Positions 1 to 64,000 of a DNA stretch of 64,000 bases are shown piece by piece; position 1 is the stretch's first letter; the number at the start of each line of letters is the position of its first letter. Made by a program: the position numbers and the translations under genes. The stretch is from Planctomycetota bacterium (lineage in GTDB: Bacteria; Planctomycetota; UBA1135; UBA2386), in assembly GCA_965223545.1 (NCBI GenBank), contig OZ245006.1, positions 5,536,001 to 5,600,000 of the forward strand, in the 5' to 3' direction. Below the pieces are notes generated by a model. It worked only from the letters and a program-made list of their open reading frames with translations. It was not told the origin of the DNA and ran no database searches.

Positions 1-1
1 G

Positions 2-820
2 ATGGTGTCGTTCTGGGCCAAGGAGGCCAGCGAGAAGGCGCTGGAAGTCGAGGTGCTCGACGCCGCTGGCGAAGTGATCAAGGAGATCGAGCGCGTGCGT
101 GCGAAGGCCGGCGTCAACCGATTCCAGTGGCGGCTCGATCGCGACGCGCCGCGGGACGAAGCCGATGAGGAAGACGAAGAAGACGACAGTGAGCGCGGCG
201 GCCGGCGCGGCCGCGGTCGCGGTTTTCGCGGCAGCCTCCCGGTATTGCCCGGGACCTACACCGTGCGTGTGCGCATGGGCGAGCACGAGTCCAGCACCGA
301 GGTCGAAGTGCGCGCCGACCCGCGCGTCGAGATCGACGAAAGCGCGCGCCGCGCGAAGTACGCGGCCATGCAGCAGGCGCAGGCCGTCATGCAGCGCTTC
401 GAGGCCGTCAACAAGCGGCTGCGCGCGATCCGCGACCGCGTCGAGACCGTGCGTGGCCACATCAAGGGCCTGCGCAAGGCCGAGCGCGACGAGGGGGTCA
501 AGGCCTTGCAAGAGGCCGCCGACGCGGTCATCGAGGCGTTCGACGCGCTGGACAAGCGAATCTCGGGCGATCGCGAGGGCCAGGGCATCACTCGCGGCGA
601 CTCGCTATCCCGCCACCTGTTTCGGCCGCTCGGCTCGCTGCGCTCGTCGTGGGATGCGCCCACGGGCGCCCAGCAGCGCCACCTCGAGCGCGCCGAAGAG
701 GTGATGGCCGAGTTGACCGAGGAAGTGAACGCGCTGCTCACGGGCGTGGTGGAGAAGTACAACGACGCGCTGAAGAGCGCGCGGCTGTCGTTCGCGGCGG
801 AGACCGAGCCGCTCAAGTAG
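2..820 (+). CDS. C-terminal part of a large secreted protein, probably a BNR/VPS10-type glycosyl hydrolase-like protein (5' truncated by window edge)
   Basis: Ig-like segment (VEVLDAAGEVIK...AGVNRFQWRL...PGTYTVRV...VEVRADPR) followed by a helical tail, as in that family; ORF open at window start. Confidence 0.55.
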   Translation: MVSFWAKEASEKALEVEVLDAAGEVIKEIERVRAKAGVNRFQWRLDRDAPRDEADEEDEEDDSERGGRRGRGRGFRGSLPVLPGTYTVRVRMGEHESSTEVEVRADPRVEIDESARRAKYAAMQQAQAVMQRFEAVNKRLRAIRDRVETVRGHIKGLRKAERDEGVKALQEAADAVIEAFDALDKRISGDREGQGITRGDSLSRHLFRPLGSLRSSWDAPTGAQQRHLERAEEVMAELTEEVNALLTGVVEKYNDALKSARLSFAAETEPLK

Positions 821-1012
821 GACTGGGCCGTGCTTGATCGAGGATGGGGCGGCCGGCGCGTGCGCTACGATCGATCGCGGGCCGAGGCTTCGCGCGGTCG
901 TGTTGCGTTACGGTCTGGTCGCCGGTAGCCGCGTCCGACCCTCGTTTGCCTCTGGGCACTCGGTGGCAACGACGGTAGACTGTCGAGGTCGGGTAGTGCC
1001 CGAGTTGACCTC

Positions 1013-1251
1013 ATGGAATGGCAGCCTCACATCATCGCCGACCCCGCCGTCCTCGCGGGCAAGCCGATTGTCAAGGGGACCCGGCTCTCAGTGGAGTTCA
1101 TTCTGGGCTCCTGGCGAGCGGCTGGACCGAGGCCGAGGTTCTCGACAACTACCCGGCGCTGACGGAAGAATCGCTCCGAGCGGTCTTCGCGTTTGCCGCG
1201 GAAACGCTGGGTGACCAGTCGCTCTTCCCGCTGCAACGCGATGTCGGATGA
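1013..1251 (+). pseudogene. DUF433-family antitoxin, frameshifted near 1105-1108
   Basis: From ATG 1013: MEWQPHIIADPAVLAGKPIVKGTRLSVEFILG; continues in another frame as LLASGWTEAEVLDNYPALTEESLRAV. One extra G in the GGG run restores it. Confidence 0.85.
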
Positions 1252-1671
1252 CCCGGCTCCTCGCTGACGAGAATGTCCCAAGGGTGATGATTCGTCGTTT
1301 GCGCGACGCGGGCTATCCGGTCATTGCTGTGTCGGAGGAACTCGCGGGCCGTTCGGACAGCGAAGTGCTCGCGCGAGCGCGCGAAGAGGGCTTGGTGCTG
1401 GTCACATTCGATCGCGACTTCGGCGCACTCGCTGTTCCAGCAGCGGCACTCTGCGCCCGCGGGAATCGTAATGTTGCGCATCGTTCCCGGTACACCGGAG
1501 GAGCTTGTGGATCTGCTCCTTTCTGTTCTTCGCGATCGCCAGATTGATCTTCGCGGGCGGCTGACCGTTATCGATCCCGATCGGCGCCCAGCGCGTCCTG
1601 CAGTGCCGCGGCCAAGTGGCTTCGTTGCTTCGAATCGCGCAGCTCGTCGAGTTGAGCGATGCCCTCGTTGA
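1248..1671 (+). pseudogene. DUF5615 PIN-like toxin, frameshifted near 1432; true 3' end uncertain
   Basis: RLLADENV...SDSEVL...LVTFDRDFG motifs; second frame continues FQQRHSAPAGIVMLRI; ATGA overlap with the DUF433 stop. Confidence 0.8.
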
Positions 1672-2014
1672 GGGCGGCGCCGTCGACCCAAGCCATCGCC
1701 AGATACGGAATGCCGGCCGCGACGCCGACCGTGTGGACCGGAACGATGCCGGGGTGGTCGAGCCGTGCGATGGCCGCCACCTCGCGGTCGAACCGCTCGC
1801 GGATACCTTCGAACATCACCAGGTCGGGGCGCACCCTGCGCAGCAGCTCCAGCCGGCGCCGCACCGCGGGCGCGTGCGTGGGGTGTGCCGCGCAGACCTC
1901 TTCGAGTGTCTGCGCGCGTGGGTCGGCCAGCGTGGCCAGGATCGCGTCCAGCAGGCTCGAGACCGGGTAGGTCTGGGGCTTGCGTTGCGTCGAGGCGATC
2001 CGGGTCGGGTCCAT
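1568..2014 (-). pseudogene. Internally deleted Ser/Thr protein kinase remnant
   Basis: Has RERFDREVAAIARLDHPGIVPVHTVG...IPYLAMAWVDG but no Gly-rich loop, VAIK, HRD or DFG. Confidence 0.7.
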
Positions 2015-2021
2015 GGGCGCG

Positions 2022-2952
2022 CTACCGGGTCTGCGTGGCCGGGATCGTCATCCGCTGAATCCGTGCGATCGCGACGCGGACCCAGCCGTCGGTGGCGTCC
2101 CACGCCATGACCACCGACTCGTCGTCCTCGAGGGTACATGTGGCGCCGCCGGTTCGGATCGTCACGGTGGGCAAGTGCAGGACGAGCTTGTCGTCCTTGC
2201 CGGCGAGCGAGGTCTCGAAAGTCGGCAGCGGCTGCGGCACGTCGCCGTGGGTGACGCTCAGTGCCAGCCGCAGCCGGCGGTCGTCGAGCGCGCCGACGAT
2301 CGCTTCGACCGCACAACCGTCGCGGACGGTGCCGGTCTCGGGGTGCAGCTCGACCTTGCCGGGCCCCAATAGCTCGACGTGATAGTCCTTGATGTAGCTG
2401 ATCTCGCTGCCGATGAACGAATGCGCCGGCATGAGCGCGCGGGCACCGATCGCGTGGCCCGCTTCGGTTTGCGTGTGCGCGTTCCGGCGCAGGCGTCGAT
2501 CGAGTGCGGTGGCGGAAGCGCTGGCAACCACGACCGCGAAGCTGTCCTCGGCGTCGGTGTCGAGCCACGTCCGCAGTCCGGGCACGGCCTCGGCGGCAGC
2601 GGCTCTCGCCAGGGCGAGATCGGCGACCCGCGCGATGTCGACGTGCACGGTGCACGCAAGTGGAGCGGTGCCGCAGCAGGCCGTGCGCGGCGGCTTGGGT
2701 TGGCGGTGGCGCGGCAATCCTGACCTCGCCGTTCTCAAGCTCGATTCTGTCGTTAGCAAGCTCCAGTAGAGCCGCCAGGGATGCCGTCACGTGATCGGCT
2801 GGCAGTGGCGCCGCCTCGCTCGTGCGCAGCGCGAAGAGGTGCACCTCGCCGCCGGCTGCTTGGGGGTCGGGTCGCTTCTCTTGGGCGGGCACCGTGATCG
2901 CGAGACCGGAGGCGATCAGGAGGGCGTGCGCGGAGACTGCGGTTGAGTTCAT
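2022..2952 (-). pseudogene. Exported protein with a secretin-like C-terminal segment, frameshifted near 2670
   Basis: Signal peptide MNSTAVSAHALLIASGLAITVPAQ in one frame; second frame gives EISYIKDYHVE...PETGTVRDG...LPTFETSL...LHLPTV, which resembles planctomycete secretin-like domains (by recall). Confidence 0.45.
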
Positions 2953-3052
2953 GGGGTCGCGATCTGAGGGTTCGCGGGGCGCGGCGATCTTATCCACGAT
3001 GGCCCCGCCTTTTTTCTTGGCGGATCGACTTCGGCGTGCACGTTGAATCCGC

Positions 3053-4414
3053 ATGCGGTTGCTTTCGCTTCCCTTCATTGCGATTGCGTTCGGCTGCGGC
3101 GCGACGCCGATCACCGAGCTGCAGTACCGGCACTCACTGTCGGTGCGTCCCAGCGGGGGCCCGGAGCGGCTGGAGGTCACGCTGCCCGGTCCGAACGGCC
3201 CGGTCACCAGTGAGGTGCAAACCCGCGAGCAAGTGGCCGTGATGAAAGCGCAGATTGCCGAGCCTGGCGTGCGGCGCGTCCTGATCTACGTGCATGGTGG
3301 TCTCAATTCCACCGAGGAGGGCCTCGAGCGCACAGCGCGGCTCGCGCCCCTGATCCTGGCCGAAACGGGTGGATCGACGTATCCGATCTTCATCAACTGG
3401 AACTCTCAGTTGGGTTCGTCTTACTGGGATCACTTGTTCCACTACCGCAAGGGGCGGCGGGTCGCTGATTTCTGGGGAGCGGTCTCCTCTCCGTTCATCC
3501 TCGTCGCGGATGTGGGGCGAGCTCTCGCGCGCCTGCCGATCGTGTTCTGGGACCAGGGCAGCGCCGCGGCGAACCGCCTGTGGCGGACGGTTCAGCCGGC
3601 TGCGATTCCACCGCGCTGGCGGGATCGGGTCGTGCTGGACGAACGCTACGAGTGGAGTGCGCTGGCGACCTGGAGCGATGCGGTGACTCAGGTTGTCCCC
3701 GGTGTGTTGCGCGTGATCACGACCCCGCTCATCGACACTGTGGGCTTCGAGGGGTATCGCTTGCTCGAGAGGCGGATCGACACGTTGTTTCGGAGGAACG
3801 AGGACTTGCGGTCGCGTTCCGAGCGGCCCAAGGGCGTGCTGTACGAGTTGATGGAGGCGATCAAACCCGAGATCGAGATCGTTCTGATCGGGCACAGCAT
3901 GGGGACCATCGTCCTCAACGAGCTCATTCGGCGTTTCCCGCGGCACAACTTCCGCCACATCGTCTACATGGGCGCGGCGTGCACCACGAAGGACTTCATG
4001 GACGCGGTTCCCGCCTACCTCACGCGCAATTCGGCGAGTGAGTTCTACGGCTTGTGTCTGCATCCGGCTGCCGATGAGAACGAGGTCACGGCTTGGAGCA
4101 CCGTGCCCAACGGCAGCCTGCTCGAGTGGCTCGACGCCTACGTTCTGGGGCCGCGGACGCAGCTTCATCGCACGTTTGGCAAGTGGAACAACGCGGTGCG
4201 CGCGCTCAGCATGTTCAACGACCTGCACCCGTGCGTGGCGAAACGCATCCACCTCAAGGGGTTCCCGGTGGTCGGCGATCAGTTCCCGAACCACCACGGG
4301 GCCTTCGACGAGTACCGGTTTTGGGCACCGGAGTACTGGAGCCCGGCCAACGATCAGCCGGTCGCGACCGTGGAACAGGCTAGGGCCGCGCTCGCCGTCG
4401 CCAGCCCCGAGTAG
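3053..4414 (+). CDS. Alpha/beta-hydrolase fold lipoprotein (esterase/lipase-like)
   Basis: Lipobox-like IAFGC, YVHGG oxyanion motif, GHSMG nucleophile elbow, C-terminal His (HHGAFD). Confidence 0.7.
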   Translation: MRLLSLPFIAIAFGCGATPITELQYRHSLSVRPSGGPERLEVTLPGPNGPVTSEVQTREQVAVMKAQIAEPGVRRVLIYVHGGLNSTEEGLERTARLAPLILAETGGSTYPIFINWNSQLGSSYWDHLFHYRKGRRVADFWGAVSSPFILVADVGRALARLPIVFWDQGSAAANRLWRTVQPAAIPPRWRDRVVLDERYEWSALATWSDAVTQVVPGVLRVITTPLIDTVGFEGYRLLERRIDTLFRRNEDLRSRSERPKGVLYELMEAIKPEIEIVLIGHSMGTIVLNELIRRFPRHNFRHIVYMGAACTTKDFMDAVPAYLTRNSASEFYGLCLHPAADENEVTAWSTVPNGSLLEWLDAYVLGPRTQLHRTFGKWNNAVRALSMFNDLHPCVAKRIHLKGFPVVGDQFPNHHGAFDEYRFWAPEYWSPANDQPVATVEQARAALAVASPE

Positions 4415-4468
4415 CTGCCTCGGGAACGTTGCCGCAGAAGCGCTCGTCTGCGACGCTCGGGCAGTCGC

Positions 4469-6067
4469 ATGCGCACTCCACTTCTCTTCCTTGTCTTTGC
4501 GCTCGTCGCCACGGGCGACCGGTCTGCCACCGCGCAGGCCGCCACCAAGCGCCCCAACATCCTGTTCATCTTCAGCGACGATCACGCGACTGACGCGATC
4601 GGCGCCTACGGCGGGCGGCTCGCGGGCCTGAATCCCACGCCACACATCGATGCGCTCGCGGCGCAGGGCATGCTGTTTCGCAACAGCTTCTGCACCAACG
4701 CCATCTGCGGGCCGAGCCGGGCGGTGATCCTGACCGGCAAGCACAGCCACGTGAACGGCTTCATGCGCAACGGCAACCGCTTCGACGGCGACCAGCAGAC
4801 TTTTCCCAAGCTGCTGCGGGCCGTGGGCTACCGCACGGCGGTGATCGGCAAGTGGCACCTCGGCAGCGAGCCGCAGGGGTTCGACCACTGGGAGGTGCTG
4901 CCGGGGCAGGGCGACTACTACAACCCGGTGCTCGAGTCGGCGGCGGGGAAGCGGCGGGTGGAGGGATACTGCACCGACGTGGTCACCGATCTGGCGATCG
5001 AGTGGCTCGAGGGCAACGCCGGCGAGCAGCCGTTCTTGCTGATGTGCCAGCACAAGGCGCCGCACCGCAACTGGATGCCGGCGCCGCGCCATCTGCGCAG
5101 CTACGCCGAGGGTGAGATCCCCGAGCCGGAGACGCTGTTCGATACGTTCGAGGACAACGCCAGCCCGGCGCGGCGCGCCGAGATGCGCGTCGACGAGCAC
5201 CTCAACCTGGTCTACGACCTGTTCGTGCCGCCGGACGAGGACTGGGATCCGAGCGCGGGCGTGGCGCTCGACAGCTCGGGCTTTCGCAACCTCGACGACA
5301 TGACCGAGGCGCAGCGCGCGGCGTGGGACGCCGCGTTCGCCGCCGACAACGAGGCCTTTCGCGCGGCCGGGCTTACCGGTCGCGATCTCGTACGCTGGAA
5401 GTACCAGCGCTACATGCGCAACTACCTCGCCACGGTTCGCGGTCTCGACGAGGGCGTCGGCCGGCTGCTGGAGTGGCTGGACCGCGCTGGCTTGGCCGAC
5501 GACACGATCGTCGTCTACGCATCCGACCAGGGCTTCTACCTCGGCGACCACGGCTGGTACGACAAGCGCTGGATGTACGACGAGTCGCTGCGCATGCCGC
5601 TGATCGTGCGTTGGCCCGGGCGCGTCGCCCCGGGTTCGGTCGACACGCACTTGGTGCAGAACCTCGACTACGCGGCGACGTTCTTGGAGGCCGCAGGGGT
5701 CGCGGTGCCGGCCGACCTGCAGGGTCGGTCGCTGTTGCCGCTGCTGCGGGGCGCGCCGGTCGAGGATTGGCGCACGGCGATCTACTACCACTACTTCGCC
5801 TACCCCAGCGTGCACATGGTGGCGCGGCACTACGGCATCCGCACCGAGCGGTTCAAGCTGATCCGCTTCTATCAAATGGACGAGTGGGAGCTGTACGACC
5901 TGCAGACCGATCCGGACGAGCGGACCAACGTGTTCGGGGAGTCCGCGATGCGCGGCGTCGCCGCCAGGCTCGCCGAGCAGCTCGGCGCGCTGCGCGCCCA
6001 CTTTGGCGATCAGACCGACGTCGCCGTCATGCCGGACGAGTGGCGGCGGCAGCAGCGGCGCGGCTGA
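4469..6067 (+). CDS. Secreted formylglycine-dependent sulfatase (N-acetylglucosamine-6-sulfatase-like)
   Basis: Signal peptide, RPNILFIFSDDH, CGPSRAVILTGKHSH, GKWHL, HKAPHRNW, SDQGFYLGDHGWYDKRWMY. Confidence 0.92.
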   Translation: MRTPLLFLVFALVATGDRSATAQAATKRPNILFIFSDDHATDAIGAYGGRLAGLNPTPHIDALAAQGMLFRNSFCTNAICGPSRAVILTGKHSHVNGFMRNGNRFDGDQQTFPKLLRAVGYRTAVIGKWHLGSEPQGFDHWEVLPGQGDYYNPVLESAAGKRRVEGYCTDVVTDLAIEWLEGNAGEQPFLLMCQHKAPHRNWMPAPRHLRSYAEGEIPEPETLFDTFEDNASPARRAEMRVDEHLNLVYDLFVPPDEDWDPSAGVALDSSGFRNLDDMTEAQRAAWDAAFAADNEAFRAAGLTGRDLVRWKYQRYMRNYLATVRGLDEGVGRLLEWLDRAGLADDTIVVYASDQGFYLGDHGWYDKRWMYDESLRMPLIVRWPGRVAPGSVDTHLVQNLDYAATFLEAAGVAVPADLQGRSLLPLLRGAPVEDWRTAIYYHYFAYPSVHMVARHYGIRTERFKLIRFYQMDEWELYDLQTDPDERTNVFGESAMRGVAARLAEQLGALRAHFGDQTDVAVMPDEWRRQQRRG

Positions 6068-6069
6068 GC

Positions 6070-6250
6070 CGGTCGTTCGGGTTCAGAGGCCCGCCTGGCT
6101 CTTGATGCCGGCGAAAGAACGTGCGGTCATCGGCCGCCGCTCGCCCGGCCAGGAGTTCGGTGGCTCCTCCGGCGGCCGGATACCGCAGCCGGTCGGTGCC
6201 ATCGGTCACGGCGCGCAGGATGACCTCGGCGACGGCGACCGGGGGTGAAG
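6070..6250 (-). pseudogene. C-terminal remnant of a short-chain dehydrogenase/reductase
   Basis: Minus-strand translation SPPVAVAEVILRAVTDGTDRLRYPAAGGATELLAGRAAADDRTFF resembles an SDR C-terminus; no N-terminal Rossmann part upstream. Confidence 0.55.
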
Positions 6251-6369
6251 CGTCGGAGAGGAGTCGCAGAGGGCAGACCCGGAGCCAGCACTGGCTCTCG
6301 TTACGGTTGGTCGGAGAAGCTCGGCGAGCAAGGTGCGGCGCGGCGAGTCCCGTACGCCGTTGGCTACCA

Positions 6370-7548
6370 CTAACGGGGAACCGCAGTCAAGAGTAGCTCC
6401 ACCTGCGCCACGTCCTCGCCGAGGATGAGCTCGCGTTCGGGCGAGGGCCGTATGGAGTGGAACGGGGTTTGGAGCGACGCGGGGCGCAGCCGATACGGAA
6501 CAGAGGACACATTCGCGTCGCCGCGCGGAAGGCCGCGGAGCAGTAGCGGTTCGCCAACCGGCACGATGATGACGTTGTGGCCCCAGTGGGGACCGTTCCT
6601 GCCGGCGCTGACGAGCACGACCGCGTGTGCCGCCCTGGTGTCGCGGTAGACCTGCAGTGGCTCCAGCGGATCGCCGTCGCCTTGGGCGACGTCGACCTGG
6701 AGCGCGATGTCGCCACCGAGGTTCAGCGGGCGCAGCGCACCCAAGTCGCGTGTTTCCCCCGCGGCCAGCGAGAGCTCGACAGAGGCAAACCGTACGCTTC
6801 GTGGGGAGTCGTACCAGAACGCTCGCAGCACCTTTGGCCCAGGGGCCGCCGACGCGACCTGCACGCCACCGCGGTCGTCGATCGTAGCGCGTGCTTCCTC
6901 GCGGATGGCGGACACCCTCCGGGCTTCCGGCCCGGCTCGGTGGGCCGTGATCGCGAAGAGAACCGCCCCGGCGATGGGCCGCTCGGCGCACAGCGGCAAC
7001 CGTGCGCGGACGCTGCTCGGCGCGGTTGCGCAGATGCTCACCTCGGTGGTGGCTCCGTTTCGTACCTCGAGGTTGCCGGAGAGGTTCCTGGGAGCATCGT
7101 GCCGCATTGCCACGCCGTCCCCGGTCCAGGTGGGGACAGAATGTTCATGGGCGGGCGTGATCTCCACCGCGGCTGCTCGGAGCACGCCGATCCGGTACCC
7201 CATCGCTGCCGGCAGGGCAACGAACCTGGCGCTGCCCGCGGCATCGGTGGTCGCCTGCCACACGATATCGTCGTGCTGCGCGACGACGTTCTCGGGGTAG
7301 CCACGCACGCCCGGCGCAGCGAGGTCGACTGGCCGGAAGCTCGCCCAGCGGCGGCCGAAGGGCGGGCCAGAGGAGACTGGCGGCAGCAACTGAAGTGCCA
7401 ACCCCGCCACCGGGGCTCCGGCTTCGTCCAGCGCGCGGATGGACAGCGAACCCAGCGCGTCCTGGGCCGGCAGGAGAACGGCACCCGCGAGCGCGAGCAC
7501 TGCCGCGGCGAGGCCTTGGTTGCGAAAGGTGCGGTGGCAGGGGTACAC
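6370..7548 (-). CDS. Secreted protein with carboxypeptidase-regulatory-like (beta-sandwich) domains
   Basis: Probable GTG start at 7548; signal peptide ...LAAAVLALAGAVLLPAQ; RALDEAGAPVAG, TTDAAGSARFVALP and LAAGETRDLG motifs. Confidence 0.65.
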   Translation of the reverse strand: MYPCHRTFRNQGLAAAVLALAGAVLLPAQDALGSLSIRALDEAGAPVAGLALQLLPPVSSGPPFGRRWASFRPVDLAAPGVRGYPENVVAQHDDIVWQATTDAAGSARFVALPAAMGYRIGVLRAAAVEITPAHEHSVPTWTGDGVAMRHDAPRNLSGNLEVRNGATTEVSICATAPSSVRARLPLCAERPIAGAVLFAITAHRAGPEARRVSAIREEARATIDDRGGVQVASAAPGPKVLRAFWYDSPRSVRFASVELSLAAGETRDLGALRPLNLGGDIALQVDVAQGDGDPLEPLQVYRDTRAAHAVVLVSAGRNGPHWGHNVIIVPVGEPLLLRGLPRGDANVSSVPYRLRPASLQTPFHSIRPSPERELILGEDVAQVELLLTAVPR

Positions 7549-7556
7549 AATCGGCC

Positions 7557-8225
7557 TCAGCTCAGGATGACGAGGGTGGACATGTGGGCGATCGATCGCG
7601 CGAATGCTGTCGCCCAGGTCCCGGAAGCCGAGACCTTGGTGTTCGCGACGGTGAAGTTGCGGAACCAGACCGTGTCGCCGGGCGGCACGAGGTGGCTGAA
7701 CCAGCCTTGGCGCGAGTAGTCGCTGTCGTTGTCGCTGAAGGCGCTGTTCGCCAAGATGGTCTTGGTGACGAAGGCTTCGGCCTTGATCGGCGCGCCCAGC
7801 AGGTTCGTGGTGAACTCGGCCAGCGCGTAGGCCTCTGCGGAGGCGCGGCCGTTGCCGGTGGCCAGGTCGATCTCGACATGGACCCCGACCTCGTTGAGGT
7901 GCTGCGCCTTGCCGAAGCCCGGGCCGTTCCAGAGATACTCCGCGAAGTTCACTTCGTTGACGTAGCAGCGCGCGGACCCCGTGGCGTCGTCGACCTGGGC
8001 GCTCGTGGTCGAGTGCGTGAAGTTGTCCTGCGTGTCGCCGGTGGCCGTGGCGTTCTGGGTAGCGGTGCAGTCGATGTTCGGCGTGGACACCGACGAGATG
8101 ACGACCCACCCCGGATCGTTCACCTGGATGTGGAGCCCCGGCGGCAGCAGCTGACCCTGGGCAGGAGCGGTGGACGCGAGCGCAGCGAGAACGCCGATGG
8201 CGACGATCGTGGATCGGATTTGCAT
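7557..8225 (-). CDS. Hypothetical secreted Thr/Asn/Ser-rich protein
   Basis: ATG 8225 after a purine-rich tract; signal peptide MQIRSTIVAIGVLAALASTAPAQ; GC-ending codons. Confidence 0.75.
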   Translation of the reverse strand: MQIRSTIVAIGVLAALASTAPAQGQLLPPGLHIQVNDPGWVVISSVSTPNIDCTATQNATATGDTQDNFTHSTTSAQVDDATGSARCYVNEVNFAEYLWNGPGFGKAQHLNEVGVHVEIDLATGNGRASAEAYALAEFTTNLLGAPIKAEAFVTKTILANSAFSDNDSDYSRQGWFSHLVPPGDTVWFRNFTVANTKVSASGTWATAFARSIAHMSTLVILS

Positions 8226-8464
8226 AGCAGTTGCTCTTCTTCTTCTTCTCTCATGCGCTCGCGAACCTGAAGCGATGACGACGGGCTGCGAGCGCGGCGC
8301 CCTCCGTCGGTAAGTTAAGGCGACAGGCTCGGCGCAAGGCGGGCCGCGCGAATCGAGGGATCCTGGTTGGCGCCCATTACTTTTGTGCAACGAGGAGCGG
8401 CCGTGGCTCCTGGCTCAGCGCGGCCGCGGCCGTGGATCGTGAGGGGGGTGCGCGCCAGATGAAT

Positions 8465-8490
8465 TAGTGCTATAGAACGGTAGAGCACTA
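8465..8490. promoter_or_regulatory. Inverted-repeat operator, probable autoregulatory site of the YtrA-type GntR
   Basis: TAGTGCTATA-N6-TAGAGCACTA, 9/10 dyad match, AT-rich, 13 bp before the GntR ATG. Confidence 0.75.
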
Positions 8491-8503
8491 TAGCGCGACC
8501 TCC

Positions 8504-8926
8504 ATGCACCTCACCATCCAGCCCGGCGACGACGTGCCGATCTACCGGCAGATCGTGCGCCAAATCCAGCAGGCCGTCGCGGCCGGCCGCCTGCGTGCTG
8601 GCGAACGTGTGCCGTCGCAGCGCGAACTGGGCGCCCGCCTAGTGGTGTCCCCCCTCACCGTCAAGAAGGCCTACGACGAGCTCGAGCGGGAGGGCGTGCT
8701 GGAGACGAGGCGCGGGCAGGGCACGTTCGTTGCCAACGCCGCTGGACAAGCATCGAGCGGGGGGAAGCGGGCGCGCCTCGGCGCCCTCTCGCCGGTGGTC
8801 CGGAGGCTGCTCGGCGAGGCGTGGGCAGCCGGTATCCCCCTCGAACAGGTGCTCGAGCTGGTCCGGCGCGAGGCAGAGCGCCTCGGCGCCGAGCGCGCTC
8901 GGCACAGCATGACGGGCAAGCCATGA
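8504..8926 (+). CDS. GntR-family regulator (YtrA subfamily)
   Basis: PIYRQI...GERVPSQREL...VSPLTVKKAYDELEREG...RRGQGTFV; short C-terminus; precedes an ABC ATPase. Confidence 0.93.
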   Translation: MHLTIQPGDDVPIYRQIVRQIQQAVAAGRLRAGERVPSQRELGARLVVSPLTVKKAYDELEREGVLETRRGQGTFVANAAGQASSGGKRARLGALSPVVRRLLGEAWAAGIPLEQVLELVRREAERLGAERARHSMTGKP

Positions 8927-9822
8927 ACAACACCCTCATCCGCATCGACGACTTGACCCAGGCCTACGAGACCGGCGTGCCGGTCTTGGAGCGGCTGACG
9001 CTCGAAGTCACCCGCGGCGAGGTGGTGGGTCTCCTGGGACGCAACGGCGCCGGCAAGACCACTCTCCTGCACACCCTGATCGGGGTTATGGCCGCGCAAT
9101 CGGGGCGCGTCGTGGTGTTCGGCCTGGACCCGTTCGAGGCCGGCGTCGAGGTCAAGAAGCGGTGCGGCTTCGTCGCCGAGGATCAGGTGCTGCCGCGCTA
9201 CCTGCAGGTCGAGCAGGTCTTGGCGCTGCACCGCGCGCTCTACCCGACCTGGGATCGTGATCTCGAAGCCGGGCTCTGCCAGCGCTTCGCCGTCTCCCGC
9301 GACCGCCGCGTCGCGCAGCTGAGCAAAGGGCAGGCGCGGCAGCTCGCGCTGATCTGCGCGATGGCGCACCGCCCCGAGCTGCTGCTGTTGGACGAGCCCG
9401 CGGGTGGGCTCGACCCCGCGTTGCGTCGCGAGTTCTTGGCGACAGCGATCGACATGCTCGGCCGGGATGGCACGACGGTGCTGTTCTCCTCGCACTACGT
9501 CGACGACGTCGAGCGCATCGCCAGCCGGCTCGTGCTGCTCGAGGACGGCCGCGCTCTGATCGACGACGACCTTGACACGGTGCAGGAAGGCTACGCGGTC
9601 GCGACGCTCGCTCCGCTGGACGCCGAGACCTTGATCGAGATCCGCGCAGTCCCCGGTTGTCTGGCGGCGCGTGCCACCGACGACGGTGCGCTCGGGGTTT
9701 TCCGCGGCGCGCCGACCGCGGTTCGCGAAGTGGTCGGGCCGCTCGCCAACGGTGCCGTGCTCGACTGCCGCACGGTTCCTCTCGAAGAGCTGTTCGTCGC
9801 GATCGCCGGGGGACGCCGATGA
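8923..9822 (+). CDS. ABC transporter ATP-binding protein
   Basis: [28 protein letters not shown] overlap with GntR. Confidence 0.95.
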   Translation: MNNTLIRIDDLTQAYETGVPVLERLTLEVTRGEVVGLLGRNGAGKTTLLHTLIGVMAAQSGRVVVFGLDPFEAGVEVKKRCGFVAEDQVLPRYLQVEQVLALHRALYPTWDRDLEAGLCQRFAVSRDRRVAQLSKGQARQLALICAMAHRPELLLLDEPAGGLDPALRREFLATAIDMLGRDGTTVLFSSHYVDDVERIASRLVLLEDGRALIDDDLDTVQEGYAVATLAPLDAETLIEIRAVPGCLAARATDDGALGVFRGAPTAVREVVGPLANGAVLDCRTVPLEELFVAIAGGRR

Positions 9823-11530
9823 GCGGCGTGTCGTTGCCGCTGCTGCGGGCGCAGGCCGCGTTCGCGACGCCCGGCTGGGTCGCCCTGGCGGCGGCCGGTG
9901 TCAATGTGGGCGTCTTGCTGGTGTGGGTGACGGGCTATCTATGGCAGTTCGGCGCCACCGGTGAGAGTGCGGCGACAACCGGCGTGTCCGTCGTGATCGC
10001 GGGACTCGTGCTGACTGCCGGCGCGAGCGGCCTCGTTCTGACATTCTCCCGACCGCGCCTCAAGCTCGTCGAGCGCCTCTGGCCCGTGACCGAGCGCACG
10101 GTGCTGCACACCAAGTTGGCGGCGGCCCTGCTGTTGGCCGCGCTGCCGTTTTGCTGCGCGCTTGTCGTGTTCGCGGTGGTGTCGCCGTGGGCTGAGCAGA
10201 CCCAGCGGCTCTGGGCTCCCGTCGCCGGAGGCTTCGGAGCCGCGCTGTGTGCCGTTTGTGTCGGACACCTCCTGATGGGCCGACAGGCGCGGCCCTCCAA
10301 CAAGCGCGTGCTCCTCGCGTTTGCGCCTCTCGTCGCGGTTTGCGCCGTCGCGGGTCGACCTGGTGGGGAGCTCTGGTGGGGGTCATCTTGCTGGCGCCGA
10401 TGGCCGCGTTGATCGCGTGGGAGGCGACCCCACTGTGTCTGGTGCGGCCGACAAGGCGAGAGACCGACGACAGCGCCGCGATCGCCGGTGACGCGATGAC
10501 CGCGATGCGGCGGCGTGCGGCGACGCGCAGTCCATTGTGGTGGCTGTTGTCCTTGGGGTGCTTCGTCGTGATGGCGACCGCGGTCGTGCACTCTTCGATG
10601 AGGTTCTTCCTGCCGATGGTGATCCTGACTCCGTTGACCTGGGTGCCGGTGTGGTCCCAGGTCCTCCGGCCCGTTGTGCATCTACCGCTTCGCTCGCGCC
10701 GCGCGCTGTTCCCGGTGGTCGGCGTGCCGGTCGTATTGGCCCCTTCGCTCGGCGTGCTGGCCGGGGCGTTGATCGGCCCGCTGGGCACGCGCGATGTTCC
10801 GTCTGTGGTGCAGGTCGTCTCGTTTCCGACGCGGGACGGCCCGCCGCTGCGTCAGATCGTGGTGCCGTCTCGGGCATGGAGGCTGCGGCTCGGCGGCACA
10901 ACGGAGGTCGGCTCCGGCGAGGCGTCGCGTTTCGTCGGCGCGCCCGCGACGGAGCATTCGTTGATGCCCGGAATGCGCGTGGAGAACCCGTACGCAGTGG
11001 CGGTCGACGCTCCGGCGGCGGTGGTGGCCGAGAGCCTGGACCGCGCGCTCCGCGACGTGCACGGCACTCCGCTCGGGGCCGACGCTGCCAGGCAGCTGAC
11101 GGAAGGTGCGGTCGTCGAGCTCGGTCCGCTGGTGCCGGTCCGAGATGGACTGGGGGGCCGCCTCTTGCCGTTCGTGCCGATCCTCGGGCTGTACGCTTGG
11201 ATCGCGCTCTTCGCGCTGCGCGCGCGGCAGTACCCGGTGATGCCCTGGAGTGCGCGGCGGCGGTTCTGGAGCGTCGTTGTCTCGGTGGCCTTCGTCGCGT
11301 TGTTGGTGGCCTGGCTGCTGCTGCGCGGGGCGGCTTGGTCGGTGCTGGCGGCGGTCGCCCTGCGCGGCGTCTCCTCGCTGCCGCCGGTGGTCGATTGGGT
11401 TTGGTTCGCCGGCGCGGCCGCCGCGATCTGGCTCTACTGGCGCGCGGCGGCGCGCCGGTTCGATGCGCTCGAGCTACCCTCCGTCTTGCCCGAATGGCAC
11501 GTGGAGCGCGCGCTGCGCAGCGGCGCGTGA
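9819..11530 (+). CDS. Multi-TM membrane protein, probable ABC permease; one frameshift near 10352
   Basis: Hydrophobic frames 9819-10350 and 10353-11530 join as VCAVAG-STWWGALVG if one G is added to the GGG run at 10352-10354. Confidence 0.65.
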
Positions 11531-11780
11531 TCACCCCGAACGGCTCCGCCGCCCCGGCCCGGGCATTCCCCCGGGTTCCGACGCTCGCGTCCCGTGGGCG
11601 GCTGCGGCATGATGGCAGCGCCATCTGACCGGTCCCCGGCAACCGCCGCCGACCGCGATTCCGCAGCTTCCCGGCCGCTCTCCGCGGCCGGCCGGCGCAA
11701 TTCCGCCGGCCGGTGCGAGGTTCGTTGGGCTGGATGGCCGCATTGTATTTCCCACTCTCGAACCCTTCTCACTGTCTGTC

Positions 11781-12961
11781 ATGGGCCAACCCGTCATCGT
11801 TTCCGCTTGCCGCACGCCGATCGGCAAGCTGCAGGGGGCACTCACCCCGTTGACCGCGCCGCAGCTGGGGGCGGTCGCCGCCACCGAGGCGCTGCGCCGC
11901 GCGCAGCTCCCGCCCGACGCGGTCGACGAGGTCTTGTTCGGCCACGTGCTGCAGGCCGGCTGCGGCCAGGCCCCGGCCCGGCAGGTGCTGCGCGGGGCGG
12001 GCATTCCGGATGCGGTGGGTGCCACCACCATCAACAAAGTCTGCGGTAGCGGCCTCGAGGCGGTGATGTCGGCGGCGCGCGCGATCAAGGCCGGCGACGC
12101 GGCGTGTGTCCTCGCCGGCGGCATGGAGTCGATGAGCAACGTGCCCTACTACCTGCCGGAAGCGCGGCGCGGCCATCGGCTGGGGCACGCGCAGGTCGTC
12201 GACGGCATGGTGCACGACGGTCTGTGGGACATCTACAACGACTTCCACATGGGCAACACCGGTGAGCTGGTGGCGCAGAAATACGGCATCGGCCGCGCCG
12301 AGCAGGACGCCTACGCGGCCGAGAGCCACCGGCGCGCGGTGGCGGCGCAGCAGGCGGGTGCGTTTGCCGGCGAGATCGTCGCCGTCGAGGTGCCCGGCCG
12401 GAAGGGGACGAAGACGGTGTTCGACACCGACGAAGGCCCGCGCGCCGACTCGACCGCCGAGGCGCTGGCCAAGCTGAAGCCCGTGTTCCAGAAGGACGGC
12501 ACCGTGACCGCCGGCAATGCCTCGTCGATCAACGACGGGGCTTCGGCGGTCGTCGTCATGGACGAGCGCGCGGCGGCGGAGCGCGGCGTGCAGCCGATGG
12601 CGCGCATCCTCGGCTATGCGACCGGCGGCATGGCGCCGGAGTGGGTGATGATGGCGCCCGAAGTCGCGGTCGCCCGGCTCTGCGAGCAGCTCGGCTGCAC
12701 GCCGCAAGACTTCGATTTGTTCGAGATCAACGAGGCGTTCTCGGTGCAGTGCGTGGCGCTGCTGCGGCAGCTCGAGTTGGACCACGACCGGGTCAACGTC
12801 AACGGCGGCGCGGTCGCACTGGGCCACCCGATCGGTTGTTCGGGCGCGCGCGTGCTGACCACTCTGCTGCACGCGCTGAAGGCGCGCGGGGCGTCGCGCG
12901 GTGTCGCCGCGCTCTGTCTCGGTGGCGGCAACGCGGTCGCCATGGCCGTGGAGGTGATCTG

Positions 12962-12962
<1 letters not shown>
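11781..12962 (+). CDS. atoB: Acetyl-CoA C-acetyltransferase (thiolase)
   Basis: [31 protein letters not shown]. Confidence 0.95.
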
Positions 12963-13815
<853 letters not shown>

Positions 13816-13819
<4 letters not shown>

Positions 13820-14985
13820 CCGAGATTCGCCCCGAGCTCTCCTCGCAAGTCGTGGACTTCGAGCTGAGCGAGTCACTCGCCGAGTTTCAGAAGACCGCGC
13901 GCGCCTACGCGACCGACCACGTCGCCGCCGGCGCCGGGGAGCGGGACGCCAACGCCGAGTTTCCGCGGCAGGCGATTCAGACCGCGGCGGAGCAGGGCTT
14001 GCTCCGCATCACCGTGCCCGAGGAGTACGGCGGCTCCGAGCTCGGCAACCTGGCCAGCTGCCTGATGCTGGAAGAGGTCAACGCGGCTTGCGCGTCGACC
14101 GGGGTGACCATCTCGGTGCACAACTCGCTGGTCTGCTCGCCCCTGGGCAAGTGGGGAACCGACGACCAGAAGCGGCGCTATTTCCCCAAGCTGAGCAGCG
14201 GCGAGTGGCTGGGCGCGTACTGCTTGTCCGAGGCGGGCTCCGGCTCGGACGCCGCAGCGCTGCGCTGTGAGGCCGTGCGCGATGGCGACGACTACGTGCT
14301 CAACGGACCCAAGCTCTGGATCACCACCGGGCCGGAGGCGGGACTGTTCATCGTCTTCGCCCGCACCGGTGCGGACCGAGTCGGCGGCATCACTGCGTTT
14401 CTGGTCGAACGCGACTTCGCTGGCGTCGGCGTCGGCAAGAAGGAGCGCAAGCTCGGCATCCGCGCCTCGCCGACGACCGAGATCACCTTGGAGAACGTGC
14501 GCGTGCCGGCGGCGAATCGCTTCGGCGACGAGGGCATCGGCTTCAAGATCGCGCTCGACACGTTGGACGGCGGTCGGTTGGGCATCGCCAGCCAGGCGCT
14601 CGGCATCGCCCGCGCCTGCCGCGATCTGGTGCGCGACCATCTGGCGACGCAGGTCGATCACAAGGGGCGGCCGACCGCGAGCCAAGCGGCGCAGTGGCGC
14701 CTCGCCGATCTGTCCACCGAGATCGACGCCGCGCGCTTCTTGATCTGGCGCGCCGCGATCCTGCGCGACCGGCGGGTGCGGTGCTCGGCCGAGGCGGCGA
14801 TGGCCAAGCTGATGGCCAGCCGGCTGGCGAACGAAGCGGCCCGCGCGGCGGTGTCCATCCTCGGCGAGGCCGGCGCCAGCACGTCGGCCGCCGAGCGCTT
14901 GATGCGCGACGCACGGATCACCGAGATCTACGAGGGCGCGACCGACATCCAGCGGCTGGTGATCGCCCGGGCGGAGCTGGCATGA
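13816..14985 (+). CDS. Acyl-CoA dehydrogenase (short/branched-chain type)
   Basis: [42 protein letters not shown] with catalytic Glu. Confidence 0.93.
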
Positions 14986-16100
14986 CCGGCGGCTACGAAC
15001 CTGGCCCGCCGGCGCGTCCGCCGGGTCCCCCGAACGGGCCGCCGCCGGGCGTCCCCTACACCGCGCCGCAGCCCGAGCCGCGGTCGGTGTCGTTCTACGT
15101 CGCGATCTTCTTGGCGTTGCTGCTGCTGATCAGCGGCGGGCTCAACCTGGTGCTGCTCGTGGTGAGCGCCGTCGGGTCGGCCCGCGGGCTCACGGGGGGC
15201 TACGGCTCCGACGAGGACGGCATGTACGAGCTGGTCGCGGTCGGCGGCCACGCGGATGCGTCCCGCGACGTCCTGCTCGTGCCGATCGAGGGCGCCATCG
15301 CCGAGGCGAGCTCTCCCCTGATCGGTGCGCCGGGTGGGACCGTCAGCCAAGTGCGCCGCGCGCTGCGCGCCGCTGAGCGCGAGGAGCGCATCGCTGCGGT
15401 CCTGTTCGACATCAACTCGCCCGGCGGGGGGGTGACCGACTCGGACGAGATCTACCGGCTGATCTCCGAGTTTCGTGAGCGCAACTCCGACGTCCCCGTG
15501 CTCGCGCTGCTCGGCGACGTCGCGGCGTCGGGCGGCTACTACATCGCAGCGGCGTGCGAGGGGATCTTCGCGCGGCCGACGACGATCACCGGCAGCATCG
15601 GCGTCATCATCAGCCAGTACCAGTACGGCGAAGCGCTGCGCGAGCTCGGCATCGAGGTCAACACGATCGTCTCCGACGACACGCCGTACAAGGACATGCT
15701 GTCGCCGACGCGGCCGATGCGGCCGGAAGAAGAGGCCAAGGTCAAGGCGATCGTGCAGCAGATGTACGAGCGCTTCGTCGACGTCGTCGACGCGGGCCGG
15801 CCCGAGCTGACGCGCGCCGCCGTGCAGGCGGCGGCGACCGGTGAGATCTACTCCGCGCTGCGCGCGCGCGAGTTGGGATTGGTCGATCGGATCGCTTCGA
15901 TCGCCGACGCCTACGGCGAGCTGGCCGAGCGGATCGGCAGCGAGCGCGTTCGGGTCGTCGAGCAGCGGCGCATTCCGACGTTTTTCGACGCGTTGGCCGG
16001 GGTCAAGGGGGCGCCGGCTCCGCTGGACGCGGCGTTGGCGCAGCTGCTGCGCTCGACGACCGGGCCACGAATGTTGTACCTCTGGCAAGGGGGCCGCTGA
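14982..16100 (+). CDS. sppA: Signal peptide peptidase A (S49 family)
   Basis: N-terminal TM, INSPGG, AASGGYY, TGSIGV, YKD, ARELGLVD. Confidence 0.92.
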   Translation: MTGGYEPGPPARPPGPPNGPPPGVPYTAPQPEPRSVSFYVAIFLALLLLISGGLNLVLLVVSAVGSARGLTGGYGSDEDGMYELVAVGGHADASRDVLLVPIEGAIAEASSPLIGAPGGTVSQVRRALRAAEREERIAAVLFDINSPGGGVTDSDEIYRLISEFRERNSDVPVLALLGDVAASGGYYIAAACEGIFARPTTITGSIGVIISQYQYGEALRELGIEVNTIVSDDTPYKDMLSPTRPMRPEEEAKVKAIVQQMYERFVDVVDAGRPELTRAAVQAAATGEIYSALRARELGLVDRIASIADAYGELAERIGSERVRVVEQRRIPTFFDALAGVKGAPAPLDAALAQLLRSTTGPRMLYLWQGGR

Positions 16101-17197
16101 TGGAAACCACGCAAGACAACCTCTCGCTCACCGAAGAGCAGGAGATGGTCCTCGAGCAAGTCGGCAAGCTGGTGCAGGACAAGATCGAGCCGGTCGCCCT
16201 GCACAACGACGAGCACCGCGAGTTCTGCCGCGAGAGCTTCACCCAGCTCGCCGAGATGGGAATGCTCGGTTTGCCCGTCGGCGAGGACAGCGGCGGCGCC
16301 GGCTTCGGCATGCTGGCGTTCGCGGTCGCGCTCGAGCAGATCGCGCGGGCCTGCGGCTCGAGCGCGCGCCTGTTGCTGTCGCAGGCGGGATTGTGCGGCA
16401 CCGCCCTCGAGGGCTTGGCCGCCGGCGCCGAGCGCTGCCAGGCGCTGCTGATGGGTGAGGCCATCGGCGCGTTCGTCGGGGCGCACAGTGGAGTGACCGC
16501 GACCGCCGATGGCGACGGCTTCGTGCTCGACGGACGGGCTGATCTGGTGACGGCGGCGATGGAGGCCGACACCGTCATCGCCGCAGCGGTCGACGCCGAT
16601 GGCGGGGCGTTGCTGGTGGCCCTGGATGCCGCGGCATGCCAGCGGACCGCGGTGGCGGCGCTCGGCTTTCGCGCGACCGCACCCGGTGCCGTCGACCTGA
16701 CCGGCGTCCGCGTTGGCGCTGGCGACGTGCTTGCGCGCGGCGACGACGCGCGCCGCGCGCTGCAGCGCGCCGCGATCGCGGCGTGCGTCGGCGGCGGCGC
16801 GATCTGCGTGGGCATGGGCGAGGCCTCCATCGAGGCGTCGCTGGCGCACGCGCACGAGCGGATCGCCTTCGGCAAGCCGCTCTACGCCCAGCAAGCGGTC
16901 ACCCTCAAGCTGGTGGATGCCAGTCGGGCCGTCGATGCCGCGCGGCATCAGGTCTACCACGCCGCCCGCTTGGTCGATGGTGGGCAGGACGCGGCGCGCG
17001 CGGCGGCGTTCGCGCGGCTGTCTGCCGTCGAGGCGGCACTGCTGGCCGCCGATGAAGGCATTCAGGTGCACGGTGGCTTCGGCTACACCGTCGAGTACCA
17101 CGTCGAGCGGCACTACCGCGACGCGAAGTGCCTCGAAGTGATGGACGGTGGCGCCGAGGCGCTGCGCGACGGTATCGCCGCCGCGCTCGCGCGCTGA
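16100..17197 (+). CDS. Acyl-CoA dehydrogenase family protein with degenerate motifs
   Basis: ERIAFGKPL, IQVHGGFGY, VERHYRDAK; lacks the xEPxxGSD motif and has VMDG instead of IYEG. Confidence 0.85.
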   Translation: METTQDNLSLTEEQEMVLEQVGKLVQDKIEPVALHNDEHREFCRESFTQLAEMGMLGLPVGEDSGGAGFGMLAFAVALEQIARACGSSARLLLSQAGLCGTALEGLAAGAERCQALLMGEAIGAFVGAHSGVTATADGDGFVLDGRADLVTAAMEADTVIAAAVDADGGALLVALDAAACQRTAVAALGFRATAPGAVDLTGVRVGAGDVLARGDDARRALQRAAIAACVGGGAICVGMGEASIEASLAHAHERIAFGKPLYAQQAVTLKLVDASRAVDAARHQVYHAARLVDGGQDAARAAAFARLSAVEAALLAADEGIQVHGGFGYTVEYHVERHYRDAKCLEVMDGGAEALRDGIAAALAR

Positions 17198-17204
17198 CGA
17201 TCGC

Positions 17205-18530
17205 TCAGCGACCGATGCGGGTCTCGATCCCGTTCGACGCGCACAGCGCCGGGGCGGTCAGGCTGACGGCCTGGTGCGTCAGGGTGACGCCGACCATGTC
17301 GAGCGAGGCGGGGACCACCAAGCCGAACGAGAACTGACCACCCAGATTGACCGGCGTGGTGATCGACCCCGCGATCGGGTCCACGAACTGCGGGCAGCCG
17401 AACGGCAGCGGGAACGGCGCGACGATGCCCGGCGTGCTGGGACCGAAGACGATGAAGATCGTCGATCCAGGCAGCGCGCCCTTGCCCTGGTAGACGATCG
17501 TGTTGCCGGGGTTGGGGGCGCCGGACCGTCGGCCGAGCAGCAGCGGGGAGCCGGTGCCGCCGCAGACGCAGGATGCCGCGACTTGGCTGACGCCGAACAT
17601 GGTGAACCCGGACAGGCCGTAGACGTGCACGCGGGAGGCGTCATCGACCATCACGATCTCGCGGTGCTGTGCGTCGTATGCGCTGGTCATCAGGTTGGCC
17701 GCCTGTGCCGGAACCGACAGCGTGGGCTGTGGGGTCCAGTTGCCGGCGGCGAACAGCCATACGTCGGTCACGGGGCCGGATGCTCCGAAACCGCCGCCCA
17801 GGATGATCTCGGAGCGCACACCGCTGCCGAGGTCGGGCTGCGGGTCGAGTTCCATCGCCGCGAAGAAGCGGCCGGAAGGAGCGCTCGCCGTGGTCTGCTG
17901 CGTCCACGCCGCGCCGTCGAACCTCCAGGTGTCGGCAAAGAAGGTGGTGCCGCCGGGCGAACCGCCGAACAGGATCAGATTGCCCTGGTCGTCCGGCGCC
18001 ATGGCGGCGCCGAAACGGGCTGCCGGTCCCGCGATCATCAGCGGGTTCCACGCGACGCCGTCCCACTCCCACGTGTCGCCGAGCGCTGATCCGGCGGGGG
18101 TGGCGCCGCCGAACAGGATCACGTTGCCGCCGGGAAACCGCGCGATCGCGGCGCCGGAGCGCGGGGGCGGGGCGATGGCGAGGCTCGGCGTCAGGTCGGT
18201 CCACGTGGCGCCGTCGAAGGTCCAGGTGTCGGCCACGCCCAGGCCGCCGTCGAACAGGATCACCTCGCCATTGGGGGCGTCCGACATCGCACTGAATGCG
18301 CGCGTCGTCGGTCCGGTGGCCGGGATCTGGTTCCAGGCCGCGCCGTCCCAGGTGAAGGTCGATAGCGTGCCGGCGCCGCCGTCCGCGACGCCGACCACCG
18401 TGCCGCCGACCGGGTCGGTGGCGACCGCGGACACCAGAATCGGCTGCGGGAGCAGCGTGGTCGTGCGGGTGGACTGGGCGGTGGCGATCGCGGGAGTGAG
18501 CGCCACGAGGAGAGTGAGTTGCGTCTTCAC
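17205..18530 (-). CDS. Secreted Kelch-like beta-propeller protein
   Basis: Signal peptide; repeated ILFGG...DTWxxDGxxW blades; C-terminal beta domain ending ASNGIETRIGR. Confidence 0.8.
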   Translation of the reverse strand: MKTQLTLLVALTPAIATAQSTRTTTLLPQPILVSAVATDPVGGTVVGVADGGAGTLSTFTWDGAAWNQIPATGPTTRAFSAMSDAPNGEVILFDGGLGVADTWTFDGATWTDLTPSLAIAPPPRSGAAIARFPGGNVILFGGATPAGSALGDTWEWDGVAWNPLMIAGPAARFGAAMAPDDQGNLILFGGSPGGTTFFADTWRFDGAAWTQQTTASAPSGRFFAAMELDPQPDLGSGVRSEIILGGGFGASGPVTDVWLFAAGNWTPQPTLSVPAQAANLMTSAYDAQHREIVMVDDASRVHVYGLSGFTMFGVSQVAASCVCGGTGSPLLLGRRSGAPNPGNTIVYQGKGALPGSTIFIVFGPSTPGIVAPFPLPFGCPQFVDPIAGSITTPVNLGGQFSFGLVVPASLDMVGVTLTHQAVSLTAPALCASNGIETRIGR

Positions 18531-18685
18531 AGGTTTGCCTCTGAGTCGTTGAGGAGGTCGGACGACCCCGGGCGCAGGTGAGCGCCCGCCCCTAGAGACC
18601 GTGGCGGCGTGGGGCGACCGGAGGCAGAAACACGCGGTGGTGCGTGCTCATCGCGTGGCGCGTTGGTGCGCCCGCGATGCGTCGA

Positions 18686-20317
18686 TCACTGCAACCTGAA
18701 GATCGACGAGAACGTGTCGATCTGCTCCCACTTGTTGAACGACAAGCACTGCACTTCGTAATCGCCCGGCGCTAGCCCGGTCACTGGCAGATCCATGGAG
18801 AACAGGTCATCGGCTTGGGTCCGTTGGATCGGCCACCAAACGGTGACCCAAGACGACGTTGGGTTGATCGTGCGATATCGAACGAAGACGTCGTAAGGGT
18901 CAAAGAGCGGAACGATTCTGTTGCTCCATCCCGAGATCGTCAGGTGGACTCGCCCCGAGTTCGCGATCGCCCCTCTGTAGGGAACGTGGTAGAGGCTGAG
19001 ATGCAAGTGTTGGAAGGCCGGATTGGTGGTGGGGATCGGGCTGCCGATCATCGGTTGTGCAGCGCCGGCCTCGGGGTCTGGGAGACATAGCGCGGTGATC
19101 TCGTCGGTGGAACGAATGTTCATCTTCTCGACGATGTCGTCGCCAGACGGTGTTACCGGGATGGCGGTTCTCGGCATTGAGGGAGGGTTTGGTCCGGCTT
19201 GCGTCGCAACCTCAGGGGCGTGCATGAGGATCTGCGGGAAGCTCGAACCCTCGAGTGAAAAGGCGAACAGCTCATTGGAGAGGATCGTGCCCGGCCCAAC
19301 GGGCGTGTGCAGAGTGCTCCGGCCGACCGCCAGTGCGTCAATGTTGTACCCCGTTAGCGGTTGCTCATTGTAGGTCAGTTTGGAGGTTTGGAGGACGACC
19401 TCCAAGTTCTCCCATGTGCCTTGGCCCCAGGTCGCCTTGAACACGGTTCCACCATCAATCGGGTCCAATATCGGTGGTTTGGGTTGGAGAGCTCTCAAGA
19501 GAGCGTCTGCCAGGGTTTCGGACGAGCGGGTCTGTTGGAGGGCTGCAGTGGTCAGGGAGAAGTAGACCACCGACGTGGTCGGCATGATGGCTCCCGCCGG
19601 CAATCCGGCATTGTCGGCGATCTCTGGGATGAACAGATCCATCGCTACGATGTCGGGCAGGAACCCGGATGCCGAAGAGTAGCTCGGGTACGAGGCCGGC
19701 AAGAAGTCGCTGGTCCCGGTCTCGAGTAGGGTCTGATCGACCAGTTCCTCGGGCAAGTAGCTCTCTTCGACGTAATAGCTGATCACCTCTGCCCCGGCGC
19801 CCTGGGGGCGCGCGGCCATGTTGGCGACCCACGTGTTCGGCGCACCTTGTGATGTGCTCGAAATCGATGCCTGGAAGGCCGACCAGGCCCCCTGAGCGGG
19901 TGTGGCGCCCTGTTGGGGCTCGATGAAGAAGACGTACTCGTTACCGAGTTGGCCGCCGCGCGCGGGTGTTGTGGCGTTGCCCGAGGAGACGCCGTCGACT
20001 TCGATATCGAGCGGTTGCGACCATCCAATGGTCGTTGCGATCAGCGCTGCATACGTCGAGATGTTGAAGTCGGGATAGTCGACGCCGGCCGGTGGCGGGG
20101 GCAGTGGCGACAGGAGGTGGTTTTCGCCTGCCGCAGGGCTGTGGCCGGCGGGTTGCCGCCAGATTCTCGATCCACCGTTGGTCGGGTTGGCCGTGTCTTC
20201 CCGGAACACAAAGGCGTATGGAGTTGCCGCGAACGCTCCACGACCTGGTTCTTGGGAGGGAGCAGGGAAAGCGTGGACGCAGAGCGTGATACAAGCGAAA
20301 GAAGTGGTTCGGCGCAT
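18686..20317 (-). CDS. Hypothetical secreted protein
   Basis: Long ORF with protein-like composition, probable start MRRTTSFACITLCVHAFPAPSQ, 10 bp downstream of the kinase; visibly more AT-rich. Confidence 0.75.
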   Translation of the reverse strand: MRRTTSFACITLCVHAFPAPSQEPGRGAFAATPYAFVFREDTANPTNGGSRIWRQPAGHSPAAGENHLLSPLPPPPAGVDYPDFNISTYAALIATTIGWSQPLDIEVDGVSSGNATTPARGGQLGNEYVFFIEPQQGATPAQGAWSAFQASISSTSQGAPNTWVANMAARPQGAGAEVISYYVEESYLPEELVDQTLLETGTSDFLPASYPSYSSASGFLPDIVAMDLFIPEIADNAGLPAGAIMPTTSVVYFSLTTAALQQTRSSETLADALLRALQPKPPILDPIDGGTVFKATWGQGTWENLEVVLQTSKLTYNEQPLTGYNIDALAVGRSTLHTPVGPGTILSNELFAFSLEGSSFPQILMHAPEVATQAGPNPPSMPRTAIPVTPSGDDIVEKMNIRSTDEITALCLPDPEAGAAQPMIGSPIPTTNPAFQHLHLSLYHVPYRGAIANSGRVHLTISGWSNRIVPLFDPYDVFVRYRTINPTSSWVTVWWPIQRTQADDLFSMDLPVTGLAPGDYEVQCLSFNKWEQIDTFSSIFRLQ

Positions 20318-20327
20318 TGGAGGTTGG

Positions 20328-22787
20328 TCAGGTCTTGGAATCGGGGGCAAGGGCATTGGCGATGGCACGCAGCAGCTGGATCAGCGCTTTGGCATCGCCA
20401 GGTTCGGGATCGGGCGGGATGAGCTGGGCAAGGACGCTCAGGCGCCACCAATGCAATGGCTGGGGTGTGGTTCCCTCGACCAGAGCGGGAAAACTGTTCT
20501 CGGCCTCTCCAGCCATGGTGAGGGCGACTAGGCGATTCCAGCCGGTCAGGCCGTCGGCGGCACGCGCGGCGAGGGCCTCGCGTTCGCGGCGGTGGTTCGT
20601 GGCGGCTGCTCGCAGAAGGAGGTTGAGGGAGGACAGATGCCTTCGCTGTCCTCCGCCTTGTGGGAACGGTGCTTGCTCGATCGCGGCTTCCGCAGCCTGG
20701 TAATCGCCGAGCTCGATGTGGGACTTGATCAGCTGCTCGTGTCCATTTCGCGTGGAGGGTTCCAGAGCGATCGCTTGCTCCGCCGCGGCCCGGGCGGGGA
20801 CAAACTCACGAGCCAGCAATCGCGCGCCTGCCACGTTGCTCCACAACTGGAAGTCGTAGTCCGCAAGTTTGGCGGCGGCGTCGAAACTCTCCGCGGCCTC
20901 GGTCCACCGGTTCTGGAGCTGCAGAGTGACGCCGCTCAAGTACAAGGCAAGTGCGGAGGGACCGCGAAGGGCATCCTCGAGTTGCACCGCGATGACATGG
21001 GCTGAGCGAGCACGGTCCAGAATCGTCTGTGCATCGCGACCGATCATCGACAACTCGATCTCGATCAAAAGGCGCAGCTCGGTGACACCGGGAAGGTCTT
21101 CGTCGACCCGCCGCAGCAACTCGACTGCCCGTTCACGGTCGCGATCAGGATGTCGGATGTGCATCAGCGCTAGGGCGAGTGCGCCGGCGCCCGTGTTCGG
21201 CTCCGACAGCGCGGTGAGATCGAGGGACGAGGGCTCGGCAGTCGCGTCTCCCACGGCGCACATCGTCGCCAGCGCGTCACACACGATGCTGCCCTCGGCC
21301 TCGGCGACCGCGGCGAAGTCCCGGGCTGCCTCCGCCCGATCGCCTTGGTCGAGCCAGAACATCGCGCGATACAGCCGCGCGGGATGGACGCGCGGCGCCC
21401 ACTCCACATAGTTGTCCAGCGCTGCGCGCATCGCGTCGACCGCTGCGGCCGGCGCGGGCACGCGCTGCCCCGGCAGCCCCTGGAGCAGCGTCGGGCCGAT
21501 GCGAGAGAAGCCGAGATCGAACGCTTTCTGCTGCCGCTCCTGGTGTCGGGCAGACGAGTACGAGCTGATCCCCAAGGCCGTTGCCAGCACGAGTGCCGTA
21601 ACCGCGAGCGTGCGCGCGACGACCGAGCGTCGTCCTCGCCGCCATGCACGCCGCACCGGGCCGATGGGGCGCGCCGTCACGGGGCGAAACTCGAGCCAAG
21701 CGGTGAGATCGTCGGCGAGCGCGGCGGCGGTCGGGTACCGATGTGCGGGGTCCCGCGCGAGGCCCTTGTCGAGAACGGCCAGCAGGTCCCGGGGCAGGCC
21801 GGGACGCAGGCGTTGCGCCGGCGTCGGATCGCGGCGCTGGAGTTGGGCCAGGACCTGGGACGGCGAGCCCTCGTAGGGGCGGCGAAAGGTCAGCAGGTGG
21901 TACAGCGTCGCGCACAAGCCGTAGACATCGGTCGCCGGCGTCGCGGGAGGCCGCGGGTCGAGCTGTTCGGGCGCCATGTAGCTCGGCGTGCCGATCGCTT
22001 GATCGCGGCGCAACAAGGTGACGTCGTCGCCGAGGGTGACGATGCCGAAGTCGATGAGCACCGCCTCGCCGTTCTGGCGCAAGTACACGTTGGATGGCTT
22101 GACGTCCCGGTGGATGATGCCGGCGCGGTGTGCGACGTCGAGACCGCCCGCGATCTGCGCGACCCAGCGGACGGCTTGCCGGACGTAGCTCGGCTCCAGG
22201 GCGGCGGATGCGCCGAGCTGTGCCGCCACCCAGCCAGTGTCGGATGGAGGCGCGGTCGCCGTCTCCGCGAGTTGGTCGGCTGCGCGGAGCAGATCCGCGG
22301 CGCTCAGGCCGTGCAACTGCTCCATCACGATGTAGGGGTTGCCGTCGGCGACGCCGCGGTCGATCACCGAGACGATCGCCGGGTGCTGGACCTTGGCCAG
22401 CACTTCGGCCTCTCGATCGAAGCGCGCGCGCAGCTCGGAGCCGTCGAACAGCTCCGGCCGCAGCAGCTTGATCGCGACGGAGCGCGGCAGCGCGGTGTCC
22501 GCCGCCGCGTAGACGATCCCCATGCCGCCGGCGCCGAGCCGTTCTTGCAGCTCGTAGCGGTTGTCGATCAGCGAGCCGAGGAGCGGATCGAACACCGTTG
22601 CGGCGCGGTGCAGGCCGGCGAGATCGTCGCGGCGCTCGAGCGCGGCCTCGACCCGCTGCACCAGATCCGGTCGGCCGTCACAGAGCGCGTCGAGGTCGAG
22701 CGTTTCGCCCTCCTCCAAGCGGGCCAGAGCGGCGGCCAACGCGGCGACGAAGTCCGGGTCCTCGGCGGGCGCGGTGGGGTCCGTCAT
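20328..22787 (-). CDS. Membrane Ser/Thr protein kinase with TPR-like C-terminal region
   Basis: GAGGMGIVY, VAIK, HRDVKPSN, DFG, GTPSYMAPE; TM TLAVTALVLATALGI; helical repeats after it. Confidence 0.95.
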   Translation of the reverse strand: MTDPTAPAEDPDFVAALAAALARLEEGETLDLDALCDGRPDLVQRVEAALERRDDLAGLHRAATVFDPLLGSLIDNRYELQERLGAGGMGIVYAAADTALPRSVAIKLLRPELFDGSELRARFDREAEVLAKVQHPAIVSVIDRGVADGNPYIVMEQLHGLSAADLLRAADQLAETATAPPSDTGWVAAQLGASAALEPSYVRQAVRWVAQIAGGLDVAHRAGIIHRDVKPSNVYLRQNGEAVLIDFGIVTLGDDVTLLRRDQAIGTPSYMAPEQLDPRPPATPATDVYGLCATLYHLLTFRRPYEGSPSQVLAQLQRRDPTPAQRLRPGLPRDLLAVLDKGLARDPAHRYPTAAALADDLTAWLEFRPVTARPIGPVRRAWRRGRRSVVARTLAVTALVLATALGISSYSSARHQERQQKAFDLGFSRIGPTLLQGLPGQRVPAPAAAVDAMRAALDNYVEWAPRVHPARLYRAMFWLDQGDRAEAARDFAAVAEAEGSIVCDALATMCAVGDATAEPSSLDLTALSEPNTGAGALALALMHIRHPDRDRERAVELLRRVDEDLPGVTELRLLIEIELSMIGRDAQTILDRARSAHVIAVQLEDALRGPSALALYLSGVTLQLQNRWTEAAESFDAAAKLADYDFQLWSNVAGARLLAREFVPARAAAEQAIALEPSTRNGHEQLIKSHIELGDYQAAEAAIEQAPFPQGGGQRRHLSSLNLLLRAAATNHRREREALAARAADGLTGWNRLVALTMAGEAENSFPALVEGTTPQPLHWWRLSVLAQLIPPDPEPGDAKALIQLLRAIANALAPDSKT

Positions 22788-23416
22788 CAGCGGGCGCGTC
22801 CGAGCCGCGCGAGCAGCTTCGCCTGGGCCGCGTGAAACGCCTTGCGCGCCGAGTCGGCCGACGCGTAGCCCAGAGTTGACGACAGCTCCTGAAACGGGGT
22901 GCCGTGCTCGATCCGGTCTCTGAGGAGGGCGCGGTCGCGCTCCGAGAACGAGGCCAGGGCCGCGTGGATGTTGCGCACCTCGTCGAGGGTCATCGCCTGC
23001 CCCGCGGGATCGTCGCCGGCGTCGGGATGGGCTTCGATTCTCCCACTGTTGCGCCCGACCCGGCGCGAGTCGCGGCGGGCGGCCTCGTGAAAGCGGATGG
23101 TGTCGATGATCCGGTTCCGCGTGAGCATGGCGAGGTAGGCCGTGAGCGCGCCGTCGCCCTCGACCCGCACTTGCTCCAAGTCGCGCAGCACGCGGATGAA
23201 CACCTCCTGCACGAGGTCGCTGGTGCTGAACAGAGCTTCCAGCCACGGTCGGGCACGCAGCTCGGCACCCAACGAGCGGTGCACCAAGCCGCGAACGCGC
23301 GGGTACAGCACGGTGCAAGCCTCCTGCAGCGCTTCCTCGGAACCGTTGCGAGCGGCCTCCAACAGGTCGGGGAGATCGGTCAAGGTGTGTGTCGTCGAGA
23401 GGGAATGGCGTTGCAA
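22787..23416 (-). CDS. ECF sigma-70 factor, kinase-associated type
   Basis: [22 protein letters not shown], region 4 FSERDRALL...[21 protein letters not shown] before TTG 23416; TGATG overlap with the kinase. Confidence 0.88.
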
Positions 23417-23629
23417 GCTGCCGGGTCCTTCTTGATCCGTGGGATTGGATGGAGACCGGAGGTCGAATCTTGCCCTTTTTCCTCGGCGCGTCGATTCGGA
23501 CTCCCCCTGGCCAAGTCTCATGTTGATAGGCCGGCTCGGCGTTCCGGTCTCCAACGAAGTTGGCAAACGCGTTCGCCCCGTGCCGTTGACACCGGCTCGG
23601 GATTGGTCACTGCGGCGGGCGGTTCTCGG

Positions 23630-24916
23630 TCAGTAGTCGCGGCGTTGGAACCACCAGACTGCCAGGCCGAGCACGGCCGCAGCGAACAGTCCGGTACTGC
23701 TGAGCGAAAACACCCAGTCGACTTCCGGCATGCTCGTAGACACGCGCGCGCGCGCGGCGTCCGACCTGTGCGAGCGCGCGAGTCCCAGGGTCATGGCGTG
23801 ACCGAAGTCGCCCATCTTGGGCAGCACCCAGTAGGCGCTCTCGACGAGATTGCGCGCCCAGTCGGCGATCTCCACGGCCTTGGGCAGCGGGGCGCGCAGC
23901 AACTCGCGAATGTTGCCGACCGTCGTGGCGACGAACCACAGGGCAAGCGATGCCAGCGTCGCGACGGCGGTCGACCGCGTGACGACGCCGACCAATACCG
24001 TGACCGAGTACAACACGGCAAAGCTGGCCAACACGGCCGGAATGCCGAGCAAGATCCAGGGGTTGGCGTAGCCGGGCCCCAGCGCGAGGGCCAACCAGCA
24101 GCCGCCGATCGCGACCGTCGCGAGCCCGGCGACGAACCAGAGACCACCGACGTACTTGCCGAGCAGCAGCACCGGCCGGCTGATCGGCCGCGCCAGCGCG
24201 AGGTCCAGAGTGCCCTTGTGCAGCATGGAGGGCACGAAGCCGGCGCACGCCGAGATCGCGACCACCATGCCGATGAAGCCGACGAACGCGCCGATCAGAA
24301 CGCCGAGGAGCCCGATCATGAACTCTACGAGAGTCGTGTGCTTCACCGGCAGCTCGACGGCTCCGAACCCCGCGGTGACGATGAATCCACCGGCCACCTC
24401 GTCGGGATAGTCGGTGCGCACCGCGACCTGCCAGATCTTGTCGTCGACCTGCCGCGCGTCGACGTCCTCCCAGCCGTTCTGGGCGAAGCGTTCGATCAAG
24501 AACTGTCGGGCGGTGGGGGCTTCGGTGTTCGCGGGACCGCCGGCCCTCGGCCGGCCAAAGGCGGCCCAGGCAGCTGCCAGGCGGTCCGCGCTGGTTGCGG
24601 CGGGGAATTCGATGGTGACGACGCGGCCGCCGTCGAGCGCCGCGCCGAACTCGCCGGCATCGACGCGGCGCGCCTCGAGGACCTCGACCTTCGTGTCGTT
24701 GCCCTGAGAAACCCGGCTGTGGCCAGAACTCCAGCGGAACGTGGCGAGGTCGCGCGCCTGCGTCTCGAGCACGTCCTCCGCGTGCGCGCCCTCGAGCCGC
24801 AAGCTGGCGCAGAACACGATCGGCACCAGCGACAGTGCCAGCATCACCAGCAGCGACTTGCGGTCGACGGACTCGCGCAGCGAGTCGACGATGATGGCGC
24901 GCAGCTGGCGGATCAT
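23630..24916 (-). CDS. ABC transporter permease
   Basis: Multi-[24 protein letters not shown]; ends FQRRDY. Confidence 0.88.
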
Positions 24917-25848
24917 CGCTTCGCCTCCGCGGCATCCCCGAGCGTGGCCAAGAAGACCTGCTCCAGCGTCATCCGCTTCGCGACCAAGTGGCGCACGCCG
25001 ACCCCCCGCTGCCGTAAGGCGTCGATCACCGCGTCGATCGCATCGGCGTCGGCCAGCGTCAGCTCGAGGCTGCCGTCCGCTGTGGCGCGCAGCTCGCGAC
25101 ACAGCGCGTCGATTGCAGCGCGCGCATCGGTCGACAGCGGAGCAGCGGTGCGCAGTTCCCAGGTATGTCCGGTGTGCGTGAGCTCGTCGATGGTGCCGGT
25201 CCGCACGACCTTGCCACGATCGAGGATCGCGACGCGGTCACACAGCGTCTCGACCTCGCTGAGCAGATGCGAGTTGAGAAAGATCGTGCGGCCCTCGCCC
25301 TTGAGCTGCGCGAGAAGGTCTCGGATCTCGGCGCGGCCAACGGGGTCGACGCCGTCGGTCGGCTCGTCGAGGAACAGGATCTGCGGGTCGTGCACCAGCG
25401 CCTGCGCCAGGCCCAAGCGCTGCTTCATGCCCTTGGAGAACGTGCGCACCTTCTTGGCCGTCGCGTCCGCCAGGTTGACCCGCTGCAGCAAGTCCACGGT
25501 GCGGCTCCGCAGCGTTCCTCCGCTGACCCCTGAGAGTGCGCCGTAGAACGCGAGCGCCGACGCCGCCGTCTGGTACTCCGGAAACCGGTGATCCTCCGGC
25601 AAGTAGCCGACGCCCCGACGCGCCTCCGTGCGCCGCGACGAAACGCCGTGCAGCAGTGTCTCACCGCGGGTCGGCCGCACGATGTCGAGCAGGATCTTGA
25701 CCAGGGTGGTCTTGCCGGCGCCGTTGGCTCCGAGCAGTCCGAAGATCTCGCCCGGCTCCACCGAGAGGCTGACATCGGCCAGCGCGTGGACGGCGGTCCG
25801 CCCGCGGCTGAACGTCTTGTGCACGTTGTCGACGCGGATCGCGGTCAT
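24913..25848 (-). CDS. ABC transporter ATP-binding protein
   Basis: [27 protein letters not shown]. Confidence 0.95.
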
Positions 25849-25906
25849 CGCAGCCAACGGTAGCCGAAGCGGGCCGCGAATCTGTCGGTGCGTCCGTCGC
25901 CTCGAC

Positions 25907-26353
25907 TCAGCCCGCCGCGATCTGCAGCATCTGCTCGAGCATGCGCAGGCCGTTGGTCCAGCCACCTTCGACGATGCTGCACATCTCTTCGCCCGGCAGG
26001 CCGCTGTGGGTGAGTGTGAGCTGGGTGCCGCCGTCGACCGCGGCCAGCTCGACGCGCACCGTGGCCGCCGGGAAGCCGCGGTCCGGCTGTGCGTCGGAGC
26101 GGTAGACGAGCAGGTGCGGTGGATCGACCTCGAGGAATTCACCGGTGGTGCTGACGCTCCATTCACCGGGTTTGGTCATCGTGGTGGCGTAGCGCGCGCC
26201 GGTCTCCGGCTGCCACTGCTCGAGCTCGAGGTCGACCCCGGGGTCGCACTTCATCCACTGCGAGGCGTGCGCCGGATCGGTCCAGGCGCGAAACACTGCC
26301 TCGACGGGTGCGCTGAAGGTGCGCGTGATGGTCACGGACTTCTGTTCGGTCAT
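25907..26353 (-). CDS. SRPBCC / AHSA1-like domain protein
   Basis: ITRTFSAPVEAVFRAWTDP...GEFLEVDPP...GTQLTLTHSG...GGW. Confidence 0.9.
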   Translation of the reverse strand: MTEQKSVTITRTFSAPVEAVFRAWTDPAHASQWMKCDPGVDLELEQWQPETGARYATTMTKPGEWSVSTTGEFLEVDPPHLLVYRSDAQPDRGFPAATVRVELAAVDGGTQLTLTHSGLPGEEMCSIVEGGWTNGLRMLEQMLQIAAG

Positions 26354-26703
26354 CGTTCGGTTTCTCTTCGCTGAGGGGGGTGTACGGAGTCGAGGAAGGC
26401 CGCGAGATCGTCGAGGCGGTTCTCCCAGAACTGCCGCACCTCGTCGACCCAGGCCTGCGCCGTCGACAGTGGTGCGGGGTCGATCTCGCAGTGGTGCACG
26501 CGCCCGTCGACCTGGCGCCGCAGCAGGCCGGCGCGCTCGAGCACCTTCACGTGCTTGGTCACCGCGGCCTTGCTGATCGAGAACGGCGCGCCCAAGTCGC
26601 CGACGGTCGAAGTGCCGCGGGCCAGCCGGGACACCATGGCGCGGCGCGTCGGGTCGGCGAGGGCGCCGAACACCGCATCCAACCGTGCCACATTGTTTAC
26701 CAT
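26350..26703 (-). CDS. ArsR/SmtB-family regulator
   Basis: LDAVFGALADPTRR, VTKHVKVLERAGL, FWENRLDDL; paired with SRPBCC. Confidence 0.92.
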   Translation of the reverse strand: MVNNVARLDAVFGALADPTRRAMVSRLARGTSTVGDLGAPFSISKAAVTKHVKVLERAGLLRRQVDGRVHHCEIDPAPLSTAQAWVDEVRQFWENRLDDLAAFLDSVHPPQRRETER

Positions 26704-26715
26704 TTGGTTTACAAT
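26692..26715. promoter_or_regulatory. Imperfect palindrome over the ArsR start codon, probable autoregulatory operator
   Basis: ATTGTttACCAttTGGTttACAAT, AT-rich dyad spanning the ATG. Confidence 0.65.
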
Positions 26716-26840
26716 AGGGGGAAGCGCGCCGCCTGCAACCCCCGCCGCCCGCCGCGCACTTTGGGTTGCGAGCCTGGCCGGGACCCCTACCGTCGCGCGC
26801 GTCGCACGCGGGCTGAAGCGTGTCCGACGCACTCTCGAGC

Positions 26841-28804
26841 ATGCCCACGCCACGATCCGGAATCCTCGGCGCCGCCGGCGCGCTCACCGCGGTGCTCGGT
26901 GGGTGGCTGGTCTACGGCGCGCTGACCATGACGCTGACCGACCCCGAACGGGCGCCGGAGCAGGCGTCGTGGCAGGTCCTGCGCGGCGCCTTGGGCGTGC
27001 TCGCGCTCGCCCTCGGTGCTGCGTGGTTGCCGGCGATCGGGCCTGCGGTACGGGCGCGCCTGGGCGCGGTGCTGACCGCCGGGGGACGGCTCGGCCCGGC
27101 CGACGGGGCGCGGATCGGCGCGGTTGCGGGCTTTGCGACCGGCGTCCTCGAGGTCGCGCAGATCGGCGTGCAGAAGTACGGCTACGGCGTTCGCGTCAGG
27201 CAGCCCGCCGACGTGCTGTGGATGGCTCCGCTCGGCGATGCCGCGGTGATGGCGATCGTCGGTGCCGTCGTCGGCGCGATCGGGTTGTGGTCGGCGGCTG
27301 TGCGTTTGCCACTCCTCGGCGGTGTGCTCGGCTGGTTGTCCGCTTGGAGTCTGCTCGTCACGCACGGGGCGTTGCACTTCGGCGCCCGCGCGCTGCTGAT
27401 GCTCGGCGCCGCCGTGGCCGGCGCCCGCGTGGCCGCCGCCTGCGATGTCGGGTTGCGCCGGGTCGCCCGGCGTTGCTGGCCGTGGCTGCTCGCGGGCACC
27501 GTTGTGGTCGCGGTCGGCATGGCCGCGCTGCGCTACGCCAGTGAGCGCAGGCAGATCGACGCGCTGCCGGCGGCGCCGGCCGGCGCGACCAACATCCTGC
27601 TCATCGTGCTCGACACGGTGCGCGCCGATCACCTGGGCACGCACGGCTACCATCGCGCGACGTCGCCGTTCTTCGACGAGATCGCGCAGAACGCGGTCGT
27701 GTTCGAGCGCGCGATCGCGACCTCGCCGTGGACCGTGCCGACGCACGTCTCGCTGCTGACGGGCTGCTATCCACACGAGACCAGCGCCAGCTTTGGCGAT
27801 GCACTCGACGGCGAGGTGCCGACGCTGGCCGAGCGGCTGGCGGCGCGCGGCTACGCCACCGGCGGCTTCGTCGGCAACCTGTTCTGCTGCGGGGCCGGCT
27901 GGGGCTTCGCGCGCGGCTTCCACACCTACGACGATTTTCCGGTCTCACTGGCGACGGTCGCGGTCACCGCCGGCGCGGTGCGCGCCGCCTCGACGGCGGC
28001 GATGGGCTCGCGCTTCACCAACTTGCTGCGCAACGACGCGCCGCACGTCATCGATCGCTTCTTGGCATGGCTGCCGCAGCGCGGCGAGCGGCCGTTCTTC
28101 GCCTTCCTCAACCTGTTCGACGCGCATGCGCTGTACCTGCCGCCGCCGGACTACGAGGGCCGGTTCGGCCGCACGTCGACTACCTGCACGACTGGTACCG
28201 GCGCGACGACTGGAGCGCAGCCGAAGTGCGCGGCTTCGTCGACGCGTACGACGCCTGCATCCGATTCATCGACGATGAGCTGCGGCGGTTGTTCAACGAG
28301 CTCGAGCGGCGCGGCCTCTTGGCCGACACCCTGGTGGTGATCACCGGCGATCACGGCGAGCAGTTCGGCGAGCACGGTTTGTTCGACCACGGCAACAGCC
28401 TCTACCAACCGCTGTTGCACGAGCCTCTCGTGTTCTCGTTTCCGGGTCGGCTAGCGGGCCGGCGCATCGCGCGGCGCGTGTCCTTGCGCGACGTGGCGCG
28501 CACCATGCTCGACCTCAGCGGCAACGCCGAGGTCGCGCTGCCCGGCGTCGCCCTGCTCGACGCGAATGGCGCCGACACCGGTCGGGGGTCCAACGTGCTG
28601 GCGCAGCTGTTGGGGTCGGGCTGCATCTACCGCGACCAGTGGCACTTCATCCTCAACAGCGACGGCCGCCGCGAGCTGTACGACCGCGACCTCGATCCCG
28701 ACGAGCTCGACGACCTCGCGGCCACCGAGCGGGGCGCGCCGGTCGCAGACCGGCTGCAGCGGCTGCTGATCGACACCATGCGCGGCGTCGCGCAACCGCG
28801 CTGA
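26841..28804 (+). CDS. Membrane-anchored sulfatase-like hydrolase/transferase; one frameshift near 28168
   Basis: Several N-terminal TMs, NILLIVLDTVRADH, SPWTVPTHVSLLTG, FDAH; second frame has YDACIRFID, TGDHGEQFGEHG, HGNSLY. Confidence 0.8.
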
Positions 28805-28819
28805 GGCGCGACGGCGAGG

Positions 28820-29440
28820 TCAGAAGCTGAGGCCGATGCCGAGCGTGTACAGGAACTGTCCGTTGTCGAAGGTGTTGCCGATGCGCTTGTCGGAGTCGAA
28901 GAAGAACTGGTACTCCGCCATCAGCTGGAAGAACGCGTCGTCCTTGACGTACCACTTGACCCCCGCCTCGGGTGCGCCGGCAAACGTCTCCTTGATGCTG
29001 TCGCCGTAGATGTAGCCGAGGTTGGCACCGACGAACGGGACCACCGCGCTGTCGTTGAAGAAGTGGTAGTCGACCGCCACCCGGGTCGAGCCGTTCCACA
29101 CGTCCGGGAAGCCGCTGCCGGCGTCCGAGAATTGGATGTTCTGACGGCCGACGACCTGCAGCTCGTCGGAGACGAACAGGCCGGCGCTGCCGACCAGCTG
29201 CGCGAGGCCCGCGTCGAAGTCCTCGTCGTTGCCGCCAGCGGCGTTGAGGGTGACCTCCCACGTGCCTTCGCGACGAGTGGTGTTGGCCGACTGCTGCGGA
29301 GCCGGCGCCGCGTCCGCGGTGTAGGGGGTCGGGGTACCGATGGGCGCAGATGGGGCGACGATCGGGCGATGGGTCTGGCAGGCACCGGCAATCAGTGGCA
29401 GCGCCACCATGCCGACCAGGTGAGTTGAGAGCCGTGGCAT
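28820..29440 (-). CDS. Outer-membrane beta-barrel protein (OmpA/OmpW-like size)
   Basis: Alternating strands (VAVDYHF, VPFVGANLGY, EAGVKWYV), C-terminal YTLGIGLSF, lipobox-like IAGAC. Confidence 0.8.
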   Translation of the reverse strand: MPRLSTHLVGMVALPLIAGACQTHRPIVAPSAPIGTPTPYTADAAPAPQQSANTTRREGTWEVTLNAAGGNDEDFDAGLAQLVGSAGLFVSDELQVVGRQNIQFSDAGSGFPDVWNGSTRVAVDYHFFNDSAVVPFVGANLGYIYGDSIKETFAGAPEAGVKWYVKDDAFFQLMAEYQFFFDSDKRIGNTFDNGQFLYTLGIGLSF

Positions 29441-29644
29441 TGGATCGATTGGGTTACGGGTTTCGAGGGAGCCGCGATCGCCCCAAGGTAGGTGGCTGCC
29501 TGGGGCCGAGGCCGTCGGCAAGAGTCCCGAGATCGAGCGGTCAATACCCACCACGGACGGGGCGGTTCGGGGACATTGACCGGGCCTGCGCCGCGCGCTT
29601 GCCGCTACCGTGGCGACCGCGAACGGGTGCCCTGCCCGTGCCCG

Positions 29645-32410
29645 ATGCTCGACCAAGCCATGCTCAGCCCTCGCCAAGCCACCGGTGTTCTCCTCTTCGT
29701 CGGTCTCGTCGTCTGCGACCGCGGCACCGCGCAGCCCGGCTTGCGCGCCACCGCGCAGCGACTGGTGCTCGCTGCAGCCGACGCCGATGGCGACGGCGAT
29801 GTGTCGGCGGCGGAGTGGGGGGTGTTCACCGGGGCGCGCGCGGTGGGCGCGGACGGCAATCTCGACCGGAGCCGGCTCAAGGCCGACTTGGTCATGGTCC
29901 GGCTGGATGCGGACCGCGACGGACACTGGTCGGGCGGCGAGCTCGCCGGCTTGTGGGAGCCGCTCGACACCGACCGCAACGGAATGGTCGAAGGCGACGA
30001 GATGCCGGGATCCGGCCGCGCCGGCCGGCCGGCAGTGGAGGCGGGCATCGTCGTGCCGCGCGCCGACGAAGATGGCGACAGCGCGGTGTCGGCCGCCGAA
30101 TGGCAGGCGTTTCTCGAGCGCACCGCGCGGGTGGACGGCGCCACTGTTGCAGAGTGGGTGACGCTGACCGAAGCCGCGCCGCCGGCCGATCGCGGGGCGT
30201 TCACCGCGGCGACGTACTTGACCACTCTGGACAGCAGTCTCGACCGTGACCGCAATGGCGTGTTGACGTTGGCCGACCTGCAGGCGGTGTTCGGCGCGGT
30301 GGACGGCAATGCCGACGGTGCGGTGACCGCGGCCGAGCTGCGCGCCGCCGGTCGGGCGCCCCGCGCCGGCCGCGCCGGCCGGCGCGGTTGGGTGCGGGCG
30401 ACCGAGGCCCAGCGCGCGCAGCCACCGCTGATGGCCTGGCAGCGCAGCCTCGAGGACGCGCAAGCGCTCGCCGCCGCCAGCGGCAAGCCGCTGCTGATCT
30501 GCGTCAACATGGATGGCGAGCCCGCGTGCGAGTCGATCGCGTGGTACTACTACCGCGAGCCCGCCTTCGCCGCGCTGGCGCGCGGCTTCGTGTGCGTGCT
30601 GGCGTCTCCCGACCGCCGCAATCCCCGCGACTACGACGGCCGAGGCCGCCGCATCGTCGACCCCAAGTTCGGCCGCCTGATCAACTGGGAGCACCAGTCG
30701 ATCGAGCCGACGCTGTACGAGCGCTACTTCAACGGCCGGCGCGTCGCGCCGCGCCACGTCGGGGTCTCGCCTTCGGGCGAGGTGTTGTTCGACGTGTTCT
30801 TGGTCGGCGACCTGTCGCCGGTCGAGGAGCAGCTGCGCACCCACGGCGTGCTGGGTCCGCTGCCCGCTGCCGAGGACGAGGCCGCGCTGTTGGCGAGTCC
30901 CGACGCCGCCCACCGCGAGCGGCTCGAGGCCGGTTTCTTGCTGGCGGATGCGGCCGAGCGGGCGCGGTTGGCCGGCCTCGCGCTGGACCCGGCCCGTCGC
31001 ACGCAGCACCCGGACCTGCTGCGGCTGGCGTTGTGCGATCCGGATCCGGCGGTGGCGGCTGCCGCCCGAGCGGCCGTCGTCGCCGCCCCGGAGCTCGTCA
31101 CACCGCTGCTGTTCGGCGTGGCGTGGCGGCGCGCTCCGACGGAGCAGACGCGCACGGCAGTGGTCGCCGCCGCCGAGGCGCGGCTTGCGGCGATGTCCGA
31201 GGACGACGAGGGCGCGGCGCAGCTGGCGGCTTCGGTGCGGGGCTGGCGCGGACTGTTGGCATCGGTCGATTGGCTCGACGTGGACGCCTGGTGCGCGCGC
31301 TTGGCCGCGGCCGACGCGGCGCCGATCCCGTCGCGGACGCCGGATGATCTCGCGGCGCTCGACGTGCGGATCGAGCAGTTGGAGGCCGGCGTGGCCGCAG
31401 ACGACGGCGACGGCGGCCTGCGGTTGGAGCTGGCCGCCGCGAACATGGAGTACGCCCTGATCCGGGCCGCCGACGGCAAGGATCCCAGCTTCTTGCTGCT
31501 CGACGCGCGCAGCCACGCCCAGGCGGCGGCCGAGGTCGGCGCCCCGCGCGCGCGCGCATCGGCCTACGTCGCTTGGAGCAGTTACCTGCTCAACGAGCTC
31601 GAGGCGGCGGCGCCGGCCGCGCGCGACGCGGTGTCCGGTCTGGAGGAGGAAGCCCAGACCGAGCTCGCGTGTCAGGCCCTCGAGGTGCTGGCGCAGTGTC
31701 GCACGCGGGATCTGTACGCGGCGATGTCGGCGGGCGACGAATGGCCCGCGACTTGGGTGGCCGAACTCGCCGCGGTGCACCGCGTCCTGCGCGCGCATCC
31801 CCTCGCGACCGAGGCGCAGCTGCGCGCGGGGCTGGAGCTGCTGGGGCAGATCGACGCCGGCGGCGTGGCGGTCGACGCGGCCGTCGCCGCGGTGGCGCGC
31901 ATGCCGTGGTCACAGACCCTGCACGAGCAGCTGCGCGGGGCGGTGCTGGCGGGCCCCGGACCGCGCGGCATGACCCCGGCGTACGCGTCGCTCGAGATCG
32001 CGACCGACCAGCGTGCGACCGTGGATTGGTACCAGGGACTGGCCGAGCTGGTCGCCGCCGAGCAGCTGGTGCGCGACCGCGAGCCGGTCGCCGCGCTCGC
32101 CGGCTACGTCCACTCGCTCGCCTCGTTCGACCGCGCGGTGGCCGCGGCGCCGGCCTTCGCCGACTCGGCGCACCACTATCAAGCGCTGGCGTGGGCCGGG
32201 AGCGCGACGCTGTACGGCGAGCGCGGCGAATGGGCTGCCGCGGCGCACGCCGCCGCGCGCGGGCTGGGGCTGCGGGAGGCGACCGGGGACAGCGAAGACG
32301 GGCTGGGCCGCACACCGCGGCAGCGGGCGCGGGATGTACTCGAGCAGCTCGCCGTCGCCGCGCCGGAGCTGGCCGAGCCCGTGCGGCGGGCCTTGGGTCA
32401 AGACGGCTGA
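29645..32410 (+). CDS. EF-hand repeat + thioredoxin-like + helical-repeat protein
   Basis: Six DxDxDG-type loops; WQRSLEDAQALAAASGKPLLICVNMDGEPAC; Ala-rich HEAT/TPR-like remainder. Confidence 0.75.
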   Translation: MLDQAMLSPRQATGVLLFVGLVVCDRGTAQPGLRATAQRLVLAAADADGDGDVSAAEWGVFTGARAVGADGNLDRSRLKADLVMVRLDADRDGHWSGGELAGLWEPLDTDRNGMVEGDEMPGSGRAGRPAVEAGIVVPRADEDGDSAVSAAEWQAFLERTARVDGATVAEWVTLTEAAPPADRGAFTAATYLTTLDSSLDRDRNGVLTLADLQAVFGAVDGNADGAVTAAELRAAGRAPRAGRAGRRGWVRATEAQRAQPPLMAWQRSLEDAQALAAASGKPLLICVNMDGEPACESIAWYYYREPAFAALARGFVCVLASPDRRNPRDYDGRGRRIVDPKFGRLINWEHQSIEPTLYERYFNGRRVAPRHVGVSPSGEVLFDVFLVGDLSPVEEQLRTHGVLGPLPAAEDEAALLASPDAAHRERLEAGFLLADAAERARLAGLALDPARRTQHPDLLRLALCDPDPAVAAAARAAVVAAPELVTPLLFGVAWRRAPTEQTRTAVVAAAEARLAAMSEDDEGAAQLAASVRGWRGLLASVDWLDVDAWCARLAAADAAPIPSRTPDDLAALDVRIEQLEAGVAADDGDGGLRLELAAANMEYALIRAADGKDPSFLLLDARSHAQAAAEVGAPRARASAYVAWSSYLLNELEAAAPAARDAVSGLEEEAQTELACQALEVLAQCRTRDLYAAMSAGDEWPATWVAELAAVHRVLRAHPLATEAQLRAGLELLGQIDAGGVAVDAAVAAVARMPWSQTLHEQLRGAVLAGPGPRGMTPAYASLEIATDQRATVDWYQGLAELVAAEQLVRDREPVAALAGYVHSLASFDRAVAAAPAFADSAHHYQALAWAGSATLYGERGEWAAAAHAAARGLGLREATGDSEDGLGRTPRQRARDVLEQLAVAAPELAEPVRRALGQDG

Positions 32411-33411
32411 TCGGCGGCGCCGTCGGGCGCGCGGCGCGTCGAGAGGAGCGCTTGCGCGGCCGCGGTGGGTTCGAGCGCGCCGCTGCCGACTTGCTCCCGC
32501 AGCGCCGGCAGCGCGGCGGCGAAGCCGGCGTCTTGGTGCGCTTCGCGCAGTAGGAGCTCGACCACCGTTTGGTCGAACCAATGCACCGCCTGCTGCCGGC
32601 GCAGGGCGTCGATCCCGTCGGGTCCCAGGCGGTCGCGGTGCGCGGTGATCGCCGACCACAGATCTTCGATGCCGTCGCCGGTCGCAGAGGAGACCGAGAC
32701 GACGGCGGCGGGCGGGCGGTCCCCCGCTTGGTGCAGCAAGTGCTGCGCGGTCTGTAGCTCGCCGGCCGCGCGGGTGCACCGGTCGACGTTGTCGCCGTCG
32801 GCCTTGTGCACGACGAGCACGTCGGCCAGCTCCATCAGTCCGCGCTTGACCCCCTGCAGCTCGTCGCCGGTGCCGGCGAGGTTCAGAGCGACGACGGTGT
32901 CGACGAGGTGGGTGACCGCGATCTCGGCCTGGCCGACCCCCACGGTCTCGACGAGCACGATGTCGAACCCCGCGGCCTCGACGATCTGGATCGCCTCGCG
33001 GGTCCGGCGCGCGACGCCGCCGGCGGCGTCGCCGCTGGGCGAGGGGCGCACGAAGGCGCGCGCGTCGGCCGCCAGCTTCGCCATCCGGGTCTTGTCGCCC
33101 AGCACCGAGCCGCCGCTCCGGGTGCTGGTCGGATCGACCGCCAGCACGGCGACCCGGTGGCCGCTCTGCAAGAGGCGGACGCCGAGGACCTCGATCAGCG
33201 TGCTCTTGCCGGCACCCGGCACGCCGGTGATGCCGACGCGCTGCGCCCGATCGCTCCGCGGCGCGAGCGCCGCCAACAGTGCGCGTGCCTGGGCCGCGTG
33301 GTCGGCGCGTGTGCTCTCGACCAAGGTGATGGCGCGCGCCAACGCACCGCGGTCGGCGGCGAGGACTCCGGCGACGAGAGCTTCGACGGATGGCTCGGCG
33401 GAGCTGGCCAT
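32398..33411 (-). CDS. meaB: Methylmalonyl-CoA mutase-associated GTPase
   Basis: GVPGAGKST, AVDPTS, GGSVLGDKTRM, ETVGVGQ, GDELQGVKRGLME, HKAD. Confidence 0.96.
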   Translation of the reverse strand: MASSAEPSVEALVAGVLAADRGALARAITLVESTRADHAAQARALLAALAPRSDRAQRVGITGVPGAGKSTLIEVLGVRLLQSGHRVAVLAVDPTSTRSGGSVLGDKTRMAKLAADARAFVRPSPSGDAAGGVARRTREAIQIVEAAGFDIVLVETVGVGQAEIAVTHLVDTVVALNLAGTGDELQGVKRGLMELADVLVVHKADGDNVDRCTRAAGELQTAQHLLHQAGDRPPAAVVSVSSATGDGIEDLWSAITAHRDRLGPDGIDALRRQQAVHWFDQTVVELLLREAHQDAGFAAALPALREQVGSGALEPTAAAQALLSTRRAPDGAADQPS

Positions 33412-33533
33412 GCGTGTCCATGTTCGTTCGCGGTCGGTTTCCGCGCAGGTCAAAAACGTGAGTTATGCTTGGTCGGGGTGGAAGCCCGGGCGAGCACCCG
33501 GACCGGCAGTGCCCCAAAAGGAGAGTCTGATCG

Positions 33534-33803
33534 ATGTCGAGTCATCCCGAAGTGAGCCACGACGTGTTCGTCCTCGAGGACAGTGGGCCGCGCTCCGAGG
33601 GCGCGTTGGCAGTGGACCTGGCCCGCGCCCGCGGCGAGCTGCACGCCTACCGCCATGCCGTGCGGCAAACGCTCGAGGTCCGCTTCGGCGGCATCCCCGA
33701 GACCATCGCGCGGCGCATCGAGAGTGAGCCCGAGGTCGGCCAGCTGATCGCCTGGCACGCACAGGCCGTCGCCGTCCGCCGCCTCAAGCACTTCCGCTTG
33801 TAG
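33534..33803 (+). CDS. Small protein resembling the Rpn C-terminal / DUF4351-like helical domain
   Basis: AAAGGAG RBS; LEVRFGGIPETIARRIE...QLIAWHAQAV...LKHF. Confidence 0.6.
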   Translation: MSSHPEVSHDVFVLEDSGPRSEGALAVDLARARGELHAYRHAVRQTLEVRFGGIPETIARRIESEPEVGQLIAWHAQAVAVRRLKHFRL

Positions 33804-33827
33804 GTCCGCTCGAGGTGCGGTCGCGGT

Positions 33828-34847
33828 TCAGCGGGTGCCGCGCGCGGCCCCCGCGAGGACCGCCCGAATTTCCGCCGGGGTCGCGGTGCCGGTGGTGCCG
33901 CACTTGGCGACCGTCACCGCCGCCGCCAGAGTCGCCAGCCGGGCCGCGTCGCGCGGTGCGCAGCCGACCGCGAGGGCAGCGGCAAGCGCGGCGGCGACCG
34001 TGTCGCCGGCGCCGACCGGATCGATCGGTCCATCGACGCGCACCGCCGCGACGCGCGCCGTGCCATCGGCGTCGGCGACGACGATGCCGCGATCGCCCTG
34101 GGTGACGAAGACCGGGTTTCCGCAGTCCGCATGGATGTGGGCGGCGAGGGTTTCGACGGCCGCGGGGTCGTCGGCCGCCGGAGCGGCGACCCCGCAGCGC
34201 GCGGCTGCCTCCGCGGCGTTGAGCTTTACCGCCGCACCGCGGAAACGCGCACCGCCGCGGCGACAATCGACCAAGAAACAAGTCCCCGGCCGCTGCGCGA
34301 TCAGCTCGTTGAGCGCGTCCACCGCGTCGAGCGTCGCACTGACCGGGATCTGCTGGTTGATCACCACCGCGTCCAGACTCCGGGTCGTGCGCGCCGCCGT
34401 TGCCAGCAGGGCATCGAGCTGCTCGCGCGGCGCGCGGTCGGTGGTGCCGAAGTCGTAGCGGCTCATCTCGACGCCGGCGCGCACGGGCTTGGCGAAGACC
34501 GTGGTCTGCCAGGGAGGTTCGGCGGCGAGCAACGCATCGGTGCGGACCCCGTCGGCGCGCAGGGCCGCGTGCAGGCGATTCCCGGCGGGATCGCAGCCGA
34601 CCAACCCGATGGCGTGGACTTCGGTGACGCCGAGGCTCGCCGCGTTGCGGGCGATGTTGCTGGCACCGGCCGCTTGCCAGCGCTGTTCGACGACGCGGTG
34701 CACCGGCAAGCCGGTCTCGAGCGAGTGCTCGTCGTCGCTCGAGTCGACCAACCAGTAGGCGTCCAGCGCGTGATCGCCGAACACGGCGAGGCGCGCGCGT
34801 TGCACGGTGGCGAGGGTGCCCTCGAGCCACGCCGCGTCAGTCGTCAT
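33828..34847 (-). CDS. PfkB-family sugar kinase, HldE/RfaE kinase-domain-like
   Basis: VFGDHALDAY, GASNIARN, KLNAAEA, VTQGDRG, DPVGAGDT. Confidence 0.85.
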   Translation of the reverse strand: MTTDAAWLEGTLATVQRARLAVFGDHALDAYWLVDSSDDEHSLETGLPVHRVVEQRWQAAGASNIARNAASLGVTEVHAIGLVGCDPAGNRLHAALRADGVRTDALLAAEPPWQTTVFAKPVRAGVEMSRYDFGTTDRAPREQLDALLATAARTTRSLDAVVINQQIPVSATLDAVDALNELIAQRPGTCFLVDCRRGGARFRGAAVKLNAAEAAARCGVAAPAADDPAAVETLAAHIHADCGNPVFVTQGDRGIVVADADGTARVAAVRVDGPIDPVGAGDTVAAALAAALAVGCAPRDAARLATLAAAVTVAKCGTTGTATPAEIRAVLAGAARGTR

Positions 34848-35154
34848 CGCCCGGTTCCAGCGAGAAGTTCCACACTCGGATCGCGCGCCGCATCGGCGCG
34901 AGGAAGACGTCGGCGTAGGCGCGGTGGATCGGATCGGTGCGGTAGCGCTCGACGTCATCGATTCCGGCGAAGCGCACCAGGATGCAGAAGTCCCATTCGC
35001 TGCGGGTGCGGCCATCGGCGGCGGTCGCCACCTCGACGGAGAGGACTCCGTGCGCGTCGCGCAGCACGCGACGGGTCTCGGTGGCGATCGTCCGCAGTGT
35101 CTCCGCGGTGCGAAACTCGGGTTTGAGCGCGACCGCCACCACGCGTTGGATCAC
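34837..35154 (-). CDS. Dabb-family (stress-responsive alpha/beta barrel) protein
   Basis: GTG start overlapping upstream TGA; WDFCILVRF...YRTDPIHRAY. Confidence 0.8.
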   Translation of the reverse strand: MIQRVVAVALKPEFRTAETLRTIATETRRVLRDAHGVLSVEVATAADGRTRSEWDFCILVRFAGIDDVERYRTDPIHRAYADVFLAPMRRAIRVWNFSLEPGDDD

Positions 35155-36581
35155 GCGGTCTGCTCCTCGACTTGGCGCTGCGCAGCCCGTGCCCACTCGG
35201 GCAGCCGGGCGGCGAGGCGCTCGACGTGGCGGGGGCCCGAGTGCAGATTGACCGAGTTGAAGCGCAGCCATAGCGCGCCGCCGTGCGCAACGGTGGCGAA
35301 CCATGCCTCGCCGCTGTCGACGGCGCGCGCCGCGATCGCGCGCTGCAGGCGATCGATGCGCTCCGCCGGCCACCCCGCGGGCGCCATGCGCGCGCAGGCG
35401 ATGCCGAGCTGGCCTCCCGGCAGTACGTCGAAGCCCTGCGCAGCGAGCTTTCGCTCGAGCTGTCGCATGGATTCGATGTTGGTGCGCACCGCGCGGCGCA
35501 CGCTTTCCAGACCGTGCGCGCGCAGCGCGAGCCAGACGGTCAGCGCCGTGCCGCGCCGCGAGGTCGGGATTCCGCGCAGGAAGGGGTTCTGGTCCGCGCC
35601 GCCGGGAATGTAGGAGGCCTGCAGACCGAACTCCTGCACCTGGAGATGCGGGTGCTTGGTGAGCAGCAGGCCGGCGGTGAGCGGGGTGAAGAACCACTTC
35701 TGCGGATCGACGGCGATCGAGTCGGCGCGCTCGAGGCCGGCGCACAGATCGGCCAGCTCGGGCAACAGCGCGGCTGCGCCGCCGTAGCAGGCGTCGACGT
35801 GCAGCCAGACATCGTGGGCCGCGCAGACGTCGGCGATCGCGGCGAGCGGATCGATCGCACCGGTGCCGGTGGTGCCGAAGTTGGCGACCACGGCGAACGG
35901 CACCGCGCCGCCGTCGCGGTCGGCGGCGATCGCCGCTTCCAGGTCGCGCGGATCGAGCGTGCCGCGGGCCCGACTGGGCAGCGTTCGTACGTTGCGCTCA
36001 CCGATCCCCAGCACCTGGGCCGCGCGCGTCACCGAGAAGTGTGCACTGTCGGCAGTGTAGATGCGGGGCGCGCCATCGAGGGCCCGGACACCGTCGAGCC
36101 GCCACTGCGGGAACCGCGCGCCGCGCGCCAGAGCGAGGCCCTGCAGCGTCGCGAACGTGCCGCCGGGGAGCAGCATGCCCGCGCAGTCGGGCGGTTGGCG
36201 GAGGAGTGCGGCGAAGACGCGCAACAGCTCGCGCTCGGCGGCGGCCGCGGGTGGACTCTGGTGGTCGGCGCCGCAGTTGTTGTTGAGCATCGAGACCAAC
36301 AGATCGCCGAGCGGTGCGGCGGGCAGCGGCGACGAGTTGACCAGACCGAAGTACATCGGATGCGGGGTACTCATCGCGTGCGGCAGGACGCGCTGCTCGA
36401 AGTCGCGCACCGCGGACTCGAGACCGATGCCTTCGTCGCCGATGGTGCCGGCAAACAGCGCGTCGATCTCGTCGGGCGGCGTATCCGGAGCGACCCGCCG
36501 TTGCTCGAGGTCGGCGTAGAACGAGGCGTAGATCTCGGCGGCCCGCAGCGCCGCCGCGCGCAGCTCGTCGGCGCCCAGCAT
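35151..36581 (-). CDS. Group II PLP-dependent amino-acid decarboxylase
   Basis: HPMYFG, AHFSV, GTTGTGAIDPL, HVDACYGG, DSIAVDPQKW with PLP Lys. Confidence 0.92.
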   Translation of the reverse strand: MLGADELRAAALRAAEIYASFYADLEQRRVAPDTPPDEIDALFAGTIGDEGIGLESAVRDFEQRVLPHAMSTPHPMYFGLVNSSPLPAAPLGDLLVSMLNNNCGADHQSPPAAAAERELLRVFAALLRQPPDCAGMLLPGGTFATLQGLALARGARFPQWRLDGVRALDGAPRIYTADSAHFSVTRAAQVLGIGERNVRTLPSRARGTLDPRDLEAAIAADRDGGAVPFAVVANFGTTGTGAIDPLAAIADVCAAHDVWLHVDACYGGAAALLPELADLCAGLERADSIAVDPQKWFFTPLTAGLLLTKHPHLQVQEFGLQASYIPGGADQNPFLRGIPTSRRGTALTVWLALRAHGLESVRRAVRTNIESMRQLERKLAAQGFDVLPGGQLGIACARMAPAGWPAERIDRLQRAIAARAVDSGEAWFATVAHGGALWLRFNSVNLHSGPRHVERLAARLPEWARAAQRQVEEQTA

Positions 36582-36743
36582 GCACCGACTGTGCCGATGG
36601 GCGGTCGATGGGGCAAGGCGCGATGCTGGGTGGCTCTTGACGGGTCCGGGCAACGGGTTTCCGGTGAAAGATCCCCACTGCGTGTCGGCCACTCTCGGCA
36701 AGAGGAACGCGTCGTTCGCGGGCTTCCGACCTGTCGCTCAGTC

Positions 36744-39700
36744 ATGCACTTCGACCTTCATCGTGACGCCGCGCTCGGCCGCAGTGCGCGGGGCGCCGCC
36801 CGTCCGGCGATCCTGGCGATCACCGCGGTGCTCGCGCTGTCGGCGCTCGTCGCCTTGCTCTGGCGGTCGGCGGACCCGACCGCGGCAGGTGAGGGCGGCA
36901 TCGCGGCCGACGTTCGCGGCGCCCCGGCAGCGGCGATGTCGACGCCGCTCGATGGGGATGTCGCCGCCGCGGGCGACCGCACCCTGGCAATCGCCGACGG
37001 CGGGGCGAGCGCGCAGTCCGTAGCGGCCGGGTCGTTGCACGGTCGTCTCGTGGCGCCGCGCGGGCCGTGGCCGGGAGGCGGCGAGCTCGAGCTGGTGCCC
37101 TACGAGCGCGTCGATGGCGGCTTCATGGGCATGATGGGCGAGCTGATGAGCGCCGGCGGCGCGCGCGGCGATCGTCGCCGCGACCGGTTCGTGGCGGCGT
37201 TGGGGCTGGGCGACGCGATTGCCACCAGTGCGGTGGCATCCGACGGGCGGTTTCGTTTCGCGGCGCCGCCGGCCGGGCGCTACTCGTTGCGCTTGCTCCA
37301 CGACCGCTTGAGCGTGCCGCGAGAGTTCGTCGTGGAAGCACAGGCTGCGGTCGACGTCGATGTCGGCGATGTCCCCACCGAGAGCTCGGGCAGCCTTCTG
37401 GTCTTGGTCTCGGACCCGGCGGGGCAGCCGATCGCCGGCGCGCGACTTCTGTTGGGCGGTCGCGTCGACCCCGCCGCGCTGCAGAATCCCGAGTCGCTGC
37501 GCGACATGCAGTCGGTGATGCGCAAGATGATGCCGGACCGCGGCGAGACCGACGCGCGCGGCGCGCATCGATTCGTCGGGCTGCGCGACCTCGAGTGGCG
37601 GTTGCTGGTGCGCGCCGAGGACTACGTCGAACAGCTCGTCGAGGTCCTCGCGGCGCCCGGACGCGAAACGGTGCTCCGCGTCGCTCTGCGGCGCGGCGGG
37701 GGGCTCGAGGTCGTCGTCGGTGGCCCCGACGGGGCGCCGTACGAGGAGGCGCGCGTGCGGGTCTGGGACCCGGTGGCGAGCGAGGCGATGCAGCCGTTTG
37801 CCGGGGCGGTGCAGCTGCGGCGGGCCCGTGGAATCACGGAGCGCACCGACGCCGGCGGAGTCGCCCGGTTCTCCGGCTTGCCGCCGGGCACGGTGCGCGT
37901 GGGGCTGCGCACGCCGGGCTTCTTCGCTGCCGACCACGAGGTCGCGGTGGTCGAAGGGCGGACTGCGCGGCTGGAGCTCGACTTGGACCTCGGGGTGACC
38001 GTCGCGGGTCGGGTCGTCGACGAGGAGGGCGAGCCGGTGGCCGACGCGCGCGTGCGGCACGTCGCCGCCCTCGGCGAATCGATCATGGGGATCGACTTGG
38101 AGGGGGCCATCGGCGTCGACGTCTTGGGCGGCGACGTCGAGCGCACGGGGTTGCGCTGCGCGGAAGATGGGCGCTTCGAGGTGGGAGGCTTCGAGCTGGA
38201 CGAGGAGGTCCACCTCGTGGCCGACGCTCCCGGCTACGTGCCGACGCGTGCCGAGCCGGTGAAGGCCGGCACTACGGACGTCGAGCTGCGTTTGCGGCGC
38301 GCGGCGGTGGTCCGCGGCCGCGTCGTCGCAGGAGTCGATGGTGGGCCGGTGCCCGAGTTCTCGGTTGCGCTGAGCAGGCGGGTGATGCTGGTGATGGACC
38401 GCCCGGTGGGCCGGCAAAGGGTGTCGGGTGCCGAGAACGGCGAGTTCGTGCTCGAAGAGCTGCCGCGGGATCGCCTCACCCTGCGCGTCGATGCGCCGGG
38501 GTTCGGGCCGCAGCAGGTCGTGGTGGACACGACTCCCGGAGATGTCGACGTCGGCACCGTCGAGCTCGAGCTGCCAGCCGCCGTCGCCGGGGTCGTCCTC
38601 GACCCGGACGGTGTGCCGGTGGCGGATGCCGCCGTGCGCGTCGCCCGCGGCGGGATGCTCGATTCGGTCGTGATGGCCGGCCTCACCGGCGCCGACTTGG
38701 TCCGCACGGGCCAGCGCGGCGAGTTCCGCATCGACGGTCTTCGGGCCAAGCGGGTGCGGCTCTTGGCGGACGCCGACGGCTACGGCCCGGCGCGCAGCGC
38801 GCCCGTCGCGCTGCAAGCCGGCAGCGTTGTCGATGGCGTCGTGCTGCAGCTTGCAGTCGGTGGCCGGCTGCGCGGTACGATCGTGCGTGGCGATGGACAA
38901 CCCCTGGCGTCGTGGCAGGTGCGGCTGACGTCGTCGGATGGTGGCTCGCTCCAGCAGACCGAGTCGGATGCCGCGGGGGTGTTCCGGCTCGATGGGTTGG
39001 CTGCCGGCGCGCACAAGATCGAGGCCTTCCCGCCCGATCTGCTGCAGCGCTTCGGCGCGGCGGGCTTGCCCGACCCCAGCAGCCGCGAGTTCGACATCGG
39101 CGGGCTGATCGAAAAGGCGACCCGCTGGACGGTGCGCGATCGCGTCGTGGTGCGTGACGGCGAGGTCGCGGAGATCGAGTTGGTGTTCGACGAGGAAGGG
39201 TTCGGCGACTCGCTTGCCTCCGTGCAGGGGACCGTCTCGGTCGGCGCCGAGCCGCTGGACGACGGAGTCGTCACCTGGCAGTCGCTGGGAGCCGCCGGCC
39301 CCCCGCGGCTCGTCGGGGTCCGCGACGGGCGGTTCGAGGTGCACGGTGTGCGCCCCGGGACGTATCGCGTGCAGGCGCAGGATGGGATCCTGTCCGCTCC
39401 GATCGGCCGCGCAGTGGAAGTGGTCGTGCGCGACGCCGGCACGGTCGGCGTGCACGTCGACCTGCCGGCCGGCCGGATCGAGGGCCGGGTGGTGTCGGCC
39501 GCCGACGGAACGCCCGTCGCCGGGGTCGCGCTGCGCTGGGTCGAGGCCGGCGCCGGCGATGCCGTCGACCTCGATCAGATGCTGTTGGGCGAGGGGACCG
39601 CGCTCACCGGCGACGACGGTCGGTTCGCGTTCCGCGGTCTGTCGCCCGGCAGCTACGACGTGGTCGCGCGCGAGATCGGCATCGCGGGCGGCGAGCGCCG

Positions 39701-40307
39701 CACGGGCCGCGTGACCGGGGTTCGTCTCGCCGCGGGTGAGGTGGTCGCTGCGCTCGAGGTGGTGTTGGCGCCCGGCGCGGATCTGCACGTGCACGTGCGC
39801 GATGCCCGCGGCGCGCGCGGCAACGCGCTGTTGGCCGCTCTCGATGCCACAGGGCAGCCGTTGGCGCTGTCTGGCCGCGTGCTCACCGACGCCAGTGGCA
39901 ATGCCGTGCTGGCCGGGCTGCCGCCCGGTCGCTATCGCGTGCTCGCCGACGCCCCCGGCGCCGCCCCGGGTTTGTCGGCTCCGGTCGAGATCAGCGGCGG
40001 CATCGGTCCGCGGGTCGAGATCGTGCTGGCCTCGGGCGTCGAGGTAGTGGTCGAGGTCGACGCCGCCTCGGCGGCGTCGCTCGGGGGCCTGTCGGCCGCC
40101 TATCTGATGCGCGATCGGGAGGGCGCACTGGTGCGCAGCGGGCAGGCCGCGCTGCCGCGCGGTGGGGGCCGCGTCTCGCTCGGCGAGTTCGCCTCCGGTG
40201 AGTACGAAGTGCGCGTCATGACGGCGCTCGGCGAGTGGCGCCACGCGGTGAACGTGCCGCCGCAAGGCCCGGTCGTGTTGAAGCTCGAGGTCGAGCAGCT
40301 GCGCTGA
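36744..40307 (+). CDS. Large membrane-anchored protein of tandem carboxypeptidase-regulatory-like domains
   Basis: N-terminal TM; many GRVVDxxGxPVxxAxV...TDxxGxFxxxGLxxG repeats. Confidence 0.85.
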   Translation: MHFDLHRDAALGRSARGAARPAILAITAVLALSALVALLWRSADPTAAGEGGIAADVRGAPAAAMSTPLDGDVAAAGDRTLAIADGGASAQSVAAGSLHGRLVAPRGPWPGGGELELVPYERVDGGFMGMMGELMSAGGARGDRRRDRFVAALGLGDAIATSAVASDGRFRFAAPPAGRYSLRLLHDRLSVPREFVVEAQAAVDVDVGDVPTESSGSLLVLVSDPAGQPIAGARLLLGGRVDPAALQNPESLRDMQSVMRKMMPDRGETDARGAHRFVGLRDLEWRLLVRAEDYVEQLVEVLAAPGRETVLRVALRRGGGLEVVVGGPDGAPYEEARVRVWDPVASEAMQPFAGAVQLRRARGITERTDAGGVARFSGLPPGTVRVGLRTPGFFAADHEVAVVEGRTARLELDLDLGVTVAGRVVDEEGEPVADARVRHVAALGESIMGIDLEGAIGVDVLGGDVERTGLRCAEDGRFEVGGFELDEEVHLVADAPGYVPTRAEPVKAGTTDVELRLRRAAVVRGRVVAGVDGGPVPEFSVALSRRVMLVMDRPVGRQRVSGAENGEFVLEELPRDRLTLRVDAPGFGPQQVVVDTTPGDVDVGTVELELPAAVAGVVLDPDGVPVADAAVRVARGGMLDSVVMAGLTGADLVRTGQRGEFRIDGLRAKRVRLLADADGYGPARSAPVALQAGSVVDGVVLQLAVGGRLRGTIVRGDGQPLASWQVRLTSSDGGSLQQTESDAAGVFRLDGLAAGAHKIEAFPPDLLQRFGAAGLPDPSSREFDIGGLIEKATRWTVRDRVVVRDGEVAEIELVFDEEGFGDSLASVQGTVSVGAEPLDDGVVTWQSLGAAGPPRLVGVRDGRFEVHGVRPGTYRVQAQDGILSAPIGRAVEVVVRDAGTVGVHVDLPAGRIEGRVVSAADGTPVAGVALRWVEAGAGDAVDLDQMLLGEGTALTGDDGRFAFRGLSPGSYDVVAREIGIAGGERRTGRVTGVRLAAGEVVAALEVVLAPGADLHVHVRDARGARGNALLAALDATGQPLALSGRVLTDASGNAVLAGLPPGRYRVLADAPGAAPGLSAPVEISGGIGPRVEIVLASGVEVVVEVDAASAASLGGLSAAYLMRDREGALVRSGQAALPRGGGRVSLGEFASGEYEVRVMTALGEWRHAVNVPPQGPVVLKLEVEQLR

Positions 40308-40367
40308 GGTCGTCGCGTGCGGGCTTCGGCCGCGCAAGAACGCCGTTGCGATACGATCGAGGGGAAC

Positions 40368-42113
40368 ATGTCCGCCCACCTGTGTCCCTGGTTCCGGGCC
40401 CTGGTCGTTTTCGTCGCCGCCGCCGCCGCGCCGGTCGCGCCCGCGCAACCCGGGCGCGCCGACGGAGGGCAGCGGACCAGGGAGGCGCCGATGATGACCG
40501 GCGCGGCGCGCACCGGGATGCGCACCACCCCAGTTTGGACCGTTGGCGAAGAGCACCGCGGCCGCGACGTCAACCTGCGGCGTTACGGCCACCGCTACGT
40601 CGGCAAGCCCGATGGAATCGGCGCCTTCGCGGTCGATGCGCGCACGGTGCGCGTGCTGAGCACTCACGAGCTCTTGGACGGAACGGGGTACCCCTACACC
40701 CTGGCCAACGGGGTGCAGCTGCGCGGTGCGCGCATCAGCTTCACCGACGTCCATCGCCGCACGCGCAAGGCGCGCGCCGGCGGCATGGCCTACCACACCA
40801 TCTACGACCGAGCCGGCGCCCCGGTGACCGATCCAGCGCAGCTGCACGAGGGGTGGAGCGCGTTCGTCGACGGCGGTCTCGATCGCCTGTGCTCCGCGGT
40901 TTGGCGCGCGGCGGGCGTCCACGGCCTGCGCGACGACGTGTTCTTCGCCGGTGAGGAGGCGGCGGAGTTCGGTCTGACTCCGGCGCAGGGCCATGGCGGT
41001 CAGCTGTTCGCCCTCGACCCGCGCGCCGGTGTCCTGTACGCGGCGCCGATGCTCGGTCGCGCGGCGTTCGAGAACGTCGCGCTGCTCGCGAACCACGGCA
41101 CCGACAAGGTGGTGGTCGCCATCGCCGATGACCGCGCTGCCGCGCCGCTCTATCTGTACGTGGGTGAGCGCGACGCCGCGCCTGCCGGCAGCTACTCACC
41201 GCCCAGCTTTCTGCGTCGCAACGGCCTGGGGATGGGGCGCCTGTTCGTGTGGGTGGCGGACAACGGCGCGGTCACGCCGGAGATGTTCAACGGCACCGGC
41301 GCCGCGGTGAACGGCCGGTTCGTGCCGGTGCGCGGCTTCGACCCCGTGTTCGCCGGGGCGCCGGGATACGACGGGCTGGGGTTCGCCTCGATGGCGGCGC
41401 TGGATGCGCAGGCGACCGCCGCCGGCGCGTTTCGCTTCTCGCGGCCGGAGGACATCGCCACGGATCCCGCCGACGGCACGCGGGCGGTGTTCGCGTCGAC
41501 CGGCAACGGCGCGTTGTTCCCGGCCGACAACTGGGGGACCACCTACATCGTCGATCTCGACGACCGCTCGCTGCGCAGCAGCTTGCGGCTGCCGTTGGCG
41601 CAGATCGGCGCGCTCGGCGCCCGCTTGTCGATCCTCTACGACGGCGACGACGCGGGCGGCGGGCAGTTCGTCCACCCCGATGCCGGGCTGCGCAGTCCGG
41701 ACAATCTCGACTGGGCCGCGGATGGGGCGGTCTACGTGCAGGAGGATCGGGCGACGGCGCCGCGCACGCTGTTCGGCAGCGTCAGCGGGGTCGAGGCGTC
41801 GCTCTGGCGGTTGGACCCCATCACCGGCGCCGCGGTGCGGGTCGCGGTCGTCGACCGCGCCGCCGTGCCGACCGGGCAGACCGACCAGTTCGCCGGCGTG
41901 CTGGGCACGTGGGAATCGACGGGAGTCGTGGATGTCGGCCACTTGTTCACCACCGCCCCCGGGGAGCGGCTGCTCCTGTTGCATGTCCAGGCGCACGGCC
42001 TGACCAGTCCGGCGGGCGTCGGGTTGGCGCGGGGCGGAGTACAGGCCACGGATCTGTTCGGCGGTGGCCAGCTCTTGTTCGCCTCCAGCAGTCGCGGCGC
42101 GGGGCGTCGATGA
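40368..42113 (+). CDS. PhoX/DUF839-like secreted phosphatase
   Basis: Signal peptide; PDGIG, HEL, RLCSA, GRAAFENV, RPED, SPDNL, VQED, WESTG. Confidence 0.8.
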   Translation: MSAHLCPWFRALVVFVAAAAAPVAPAQPGRADGGQRTREAPMMTGAARTGMRTTPVWTVGEEHRGRDVNLRRYGHRYVGKPDGIGAFAVDARTVRVLSTHELLDGTGYPYTLANGVQLRGARISFTDVHRRTRKARAGGMAYHTIYDRAGAPVTDPAQLHEGWSAFVDGGLDRLCSAVWRAAGVHGLRDDVFFAGEEAAEFGLTPAQGHGGQLFALDPRAGVLYAAPMLGRAAFENVALLANHGTDKVVVAIADDRAAAPLYLYVGERDAAPAGSYSPPSFLRRNGLGMGRLFVWVADNGAVTPEMFNGTGAAVNGRFVPVRGFDPVFAGAPGYDGLGFASMAALDAQATAAGAFRFSRPEDIATDPADGTRAVFASTGNGALFPADNWGTTYIVDLDDRSLRSSLRLPLAQIGALGARLSILYDGDDAGGGQFVHPDAGLRSPDNLDWAADGAVYVQEDRATAPRTLFGSVSGVEASLWRLDPITGAAVRVAVVDRAAVPTGQTDQFAGVLGTWESTGVVDVGHLFTTAPGERLLLLHVQAHGLTSPAGVGLARGGVQATDLFGGGQLLFASSSRGAGRR

Positions 42114-43762
42114 GCCTCCGGCGCCACGAATCGTCGAGCGGCGACAACATTCTCGAGGCGTCGTCGCCGCCTTGGCAGCGACGCTGCCGCGCCGGAGGCT
42201 CGGAGAGACAGTGCCTCCGGGCTCAGCGCGGCGGCGGATGTGTCGGGCCTTCCAAGCCGCTCCGGCAAAAGCGGCATCCGAGTTTGGTTGCGGCCGTGGC
42301 CGCGCTGAGCCTCCGGCGCCACGAATCGTCGAGCGGCGACAACATTCTCGAGGCGTCGTCGCCGCCTTGGCAACGTCGCCGCCGCGCCGGAGGCTCGGAG
42401 AGACAGTGCCTCCGGGCTCAGCGCGGCGGCGGATGTGTCAGGCCTTCCAAGCCGCTCCGGAAAAAGCGGCATCCGAGTTTGGTTGCGGCCGTGGCCGCGC
42501 TGAGCCTCCGGCGCCACGAATCGTCGAGCGGCGACAACATTCTCGAGGCGTCGTCGCCGCCTTGGCAACGTCGCCGCCGCGCCGGAGGCTCGGAGAGACA
42601 GTGCCTCCTGGCTCAGTGCGGCGGCGGATGTGTCGGGCCTTCCAAGCCGCTCCGGCAAAAGCGGCATCCGAGTTTGGTTGCGGCCGTGGCCGCGCTGAGC
42701 CTCCGGCGGCGGGGCGAGACCCCGGGGCGGTGGCCCCTGCTGTTGGCCGGCGCGCTGATCCTGCCGTGGTGGCTGTCGCCGGGATCGGTGGCGGCGGCTG
42801 GCGAGCGCGTGCGCGGAGTGACGATCTCGACGCACGGCAGCGGCCGCGACTGGGGCCACGACGTGATCGTGCCGACGATCGCCGAGATCCGGTCGATCGG
42901 CGCCGGCTGGGTCGCCACCCATCCGTACGCGCGGATCGGCGCGGATGGGAGTGTGCGTTTTGCCGACTTCGCCGACGGCGAGCCACCGGAGTACCTGGTG
43001 CGGCCGATCCGCGAAGCCCACGCGCAGGGGATGAAGATCTTGATCAAGCCGCACCTGGCCTACTGGGGGTCGCCGTTCGCGTGGCGGGGTGAGATCGAGT
43101 TCGACGCCGAGCAGGCCTGGCAGCGGTTCTTCGCCGACTACGAGCGCTGGATCGTCAAGCTGGCGCGCGCCTGTCGCGCGGCCGACGCGTTTGCGGTCGG
43201 CACCGAGCTCGATCGCACCGTGCATCGCGAGGCCCGCTGGCGCGCGATCATCGACCGAGTGCGCGCGGCGACGCCGGCGCCGCTGACCTACGCGGCAAAC
43301 TGGACCGACTACCGGCGGGTGCCGTTCTGGGACGCGGTCGACGCGATCGGCATCCAGGCCTACTTTCCGCTGGCCGAGCGGGCCGCGCCCTCGCGCCAGC
43401 AGCTGCGCGATGGCTGGGCCCGGCTGATGACCGGACTGCGCGCCTACTCCGTCGCGCGCGGCCGCCACATCGTGTTCACCGAGCTCGGCTACAACCGGTC
43501 GCACCAGGCACCGGTGCGGCCCTGGGAGGCGCATTCCGACGGCGCCGACGCAGAGGCGATCCAGCTCGCGTGTTTGGCGACTGCGCTGGAGGCGATCGAG
43601 CGCGAGCCGCGCGTCGTCGGTGCGTTCTTGTGGAAGTGGTTCCCCGGCGAATACGGCCGGCGCGGTAACTTCCGCGTCGACGCGCCCGCGGTGCGCGCCC
43701 TCATCGCGCGCCACTGGCGGCCGCTGCAGCGTGCCCGGGTCAGCCCTCGATCAGACCGATGA
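42110..43762 (+). CDS. Glycoside hydrolase family 113-like TIM barrel; first 195 codons are repeat-derived, so the true start is uncertain
   Basis: KILIKPHL, WRGEI, VGTEL, TYAANW, GIQAYFPL, FTELGY, GAFLWKW; signal-like segment follows the repeats. Confidence 0.82.
   Translation: MSLRRHESSSGDNILEASSPPWQRRCRAGGSERQCLRAQRGGGCVGPSKPLRQKRHPSLVAAVAALSLRRHESSSGDNILEASSPPWQRRRRAGGSERQCLRAQRGGGCVRPSKPLRKKRHPSLVAAVAALSLRRHESSSGDNILEASSPPWQRRRRAGGSERQCLLAQCGGGCVGPSKPLRQKRHPSLVAAVAALSLRRRGETPGRWPLLLAGALILPWWLSPGSVAAAGERVRGVTISTHGSGRDWGHDVIVPTIAEIRSIGAGWVATHPYARIGADGSVRFADFADGEPPEYLVRPIREAHAQGMKILIKPHLAYWGSPFAWRGEIEFDAEQAWQRFFADYERWIVKLARACRAADAFAVGTELDRTVHREARWRAIIDRVRAATPAPLTYAANWTDYRRVPFWDAVDAIGIQAYFPLAERAAPSRQQLRDGWARLMTGLRAYSVARGRHIVFTELGYNRSHQAPVRPWEAHSDGADAEAIQLACLATALEAIEREPRVVGAFLWKWFPGEYGRRGNFRVDAPAVRALIARHWRPLQRARVSPRSDR
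42111..42708 (+). repeat. Tandem array of three near-identical 195-bp palindromic units plus a 13-bp partial copy
   Basis: TGAGCCTCCGGCG recurs at 42111, 42306, 42501 and 42696; units end GTTTGGTTGCGGCCGTGGCCGCGC. Confidence 0.97.
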
Positions 43763-44960
43763 GCCGGTCGACGGCTTCGTCGACGAACGCGGGGTCCTCG
43801 GCGTGCGTCGGGCGCTCGACCAGCTCGATGCCCGGCGGCAGCTTGGCCTTGATCGCCGCGAAGAACGCCGCGTCGCTGTCGGTGTCGCGCAGCGGCCCGC
43901 CCGGCATGGCGTAGCGACCGGTGCCGTCGGTCGGCAGCATCATCACTGCCCGTCCCTTGGTGTGTGCCAGCCGCTCGGTGATCGAATCCGCGACGCGCAC
44001 GATCTCGTCGGCGCGCAGGCGCGGGACGAAGACGACGGGGCTGTGGAACACGTGCGTGTGCTCGCGATACTCGTCCGGCACCTCGTTGGCGGGCACGAGG
44101 ATGCCCAGGTGCTCGGCACCTCCCGGACACAGCACCTGTGGCAAGCCGAGTTCGCCGGCGACCGTCAGCCGGTCGGCCGAGCCGGCGCGCAGGCAGCCGA
44201 ACACGGCGTCCGCGATCTCGCCCATGGCGTAGTCGAACACCGCGCCGATGATGCCCTCGCGCATCAGCTGCTCCATCGCGCGGCCGCCCGAGCCCACCGC
44301 GTGGAAGACGATCGTCTCGTAACCGCGCTGCTCGAACCGCCGCACGGCGTGCAACGCTCCCTCGGTGAGCACACCGAGGTTGGTCATCCCGATCAGCGGC
44401 TTGTCGCGCGGTGCGCCCGCGAGCACGCGGCTGACTTGTGCCATGCCGTGCACGGCACCCGCGGCGTTGGTCAGCAGCTGGCGGGTGAACGAGTTGAGCC
44501 CCAGGATGTCTCCCACCGAGAACATCATGGTGACGTCCTTGATGTCGACGTACGACGAGGTGTCGCCCGAAGCCACCGTCGACACCATGACCTTGGGCAC
44601 GCCGTACGGCAGTGTGCGCATGATCTGAGTGCACGCCGCGGTACCCTGCAATCCGCCGAGGCCGATGACGGCGTCGATCCCGCCGTGGCCGACGGCCTTG
44701 GCCAGCAGCGCGCTGGCGCCGGCCACCATCACCGGTGCCGCGGCCTCGCGCGTCGGACTGGCCCGCAGTTGCTGCAGATCGGTGCCACCCGCGTTGGCGA
44801 TCTCCTCGCGGCTGACGTCGGCGGCAATGGCGGGCGTGCCGATCACGCCGAGGTCGAAGATCACCGGTGTGCTGCCGAGTGCGGTCAGCTGCTCCTGCAG
44901 CAGCCGGGCTTCGTCACCCTTGGTGTCGAGTGTGGCGAGAATGGCAATGCGTTTGCTCAT
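43740..44960 (-). CDS. UPF0261 / Tm-1-like ATP-binding domain protein
   Basis: ATLDTKGDE, LPYGVPKVMVSTVASG, DILGLN, VFHAVGSGGRAME. Confidence 0.92.
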   Translation of the reverse strand: MSKRIAILATLDTKGDEARLLQEQLTALGSTPVIFDLGVIGTPAIAADVSREEIANAGGTDLQQLRASPTREAAAPVMVAGASALLAKAVGHGGIDAVIGLGGLQGTAACTQIMRTLPYGVPKVMVSTVASGDTSSYVDIKDVTMMFSVGDILGLNSFTRQLLTNAAGAVHGMAQVSRVLAGAPRDKPLIGMTNLGVLTEGALHAVRRFEQRGYETIVFHAVGSGGRAMEQLMREGIIGAVFDYAMGEIADAVFGCLRAGSADRLTVAGELGLPQVLCPGGAEHLGILVPANEVPDEYREHTHVFHSPVVFVPRLRADEIVRVADSITERLAHTKGRAVMMLPTDGTGRYAMPGGPLRDTDSDAAFFAAIKAKLPPGIELVERPTHAEDPAFVDEAVDRLIGLIEG

Positions 44961-44976
44961 CGGGGATGCCTGTTGC

Positions 44977-45840
44977 TCAGCGATTGTCGGGAAAGCGCAG
45001 ACTGGCGAACTCGGTGGCGGCGGCGAGGACGGCGCGTTCGATCGGCAGGCGCTCCGTCGACGAGCCGGTCCAGATGCCGTCACACGTGGTGTGATCGAGC
45101 AAATACTGAGCGTCCTCTGGAGTCTCCATCGCCGCTCCGTGCGCGACCAGGATCAGGTCCTTCTTGAGCGCGCGCAGCTGTTGGTTCGCCGACTCCGTCC
45201 GCGCAGCGGTGACGTCGATGGTCTCGCCCGAGTCGTAGCCGCGCAGGCCGCCCTTGGTCGTACCGGCGTGGAAGCAGAACACGTCGGGCTGCGCCTCCTC
45301 CACCAGCTGGCAGCTGTCCTCTTCGTCGAAGGCCAAGCCGATCGTGACCAAGCCCATCTCCTTGGCCAAGGCGAGCATCTCGACCTCTTGCTTGAAGGTG
45401 ATGCCGCTCTTGGTCAGCACCTTGTAGATCTGACTGTCCTTGTCGACGTAGCTGATGGAGGGGCCGATGTTGGATACCGACATCGCGCCCATGGCCTTGC
45501 AGCGCTCGAGCACGGTGACCATGTCCTTCAGCGGGTCGTTGGCATTGAGGCAGGCGCAGACGAACGCGTCGCCGCGCATCGCCGGCATGATGTCCTGCTC
45601 GGTGTAGTCGAGCGTTTGCTTGTTGGAGTCGAGGATCGGCCACAACATCGACATCGTGCCCATCCCGTTGGCGCGCAGGCGGGCGCCGGAGAAGGTGTTG
45701 ACGCAGTCGGCGCCGGCCTTCTCCAGCAGCTGGGCGACGAGGCCGCTGCCGGCGCTGGCGATGTAGACCGGGATGCGGCTTTCGACCTTGTGGCGGAGCT
45801 TTTTGAGAATGGCTTCACGCGTCGTGCGGGGGACGATCAA
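44977..45840 (-). CDS. TIM-barrel signal transduction / PEP-hydrolase family protein
   Basis: GAGGAG RBS before TTG; SAGSGLVA, HAGTTKGG, AHG, GSSTERLPIE; adjacent to UPF0261. Confidence 0.9.
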   Translation of the reverse strand: MIVPRTTREAILKKLRHKVESRIPVYIASAGSGLVAQLLEKAGADCVNTFSGARLRANGMGTMSMLWPILDSNKQTLDYTEQDIMPAMRGDAFVCACLNANDPLKDMVTVLERCKAMGAMSVSNIGPSISYVDKDSQIYKVLTKSGITFKQEVEMLALAKEMGLVTIGLAFDEEDSCQLVEEAQPDVFCFHAGTTKGGLRGYDSGETIDVTAARTESANQQLRALKKDLILVAHGAAMETPEDAQYLLDHTTCDGIWTGSSTERLPIERAVLAAATEFASLRFPDNR

Positions 45841-45942
45841 CGGTCTCCTCGTGGATGGTGGCTGTCGAGCTCGCGCCATCATGCCGGCGGCGACTGCCGC
45901 GGACCACGCCGGACAGCATCCCCGTCGGGATTGTCGCTGCGG

Positions 45943-46293
45943 TCAGTGCGCCGGCGTCTCGTCCAGCCACGCCAGCGTGCGGCGCGGAAGCCCGTCGCGC
46001 ACCGCGGTCATCAGCTGCTCGCCGTCGGCGACGAAGGCCTCGGCCTCGCGCAGCAGCGGCGCGATCGCGCTGTCGACCCAGGCGGCTTGCCGCGGCGTCG
46101 GTGGCGCCGGCGGCGAACGCATGAGCAGGAGGCACAGCGCGATGCCGGCGGCAACCGCGACGCCGCTCCACACCAGCCGCGAGGTCGAACGCGGCGGCAA
46201 CCGGCGCAGGCGGTGCCGCGTGGCTCGCTCCGGCGCCGCGTCCCACGCAGCGGCATCGCGGCGCAGGCGGTCTTCCAGCCAGTCAGCGGTCAT
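45943..46293 (-). CDS. Small single-TM protein, probable anti-sigma factor
   Basis: MTADWLEDRLRRDA...TM GVAVAAGIALCLLL; overlaps the ECF stop. Confidence 0.65.
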   Translation of the reverse strand: MTADWLEDRLRRDAAAWDAAPERATRHRLRRLPPRSTSRLVWSGVAVAAGIALCLLLMRSPPAPPTPRQAAWVDSAIAPLLREAEAFVADGEQLMTAVRDGLPRRTLAWLDETPAH

Positions 46294-46924
46294 GCGACAG
46301 ATCCTCGGCAGTGACGTCCTCGGTGGGGGTGGCCGCCTCGCGGGCGCGCCCGCGGGCGATGGCCGGCGCTGGCGCCGGCGCGCGGGGTGCCTCGGCAAGG
46401 CAGCGCGCCAGGCGCGCCCGCGCCCGGTGCAGCATAGCGCGCACCGCGTCCTCGCGCTTGCCGAGCAGGGTTCCGATCTCCGTCGCGGTCATCTCCTCGC
46501 CGTAGCGCAGCCACAGCGCGGTGCGCGCCTCCGCGCCGAGGACGTGCCGCGCGAGCTCCCAGAGGTTGTCGCTCTGCTCGCTCGCCTCGGCGGCCGCGGC
46601 GGGGTTTGGCCTTGGACACGCCGGGTCGTCCGCCACCGTCTCCGGCGGCGCTCTCCGGCGTTGGCGGTCGGTCGCCAGGTGGGCCGCGATGGCGAGCAGC
46701 CACGGCGCGTACGGCCGCCCGACGACGAACGAAGACCGCCGGTGCCAGGCGCGCAAGAAGGTCTCCTGCGTGAGCTCTTCGGCGTCCTGGCGGTGCGCGG
46801 TGCGCATCAACAAGAACCGGTAGACGCGCACCTCGTGGCGTTGCACGAGATCGGTGAACGCCCGGCGACACCCGTTGCGGGCCAGCCGGGCGAGCTCGTG
46901 CTCGTCACCGCGCGCGTCGGCCAT
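46283..46924 (-). CDS. ECF sigma-70 factor
   Basis: AFTDLVQRH, DAEELTQETFLRAW, PWLLAIA, EIGTLLG...VRAMLHRAR. Confidence 0.92.
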   Translation of the reverse strand: MADARGDEHELARLARNGCRRAFTDLVQRHEVRVYRFLLMRTAHRQDAEELTQETFLRAWHRRSSFVVGRPYAPWLLAIAAHLATDRQRRRAPPETVADDPACPRPNPAAAAEASEQSDNLWELARHVLGAEARTALWLRYGEEMTATEIGTLLGKREDAVRAMLHRARARLARCLAEAPRAPAPAPAIARGRAREAATPTEDVTAEDLSHDR

Positions 46925-46943
46925 GGTCCGGGTCGCCGGTGCC

Positions 46944-47930
46944 TCAGCGCCGCCTTCGGCGTTCCTGCTCGGCGCGCAGCTTGAGCTCCAGGCGTCCGTC
47001 CAAGGCCTCCTGCACGGCGTCGGCGTGGAGGGCGAACTCGAGGGTGAGCACGCTGTCGTCGACGCGCGTGCGCAGGCCGGTGATGGCTTCGCGTGCCGCC
47101 TCGGGCACCTCGTCACCCAGGCCGGCGAGCGAGGCGAGACCGCGGATCCCGTCGAGCACGGCGGCGATGTTGCGCGCGTCCTCGTCGTTGGCGGTGGCGA
47201 CGTGCGCGGTGAGCTGCAGCTCGCCGTCCACGGCGCGTAGATCGGCGACCACGGCCTGCACGCGATCGACGACCTTGGACGCCGTCGAGCCGCCGGCCAG
47301 CGCCCGCAGCGAGCAGAACAGCCGGACGCTGACCAGTGCGTCGTCGGCCGGAGCGATGCTGTCGCCATACTCGCCGTCGCCGATTCCCGGCGCTCTGCCG
47401 CGCAGCGCGCGCGCCGCACCCTCGATCGAGTCTCTGGTCTCGCCGAACAGCACACCGTGGCGGTCGTCGCCGAACCGGTGCAGGTACACGGCGCCGAGCT
47501 CCTCGCCGCGGCCGGCGTGCTCGACGCCGAGGGCCTCGGCGACGCGCTCGCTGTGCAGGCTGCGCACTCTGTCACCGTCGCCGGCGACCTCGCGCACGAT
47601 CGCCGCGCCGCGGTCGTCGGTGACCAGCAACACGCCGAACGGGCCGCCCTTGAGCCGGTCGCCGAAGAGCGTGACGGAGTGCACGTCGCGCAACAGCTCG
47701 AAGTCGAAACGGTCGCGCAGGCGTTGGCGCAGCTGGCGCATCCGCGTCGCGCTCTTGCCTTCGGCATGGCGCAGCAGCTCGTCCACGTCGAGCAGCCGGG
47801 CGATGGCGGGGACGTCGAAGCGCGCCAGCAGCTGCGTGCTGGCGGGCAGTCGGCCGAGATCTTGACCGCGGGCACAAACACCCGCCGAGGCGATCGCCGT
47901 CGCGATCAGCAGTGCGTGGTTCTTCATCAC
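46944..47930 (-). CDS. Hypothetical secreted protein, first gene of the ECF operon
   Basis: Signal peptide MKNHALLIATAIASAGVCARGQ; 19 bp gap to the ECF gene. Confidence 0.7.
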   Translation of the reverse strand: MMKNHALLIATAIASAGVCARGQDLGRLPASTQLLARFDVPAIARLLDVDELLRHAEGKSATRMRQLRQRLRDRFDFELLRDVHSVTLFGDRLKGGPFGVLLVTDDRGAAIVREVAGDGDRVRSLHSERVAEALGVEHAGRGEELGAVYLHRFGDDRHGVLFGETRDSIEGAARALRGRAPGIGDGEYGDSIAPADDALVSVRLFCSLRALAGGSTASKVVDRVQAVVADLRAVDGELQLTAHVATANDEDARNIAAVLDGIRGLASLAGLGDEVPEAAREAITGLRTRVDDSVLTLEFALHADAVQEALDGRLELKLRAEQERRRRR

Positions 47931-47998
47931 ACCATTGCCTACGCGTGAGCCCGACGCGGCGTGATGCGACCGGCAGACTTTCTGCCGAAAACCGCTGC

Positions 47999-50112
<2,114 letters not shown>

Positions 50113-50116
<4 letters not shown>

Positions 50117-51993
50117 GAGTGCAGCTCCTGCAGCAGCGCTACGACGTCGCATCCCTCGTGCGCGAACAGGACGCCGTCGAGGTCCGGCGCCGGTGCGCCG
50201 GCGACGACCAGCGCCGGCGGGTTCGCGCGGTCGGCGGTGGCGGCGCGCGCGGCGCGCACGGCGTCGGCGCGCTCGTCGTCGTCGCAGCACAAGCCGATGA
50301 CCGTGGCGTCGGCGGGAACCGGCATTCCCGAGGTGAGCTCGACCACCTCGAAGTCTCCGGCGGTCAGCAAGTCGCGCAACCAGTCGGCCCGCGCGCGCGC
50401 CCGGCCACCGGTGCCCGGCGGCATCAGCGCGGCGGTTGGCGGGGCCTTCGTCCGGAGTTGCTCGAACGCGTGCACGTCGGTGTGCGCCGCTGGCCGCAGG
50501 GGTTCGGCCGGCAAGTCGGAGCGCGCGACCGAGGCCGCCAGTGACACCTCGGCTGCGGCCGCGGCCGCCGCGCGCTCCGCGTGCCGCCGCGCGCGCTCCG
50601 CGTCGGTGGGGGCCGCGGGGCGCGGGCCCTCGAGCGACGGCGCGGCGAAGCGACTGATGCCGACCCGCACCCGGCGCCGGCTGCGGTAGTCGTCGTCGCG
50701 CGCGCGTCGATGCTCGGCAACTCGCGCCTCGAGCCAGGCGATGGCCGCCGCGCTGCCGAGTCCGCCACGCGTCTCGAGTGCGCGGAGGGTCTGCCAGGCC
50801 GAGTCGGCGATCTCCTCGGTCAGCGCCTCGATCGCGAACGCGCCAGCCAGCGGGTCGTCGACCTTGTCGAGGAAGGCTTCTTCTCGCAGCAGGGCGTGCT
50901 GGTGCAGCGCGCGGGCTCTGGCCGCGGCATCCACGCGGTCGAGGTCGCTCTCGTCGGGCGGCAGAACGAGCGCGTCGGCGCCGCCGCACACCGCCGCCGT
51001 CGCCGCGATCGCGGTGCGCAGCAAATTGGTGCGAGGGTCCGGGCCGGCGAGCGCCCGCCGGCTGGTGGTCGCGCAGACGAAGGGGGTGCGCGCGGATTCC
51101 GGTAGCGCGAACGCCCGCGCCACTGCCGTCCAGCCGAGGCGCAGGGCGCGCAGCTTGGCGACCTCGGTCAGCAGGTCGGTGCCGACCGCGCACCGGGCCG
51201 TCATCCGCGCCGCGACCTCGGCGGGCGCGATCGCGCCGTCGGGCACAGCGCGCAGCGCGGCCGCGGCGCTGGCCAAGACCACCCCGATCTCGAGCGCCGG
51301 CCCCGCGCCGGCGTCGTGGATCGGCGTGCCGTCGGCGCACAGCGCCCGGCTCTCGGCAGACAGCGCGCGGCACCGGCGCACGGCAGCGCGTGCCACGCGC
51401 CAATGCGCCGCGTCCGTCGGACGCAAGCCGTCGGCCGGCGCGAACACGGCCTCGATCCTCAGGCGGGAGGGATCGATGCCGCGCGCCCGCGCCAGGTCGA
51501 CGACGGCCGCGTGCAGCTCCGCCGCGGCCACTCCACCGTCGATGGCGATGCCGACCGCGGCCAGGTCGACACCGCGCAGCACGACGTCCAGCTCGTCGAT
51601 GTCGCCGAGCGAGAGTCCGCCGGCGCCGGCAAGTGGCGCGGCGGCGTCGAGGGCGGCCACCGGGTCCTGGCCCGCCCGTCCGTGCGCATCCAGGCGCAGC
51701 TCCAAGAAATCCGCACCGCCCTCGACGGCGTCCCCAACCCAGGTTTCAGCCGCACCCGGCTCGGGTGCCGCGATCAAAGCTCGCACCTGCCAACCAGCGC
51801 GCGCGCGCGGCGGCGGCCGGGGGGTCGGAGGCCGTTCGGAGTGCAGGGCGCGCAGCGTCAGACCCGGCTCCAGCGGGCCCTGTGCGGCGTCGACACCGTT
51901 CTCGCCGAGGGTTTGTGCCGCCGCAATGCACCACGCCTCGCGGGTCGCGGGCTCGAACGCGGGGCCTGGCCCGAAGCCGGGTTGGTCTGGCAT
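50113..51993 (-). CDS. mutA: Methylmalonyl-CoA mutase small (non-catalytic) subunit
   Basis: [46 protein letters not shown]; no DxHxxG. Confidence 0.9.
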
Positions 51994-52190
51994 CGCGTGC
52001 ACTCTACCCGCCCGGGTGCTCAGACAAGTCGTACAAACGTAGTGCAGACAACACCCTACACGCAGTGGTGGTCCGATCGTGATGCGGGCTGGTCCGGGGT
52101 TGCGCGCGCCGGCACAGCCGTAGGCTCTGCATGAAGAGTGCGTGAAGAAGCTGCTCCCACTGTCACGCCTGACACACGCGATCAATCACG

Positions 52191-55100
52191 ATGATGTTGG
52201 GCATTCCGTCACCTGATGTACTGGTCAGCTTGGCGGCCAGCGTGGCGCAAGGGGCTGCGCTGGTCGCGGTGATTGCCGGCCGAGTGCTGCTGGGGCGCCG
52301 CGAGAGCGCGTCCGACGACGACCCCGAGGCGGGCAAGGGCGGTGCCAGGCTCGCCGCTTGGGGCTTCGGCATCGCGTTCGCGGCGACCGCCGTCGGCTTC
52401 GTCGTCTACCACTCGAGCGTGGTCGACGCCCGCCAGCGCAGGCTGTCCACCAACCTGTACCGCAGCTCGACCGAAGCGGGGGTGGCGGTGGGCGATACGT
52501 CGCTCAAGACGCTCGGTTTCAGCGCCCAGAACGCCCATCCACGCGGCTTCGACAGCCAAGATCTCGCTGCGCGACTGGCCAGTGGAACCCCTCCGCCCCT
52601 CTTCGACGTGCGGGAGCCCGAGGAGACCGAGGCCGGCGTCATCGCCGGCAGTGTTCACCACCGCTACCCGGATCTGTTGCGCGACCGCTCGGTGCTGACG
52701 GCCGCGGCGGGCACTCCGGTCTTGGTGTGCTACTCCGGCAACCGCAGCTCCGAGCTCGCCGACACGTTTGCCGAACAGGGCATCGAGTGCCGCTTCTTGA
52801 TCGGCGGCTACGAGAAGTGGTTGGCCGAGGGGCGGCCGCTGGTGGGCGGGGTCGAGCGCAGCAGCCTGCGCGCGCTGCCGGAGTTCCCCAACCGGGACAC
52901 GTTGCTCGATACCCCCGAGGTGCAAGAGCTCGCCGAAGCGGGCGACCTGGTCCTCGTCGATGTGCGCTACCCGGAGGACCTGCGCGCGCACGCGCTGCCC
53001 GGCGTGCACAACATCACCCTCCGGCGGCTGACCACGCCCGAGGTGGAGACCGCGCTCCGCGGCCTGCCCGAAGGGCCCGTGGTCGCCGTTTGCTACGACA
53101 AGCGCGGTTCGTTCTACGGCCAGATCCTCGGCCTGCGCATGCACCGCATGGGGCGTGACTTCCGCGGTCGCTACACGGTGCCGCACGAGTACTGGCGACC
53201 GGTCGCCGCGCGGGCGCACGTCGCCGCTTGGCAGGAGGCGCAGCGGGCGCGGAGCTTGCTCGATCTGGTGCGCGAGCCGTTGGCGGCAGCGCTGACCTGG
53301 CTGCGCGATTGGCTGCCGGCCGCGTCGCTGGTCGGCGCGATCGCGTTGCTCGTGCTCGCGCTGCGGCTGGTCATGTTGCCGTTGACCTGGAAGGCGGACG
53401 TCGATCAGCGGGTGCGGGAGGACTTGGCGCCGCGCCTGGCCGCGCTGCGGGCGCGGCTGGCCGACGAGCCGGCGCGGCGCACCCGCGCGCTGCTGGCGGC
53501 CCAGCGCGACGCCGGCCTGACCCCGTTGCGCAACTTCTTGGGCACGTTGGCCATCGTCGTGCTGTTCTTGGTCATGTTCGGCGTCGTCGACGCCGAGGCG
53601 GCGGCGCGCCCGGACGGGTTTGCCTGGATGGCGGATTTGCGACAGCCCGACCCGTGGCTCGCGGTCGTGGTCGGCGGGCTGAGCGCGGCGGTGCTCGCAG
53701 TGAAGATGCGGTTCCGCAGGCCGTGGATCGGCGTCCTCGTCGGCGCGGCCTTCTGTGCGTTGTTGGTGTGGATCTGCCTGCAGTGCAGCGCGGCGGTCAG
53801 CATCTACCTGATCATCAACTTGGCGTTGGTGCTGCTACTGGAGGGCGCGGTTCGGTGGTGGTGGCGGCGGCGCCATCCGCCGCGCCCCGCGGTGCGCGCG
53901 GCAGTCGAGCTGCCGGCCAATGGCCTGTTGCCGCTGCGGGACGCCGCCGCGCTCGGCGCCGCCGGCGGCAAGGCGCGGCGGTTGGGTGAGCTCGTCCAAC
54001 TCGGGCTGCCGGTGCCCGACGGCTTCGTGCTGCTGGACGATGCGGCGGGGGCGGACGAAGTGCTCGCCGCGTTCGACCGGCTCGGCTGCGACGAGGTCGC
54101 GGTGCGCAGCTCCGGCGTCGACGAGGACGGCGCCGAACACAGCTTTGCCGGCGTGTTCGACACCGAGCTGCACGTCGGCCGCGCGCAGCTGCTGGCCGCC
54201 GTCGAGCGAGTGCGCGGCTCCGCGATGTCGGCGCGGGCGACCGCGTACGCCGGGCAGCAGACGGCGGCGATTCCGGTGCTCGTGCAGGCGATGGTGCCCG
54301 CCGAGCGGGCCGGCGTGCTCTTCACCGAGGACCCGACCTGTACGGGACTGGCCTGTGTCGAGATGATCGACGGCGTCGGCGAGGATCTGGTCAGTGGCCG
54401 TAGGACGCCCAAGACGCTGCGCTTCGGTCGGCTGAGCGGGCGTTGCCTCGACGGGGCGCCGCCGATGGATCTGGGTCCACTGTTGGCGTTGGGGGCGCGG
54501 CTCGAACGGCACTTCGGCGGCCCGCAGGACGTCGAGTGGGCTTGGGTTGGCGGCGAGTACCGGCTGCTGCAGGCGAGGGACATCACCGTGCGCGCCACGG
54601 GGGCGGATTCGCCGGCCGCGCGCCTCGAAGGCGAGCGCCGCCGGTTGATGGACCGTTGGCTCGATGACCGGCGAGAGCCGGATGCGGCGCTGCTCGAGCA
54701 GGACGAGCTGGCCGAGCTGCTGCCCCGACCGACCGCCTACAGTGCCGAGCTGATGGAGGCGCTGTGGGCGGTGGACGGCAGCGTCGATCGCGCCGGCCGG
54801 GCGCTGGGGGTTCCGTACGAAGTGCGCGAGGACAGCCCGAGCTACACCGTGACCGCGTTCGGCCGCACCTTCGTCGACGTGGCTGAGCGCGAGCGCCGGC
54901 GGGGCGCCGGCTTGCCCGCGCGCACCGCCTTCCGGCTCACGCTGCGGCTCGAGCGTCTCGAGCGGAGTGCGCGCGGCTGGCTCGGCCGCTTCGAGCAGGC
55001 CGCCGTGCGGCGGGCAGCGATCGATGCCGGCCGGTTGCCGCTCGCCGAACTGCTGTCGATGCTGAGCGAGACGAGAGCTCGGTTCGTGGCCGAGTCGTAT

Positions 55101-56462
55101 GCGCGGGCGGAGCAGATCAACATCTTGGCCGATGCGGCGGTGCGCCAGGCCCGCACCCGACTGGGCCGCGCCGGTCTCGATGCGGCCGAGCACCTCGGTG
55201 CCCCCGTGGAGCACACCGTGGTGCACCGCGCGTGGCAGCGGCTCGGCGATCGGGACTGCTCGGTCGAGGACGCGGTCGCTGGCTTTCTGGCGGAGTTCGC
55301 GCACCGCGCGCCGCACGATTTCGAGCTGTCGGCCCCGCGCTACGGCGAGCAGCCGGAGCGCATGGCGCGCTACGTCGAGCGGTTGCGGCGGGTCAAGGAG
55401 GATGCCGGCGCTCCCGTCGATGTCCCCGCCGATGTCCCCGCCGATGCCGGTGGCGGGTCGGCGGGCACCAGTGATGCCGAACGCGTCCGCCTGCCGCGCA
55501 CAGCCGCGCTCTGTGTCGAGCGCGCACAGCGCTGGCAGGAGCTCAAGGAGGCCGCGAAGCACGCGTGCCTGCGCGAGGTCTCGCTGTTGCGGTCGCTGCT
55601 CTTGGAGCTTGGCGAGCGCACCGGCTTGCAAGAAGCGGTCTTCGACCTGCGCAGCGACGAGCTCGCGCGGCTCGATGACCCAGCCGCGGTCGCCGACCTC
55701 CTGCGCGAGGCGCAGCAGCGGGCCGCGGCCCGGCGGGAGTGGGCCGCGCTCGAGCTGCCCCCCGTCATCACCGCGGCCGAGCTCGAGGTCGTGGGCTCAC
55801 CACTCGCGGCGGCGGCGCCGTCGGCCGAGCGGGACGGCGCGCTGGCCGGGGCGCGGGTCGCGGGCAGCGGCGATGTCGTCGGCACGGTGCGCTGCATGGC
55901 GGAGGGCGATCCACACGACGCGCTGCGGCCGGGCGAGATCCTCGTCACTCGGTGTACGGATCCGGAGTGGAGCCCGTTGTTCGCCGTCGCCGGTGGCATC
56001 GTCACCGAGATCGGCGGCTGGCTGAGCCACGCCGCGATCTTGGCGCGCGAGTGCGGGCTGCCGGCGATCGTCGGTGCCGTCGGCGCCAGCCAGCGGCTGC
56101 GCACCGGTGATGTCGTCCGGCTCGGCATCGATGGTGGGATCGAGGTCCTGCAGGAACGCCGCGCGGCACCGCGGGTGGCGGTCGACGAAAAGGTCTGGCT
56201 GCGCTGGGCTGGCGGCGCGCGCGTCGGCGCCCGCCTGCTCAACGCGAGCCGCGCAGGGCTGCGCGTGCGCGTGCCCAAGGGCGCGCCGCCGTTGGGTGCC
56301 GAGGTCGTCGTCGACTGGGGTGCCGCCGACGGCCTGCGCGGGCAGGTCGCTTCCAACGGAGTCTGTGACGAGGCGGGTTTGGCCATCGAGCCCTGCGCGG
56401 CGCTGGAGCGACAGCTCGACCGGTCACGGCGTTTGGCGGAGGCCCGGCGCCGCGGCGGTTGA
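52191..56462 (+). CDS. Fusion protein: two rhodanese domains + YidC/Oxa1-like membrane domain + PEP-synthase-type ATP-grasp and phospho-His domains + PilZ
   Basis: DVREPEE/CYSGNRS; DVRYP/CYDKR; LRLVMLPL...WMADLRQPDP; GGKA, VRSS, SFAG, QDVEW, QAR; GGWLSHAAILARE; RRAAPR...NASRAG. Confidence 0.85.
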   Translation: MMLGIPSPDVLVSLAASVAQGAALVAVIAGRVLLGRRESASDDDPEAGKGGARLAAWGFGIAFAATAVGFVVYHSSVVDARQRRLSTNLYRSSTEAGVAVGDTSLKTLGFSAQNAHPRGFDSQDLAARLASGTPPPLFDVREPEETEAGVIAGSVHHRYPDLLRDRSVLTAAAGTPVLVCYSGNRSSELADTFAEQGIECRFLIGGYEKWLAEGRPLVGGVERSSLRALPEFPNRDTLLDTPEVQELAEAGDLVLVDVRYPEDLRAHALPGVHNITLRRLTTPEVETALRGLPEGPVVAVCYDKRGSFYGQILGLRMHRMGRDFRGRYTVPHEYWRPVAARAHVAAWQEAQRARSLLDLVREPLAAALTWLRDWLPAASLVGAIALLVLALRLVMLPLTWKADVDQRVREDLAPRLAALRARLADEPARRTRALLAAQRDAGLTPLRNFLGTLAIVVLFLVMFGVVDAEAAARPDGFAWMADLRQPDPWLAVVVGGLSAAVLAVKMRFRRPWIGVLVGAAFCALLVWICLQCSAAVSIYLIINLALVLLLEGAVRWWWRRRHPPRPAVRAAVELPANGLLPLRDAAALGAAGGKARRLGELVQLGLPVPDGFVLLDDAAGADEVLAAFDRLGCDEVAVRSSGVDEDGAEHSFAGVFDTELHVGRAQLLAAVERVRGSAMSARATAYAGQQTAAIPVLVQAMVPAERAGVLFTEDPTCTGLACVEMIDGVGEDLVSGRRTPKTLRFGRLSGRCLDGAPPMDLGPLLALGARLERHFGGPQDVEWAWVGGEYRLLQARDITVRATGADSPAARLEGERRRLMDRWLDDRREPDAALLEQDELAELLPRPTAYSAELMEALWAVDGSVDRAGRALGVPYEVREDSPSYTVTAFGRTFVDVAERERRRGAGLPARTAFRLTLRLERLERSARGWLGRFEQAAVRRAAIDAGRLPLAELLSMLSETRARFVAESYARAEQINILADAAVRQARTRLGRAGLDAAEHLGAPVEHTVVHRAWQRLGDRDCSVEDAVAGFLAEFAHRAPHDFELSAPRYGEQPERMARYVERLRRVKEDAGAPVDVPADVPADAGGGSAGTSDAERVRLPRTAALCVERAQRWQELKEAAKHACLREVSLLRSLLLELGERTGLQEAVFDLRSDELARLDDPAAVADLLREAQQRAAARREWAALELPPVITAAELEVVGSPLAAAAPSAERDGALAGARVAGSGDVVGTVRCMAEGDPHDALRPGEILVTRCTDPEWSPLFAVAGGIVTEIGGWLSHAAILARECGLPAIVGAVGASQRLRTGDVVRLGIDGGIEVLQERRAAPRVAVDEKVWLRWAGGARVGARLLNASRAGLRVRVPKGAPPLGAEVVVDWGAADGLRGQVASNGVCDEAGLAIEPCAALERQLDRSRRLAEARRRGG

Positions 56463-56474
56463 GGGGTTTGGCGG

Positions 56475-57200
56475 CTACCGGCGGCTCTCTCGAGCGAGCC
56501 TCCTCTGCACGGCGCCGCTCTGGAGTTCCCGCAGGGCGTGAGTGCCGATCCACCGGCAAGTCGAGTGCTCGACTTTGGCCAGGCGCTGCGCGGTCTCGAT
56601 CGCGGCGCCGTTGAGCGCGCGGTTGCGCTTGCCGATCGCGCGGAGTGCCATGTTCACCGCCTTCTTGACGAAGTGGCGGTCATCGTGGGCTTCGGCCACG
56701 ATCAACTTCAGGCCATCGCGAAACTGCTTGTCGGGGGCTTCCTTGTCGTGGACGGACAGCGCCCAGAGCAGGGCGAACGCCCCGCGCTTCTTGAACTCGG
56801 GCTTTGCCTTCGCCCATTGCGGCACTCTTCCCCAAGCGTGTGCGGTCCGGTCGAACAACTGAAAGCACAGCGTGTCGACCAGCGCCCAGTTGTCGCAGGC
56901 GGAGATCCACGCGTTCATCTGGCCGACGGTCACCTGCACGGGTTCGTCGACCAGCGTCGCGAGCAACCTCGCTTCGTAGCGTCCGGTGGCCCAGAGCTCT
57001 TGGCCAAGCTCGTGGCTCTTCCCGATCTCTTTGGCGTACTTCCTGAGATCACCCATGGACACCCCGAACGGCCGGGTGGCGGTGATGCCGTAGCGGTCGA
57101 GTTCTTTGGCTTGCTGCTTCGTGCCACGTCGCTCGAGCCAACCGAGCGCCTCTTTGACGGTGACCGTGGCGGTCGCGCTACCTTTCCTTCGAGTGCTCAT
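56475..57200 (-). CDS. AlkD-like DNA alkylation repair protein
   Basis: FGVSMGDLR, LWATGRYEARLLA, DNWALVD, DDRHFVKKAVNMALRAIGKRN. Confidence 0.9.
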   Translation of the reverse strand: MSTRRKGSATATVTVKEALGWLERRGTKQQAKELDRYGITATRPFGVSMGDLRKYAKEIGKSHELGQELWATGRYEARLLATLVDEPVQVTVGQMNAWISACDNWALVDTLCFQLFDRTAHAWGRVPQWAKAKPEFKKRGAFALLWALSVHDKEAPDKQFRDGLKLIVAEAHDDRHFVKKAVNMALRAIGKRNRALNGAAIETAQRLAKVEHSTCRWIGTHALRELQSGAVQRRLARESRR

Positions 57201-57316
57201 GGCTTCGGCGGCCCGGTTTTAGTCGTTTCTTTGGCTGTTCGACAACGTTCGAGCACCGCTGCTTGCCGCTCGGCGGCGCTTCGCCGATCATCGCCGCCCG
57301 TCGCTCTGCGTCGCGA

Positions 57317-57646
57317 TGAGCCTCAGGGTCCGCAAATCTTCGCGCGGCGACAACCTTTCGAAAGGCTCGATGCCGCTGAAACTTCGACAACGCAGCTCCC
57401 GGAGGCTCGAAGACAACACTGGCCTCCGGGCTCAGCGCGGCCGCCGGCGACCGCGGGACCCACGACCGACGCTCGGGTCGCGGAATGCTCCGTGTTTGGT
57501 TGCGGCCTCGGCCGCGCTGAGCCTCAGGGTCCGCAAATCTTCGCGCGGCGACAACCTTTCGGAAGGCTCGATGCCGCTGGAACTTCGACAACGCAGCTCC
57601 CGGAGGCTCAAAGACAACACTGGCCTCTGCGCTCAGCGCGGCCGCC
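57317..57646 (+). repeat. Second array of the same repeat family: one 201-bp unit plus about 130 bp of a second
   Basis: TGAGCCTCAGGG at 57317 and 57518; shares GCGGCGACAAC, CCGGAGGCTC, GCTCAGCGCGGC and GTTTGGTTGCGGCC-NN-GGCCGCGC with the 42 kb units. Confidence 0.93.
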
Positions 57647-57714
57647 CGGGACCGCTAGAATCGCGGGCTCCGCTACTGTCGCGGCGCGCTCGGCCTTTGA
57701 TATCTCCTAAGTCA

Positions 57715-57720
57715 TGTCAA
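57715..57720 (-). promoter_or_regulatory. Outward-facing -35 hexamer at the IS110 3' end (circle-junction promoter half)
   Basis: Perfect TTGACA followed by TGACTTAGGAGAT at the element end. Confidence 0.65.
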
Positions 57721-57762
57721 GGGGTTTTCGCTGGGGCTCGACATCGCGTGTGCACGGCTTGT

Positions 57763-59265
57763 TCAGGACTCTTCCACAAGACCAGGGAAGTGTTCTTGCA
57801 TGAGATCACCGATCGGGTGAGGTTGACGTGGGGATTCCACGGCCAGGCCTGTGGCGTCCATTGGGCGGCCACTCAAGTCCCTCGTCGTCGGAGTCCCCAC
57901 TCGTCCCTGTCGCCGTTGGTCGCGCTCATGCCGCTGTGGCGCGACGATGCTGCGCGTGAACTTGGCTGCGATGAGCGCGCGCGCGGCAACCTTCGTGAGC
58001 TCGTTGCCGTCGGCGTCTCGCAGGACGTAGCGGACTTGCGTCGACGCCGGCTTGTCATCGGCGCGCTGGCTGTCGCGACGCTTCAGGAGGGCGTAGACGC
58101 GGCGCGCCATCTTGCCAGCCAATGCGATGAGGATGAGGTTGTGGTGATCACCTGCGGCGTAGCGGCGAGCGTAGTACGCCGCGAAATCCGGATCCCACTG
58201 GCGAGCGACGTCAGCTGCTAGGTAGAGGTACTTCTTGAGTACTCGTTGGCCGGTTTTGGTGATTGGCATCGAGGGGTCGCTCATGCCCGTCTGCTTCCGG
58301 CGTGGACACAGTCCGCAGTAGCTCACGAACTTCTTGCCGTTCGAGAACCGCGCGATGTCGCCTACCAAGGCTTCGATGGCCGCAGCGATCGTGGGACCGA
58401 CGCCGCGCAGTTGCTCGAGTGTTCGGTCAGGATCGACGCCCAGGTAGAGCTTCTTGATCTTTGCGTCGAGCTTGCGAACGTCCGTGTTCTTGCGCTCGAT
58501 CTCATCCAGCTCGTACACCACATCCTCTTGGATGGCCTCGTAGTCGAACGGCATCTGCCCCGCAGCTCGCAGCTCAGCGTAGTACTCGGCGGCCTGTCGG
58601 CAGGACTCGAGCACGCGGTCGACCAAGCACGGGTCATGCGTTCCCTTGGATCGCTTCGTCAAGAAGCGCTCCAAGCGACTCTTCCCAAGGCCGACCGCTT
58701 TCACCGGATCGACGTAGCGCCGCAGAAACCCCATCTTAGCGGCACTGAACTTCTCTGCCCCCAAGGCCTTCATGAGGCTGGGATTCGCCAGTACCAGTAT
58801 CGCGTGCACACGACGCTTGTGGTCGCTGAGCTCGCGCGCCAACCGCTCACGCCGCTTCACGAGTCGACGGATCGTCGTCTCGTCGGCAGTTGGAACACGC
58901 AGCTGGTGGACGCCCTTTGGATCCATCTGCGGCAGACGCGCAGCGGCCTCGGCGTCTACTACGTCGGTTTTGGTGTGCTTGCTATAGAACTTCCGCAGGT
59001 CGCTCAGCTTCTGTGGTTTGCTCACGTAGATCTGGAACCCTGCGGCGTTCACGTGCGCCGCGATGGGCAGCCACGCCAACCCCGTTGGTTCCATCACGAA
59101 GCTCACCGGACCCTCGGCACCTTCCTGTGCACGGCGCAGCAGAAGGTCAATACCCTCACGGCTGTTCTCGACTGAAAACGGTCTGCCCCGAGACTTCGCA
59201 CCATCCAGAACGACGGCTCGGTGCTTGCTCCTCAAGCCGAGATCCAATCCAACGAATCGATTCAT
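57763..59265 (-). CDS. IS110-family transposase/recombinase
   Basis: GLDLG, MEPTG, KTDVVD (DEDD); LRGVGP, GDIARF, YCGLCP...QTG, ITKTG, ALAGKMAR; GGAGGGG RBS. Confidence 0.96.
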   Translation of the reverse strand: MNRFVGLDLGLRSKHRAVVLDGAKSRGRPFSVENSREGIDLLLRRAQEGAEGPVSFVMEPTGLAWLPIAAHVNAAGFQIYVSKPQKLSDLRKFYSKHTKTDVVDAEAAARLPQMDPKGVHQLRVPTADETTIRRLVKRRERLARELSDHKRRVHAILVLANPSLMKALGAEKFSAAKMGFLRRYVDPVKAVGLGKSRLERFLTKRSKGTHDPCLVDRVLESCRQAAEYYAELRAAGQMPFDYEAIQEDVVYELDEIERKNTDVRKLDAKIKKLYLGVDPDRTLEQLRGVGPTIAAAIEALVGDIARFSNGKKFVSYCGLCPRRKQTGMSDPSMPITKTGQRVLKKYLYLAADVARQWDPDFAAYYARRYAAGDHHNLILIALAGKMARRVYALLKRRDSQRADDKPASTQVRYVLRDADGNELTKVAARALIAAKFTRSIVAPQRHERDQRRQGRVGTPTTRDLSGRPMDATGLAVESPRQPHPIGDLMQEHFPGLVEES

Positions 59266-59279
59266 GTCCCCTCCATGTT

Positions 59280-59510
59280 CAACGAGTGAGTGTCGACGAG
59301 AGGACTCTCCCTACCCGCGCAGTCCGCCTGAGGAGGCGAGTCGCCAAAACGGTTCGTGTTTCGGGGCCGTGATTTCTCACGCCGCCAATCTCCTAAATCG
59401 GGTCCCCCACGCGGGAGGAGAGTCGCAGAACCAAATGAGGGGCCGCTCGAAGCGCCACCATTGCGGCAGATCGCGAAACCTCTCCGTCGCACGCCGGGGG
59501 ACCCTAAGCT
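59280..59510 (-). ncRNA. Putative bridge RNA of the IS110 element
   Basis: 9-bp stem (59400-59408 with 59496-59504), GAAA-capped hairpin, and a TTAGGAGAT segment identical to the element end; limits approximate. Confidence 0.6.
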
Positions 59511-59639
59511 CTCTTGCGGCCGATGACCAGACTCCCGACACGACTCCTGCGGCTGCACCATCGCGCGAGTCTTCCACACCGCTACGGCGCGACGGGTGTG
59601 GAGAACTCTAGCTTCGCAGATCATGGAACCACACATACC

Positions 59640-59663
59640 GTTGCGGCCCCGGCCGCGTTGAGC
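59640..59663 (+). repeat. Isolated terminal hairpin of the repeat family
   Basis: GTTGCGGCC-CC-GGCCGCGTTGAGC versus unit end GTTGCGGCC-NN-GGCCGCGCTGAGC. Confidence 0.75.
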
Positions 59664-61058
59664 TCATGGACCAACAACGCCCTCCGGGTGATGGCCGGCG
59701 CGGCTTGCGCGCTGTCGTTTGCCTGCGGGTCCGAGCCCGCGGCGGACCCGGCGCCTCTGCCAGCCGCGCCGGTCACCAACCGGCTCGACGTCTCCTCTGA
59801 CGTCGTCAACAACCTCGGCATCACCTACGAGCCGGCGGCCCGCGGTCACCTCGGTGTGTGGCACCGGGTGTCGGGCGAGCTGGAGGTTCCCGAGAGCCGC
59901 CGTTGGCTGCTGCGGGCGCCGGCGCGCGCGCGCGTGCTCTCGACGGTCGCCCGCTGGCAGGTGGTCGCGCAGGGCGCGGTGGTGGCGACCCTGGCCGCGC
60001 CGGAGGTCGGGCGCGTGCGGGCCGCGATCGAGCTCGCCGAACGGACCGCCGCGCAGGCGACGCGCGAGGTGGCGGCCGCCGGTGCGCGGCTGGTCGAGAG
60101 CGAGGAGCACTTGGCGGAGGCGCGCGCCTTCGAGCGCACCTGCATGGAGCGACTCGACCATCTCGAGCGGGCGGATCGGCAGGGCAACCCGCTGACCGTG
60201 CGGGAGCTGGTCGAGGCCCGCCGCGCGGTCGCCGAGGCCAGTCGGGCGCGCCTCGACGCGGCGATCGTGCGCGACGAGTTGGCGGCGCGGGTCGCCGGCA
60301 AACAGCTCGACGCCGACCGGGCCGCGGGCGACGCCGCCGCACAGCTGCAGGCGCTCGCCGTCCTGACCGGAGCCAGCGTGGCCGATCTGTCGGAGCGCAC
60401 CGAGGGCGAGCCGGCCTGGCGTCGGATCGAGCGCCTCGAGATCCGCGCCCCCGCGGATGGAGTGGTCGTCGAGCTGGCGGTGGCGGCCGGCGAGGTCATC
60501 GACGCCGGGATGCCGGTGGCGCGTCTGTTCGATACCCGCGAGCTGCGCTTCGTCGGCCGCGTGCCCGAGGGCGATCTGGGGCTGTTGGCCGGAGGCAGTA
60601 CCGTGCGTTTGGAGTTTGCCGCCAGCCTGCTGCCGCCGGTCGAGACGGTGCTCGACGCGCCGCTCTTGATCGCCGACCCAGACACCCGAATGGTGCACGT
60701 GCAGGCCGCCGTCGCCAACGGCGATGGGCAGATGGCGCACGGCATGTCCGCCACGGCGCACGTGCTCGTCGAACGCAGCGCGAGTGAAGAAGTGTTGGTC
60801 CCGCAGCGGTGCATCGTCTTCGACGGCCTGCAGGCGGTCGTGTTCAAACGCGATCCCGATGATCCGGACGTCGTCGTGCGCACCCCGGTCGAGCTCGGCG
60901 CGCGCGCGGTCGATCGCGTCGAGGTGCTCGCCGGTGTGATGGAGGGCGATGCGCTGGTCGCCGACGGCATCCGCCAGCTGGTGCGCACCGGATTGGGCAA
61001 GGCGCCGGAGGGCGGCCACTTCCACGCCGACGGCACCTGGCACCGGGACCACGAGTAG
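59658..61058 (+). CDS. RND efflux periplasmic adaptor, CzcB/CusB-like (start TTG 59658 or ATG 59691)
   Basis: Lipobox-like LSFAC, coiled coil, IRAPADGVV, C-terminal GGHFHADGTWH. Confidence 0.88.
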   Translation: MSSWTNNALRVMAGAACALSFACGSEPAADPAPLPAAPVTNRLDVSSDVVNNLGITYEPAARGHLGVWHRVSGELEVPESRRWLLRAPARARVLSTVARWQVVAQGAVVATLAAPEVGRVRAAIELAERTAAQATREVAAAGARLVESEEHLAEARAFERTCMERLDHLERADRQGNPLTVRELVEARRAVAEASRARLDAAIVRDELAARVAGKQLDADRAAGDAAAQLQALAVLTGASVADLSERTEGEPAWRRIERLEIRAPADGVVVELAVAAGEVIDAGMPVARLFDTRELRFVGRVPEGDLGLLAGGSTVRLEFAASLLPPVETVLDAPLLIADPDTRMVHVQAAVANGDGQMAHGMSATAHVLVERSASEEVLVPQRCIVFDGLQAVVFKRDPDDPDVVVRTPVELGARAVDRVEVLAGVMEGDALVADGIRQLVRTGLGKAPEGGHFHADGTWHRDHE

Positions 61059-61073
61059 GTCCCTTTCGATCGA

Positions 61074-64000
61074 ATGCTCACCGCGCTGATCGGCTGGTCT
61101 CTGCGACGGCGCGGCCTGGTGCTCGGGCTGGCGGCTCTGCTGATCGTGTTCGGGGCCTACCGCATCCCGCGGATGCCGGTCGAGGTGTTTCCCGAGCTCA
61201 ACGCCCCGACCGTCACGATCATGACCGAAGCGCCCGGCTACGCGCCGGAGGAAGTCGAGCGCGCGGTGACGTTTCCGATCGAGACCGCGCTCAACGGCAT
61301 CGCCGGGCTGCGCCGTCTGCGCTCGAGTTCGGCCCTCGGTCTGTCGATCGTCTGGGCCGAGTTCGACTTCGGCGCCGACATCTACCGCAATCGGCAGCTG
61401 ATCGCCGAGCGGCTGTCCCGGGTGCGGGGCGTGCTGCCGGCCAATGTGCATCCGCCCGAGATGACTCCGGTCGCCAGTCTCGCCGGCGAAGTCATGCTGC
61501 TCGGCTTGACCAGCCCGCAGGAACGCGCGTCGCCCCTCGAGCTGCGCCGCATCGCGGAGTTCGACCTCCGCCCACGCCTGTTGGCGGTGACCGGCGTCGC
61601 CCAGGTCACCGCGCTCGGCGGCGAGCTGCCCGAGCTGCAGATCCGCGTGTCGCCCGATGCCCTGCAGCGATACGGCTTGACCCTGGCCGAGATCGAGCGC
61701 GCGGCCGGGGCCGCGCACGCGCCGGTCGGCGCCGGCTACCTCGCCGATGTGGGAGGGCGCGAGCTGCCGCTGCGGCCGCAGACGGGGGTGGAGAGCGTCG
61801 ACGACATCGGCTCGACGGTGGTCGGCACTTGGCGGGGAGTGCCGGTGCCGCTGTCCTCCGTCGCCAGCATCGGCGTGGCGGGCGCACCGCGGCGGGGGAC
61901 CGGTTCGGCCGGGGGAAGGCCGGCGGCGATCCTCACGGTGCAGCGCGACCCGAGCGCCAACACTCTGGAGCTCACCGCTCGCCTCGACGCGGTGCTCGAC
62001 GCCTTCGCCGCGACGTTGCCCGAGGGCGTGGTGCTCGAGCGGGCCATCTTCCGGCAGGCGGACTTCATCGGTGTTGCCGTCGACAACGTGCTGGCGGCGT
62101 TGCTGGATGCCGCGCTCTTCGTGCTGGTCATTCTGTTCCTGTTCCTGCTGGACCTCCGCACGACGCTGATCACGTTGACCGCGCTGCCGCTGTCGCTGGC
62201 GGCCGCCCTGCTCGCCCTCGACGCGGTCGGTGCGACCATCAACGTGATGACTCTCGGCGGCATCGCCGTCGCCATCGGCTCGCTGGTCGACGATGCCATC
62301 GTCGACGTCGAGAACGTCTTTCGCCGCCTGCGGCAGAACGCGGGGCTGCCGCCGGAGCAGCGCCGGCCGCGCCTACGCGTCGTGTTCGAAGCCAGCGTCG
62401 AGGTCCGCCAGGCGATTCTGTTGGCCACCGCCGTCATCGTGCTCGGCTTCGTGCCCCTGTTCTTCCTCAGCGGAGTCGAGGGCCGCTTCTTCCGCCCGCT
62501 CGGCGCCGCCTACGTCATCAGTTTGGCGGCGTCGTTGCTGGTGGCCATGTCGGTGACACCGGTGCTGTGCAGCGTGCTCTTGCGGCGCGCCGCAGCCGGG
62601 TCCGTCGAGCGCGAGAGTTGGCTCGTCCGGTGGCTGCAGCGGGGTTATGGCCGGGCGCTCGAGGTCGCGCTGCGCGCGCGCGCCGTCGTGCTCGGTGCGG
62701 CGGGGCTGCTGTTGGCGTGCGCGTGCGCGCTCGCGGCGACGTTCGGCTCGTCGTTCCTGCCCGAGTTCAACGAGGGCAGCATCACGCTGTTCCTCAACAC
62801 GCCGGCGGGCACGTCGCTGCAGGAGTCGGACCGCGTCGGGCGGCGGGTCGAGCTGCGGGCGGCCGAGATCGAGGGCGTTGCCGCCGTCACGCGGCGCACC
62901 GGCCGGGCCGAGCGGGACGAGCACGCCGAGCCGGTGAGCGCGAGCGAAGTGGATGTGCGCCTGCGCCCCGGCGCGGACGTCGGCGCGGTGCGGCGAGCGC
63001 TCGTCGATCTGCTCGCGGCGACGCCGGGCGTGACGTCGCAGATCGGCGGGCCGATCGGCCACCGGCTCTCGCACATCTTGTCGGGCACACCGGCCGCCGT
63101 GGCGATCAAGGTGTTCGGCGACGACCTCGACCAGCTGCGCACGATCGCCGCCGAGATCGAGGCGGCGCTGCACCCGCTGCCGGGCGTGCGCGACCTGGTC
63201 GCCAATCGCGAAGTGTTGTCGGACACGCTGCCGATCCGTTTCGACCGCCAACGGCTGGCGCACTACGGCTTGACCCCGGCGGATGCGGCGCGCCAGCTCG
63301 AAACCGCCTTCCTCGGGCGCAGGTTGGGTGTGGTCAACCAGGGCTCCGCACGGATCGACATCGTGCTGCGCTTGGCCGAGGACGCGCGGCGCAACCTGGA
63401 CGACGTGCGCCAGTTCTTGTTGCAGGCTCCGTCCGGAGCCGTCGTCCGGCTGCAGACCGTCGCCGACGTGTACGAAGAGCAAGCGTCGAGCCTGATCACC
63501 AGGGAGAGCGTGCGTCGCAAGGCGGTGATCTCCTGCAACGTGGCGGAAGGCCACAACCTGGGCGATCTCGTCGCCGCGATCCGCGCAAGTGTCGACCCCA
63601 TCGTTGCGCGACATCAGGGCGCACACGTCGAGTACGGCGGGCAGTTCGAGGCGCAAGCCGAGGCGAGCCGGCGCATCGGGTGGACGTCGCTTGGCGTCCT
63701 CGCGGTGATCTGTCTGCTCCTCTACGGCGCCTTCGGCGCCGCCAGACCGGTTCTGCTGGTGCTGCTCAACCTCCCGTTCGCCCTGGTCGGCGGGGTCGTC
63801 GCGCTGTTCGTCGCCGATTCGCCCAGCGTGATCGACAACCTCACCGCGTTGTTCGGCGGTGGCAGCTATGTGGCTCCGGTCGTGTCGATCTCTGCCCTGG
63901 TCGGCTTCATCGGTCTCGTCGGTGTGGCCTGTCGCAACGGGCTACTGCTGATCTCGCACTGCTATCACCTGATGGAGGTGGAGAACATTGCCCGATCCGC
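61074..64000 (+). CDS. Heavy-metal efflux RND permease, CzcA/CusA family (3' truncated; absent from the ORF track)
   Basis: Own translation: MLTALIGWSLRRR...MPVEVFPEL...PEEVERAVTFPIE...AIGSLVDDAIVDVEN...VEGRFFRPL...FLPEFNEG. Confidence 0.93.
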   Translation, partial: MLTALIGWSLRRRGLVLGLAALLIVFGAYRIPRMPVEVFPELNAPTVTIMTEAPGYAPEEVERAVTFPIETALNGIAGLRRLRSSSALGLSIVWAEFDFGADIYRNRQLIAERLSRVRGVLPANVHPPEMTPVASLAGEVMLLGLTSPQERASPLELRRIAEFDLRPRLLAVTGVAQVTALGGELPELQIRVSPDALQRYGLTLAEIERAAGAAHAPVGAGYLADVGGRELPLRPQTGVESVDDIGSTVVGTWRGVPVPLSSVASIGVAGAPRRGTGSAGGRPAAILTVQRDPSANTLELTARLDAVLDAFAATLPEGVVLERAIFRQADFIGVAVDNVLAALLDAALFVLVILFLFLLDLRTTLITLTALPLSLAAALLALDAVGATINVMTLGGIAVAIGSLVDDAIVDVENVFRRLRQNAGLPPEQRRPRLRVVFEASVEVRQAILLATAVIVLGFVPLFFLSGVEGRFFRPLGAAYVISLAASLLVAMSVTPVLCSVLLRRAAAGSVERESWLVRWLQRGYGRALEVALRARAVVLGAAGLLLACACALAATFGSSFLPEFNEGSITLFLNTPAGTSLQESDRVGRRVELRAAEIEGVAAVTRRTGRAERDEHAEPVSASEVDVRLRPGADVGAVRRALVDLLAATPGVTSQIGGPIGHRLSHILSGTPAAVAIKVFGDDLDQLRTIAAEIEAALHPLPGVRDLVANREVLSDTLPIRFDRQRLAHYGLTPADAARQLETAFLGRRLGVVNQGSARIDIVLRLAEDARRNLDDVRQFLLQAPSGAVVRLQTVADVYEEQASSLITRESVRRKAVISCNVAEGHNLGDLVAAIRASVDPIVARHQGAHVEYGGQFEAQAEASRRIGWTSLGVLAVICLLLYGAFGAARPVLLVLLNLPFALVGGVVALFVADSPSVIDNLTALFGGGSYVAPVVSISALVGFIGLVGVACRNGLLLISHCYHLMEVENIARS

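Follow-up and report, generated by a model that had tools for sequence, protein, structure and literature searches.

The window, a 64,000-nucleotide stretch of planctomycete DNA, contains one uninterrupted ORF (P0001; 52191..56462, + strand) of 1423 amino acids. The ORF reading, Pfam, and the homologs identify its product as a fusion of two rhodanese domains, a YidC core, an RPH-type dikinase, and a PilZ domain. No sigma-70 promoter or terminator was found upstream of the gene within the window.

An earlier note on this DNA had described the same single frame and domain anatomy. The ORF was confirmed as genuine, the anatomy was borne out by fold matches and predicted models (pLDDT 88.5 for the N-half and 90.7 for the C-half), and the reported motifs were matched at CYSGNRS (52728), CYDKR (53091), RLVMLPL (53364), WMADLRQPDP (53625), the catalytic His codon (56028), RxxxR (56157), and NxSxxG (56241). 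The note had also raised a chimeric join, but the gene is not chimeric: rhodanese, YidC, PPDK_N, and PEP-utilizer matches were present in 120/120 homologs listed. Two runs of one sample each yielded one contig covering the stretch with zero differences, an agreement that is not independent because both runs may derive from the source sample. The architecture recurs in other genomes as a conserved family that numbers 165 long homologs (90% level) and extends over Planctomycetota, a cyanobacterium, and alphaproteobacteria such as Phaeobacter.

Querying with the N-half gave 132 new matches: 69 full-length proteins, 53 fragments (two of them multi-rhodanese proteins only), and 10 odd sequences, mainly with frameshift-like tails and one with an EAL-like end. 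No recurrent alternative domain partner of the N-half appeared among them. A genome search with the fusion protein alone returned four full-length loci among the 80 matches listed, the others being generic dikinases, and the neighbours of the nearest stand-alone dikinase (L005) were uninformative. Atlas matches were limited to the Rph_4th and Phosphonate-bd clusters. Literature searches, with subscription papers and bioRxiv supplements outside their reach, found no paper on a YidC/Oxa1-dikinase fusion.

Domains on the two faces of the membrane

Two N-terminal membrane helices (residues ~10–28 and 55–74; 52218..52412, +) flank a basic cytoplasmic loop in the model and sequence, from which the limits of the second helix were also taken. 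The corresponding loop of fusion homologs carries on average 4.3 K+R versus 0.4 D+E. A signal-like N-terminus was detected in 102/120 long N-termini, and many homologs possess a cleavable signal peptide ahead of a conserved IPSP start, which the window copy lacks.

Rhodanese domain 1 (52557..52826, +; Pfam and fold) contains the loop C180-x-S/N-G-N-R-S and is predicted to be periplasmic, while domain 2 (52896..53195, +; Pfam and model, limits approximate) has the shorter loop C301-Y-D-K/R-R. Pfam detected both (58.3 bits; cut-off 22.2), and the N-half model matched 3gk5 (Z 15.9, rmsd 1.6). Residue conservation, counted over 189 full-length fusion homologs, was 188/189 for C180, 189/189 for R185, and 176/189 for C301. 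The region thus combines the fold and the active-loop Cys of rhodanese sulfurtransferases, and its closest folds in the model search include sulfurtransferases and persulfide enzymes. By the rhodanese loop-length rule, the C180 loop has sulfurtransferase length. Topology prediction places both domains outside the cytoplasm, in agreement with the earlier note.

The YidC/Oxa1 core (53226..53888, +; model and alignment) consists of an amphipathic helix, five TM helices, and a cytoplasmic hairpin. Both profile and structure support this assignment: Pfam 60KD_IMP matched residues 383–546 (55.9 bits; cut-off 35), and the N-half model resembled YidC 3wo7 (Z 17.0, rmsd 5.0, 211 aligned) and 6al2 (Z 16.8). 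The NCBIfam YidC model TIGR03592 did not reach its cut-off (53.9 vs 84.3 bits), and the isolated YidC piece gave no NCBIfam YidC match at E≤1. The core has equivalents of E. coli R366, Q429, and Y517; the groove Arg R392, aligned with R366, is present in 188/189 homologs and the groove Y539 in 184/189. In the window copy, Ile and Leu replace the family Gln at 455 and 550. The host genome also encodes two ordinary YidCs with periplasmic-domain matches. The YidC groove opens to the cytoplasm and lipid, not to the periplasm, and a soluble anion therefore could not simply cross. The available part of one study ties the groove to lipid scrambling (PMC11997395).

The dikinase comprises an ATP-grasp domain (53916..54581, +; Pfam and fold), a central RPH-type acceptor-binding domain (54618..55790, +; limits approximate, by alignment to RPH), and a swivelling phospho-His domain with H1280 (55833..56153, +; Pfam and fold). 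Pfam PPDK_N (119.9 bits; cut-off 27) and PEP-utilizers (72.7 bits; cut-off 23.1) were both detected, and the C-half model matched RPH 5hv1 (E 5.8e-28). The ATP-grasp residues K594 (187/189) and R639 (188/189) and the catalytic H1280 (His in 186/189) are conserved, as is K1119-E1120-x-x-K1123 (187, 182, and 181 of 189), which aligns with RPH R666/E667/K670. The domain order is RPH-like and lacks a C-terminal pyruvate barrel; in its place, a PilZ fold comes after the His domain. The scores missed the Rph equivalog cut-offs (173 vs 999 and 127.6 vs 1700 bits) and that of PEP synthase/PPDK (160 vs 740 bits). By sequence and model, the RPH-type dikinase of the C-half is cytoplasmic and has its catalytic residues intact; the phosphotransferase assignment made earlier holds. 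In RPH, the ATP β-phosphate passes via the swivelling His to a small acceptor, and AMP and Pi are released.

The C-terminal PilZ-fold domain (56154..56450, +) was assigned by fold match and motifs. The fold matched 4i86 (Z 11.9, rmsd 2.2, 87 aligned), whereas Pfam PilZ stayed below its cut-off (12.9 bits, E 0.15). The window copy combines the β-barrel with the RxxxR and NxSxxG motifs of PilZ receptors. A tail longer than 70 residues was found in just 98/189 full-length homologs and both motifs in 53 of 189, and the Phaeobacter copy gave no PilZ match. Thus, c-di-GMP control, which the note had suggested, is not central to the system, and PilZ is, as judged from the homologs, optional in the family.

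Coupling to a binding protein and a membrane sensor

The fusion gene co-occurs with genes for a solute-binding protein (SBP) resembling PtxB/PhnD and for a HAMP-type membrane sensor. The SBP was present in every fusion-bearing genome tested (14/14, 4/4, and 15/15), counts in which kin are not independent and genomes G000 and G004 recur across samples. In the phylum sample, the fusion occurred in 14/401 genomes and the SBP in 20/401, with all 14 inside the 20; in an alphaproteobacterial family the numbers were 4/251 and 5/251, with four shared. Among relatives, 15/41 had the fusion and 13/41 the SBP at E≤1e-40, and in the two missed at this threshold a divergent SBP adjoins the fusion. The window's own family split into genomes with both genes (11/24) and with neither (13/24). 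SBP-kinase pairs without the fusion were found in 6/20 and 1/5 genomes, and a fusion without the SBP in none of the whole genomes tested. On one metagenome contig (L122), a His-phosphatase and a kinase adjoin the fusion, with no SBP within 16 kb.

The three genes are mostly adjacent, in tandem, divergent, or convergent layouts, and close relatives carry fusion, SBP, and kinase in one strand run. The partners are non-adjacent to the fusion in 4/14 phylum genomes; in the source genome they lie 2.4 Mb away, outside the window. The sensor output varies among His kinase, MCP (L123), and GGDEF-EAL (L120). In the loci read, we noticed no ABC permease in a conserved place by the SBP, no DNA-binding response regulator as a conserved neighbour, and no recurring downstream catabolic gene; what we take to be a sulfur-oxidation-like cluster adjoins one locus only (L175). 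The SBP and fusion identity matrices correlated (Spearman 0.62, 23 pairs), which kinship explains, and Fisher tests are inflated by the same kinship; a predicted complex of the SBP with the fusion N-half scored 0.00, speaking neither for nor against an interaction. On this gene-content evidence, the fusion is genomically coupled to the SBP and sensor. Co-occurrence is silent on direction, since production or consumption of the ligand would fit equally.

The SBP keeps PtxB residues Y55, Y100, S130, T131, and H160. The PtxB signature, a Tyr cap (Y208) plus an S-T-S motif, is absent: the cap is Lys in 116/120 SBPs, and S132 is replaced by Ile, giving S-T-I in 119/120. The SBP also missed the cut-offs of the ABC-transporter PhnD models (TIGR03431, 112.8 vs 261.1; TIGR01098, 98.4 vs 112.05), and its match to PtxB/PhnD (E 1e-30) is far closer than that to TtrS (E 0.12). 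The replacement of the Tyr cap by Lys suggests a ligand with an anionic fourth substituent. PhnD-like domains that sense thiosulfate and tetrathionate are described in the accessible part of PMC5408782.

In Phaeobacter inhibens DSM 17395, PGA1_262p02260–02280 constitute the three-gene set, with the SBP at 02270 and the fusion at 02280, and all are expressed. The portion of a CtrA study available to us (PMC12363192, supplement S5) gives logCPM values of 5.8–7.3 for the trio and lower expression in ctrA, cckA, and chpT mutants (log2FC −0.5 to −1.0, FDR<1e-5), with FDR 1 in ctrA and cckA for the six flanking genes. This amounts to a small effect of CtrA, roughly two-fold at most. For the TTAA-N7-TTAA CtrA box, only one-mismatch sites were found, in 6/12 AT-rich intergenic regions and without a shuffle control, which makes them a lead only. 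Transposon insertions exist in two of the three genes (02260 and 02280), and arrayed mutants are listed for these. The trio lies on a 262-kb replicon that also has the tropodithietic acid (TDA) cluster, with the fusion gene far from the tda tags 00800–00980. A literature search with the trio locus tags found only papers on the neighbouring pipecolate oxidase, and the tags were absent from the readable parts of the supplements of PMC4436071, PMC13381886, PMC5421792, and PMC10984933.

Candidate functions of the three-gene set

The domain set and the linkage suggest a hitherto undescribed chemical signalling system. Our leading reading, held tentatively and at somewhat less than even confidence, is that the SBP-sensor pair reads an extracytoplasmic signal, a sulfur or phosphorus oxyanion, that the fusion makes or processes. 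In such a three-part anion-signalling module, the acceptor phosphorylated by the dikinase would be small, probably amphipathic, and located at the inner face of the membrane. Its anionic head might cross by way of the Arg-lined YidC groove, or the groove might couple the two sides, and the rhodanese Cys would complete or turn over an oxyanion with three oxygens and an anionic fourth group, possibly a thiosulfate-like, thiophosphate, or phosphate-ester anion. Binding of this oxyanion by the SBP would set kinase, MCP, or cyclase output, and with it motile versus attached life, with PilZ, GAF, or PAS tails as optional feedback. Signalling systems show a synthase/receptor asymmetry, in which the receptor may occur without the enzyme; the occurrence of the SBP-sensor pair without the fusion, and never the reverse in the genomes tested, resembles it. 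Also in favour of this reading are the co-occurrence counts, the adjacency kept across gene layouts, the varied sensor outputs, the lack of a conserved ABC permease in the loci read, the drop of the Phaeobacter trio in CtrA-relay mutants, the SBP pocket, the thiosulfate and tetrathionate sensing of PhnD-like domains, and the tie of the groove to lipid scrambling. Weighing against it are the kinship within the counts, the distant partners in the source genome and the non-adjacent ones in 4/14 phylum genomes, the small size of the CtrA effect, a YidC groove that does not open to the periplasm, the two groove Gln lost in the window copy, and the SBP-free contig L122.

The same co-occurrence counts, and the single strand run of close relatives, also fit a possible but doubtful alternative: the SBP-sensor pair detects an environmental sulfur or phosphorus oxyanion, which the fusion modifies outside, imports, and traps by phosphorylation, a PTS-like group translocation on a YidC core. 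AioX-AioS detects arsenite in a comparable way, and the available part of PMC8050422 indicates that SBP-kinase pairs often regulate neighbouring utilisation genes. The loci read argue against it, since neither a conserved DNA-binding response regulator nor a recurring downstream catabolic gene was noticed and the sensor output is in some cases MCP or GGDEF-EAL, as does expression of the Phaeobacter trio, which follows CtrA.

The near-invariant C180, its loop length, and the sulfurtransferase and persulfide folds would also suit a receptor enzyme, which we regard as unlikely. Here, thiosulfate or sulfane sulfur would persulfidate the periplasmic rhodaneses, the YidC core would transmit, and the dikinase would make an intracellular phosphorylated messenger, while the SBP-kinase pair senses the same anion in parallel. 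PhnD-like thiosulfate sensors exist (PMC5408782, in part), and the Lys cap might suit a sulfane anion. However, the groove Arg and Tyr are conserved beyond the needs of a plain transducer, the SBP is far nearer to PtxB/PhnD than to TtrS, and the sulfur-oxidation-like cluster occurs by a single locus.

An improbable third reading takes the complete YidC fold, with its R366, Q429, and Y517 equivalents, as a dedicated insertase or chaperone whose clients are the partner sensor or the fusion's own N-terminal helices, which it would insert or control under regulation by the enzyme domains. Sensor dependence would account for the linkage, and in E. coli the rhodanese-domain protein YibN is a partner of YidC (PMC11997395, in part). 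Against this stand the two ordinary YidCs of the genome, the SBP-kinase pairs lacking the fusion, the cytosolic location of the YibN rhodanese, and a conserved small-molecule dikinase for which insertion offers no role. An antibiotic-inactivating kinase (for rifamycin or TDA) or a PEP synthase, as database names have it, is very improbable despite the best structural match to RPH and the replicon shared with the TDA cluster, given the equivalog scores, the missing pyruvate barrel, the distance from the tda tags, the spread over Planctomycetota and a cyanobacterium, and distant RPH clades that retain the Arg-Glu-Lys motif without rifampin specificity (PMC4844700, as far as available).

The signalling reading can be carried further, to a version we consider a long shot: an Oxa1-family groove co-opted as the exporter of a membrane-spanning synthase, in which cytoplasmic ATP-to-AMP phosphotransfer, coupled to periplasmic sulfur transfer, yields a new sulfur-phosphorus (e.g., thiophosphate-type) signal with a dedicated Lys-capped SBP reader, common to roseobacters, planctomycetes, and cyanobacteria. 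To our knowledge, Oxa1-family cores are known only as insertases and scramblases; an intact core flanked by enzyme domains on either side of the membrane would, if true, be a new use of the fold, and one branch of the unassigned RPH-like dikinases would gain a substrate class. The SBP-sensor partner makes a puzzling fusion a defined three-gene system, which is directly testable in the model marine bacterium P. inhibens DSM 17395 and whose SBP is soluble.

Comparison with known systems

The fusion resembles E. coli YidC and B. halodurans YidC2 in the five-TM core, amphipathic helix, cytoplasmic hairpin, and groove Arg. Unlike these insertases, it has a rhodanese pair in place of the P1 domain and a C-terminal 860-residue enzyme, and it is patchy and accessory to two ordinary YidCs; the Phaeobacter homolog tolerates transposons. 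As in E. coli YibN-YidC, a rhodanese-fold domain and YidC are in physical association (PMC11997395, in part), but YibN is a protein of its own that crosses the membrane once and has its rhodanese in the cytosol, whereas the fusion has two fused domains predicted to lie outside.

With RPH-Lm, PigC/RedH, and HpeHI, the fusion shares domain order and the catalytic Lys, Arg, Glu-x-x-Lys, and His. It differs in its membrane anchoring, with a YidC core ahead of the dikinase and rhodaneses predicted outside, in having Lys for RPH Arg666, and in falling far under every equivalog cut-off. AioX-AioS, ThsS, and TtrS, as far as the available sources describe them, likewise pair a PF12974 binding protein with a membrane His kinase; the partner SBP has a distinct pocket (Lys cap, S-T-I, and an extra Arg), and the SBP-sensor pair has interchangeable outputs and is coupled to the fusion rather than to an operon for an oxidase or reductase. 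LuxS/LuxPQ and NspS-MbaA share with the module a receptor seen without the enzyme, never the reverse, and lifestyle outputs. In contrast to their enzymes, with which no homology was seen, the fusion is a predicted membrane-spanning ATP-to-AMP phosphotransferase.

Architecture and topology of the fusion protein

The open reading frame at 52191–56462 on the forward strand was confirmed as a single frame of 1423 aa, and the motif positions given in the earlier note proved correct on re-check against the sequence. Pfam hits to rhodanese, 60KD_IMP, PPDK_N, and PEP-utilizers all scored above threshold, and both modeled halves were confident (pLDDT 88.5 for the N-half and 90.7 for the C-half). The models matched single rhodanese domains (Z 15.9), a YidC structure (Z 17.0), rifampin phosphotransferase (RPH; E 5.8e-28), and PilZ (Z 11.9). 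The rhodanese and dikinase assignments are upheld by Pfam and models alike. The proposed YidC block is supported by 60KD_IMP and by its fold, but the NCBIfam YidC model scored under its cut-off; the PilZ domain is supported by its fold match, while its Pfam cut-off was not reached.

The topology was deduced from the N-termini, loop charge, and domain order. A hydrophobic stretch with an AxA-type end lies upstream of IPSP in 102 of the 120 homologs having a long N-terminus, and the loop behind the first helix is basic. The rhodaneses stand N-terminal to the YidC core's amphipathic helix, the place occupied in YidC by its periplasmic domain (PMC7618853). These features place the rhodaneses probably outside, as previously proposed, and the dikinase and PilZ domains inside. 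The window's copy has no signal peptide and has lost two groove Gln residues.

The genome carries two other YidC genes, and thus the fusion is not the housekeeping insertase. The second of these (G000:C1:5123643–5126492, or L110:9644–12493) lies in a 950-aa open frame with an unusually long N-terminal region and a putative start.

Conservation across the family

A family search, in which 8000 candidates were scored, returned 165 proteins of similar length. All four core Pfam domains occur in 120/120 homologs among the matches listed. At the 50% level, the N-half retrieved 145 representatives (E<=1e-30), nearly all matches being full-length or fragments. Named members belong to Planctomycetota, the cyanobacterium Lusitaniella, and roseobacters, and 82 plasmid records carry the gene (59 from Phaeobacter). 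Judged by the named members, the window's phylum is probably Planctomycetota.

Residue conservation was counted over 189 homologs of at least 1200 aa each. The rhodanese Cys residues (C180, 188/189; C301, 176/189), YidC-core R392 (188/189; aligned with E. coli YidC R366) and Y539 (184/189), and ATP-grasp K594 (187/189) and R639 (188/189) are kept, as is H1280 (186/189). The dikinase K-E-x-x-K residues K1119 (187/189), E1120 (182/189), and K1123 (181/189) align with RPH R666/E667/K670, of which R666 and E667 are reported to be required for the second phosphotransfer (PMC4844700). This conservation indicates that selection acts on every module. Members may dispense with the C-terminal tail, which exceeds 70 aa in 98/189 homologs, with both PilZ motifs in 53/189 and an added GAF or PAS domain in some. 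A second Cys, six residues past C301 (P0001 residues 301–307), occurs in 90/189 homologs, always together with C301, and a periplasmic disulfide is possible.

Linkage to a solute-binding protein and a membrane sensor

Within the window, the fusion adjoins a methylmalonyl-CoA mutase subunit, a DNA alkylation repair protein, and an IS110 element, none of them conserved. The mutase genes (47999–52185, reverse strand) lie upstream and divergent, the nearer one Pfam-confirmed, and the IS110-family transposase (57763–59265, reverse strand) lies 1.3 kb downstream. Between two genes, a 195-bp unit is repeated three times in tandem (42111–42708, 97% identity), and a similar-looking repeat near 57180–57600 is visible in ORF translations only.

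The gene-neighbor check called for earlier showed that, in other genomes, the fusion lies next to a PF12974 solute-binding protein (SBP) and a sensor in the membrane; this sensor is HAMP-HisKA(-receiver) in most cases, an MCP in one, and PAS-GGDEF-EAL in one. The window's genome encodes an SBP of this type and a hybrid kinase 2.4 Mb from the fusion (G000:C1:3194036–3194926). In the phylum sample, where the counts, like those that follow, include non-independent kin and many incomplete genomes, the fusion occurred in 14/401 and the SBP in 20/401, all 14 having both and 10 having them adjacent. A C-half search of five of the six SBP-only genomes found no fusion, just weak generic matches in two. 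The Tritonibacter scottomollicae family had the fusion in 4/251 and the SBP in 5/251, all 4 shared, and the window's own family had both in 11/24 and neither in 13/24. Among relatives, the fusion occurred in 15/41 and the SBP in 13/41 at a strict threshold; the two missing ones carry a divergent SBP and kinase right next to the fusion. The SBP is on 83 plasmid records, the fusion's genus tally plus one (tallies, not individual records, were compared). No SBP was found within the DNA covered by metagenome contigs L113, L115, L116, L117, L118, L121, and L122.

Two loci from one family, L196 and L100, share a gene order that we take to be DNA polymerase I-like gene, SBP, kinase, and NUDIX-like gene; the fusion follows the kinase in one and is absent from the other, having been gained or lost in place. 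Two further loci are single cases. At L122:3758–6108, the place ahead of the fusion that usually holds the SBP is taken by a protein of the histidine-phosphatase family and a His kinase. At L175, a cyanate-like transporter lies upstream, and presumptive persulfide dioxygenase-, sulfide:quinone oxidoreductase-, and SulP-like genes lie downstream (15397–20371). Separately, at L189:15132–17998, two nearby ORFs with similar starts, presumably reverse-transcriptase-like, adjoin that genome's second PhnD-like gene cluster.

In Phaeobacter inhibens DSM 17395, the homolog is PGA1_262p02280 (37% over 1294 aa), with SBP 02270 and kinase 02260. The following data come from supplement file 4 rows and the main text of PMC12363192. 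The listed transposon mutants number seven for the fusion and four for the kinase, and therefore neither gene is essential. The trio's tags occur in that material only in table S3A and table S5, suggesting that the mutants do not lose swimming. In ctrA/cckA/chpT mutants, the fusion (log2FC −0.64/−0.59/−0.52), SBP (−1.04/−1.02/−0.93), and kinase (−0.62/−0.65/−0.64) were all down. Six flanking genes had FDR 1 in ctrA and cckA, and one of the six, a zinc transporter, was up in chpT. The CtrA-relay effect in these data is small, yet specific to the trio.

Ligand, mechanism, and known systems

The nearest solved relatives of the SBP are PtxB proteins. Compared at the ligand residues named in PMC5700983, the SBP keeps the equivalents of Y55, Y100, S130, T131, and H160, whereas S132 is replaced by Ile and the phosphite-selecting Tyr cap by Lys (116/120, and both divergent copies). 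In most SBPs, extra charge comes from R94, R158, and R183, of which the two divergent copies lack the last two. Judged from these residues, the ligand would have a three-oxygen head and an anionic fourth group, and may be based on either sulfur or phosphorus. PhnD-like domains are reported to sense thiosulfate and tetrathionate (PMC5408782) and arsenite (PMC8050422), and the cap position to track the ligand tail (PMC12718374).

The anatomy, the conserved catalytic residues, the linkage, and, in one species, the co-regulation are established; the chemistry is what we infer. Our tentative preference is that the fusion produces or processes an oxyanion outside the cytoplasm, which the SBP–sensor pair would read. 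We favor this oxyanion signal because the receptor is also found alone, one output can stand in for another, and the loci compared show no recurrent transporter or catabolic gene near the fusion. Uptake-and-trap appears rather unlikely, and a sulfane-sulfur receptor enzyme is doubtful. A dedicated insertase is more improbable still; the membrane core is predicted to be a YidC fold, with insertase activity only putative. Antibiotic inactivation or PEP synthesis is very improbable, and the dikinase is a member of the RPH-like superfamily that is neither Rph nor PEP synthase.

A literature search aimed at the fusion or the trio, with subscription papers mostly outside its reach, found no paper, and we know of no counterpart of this architecture, which can now be tested in a tractable host. 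Solved tandem rhodaneses differ from the fusion's in pair arrangement (rmsd 12–16). A rhodanese next to YidC is already known from YibN, although there it is cytosolic (PMC11997395), whereas those of the fusion are probably outside.
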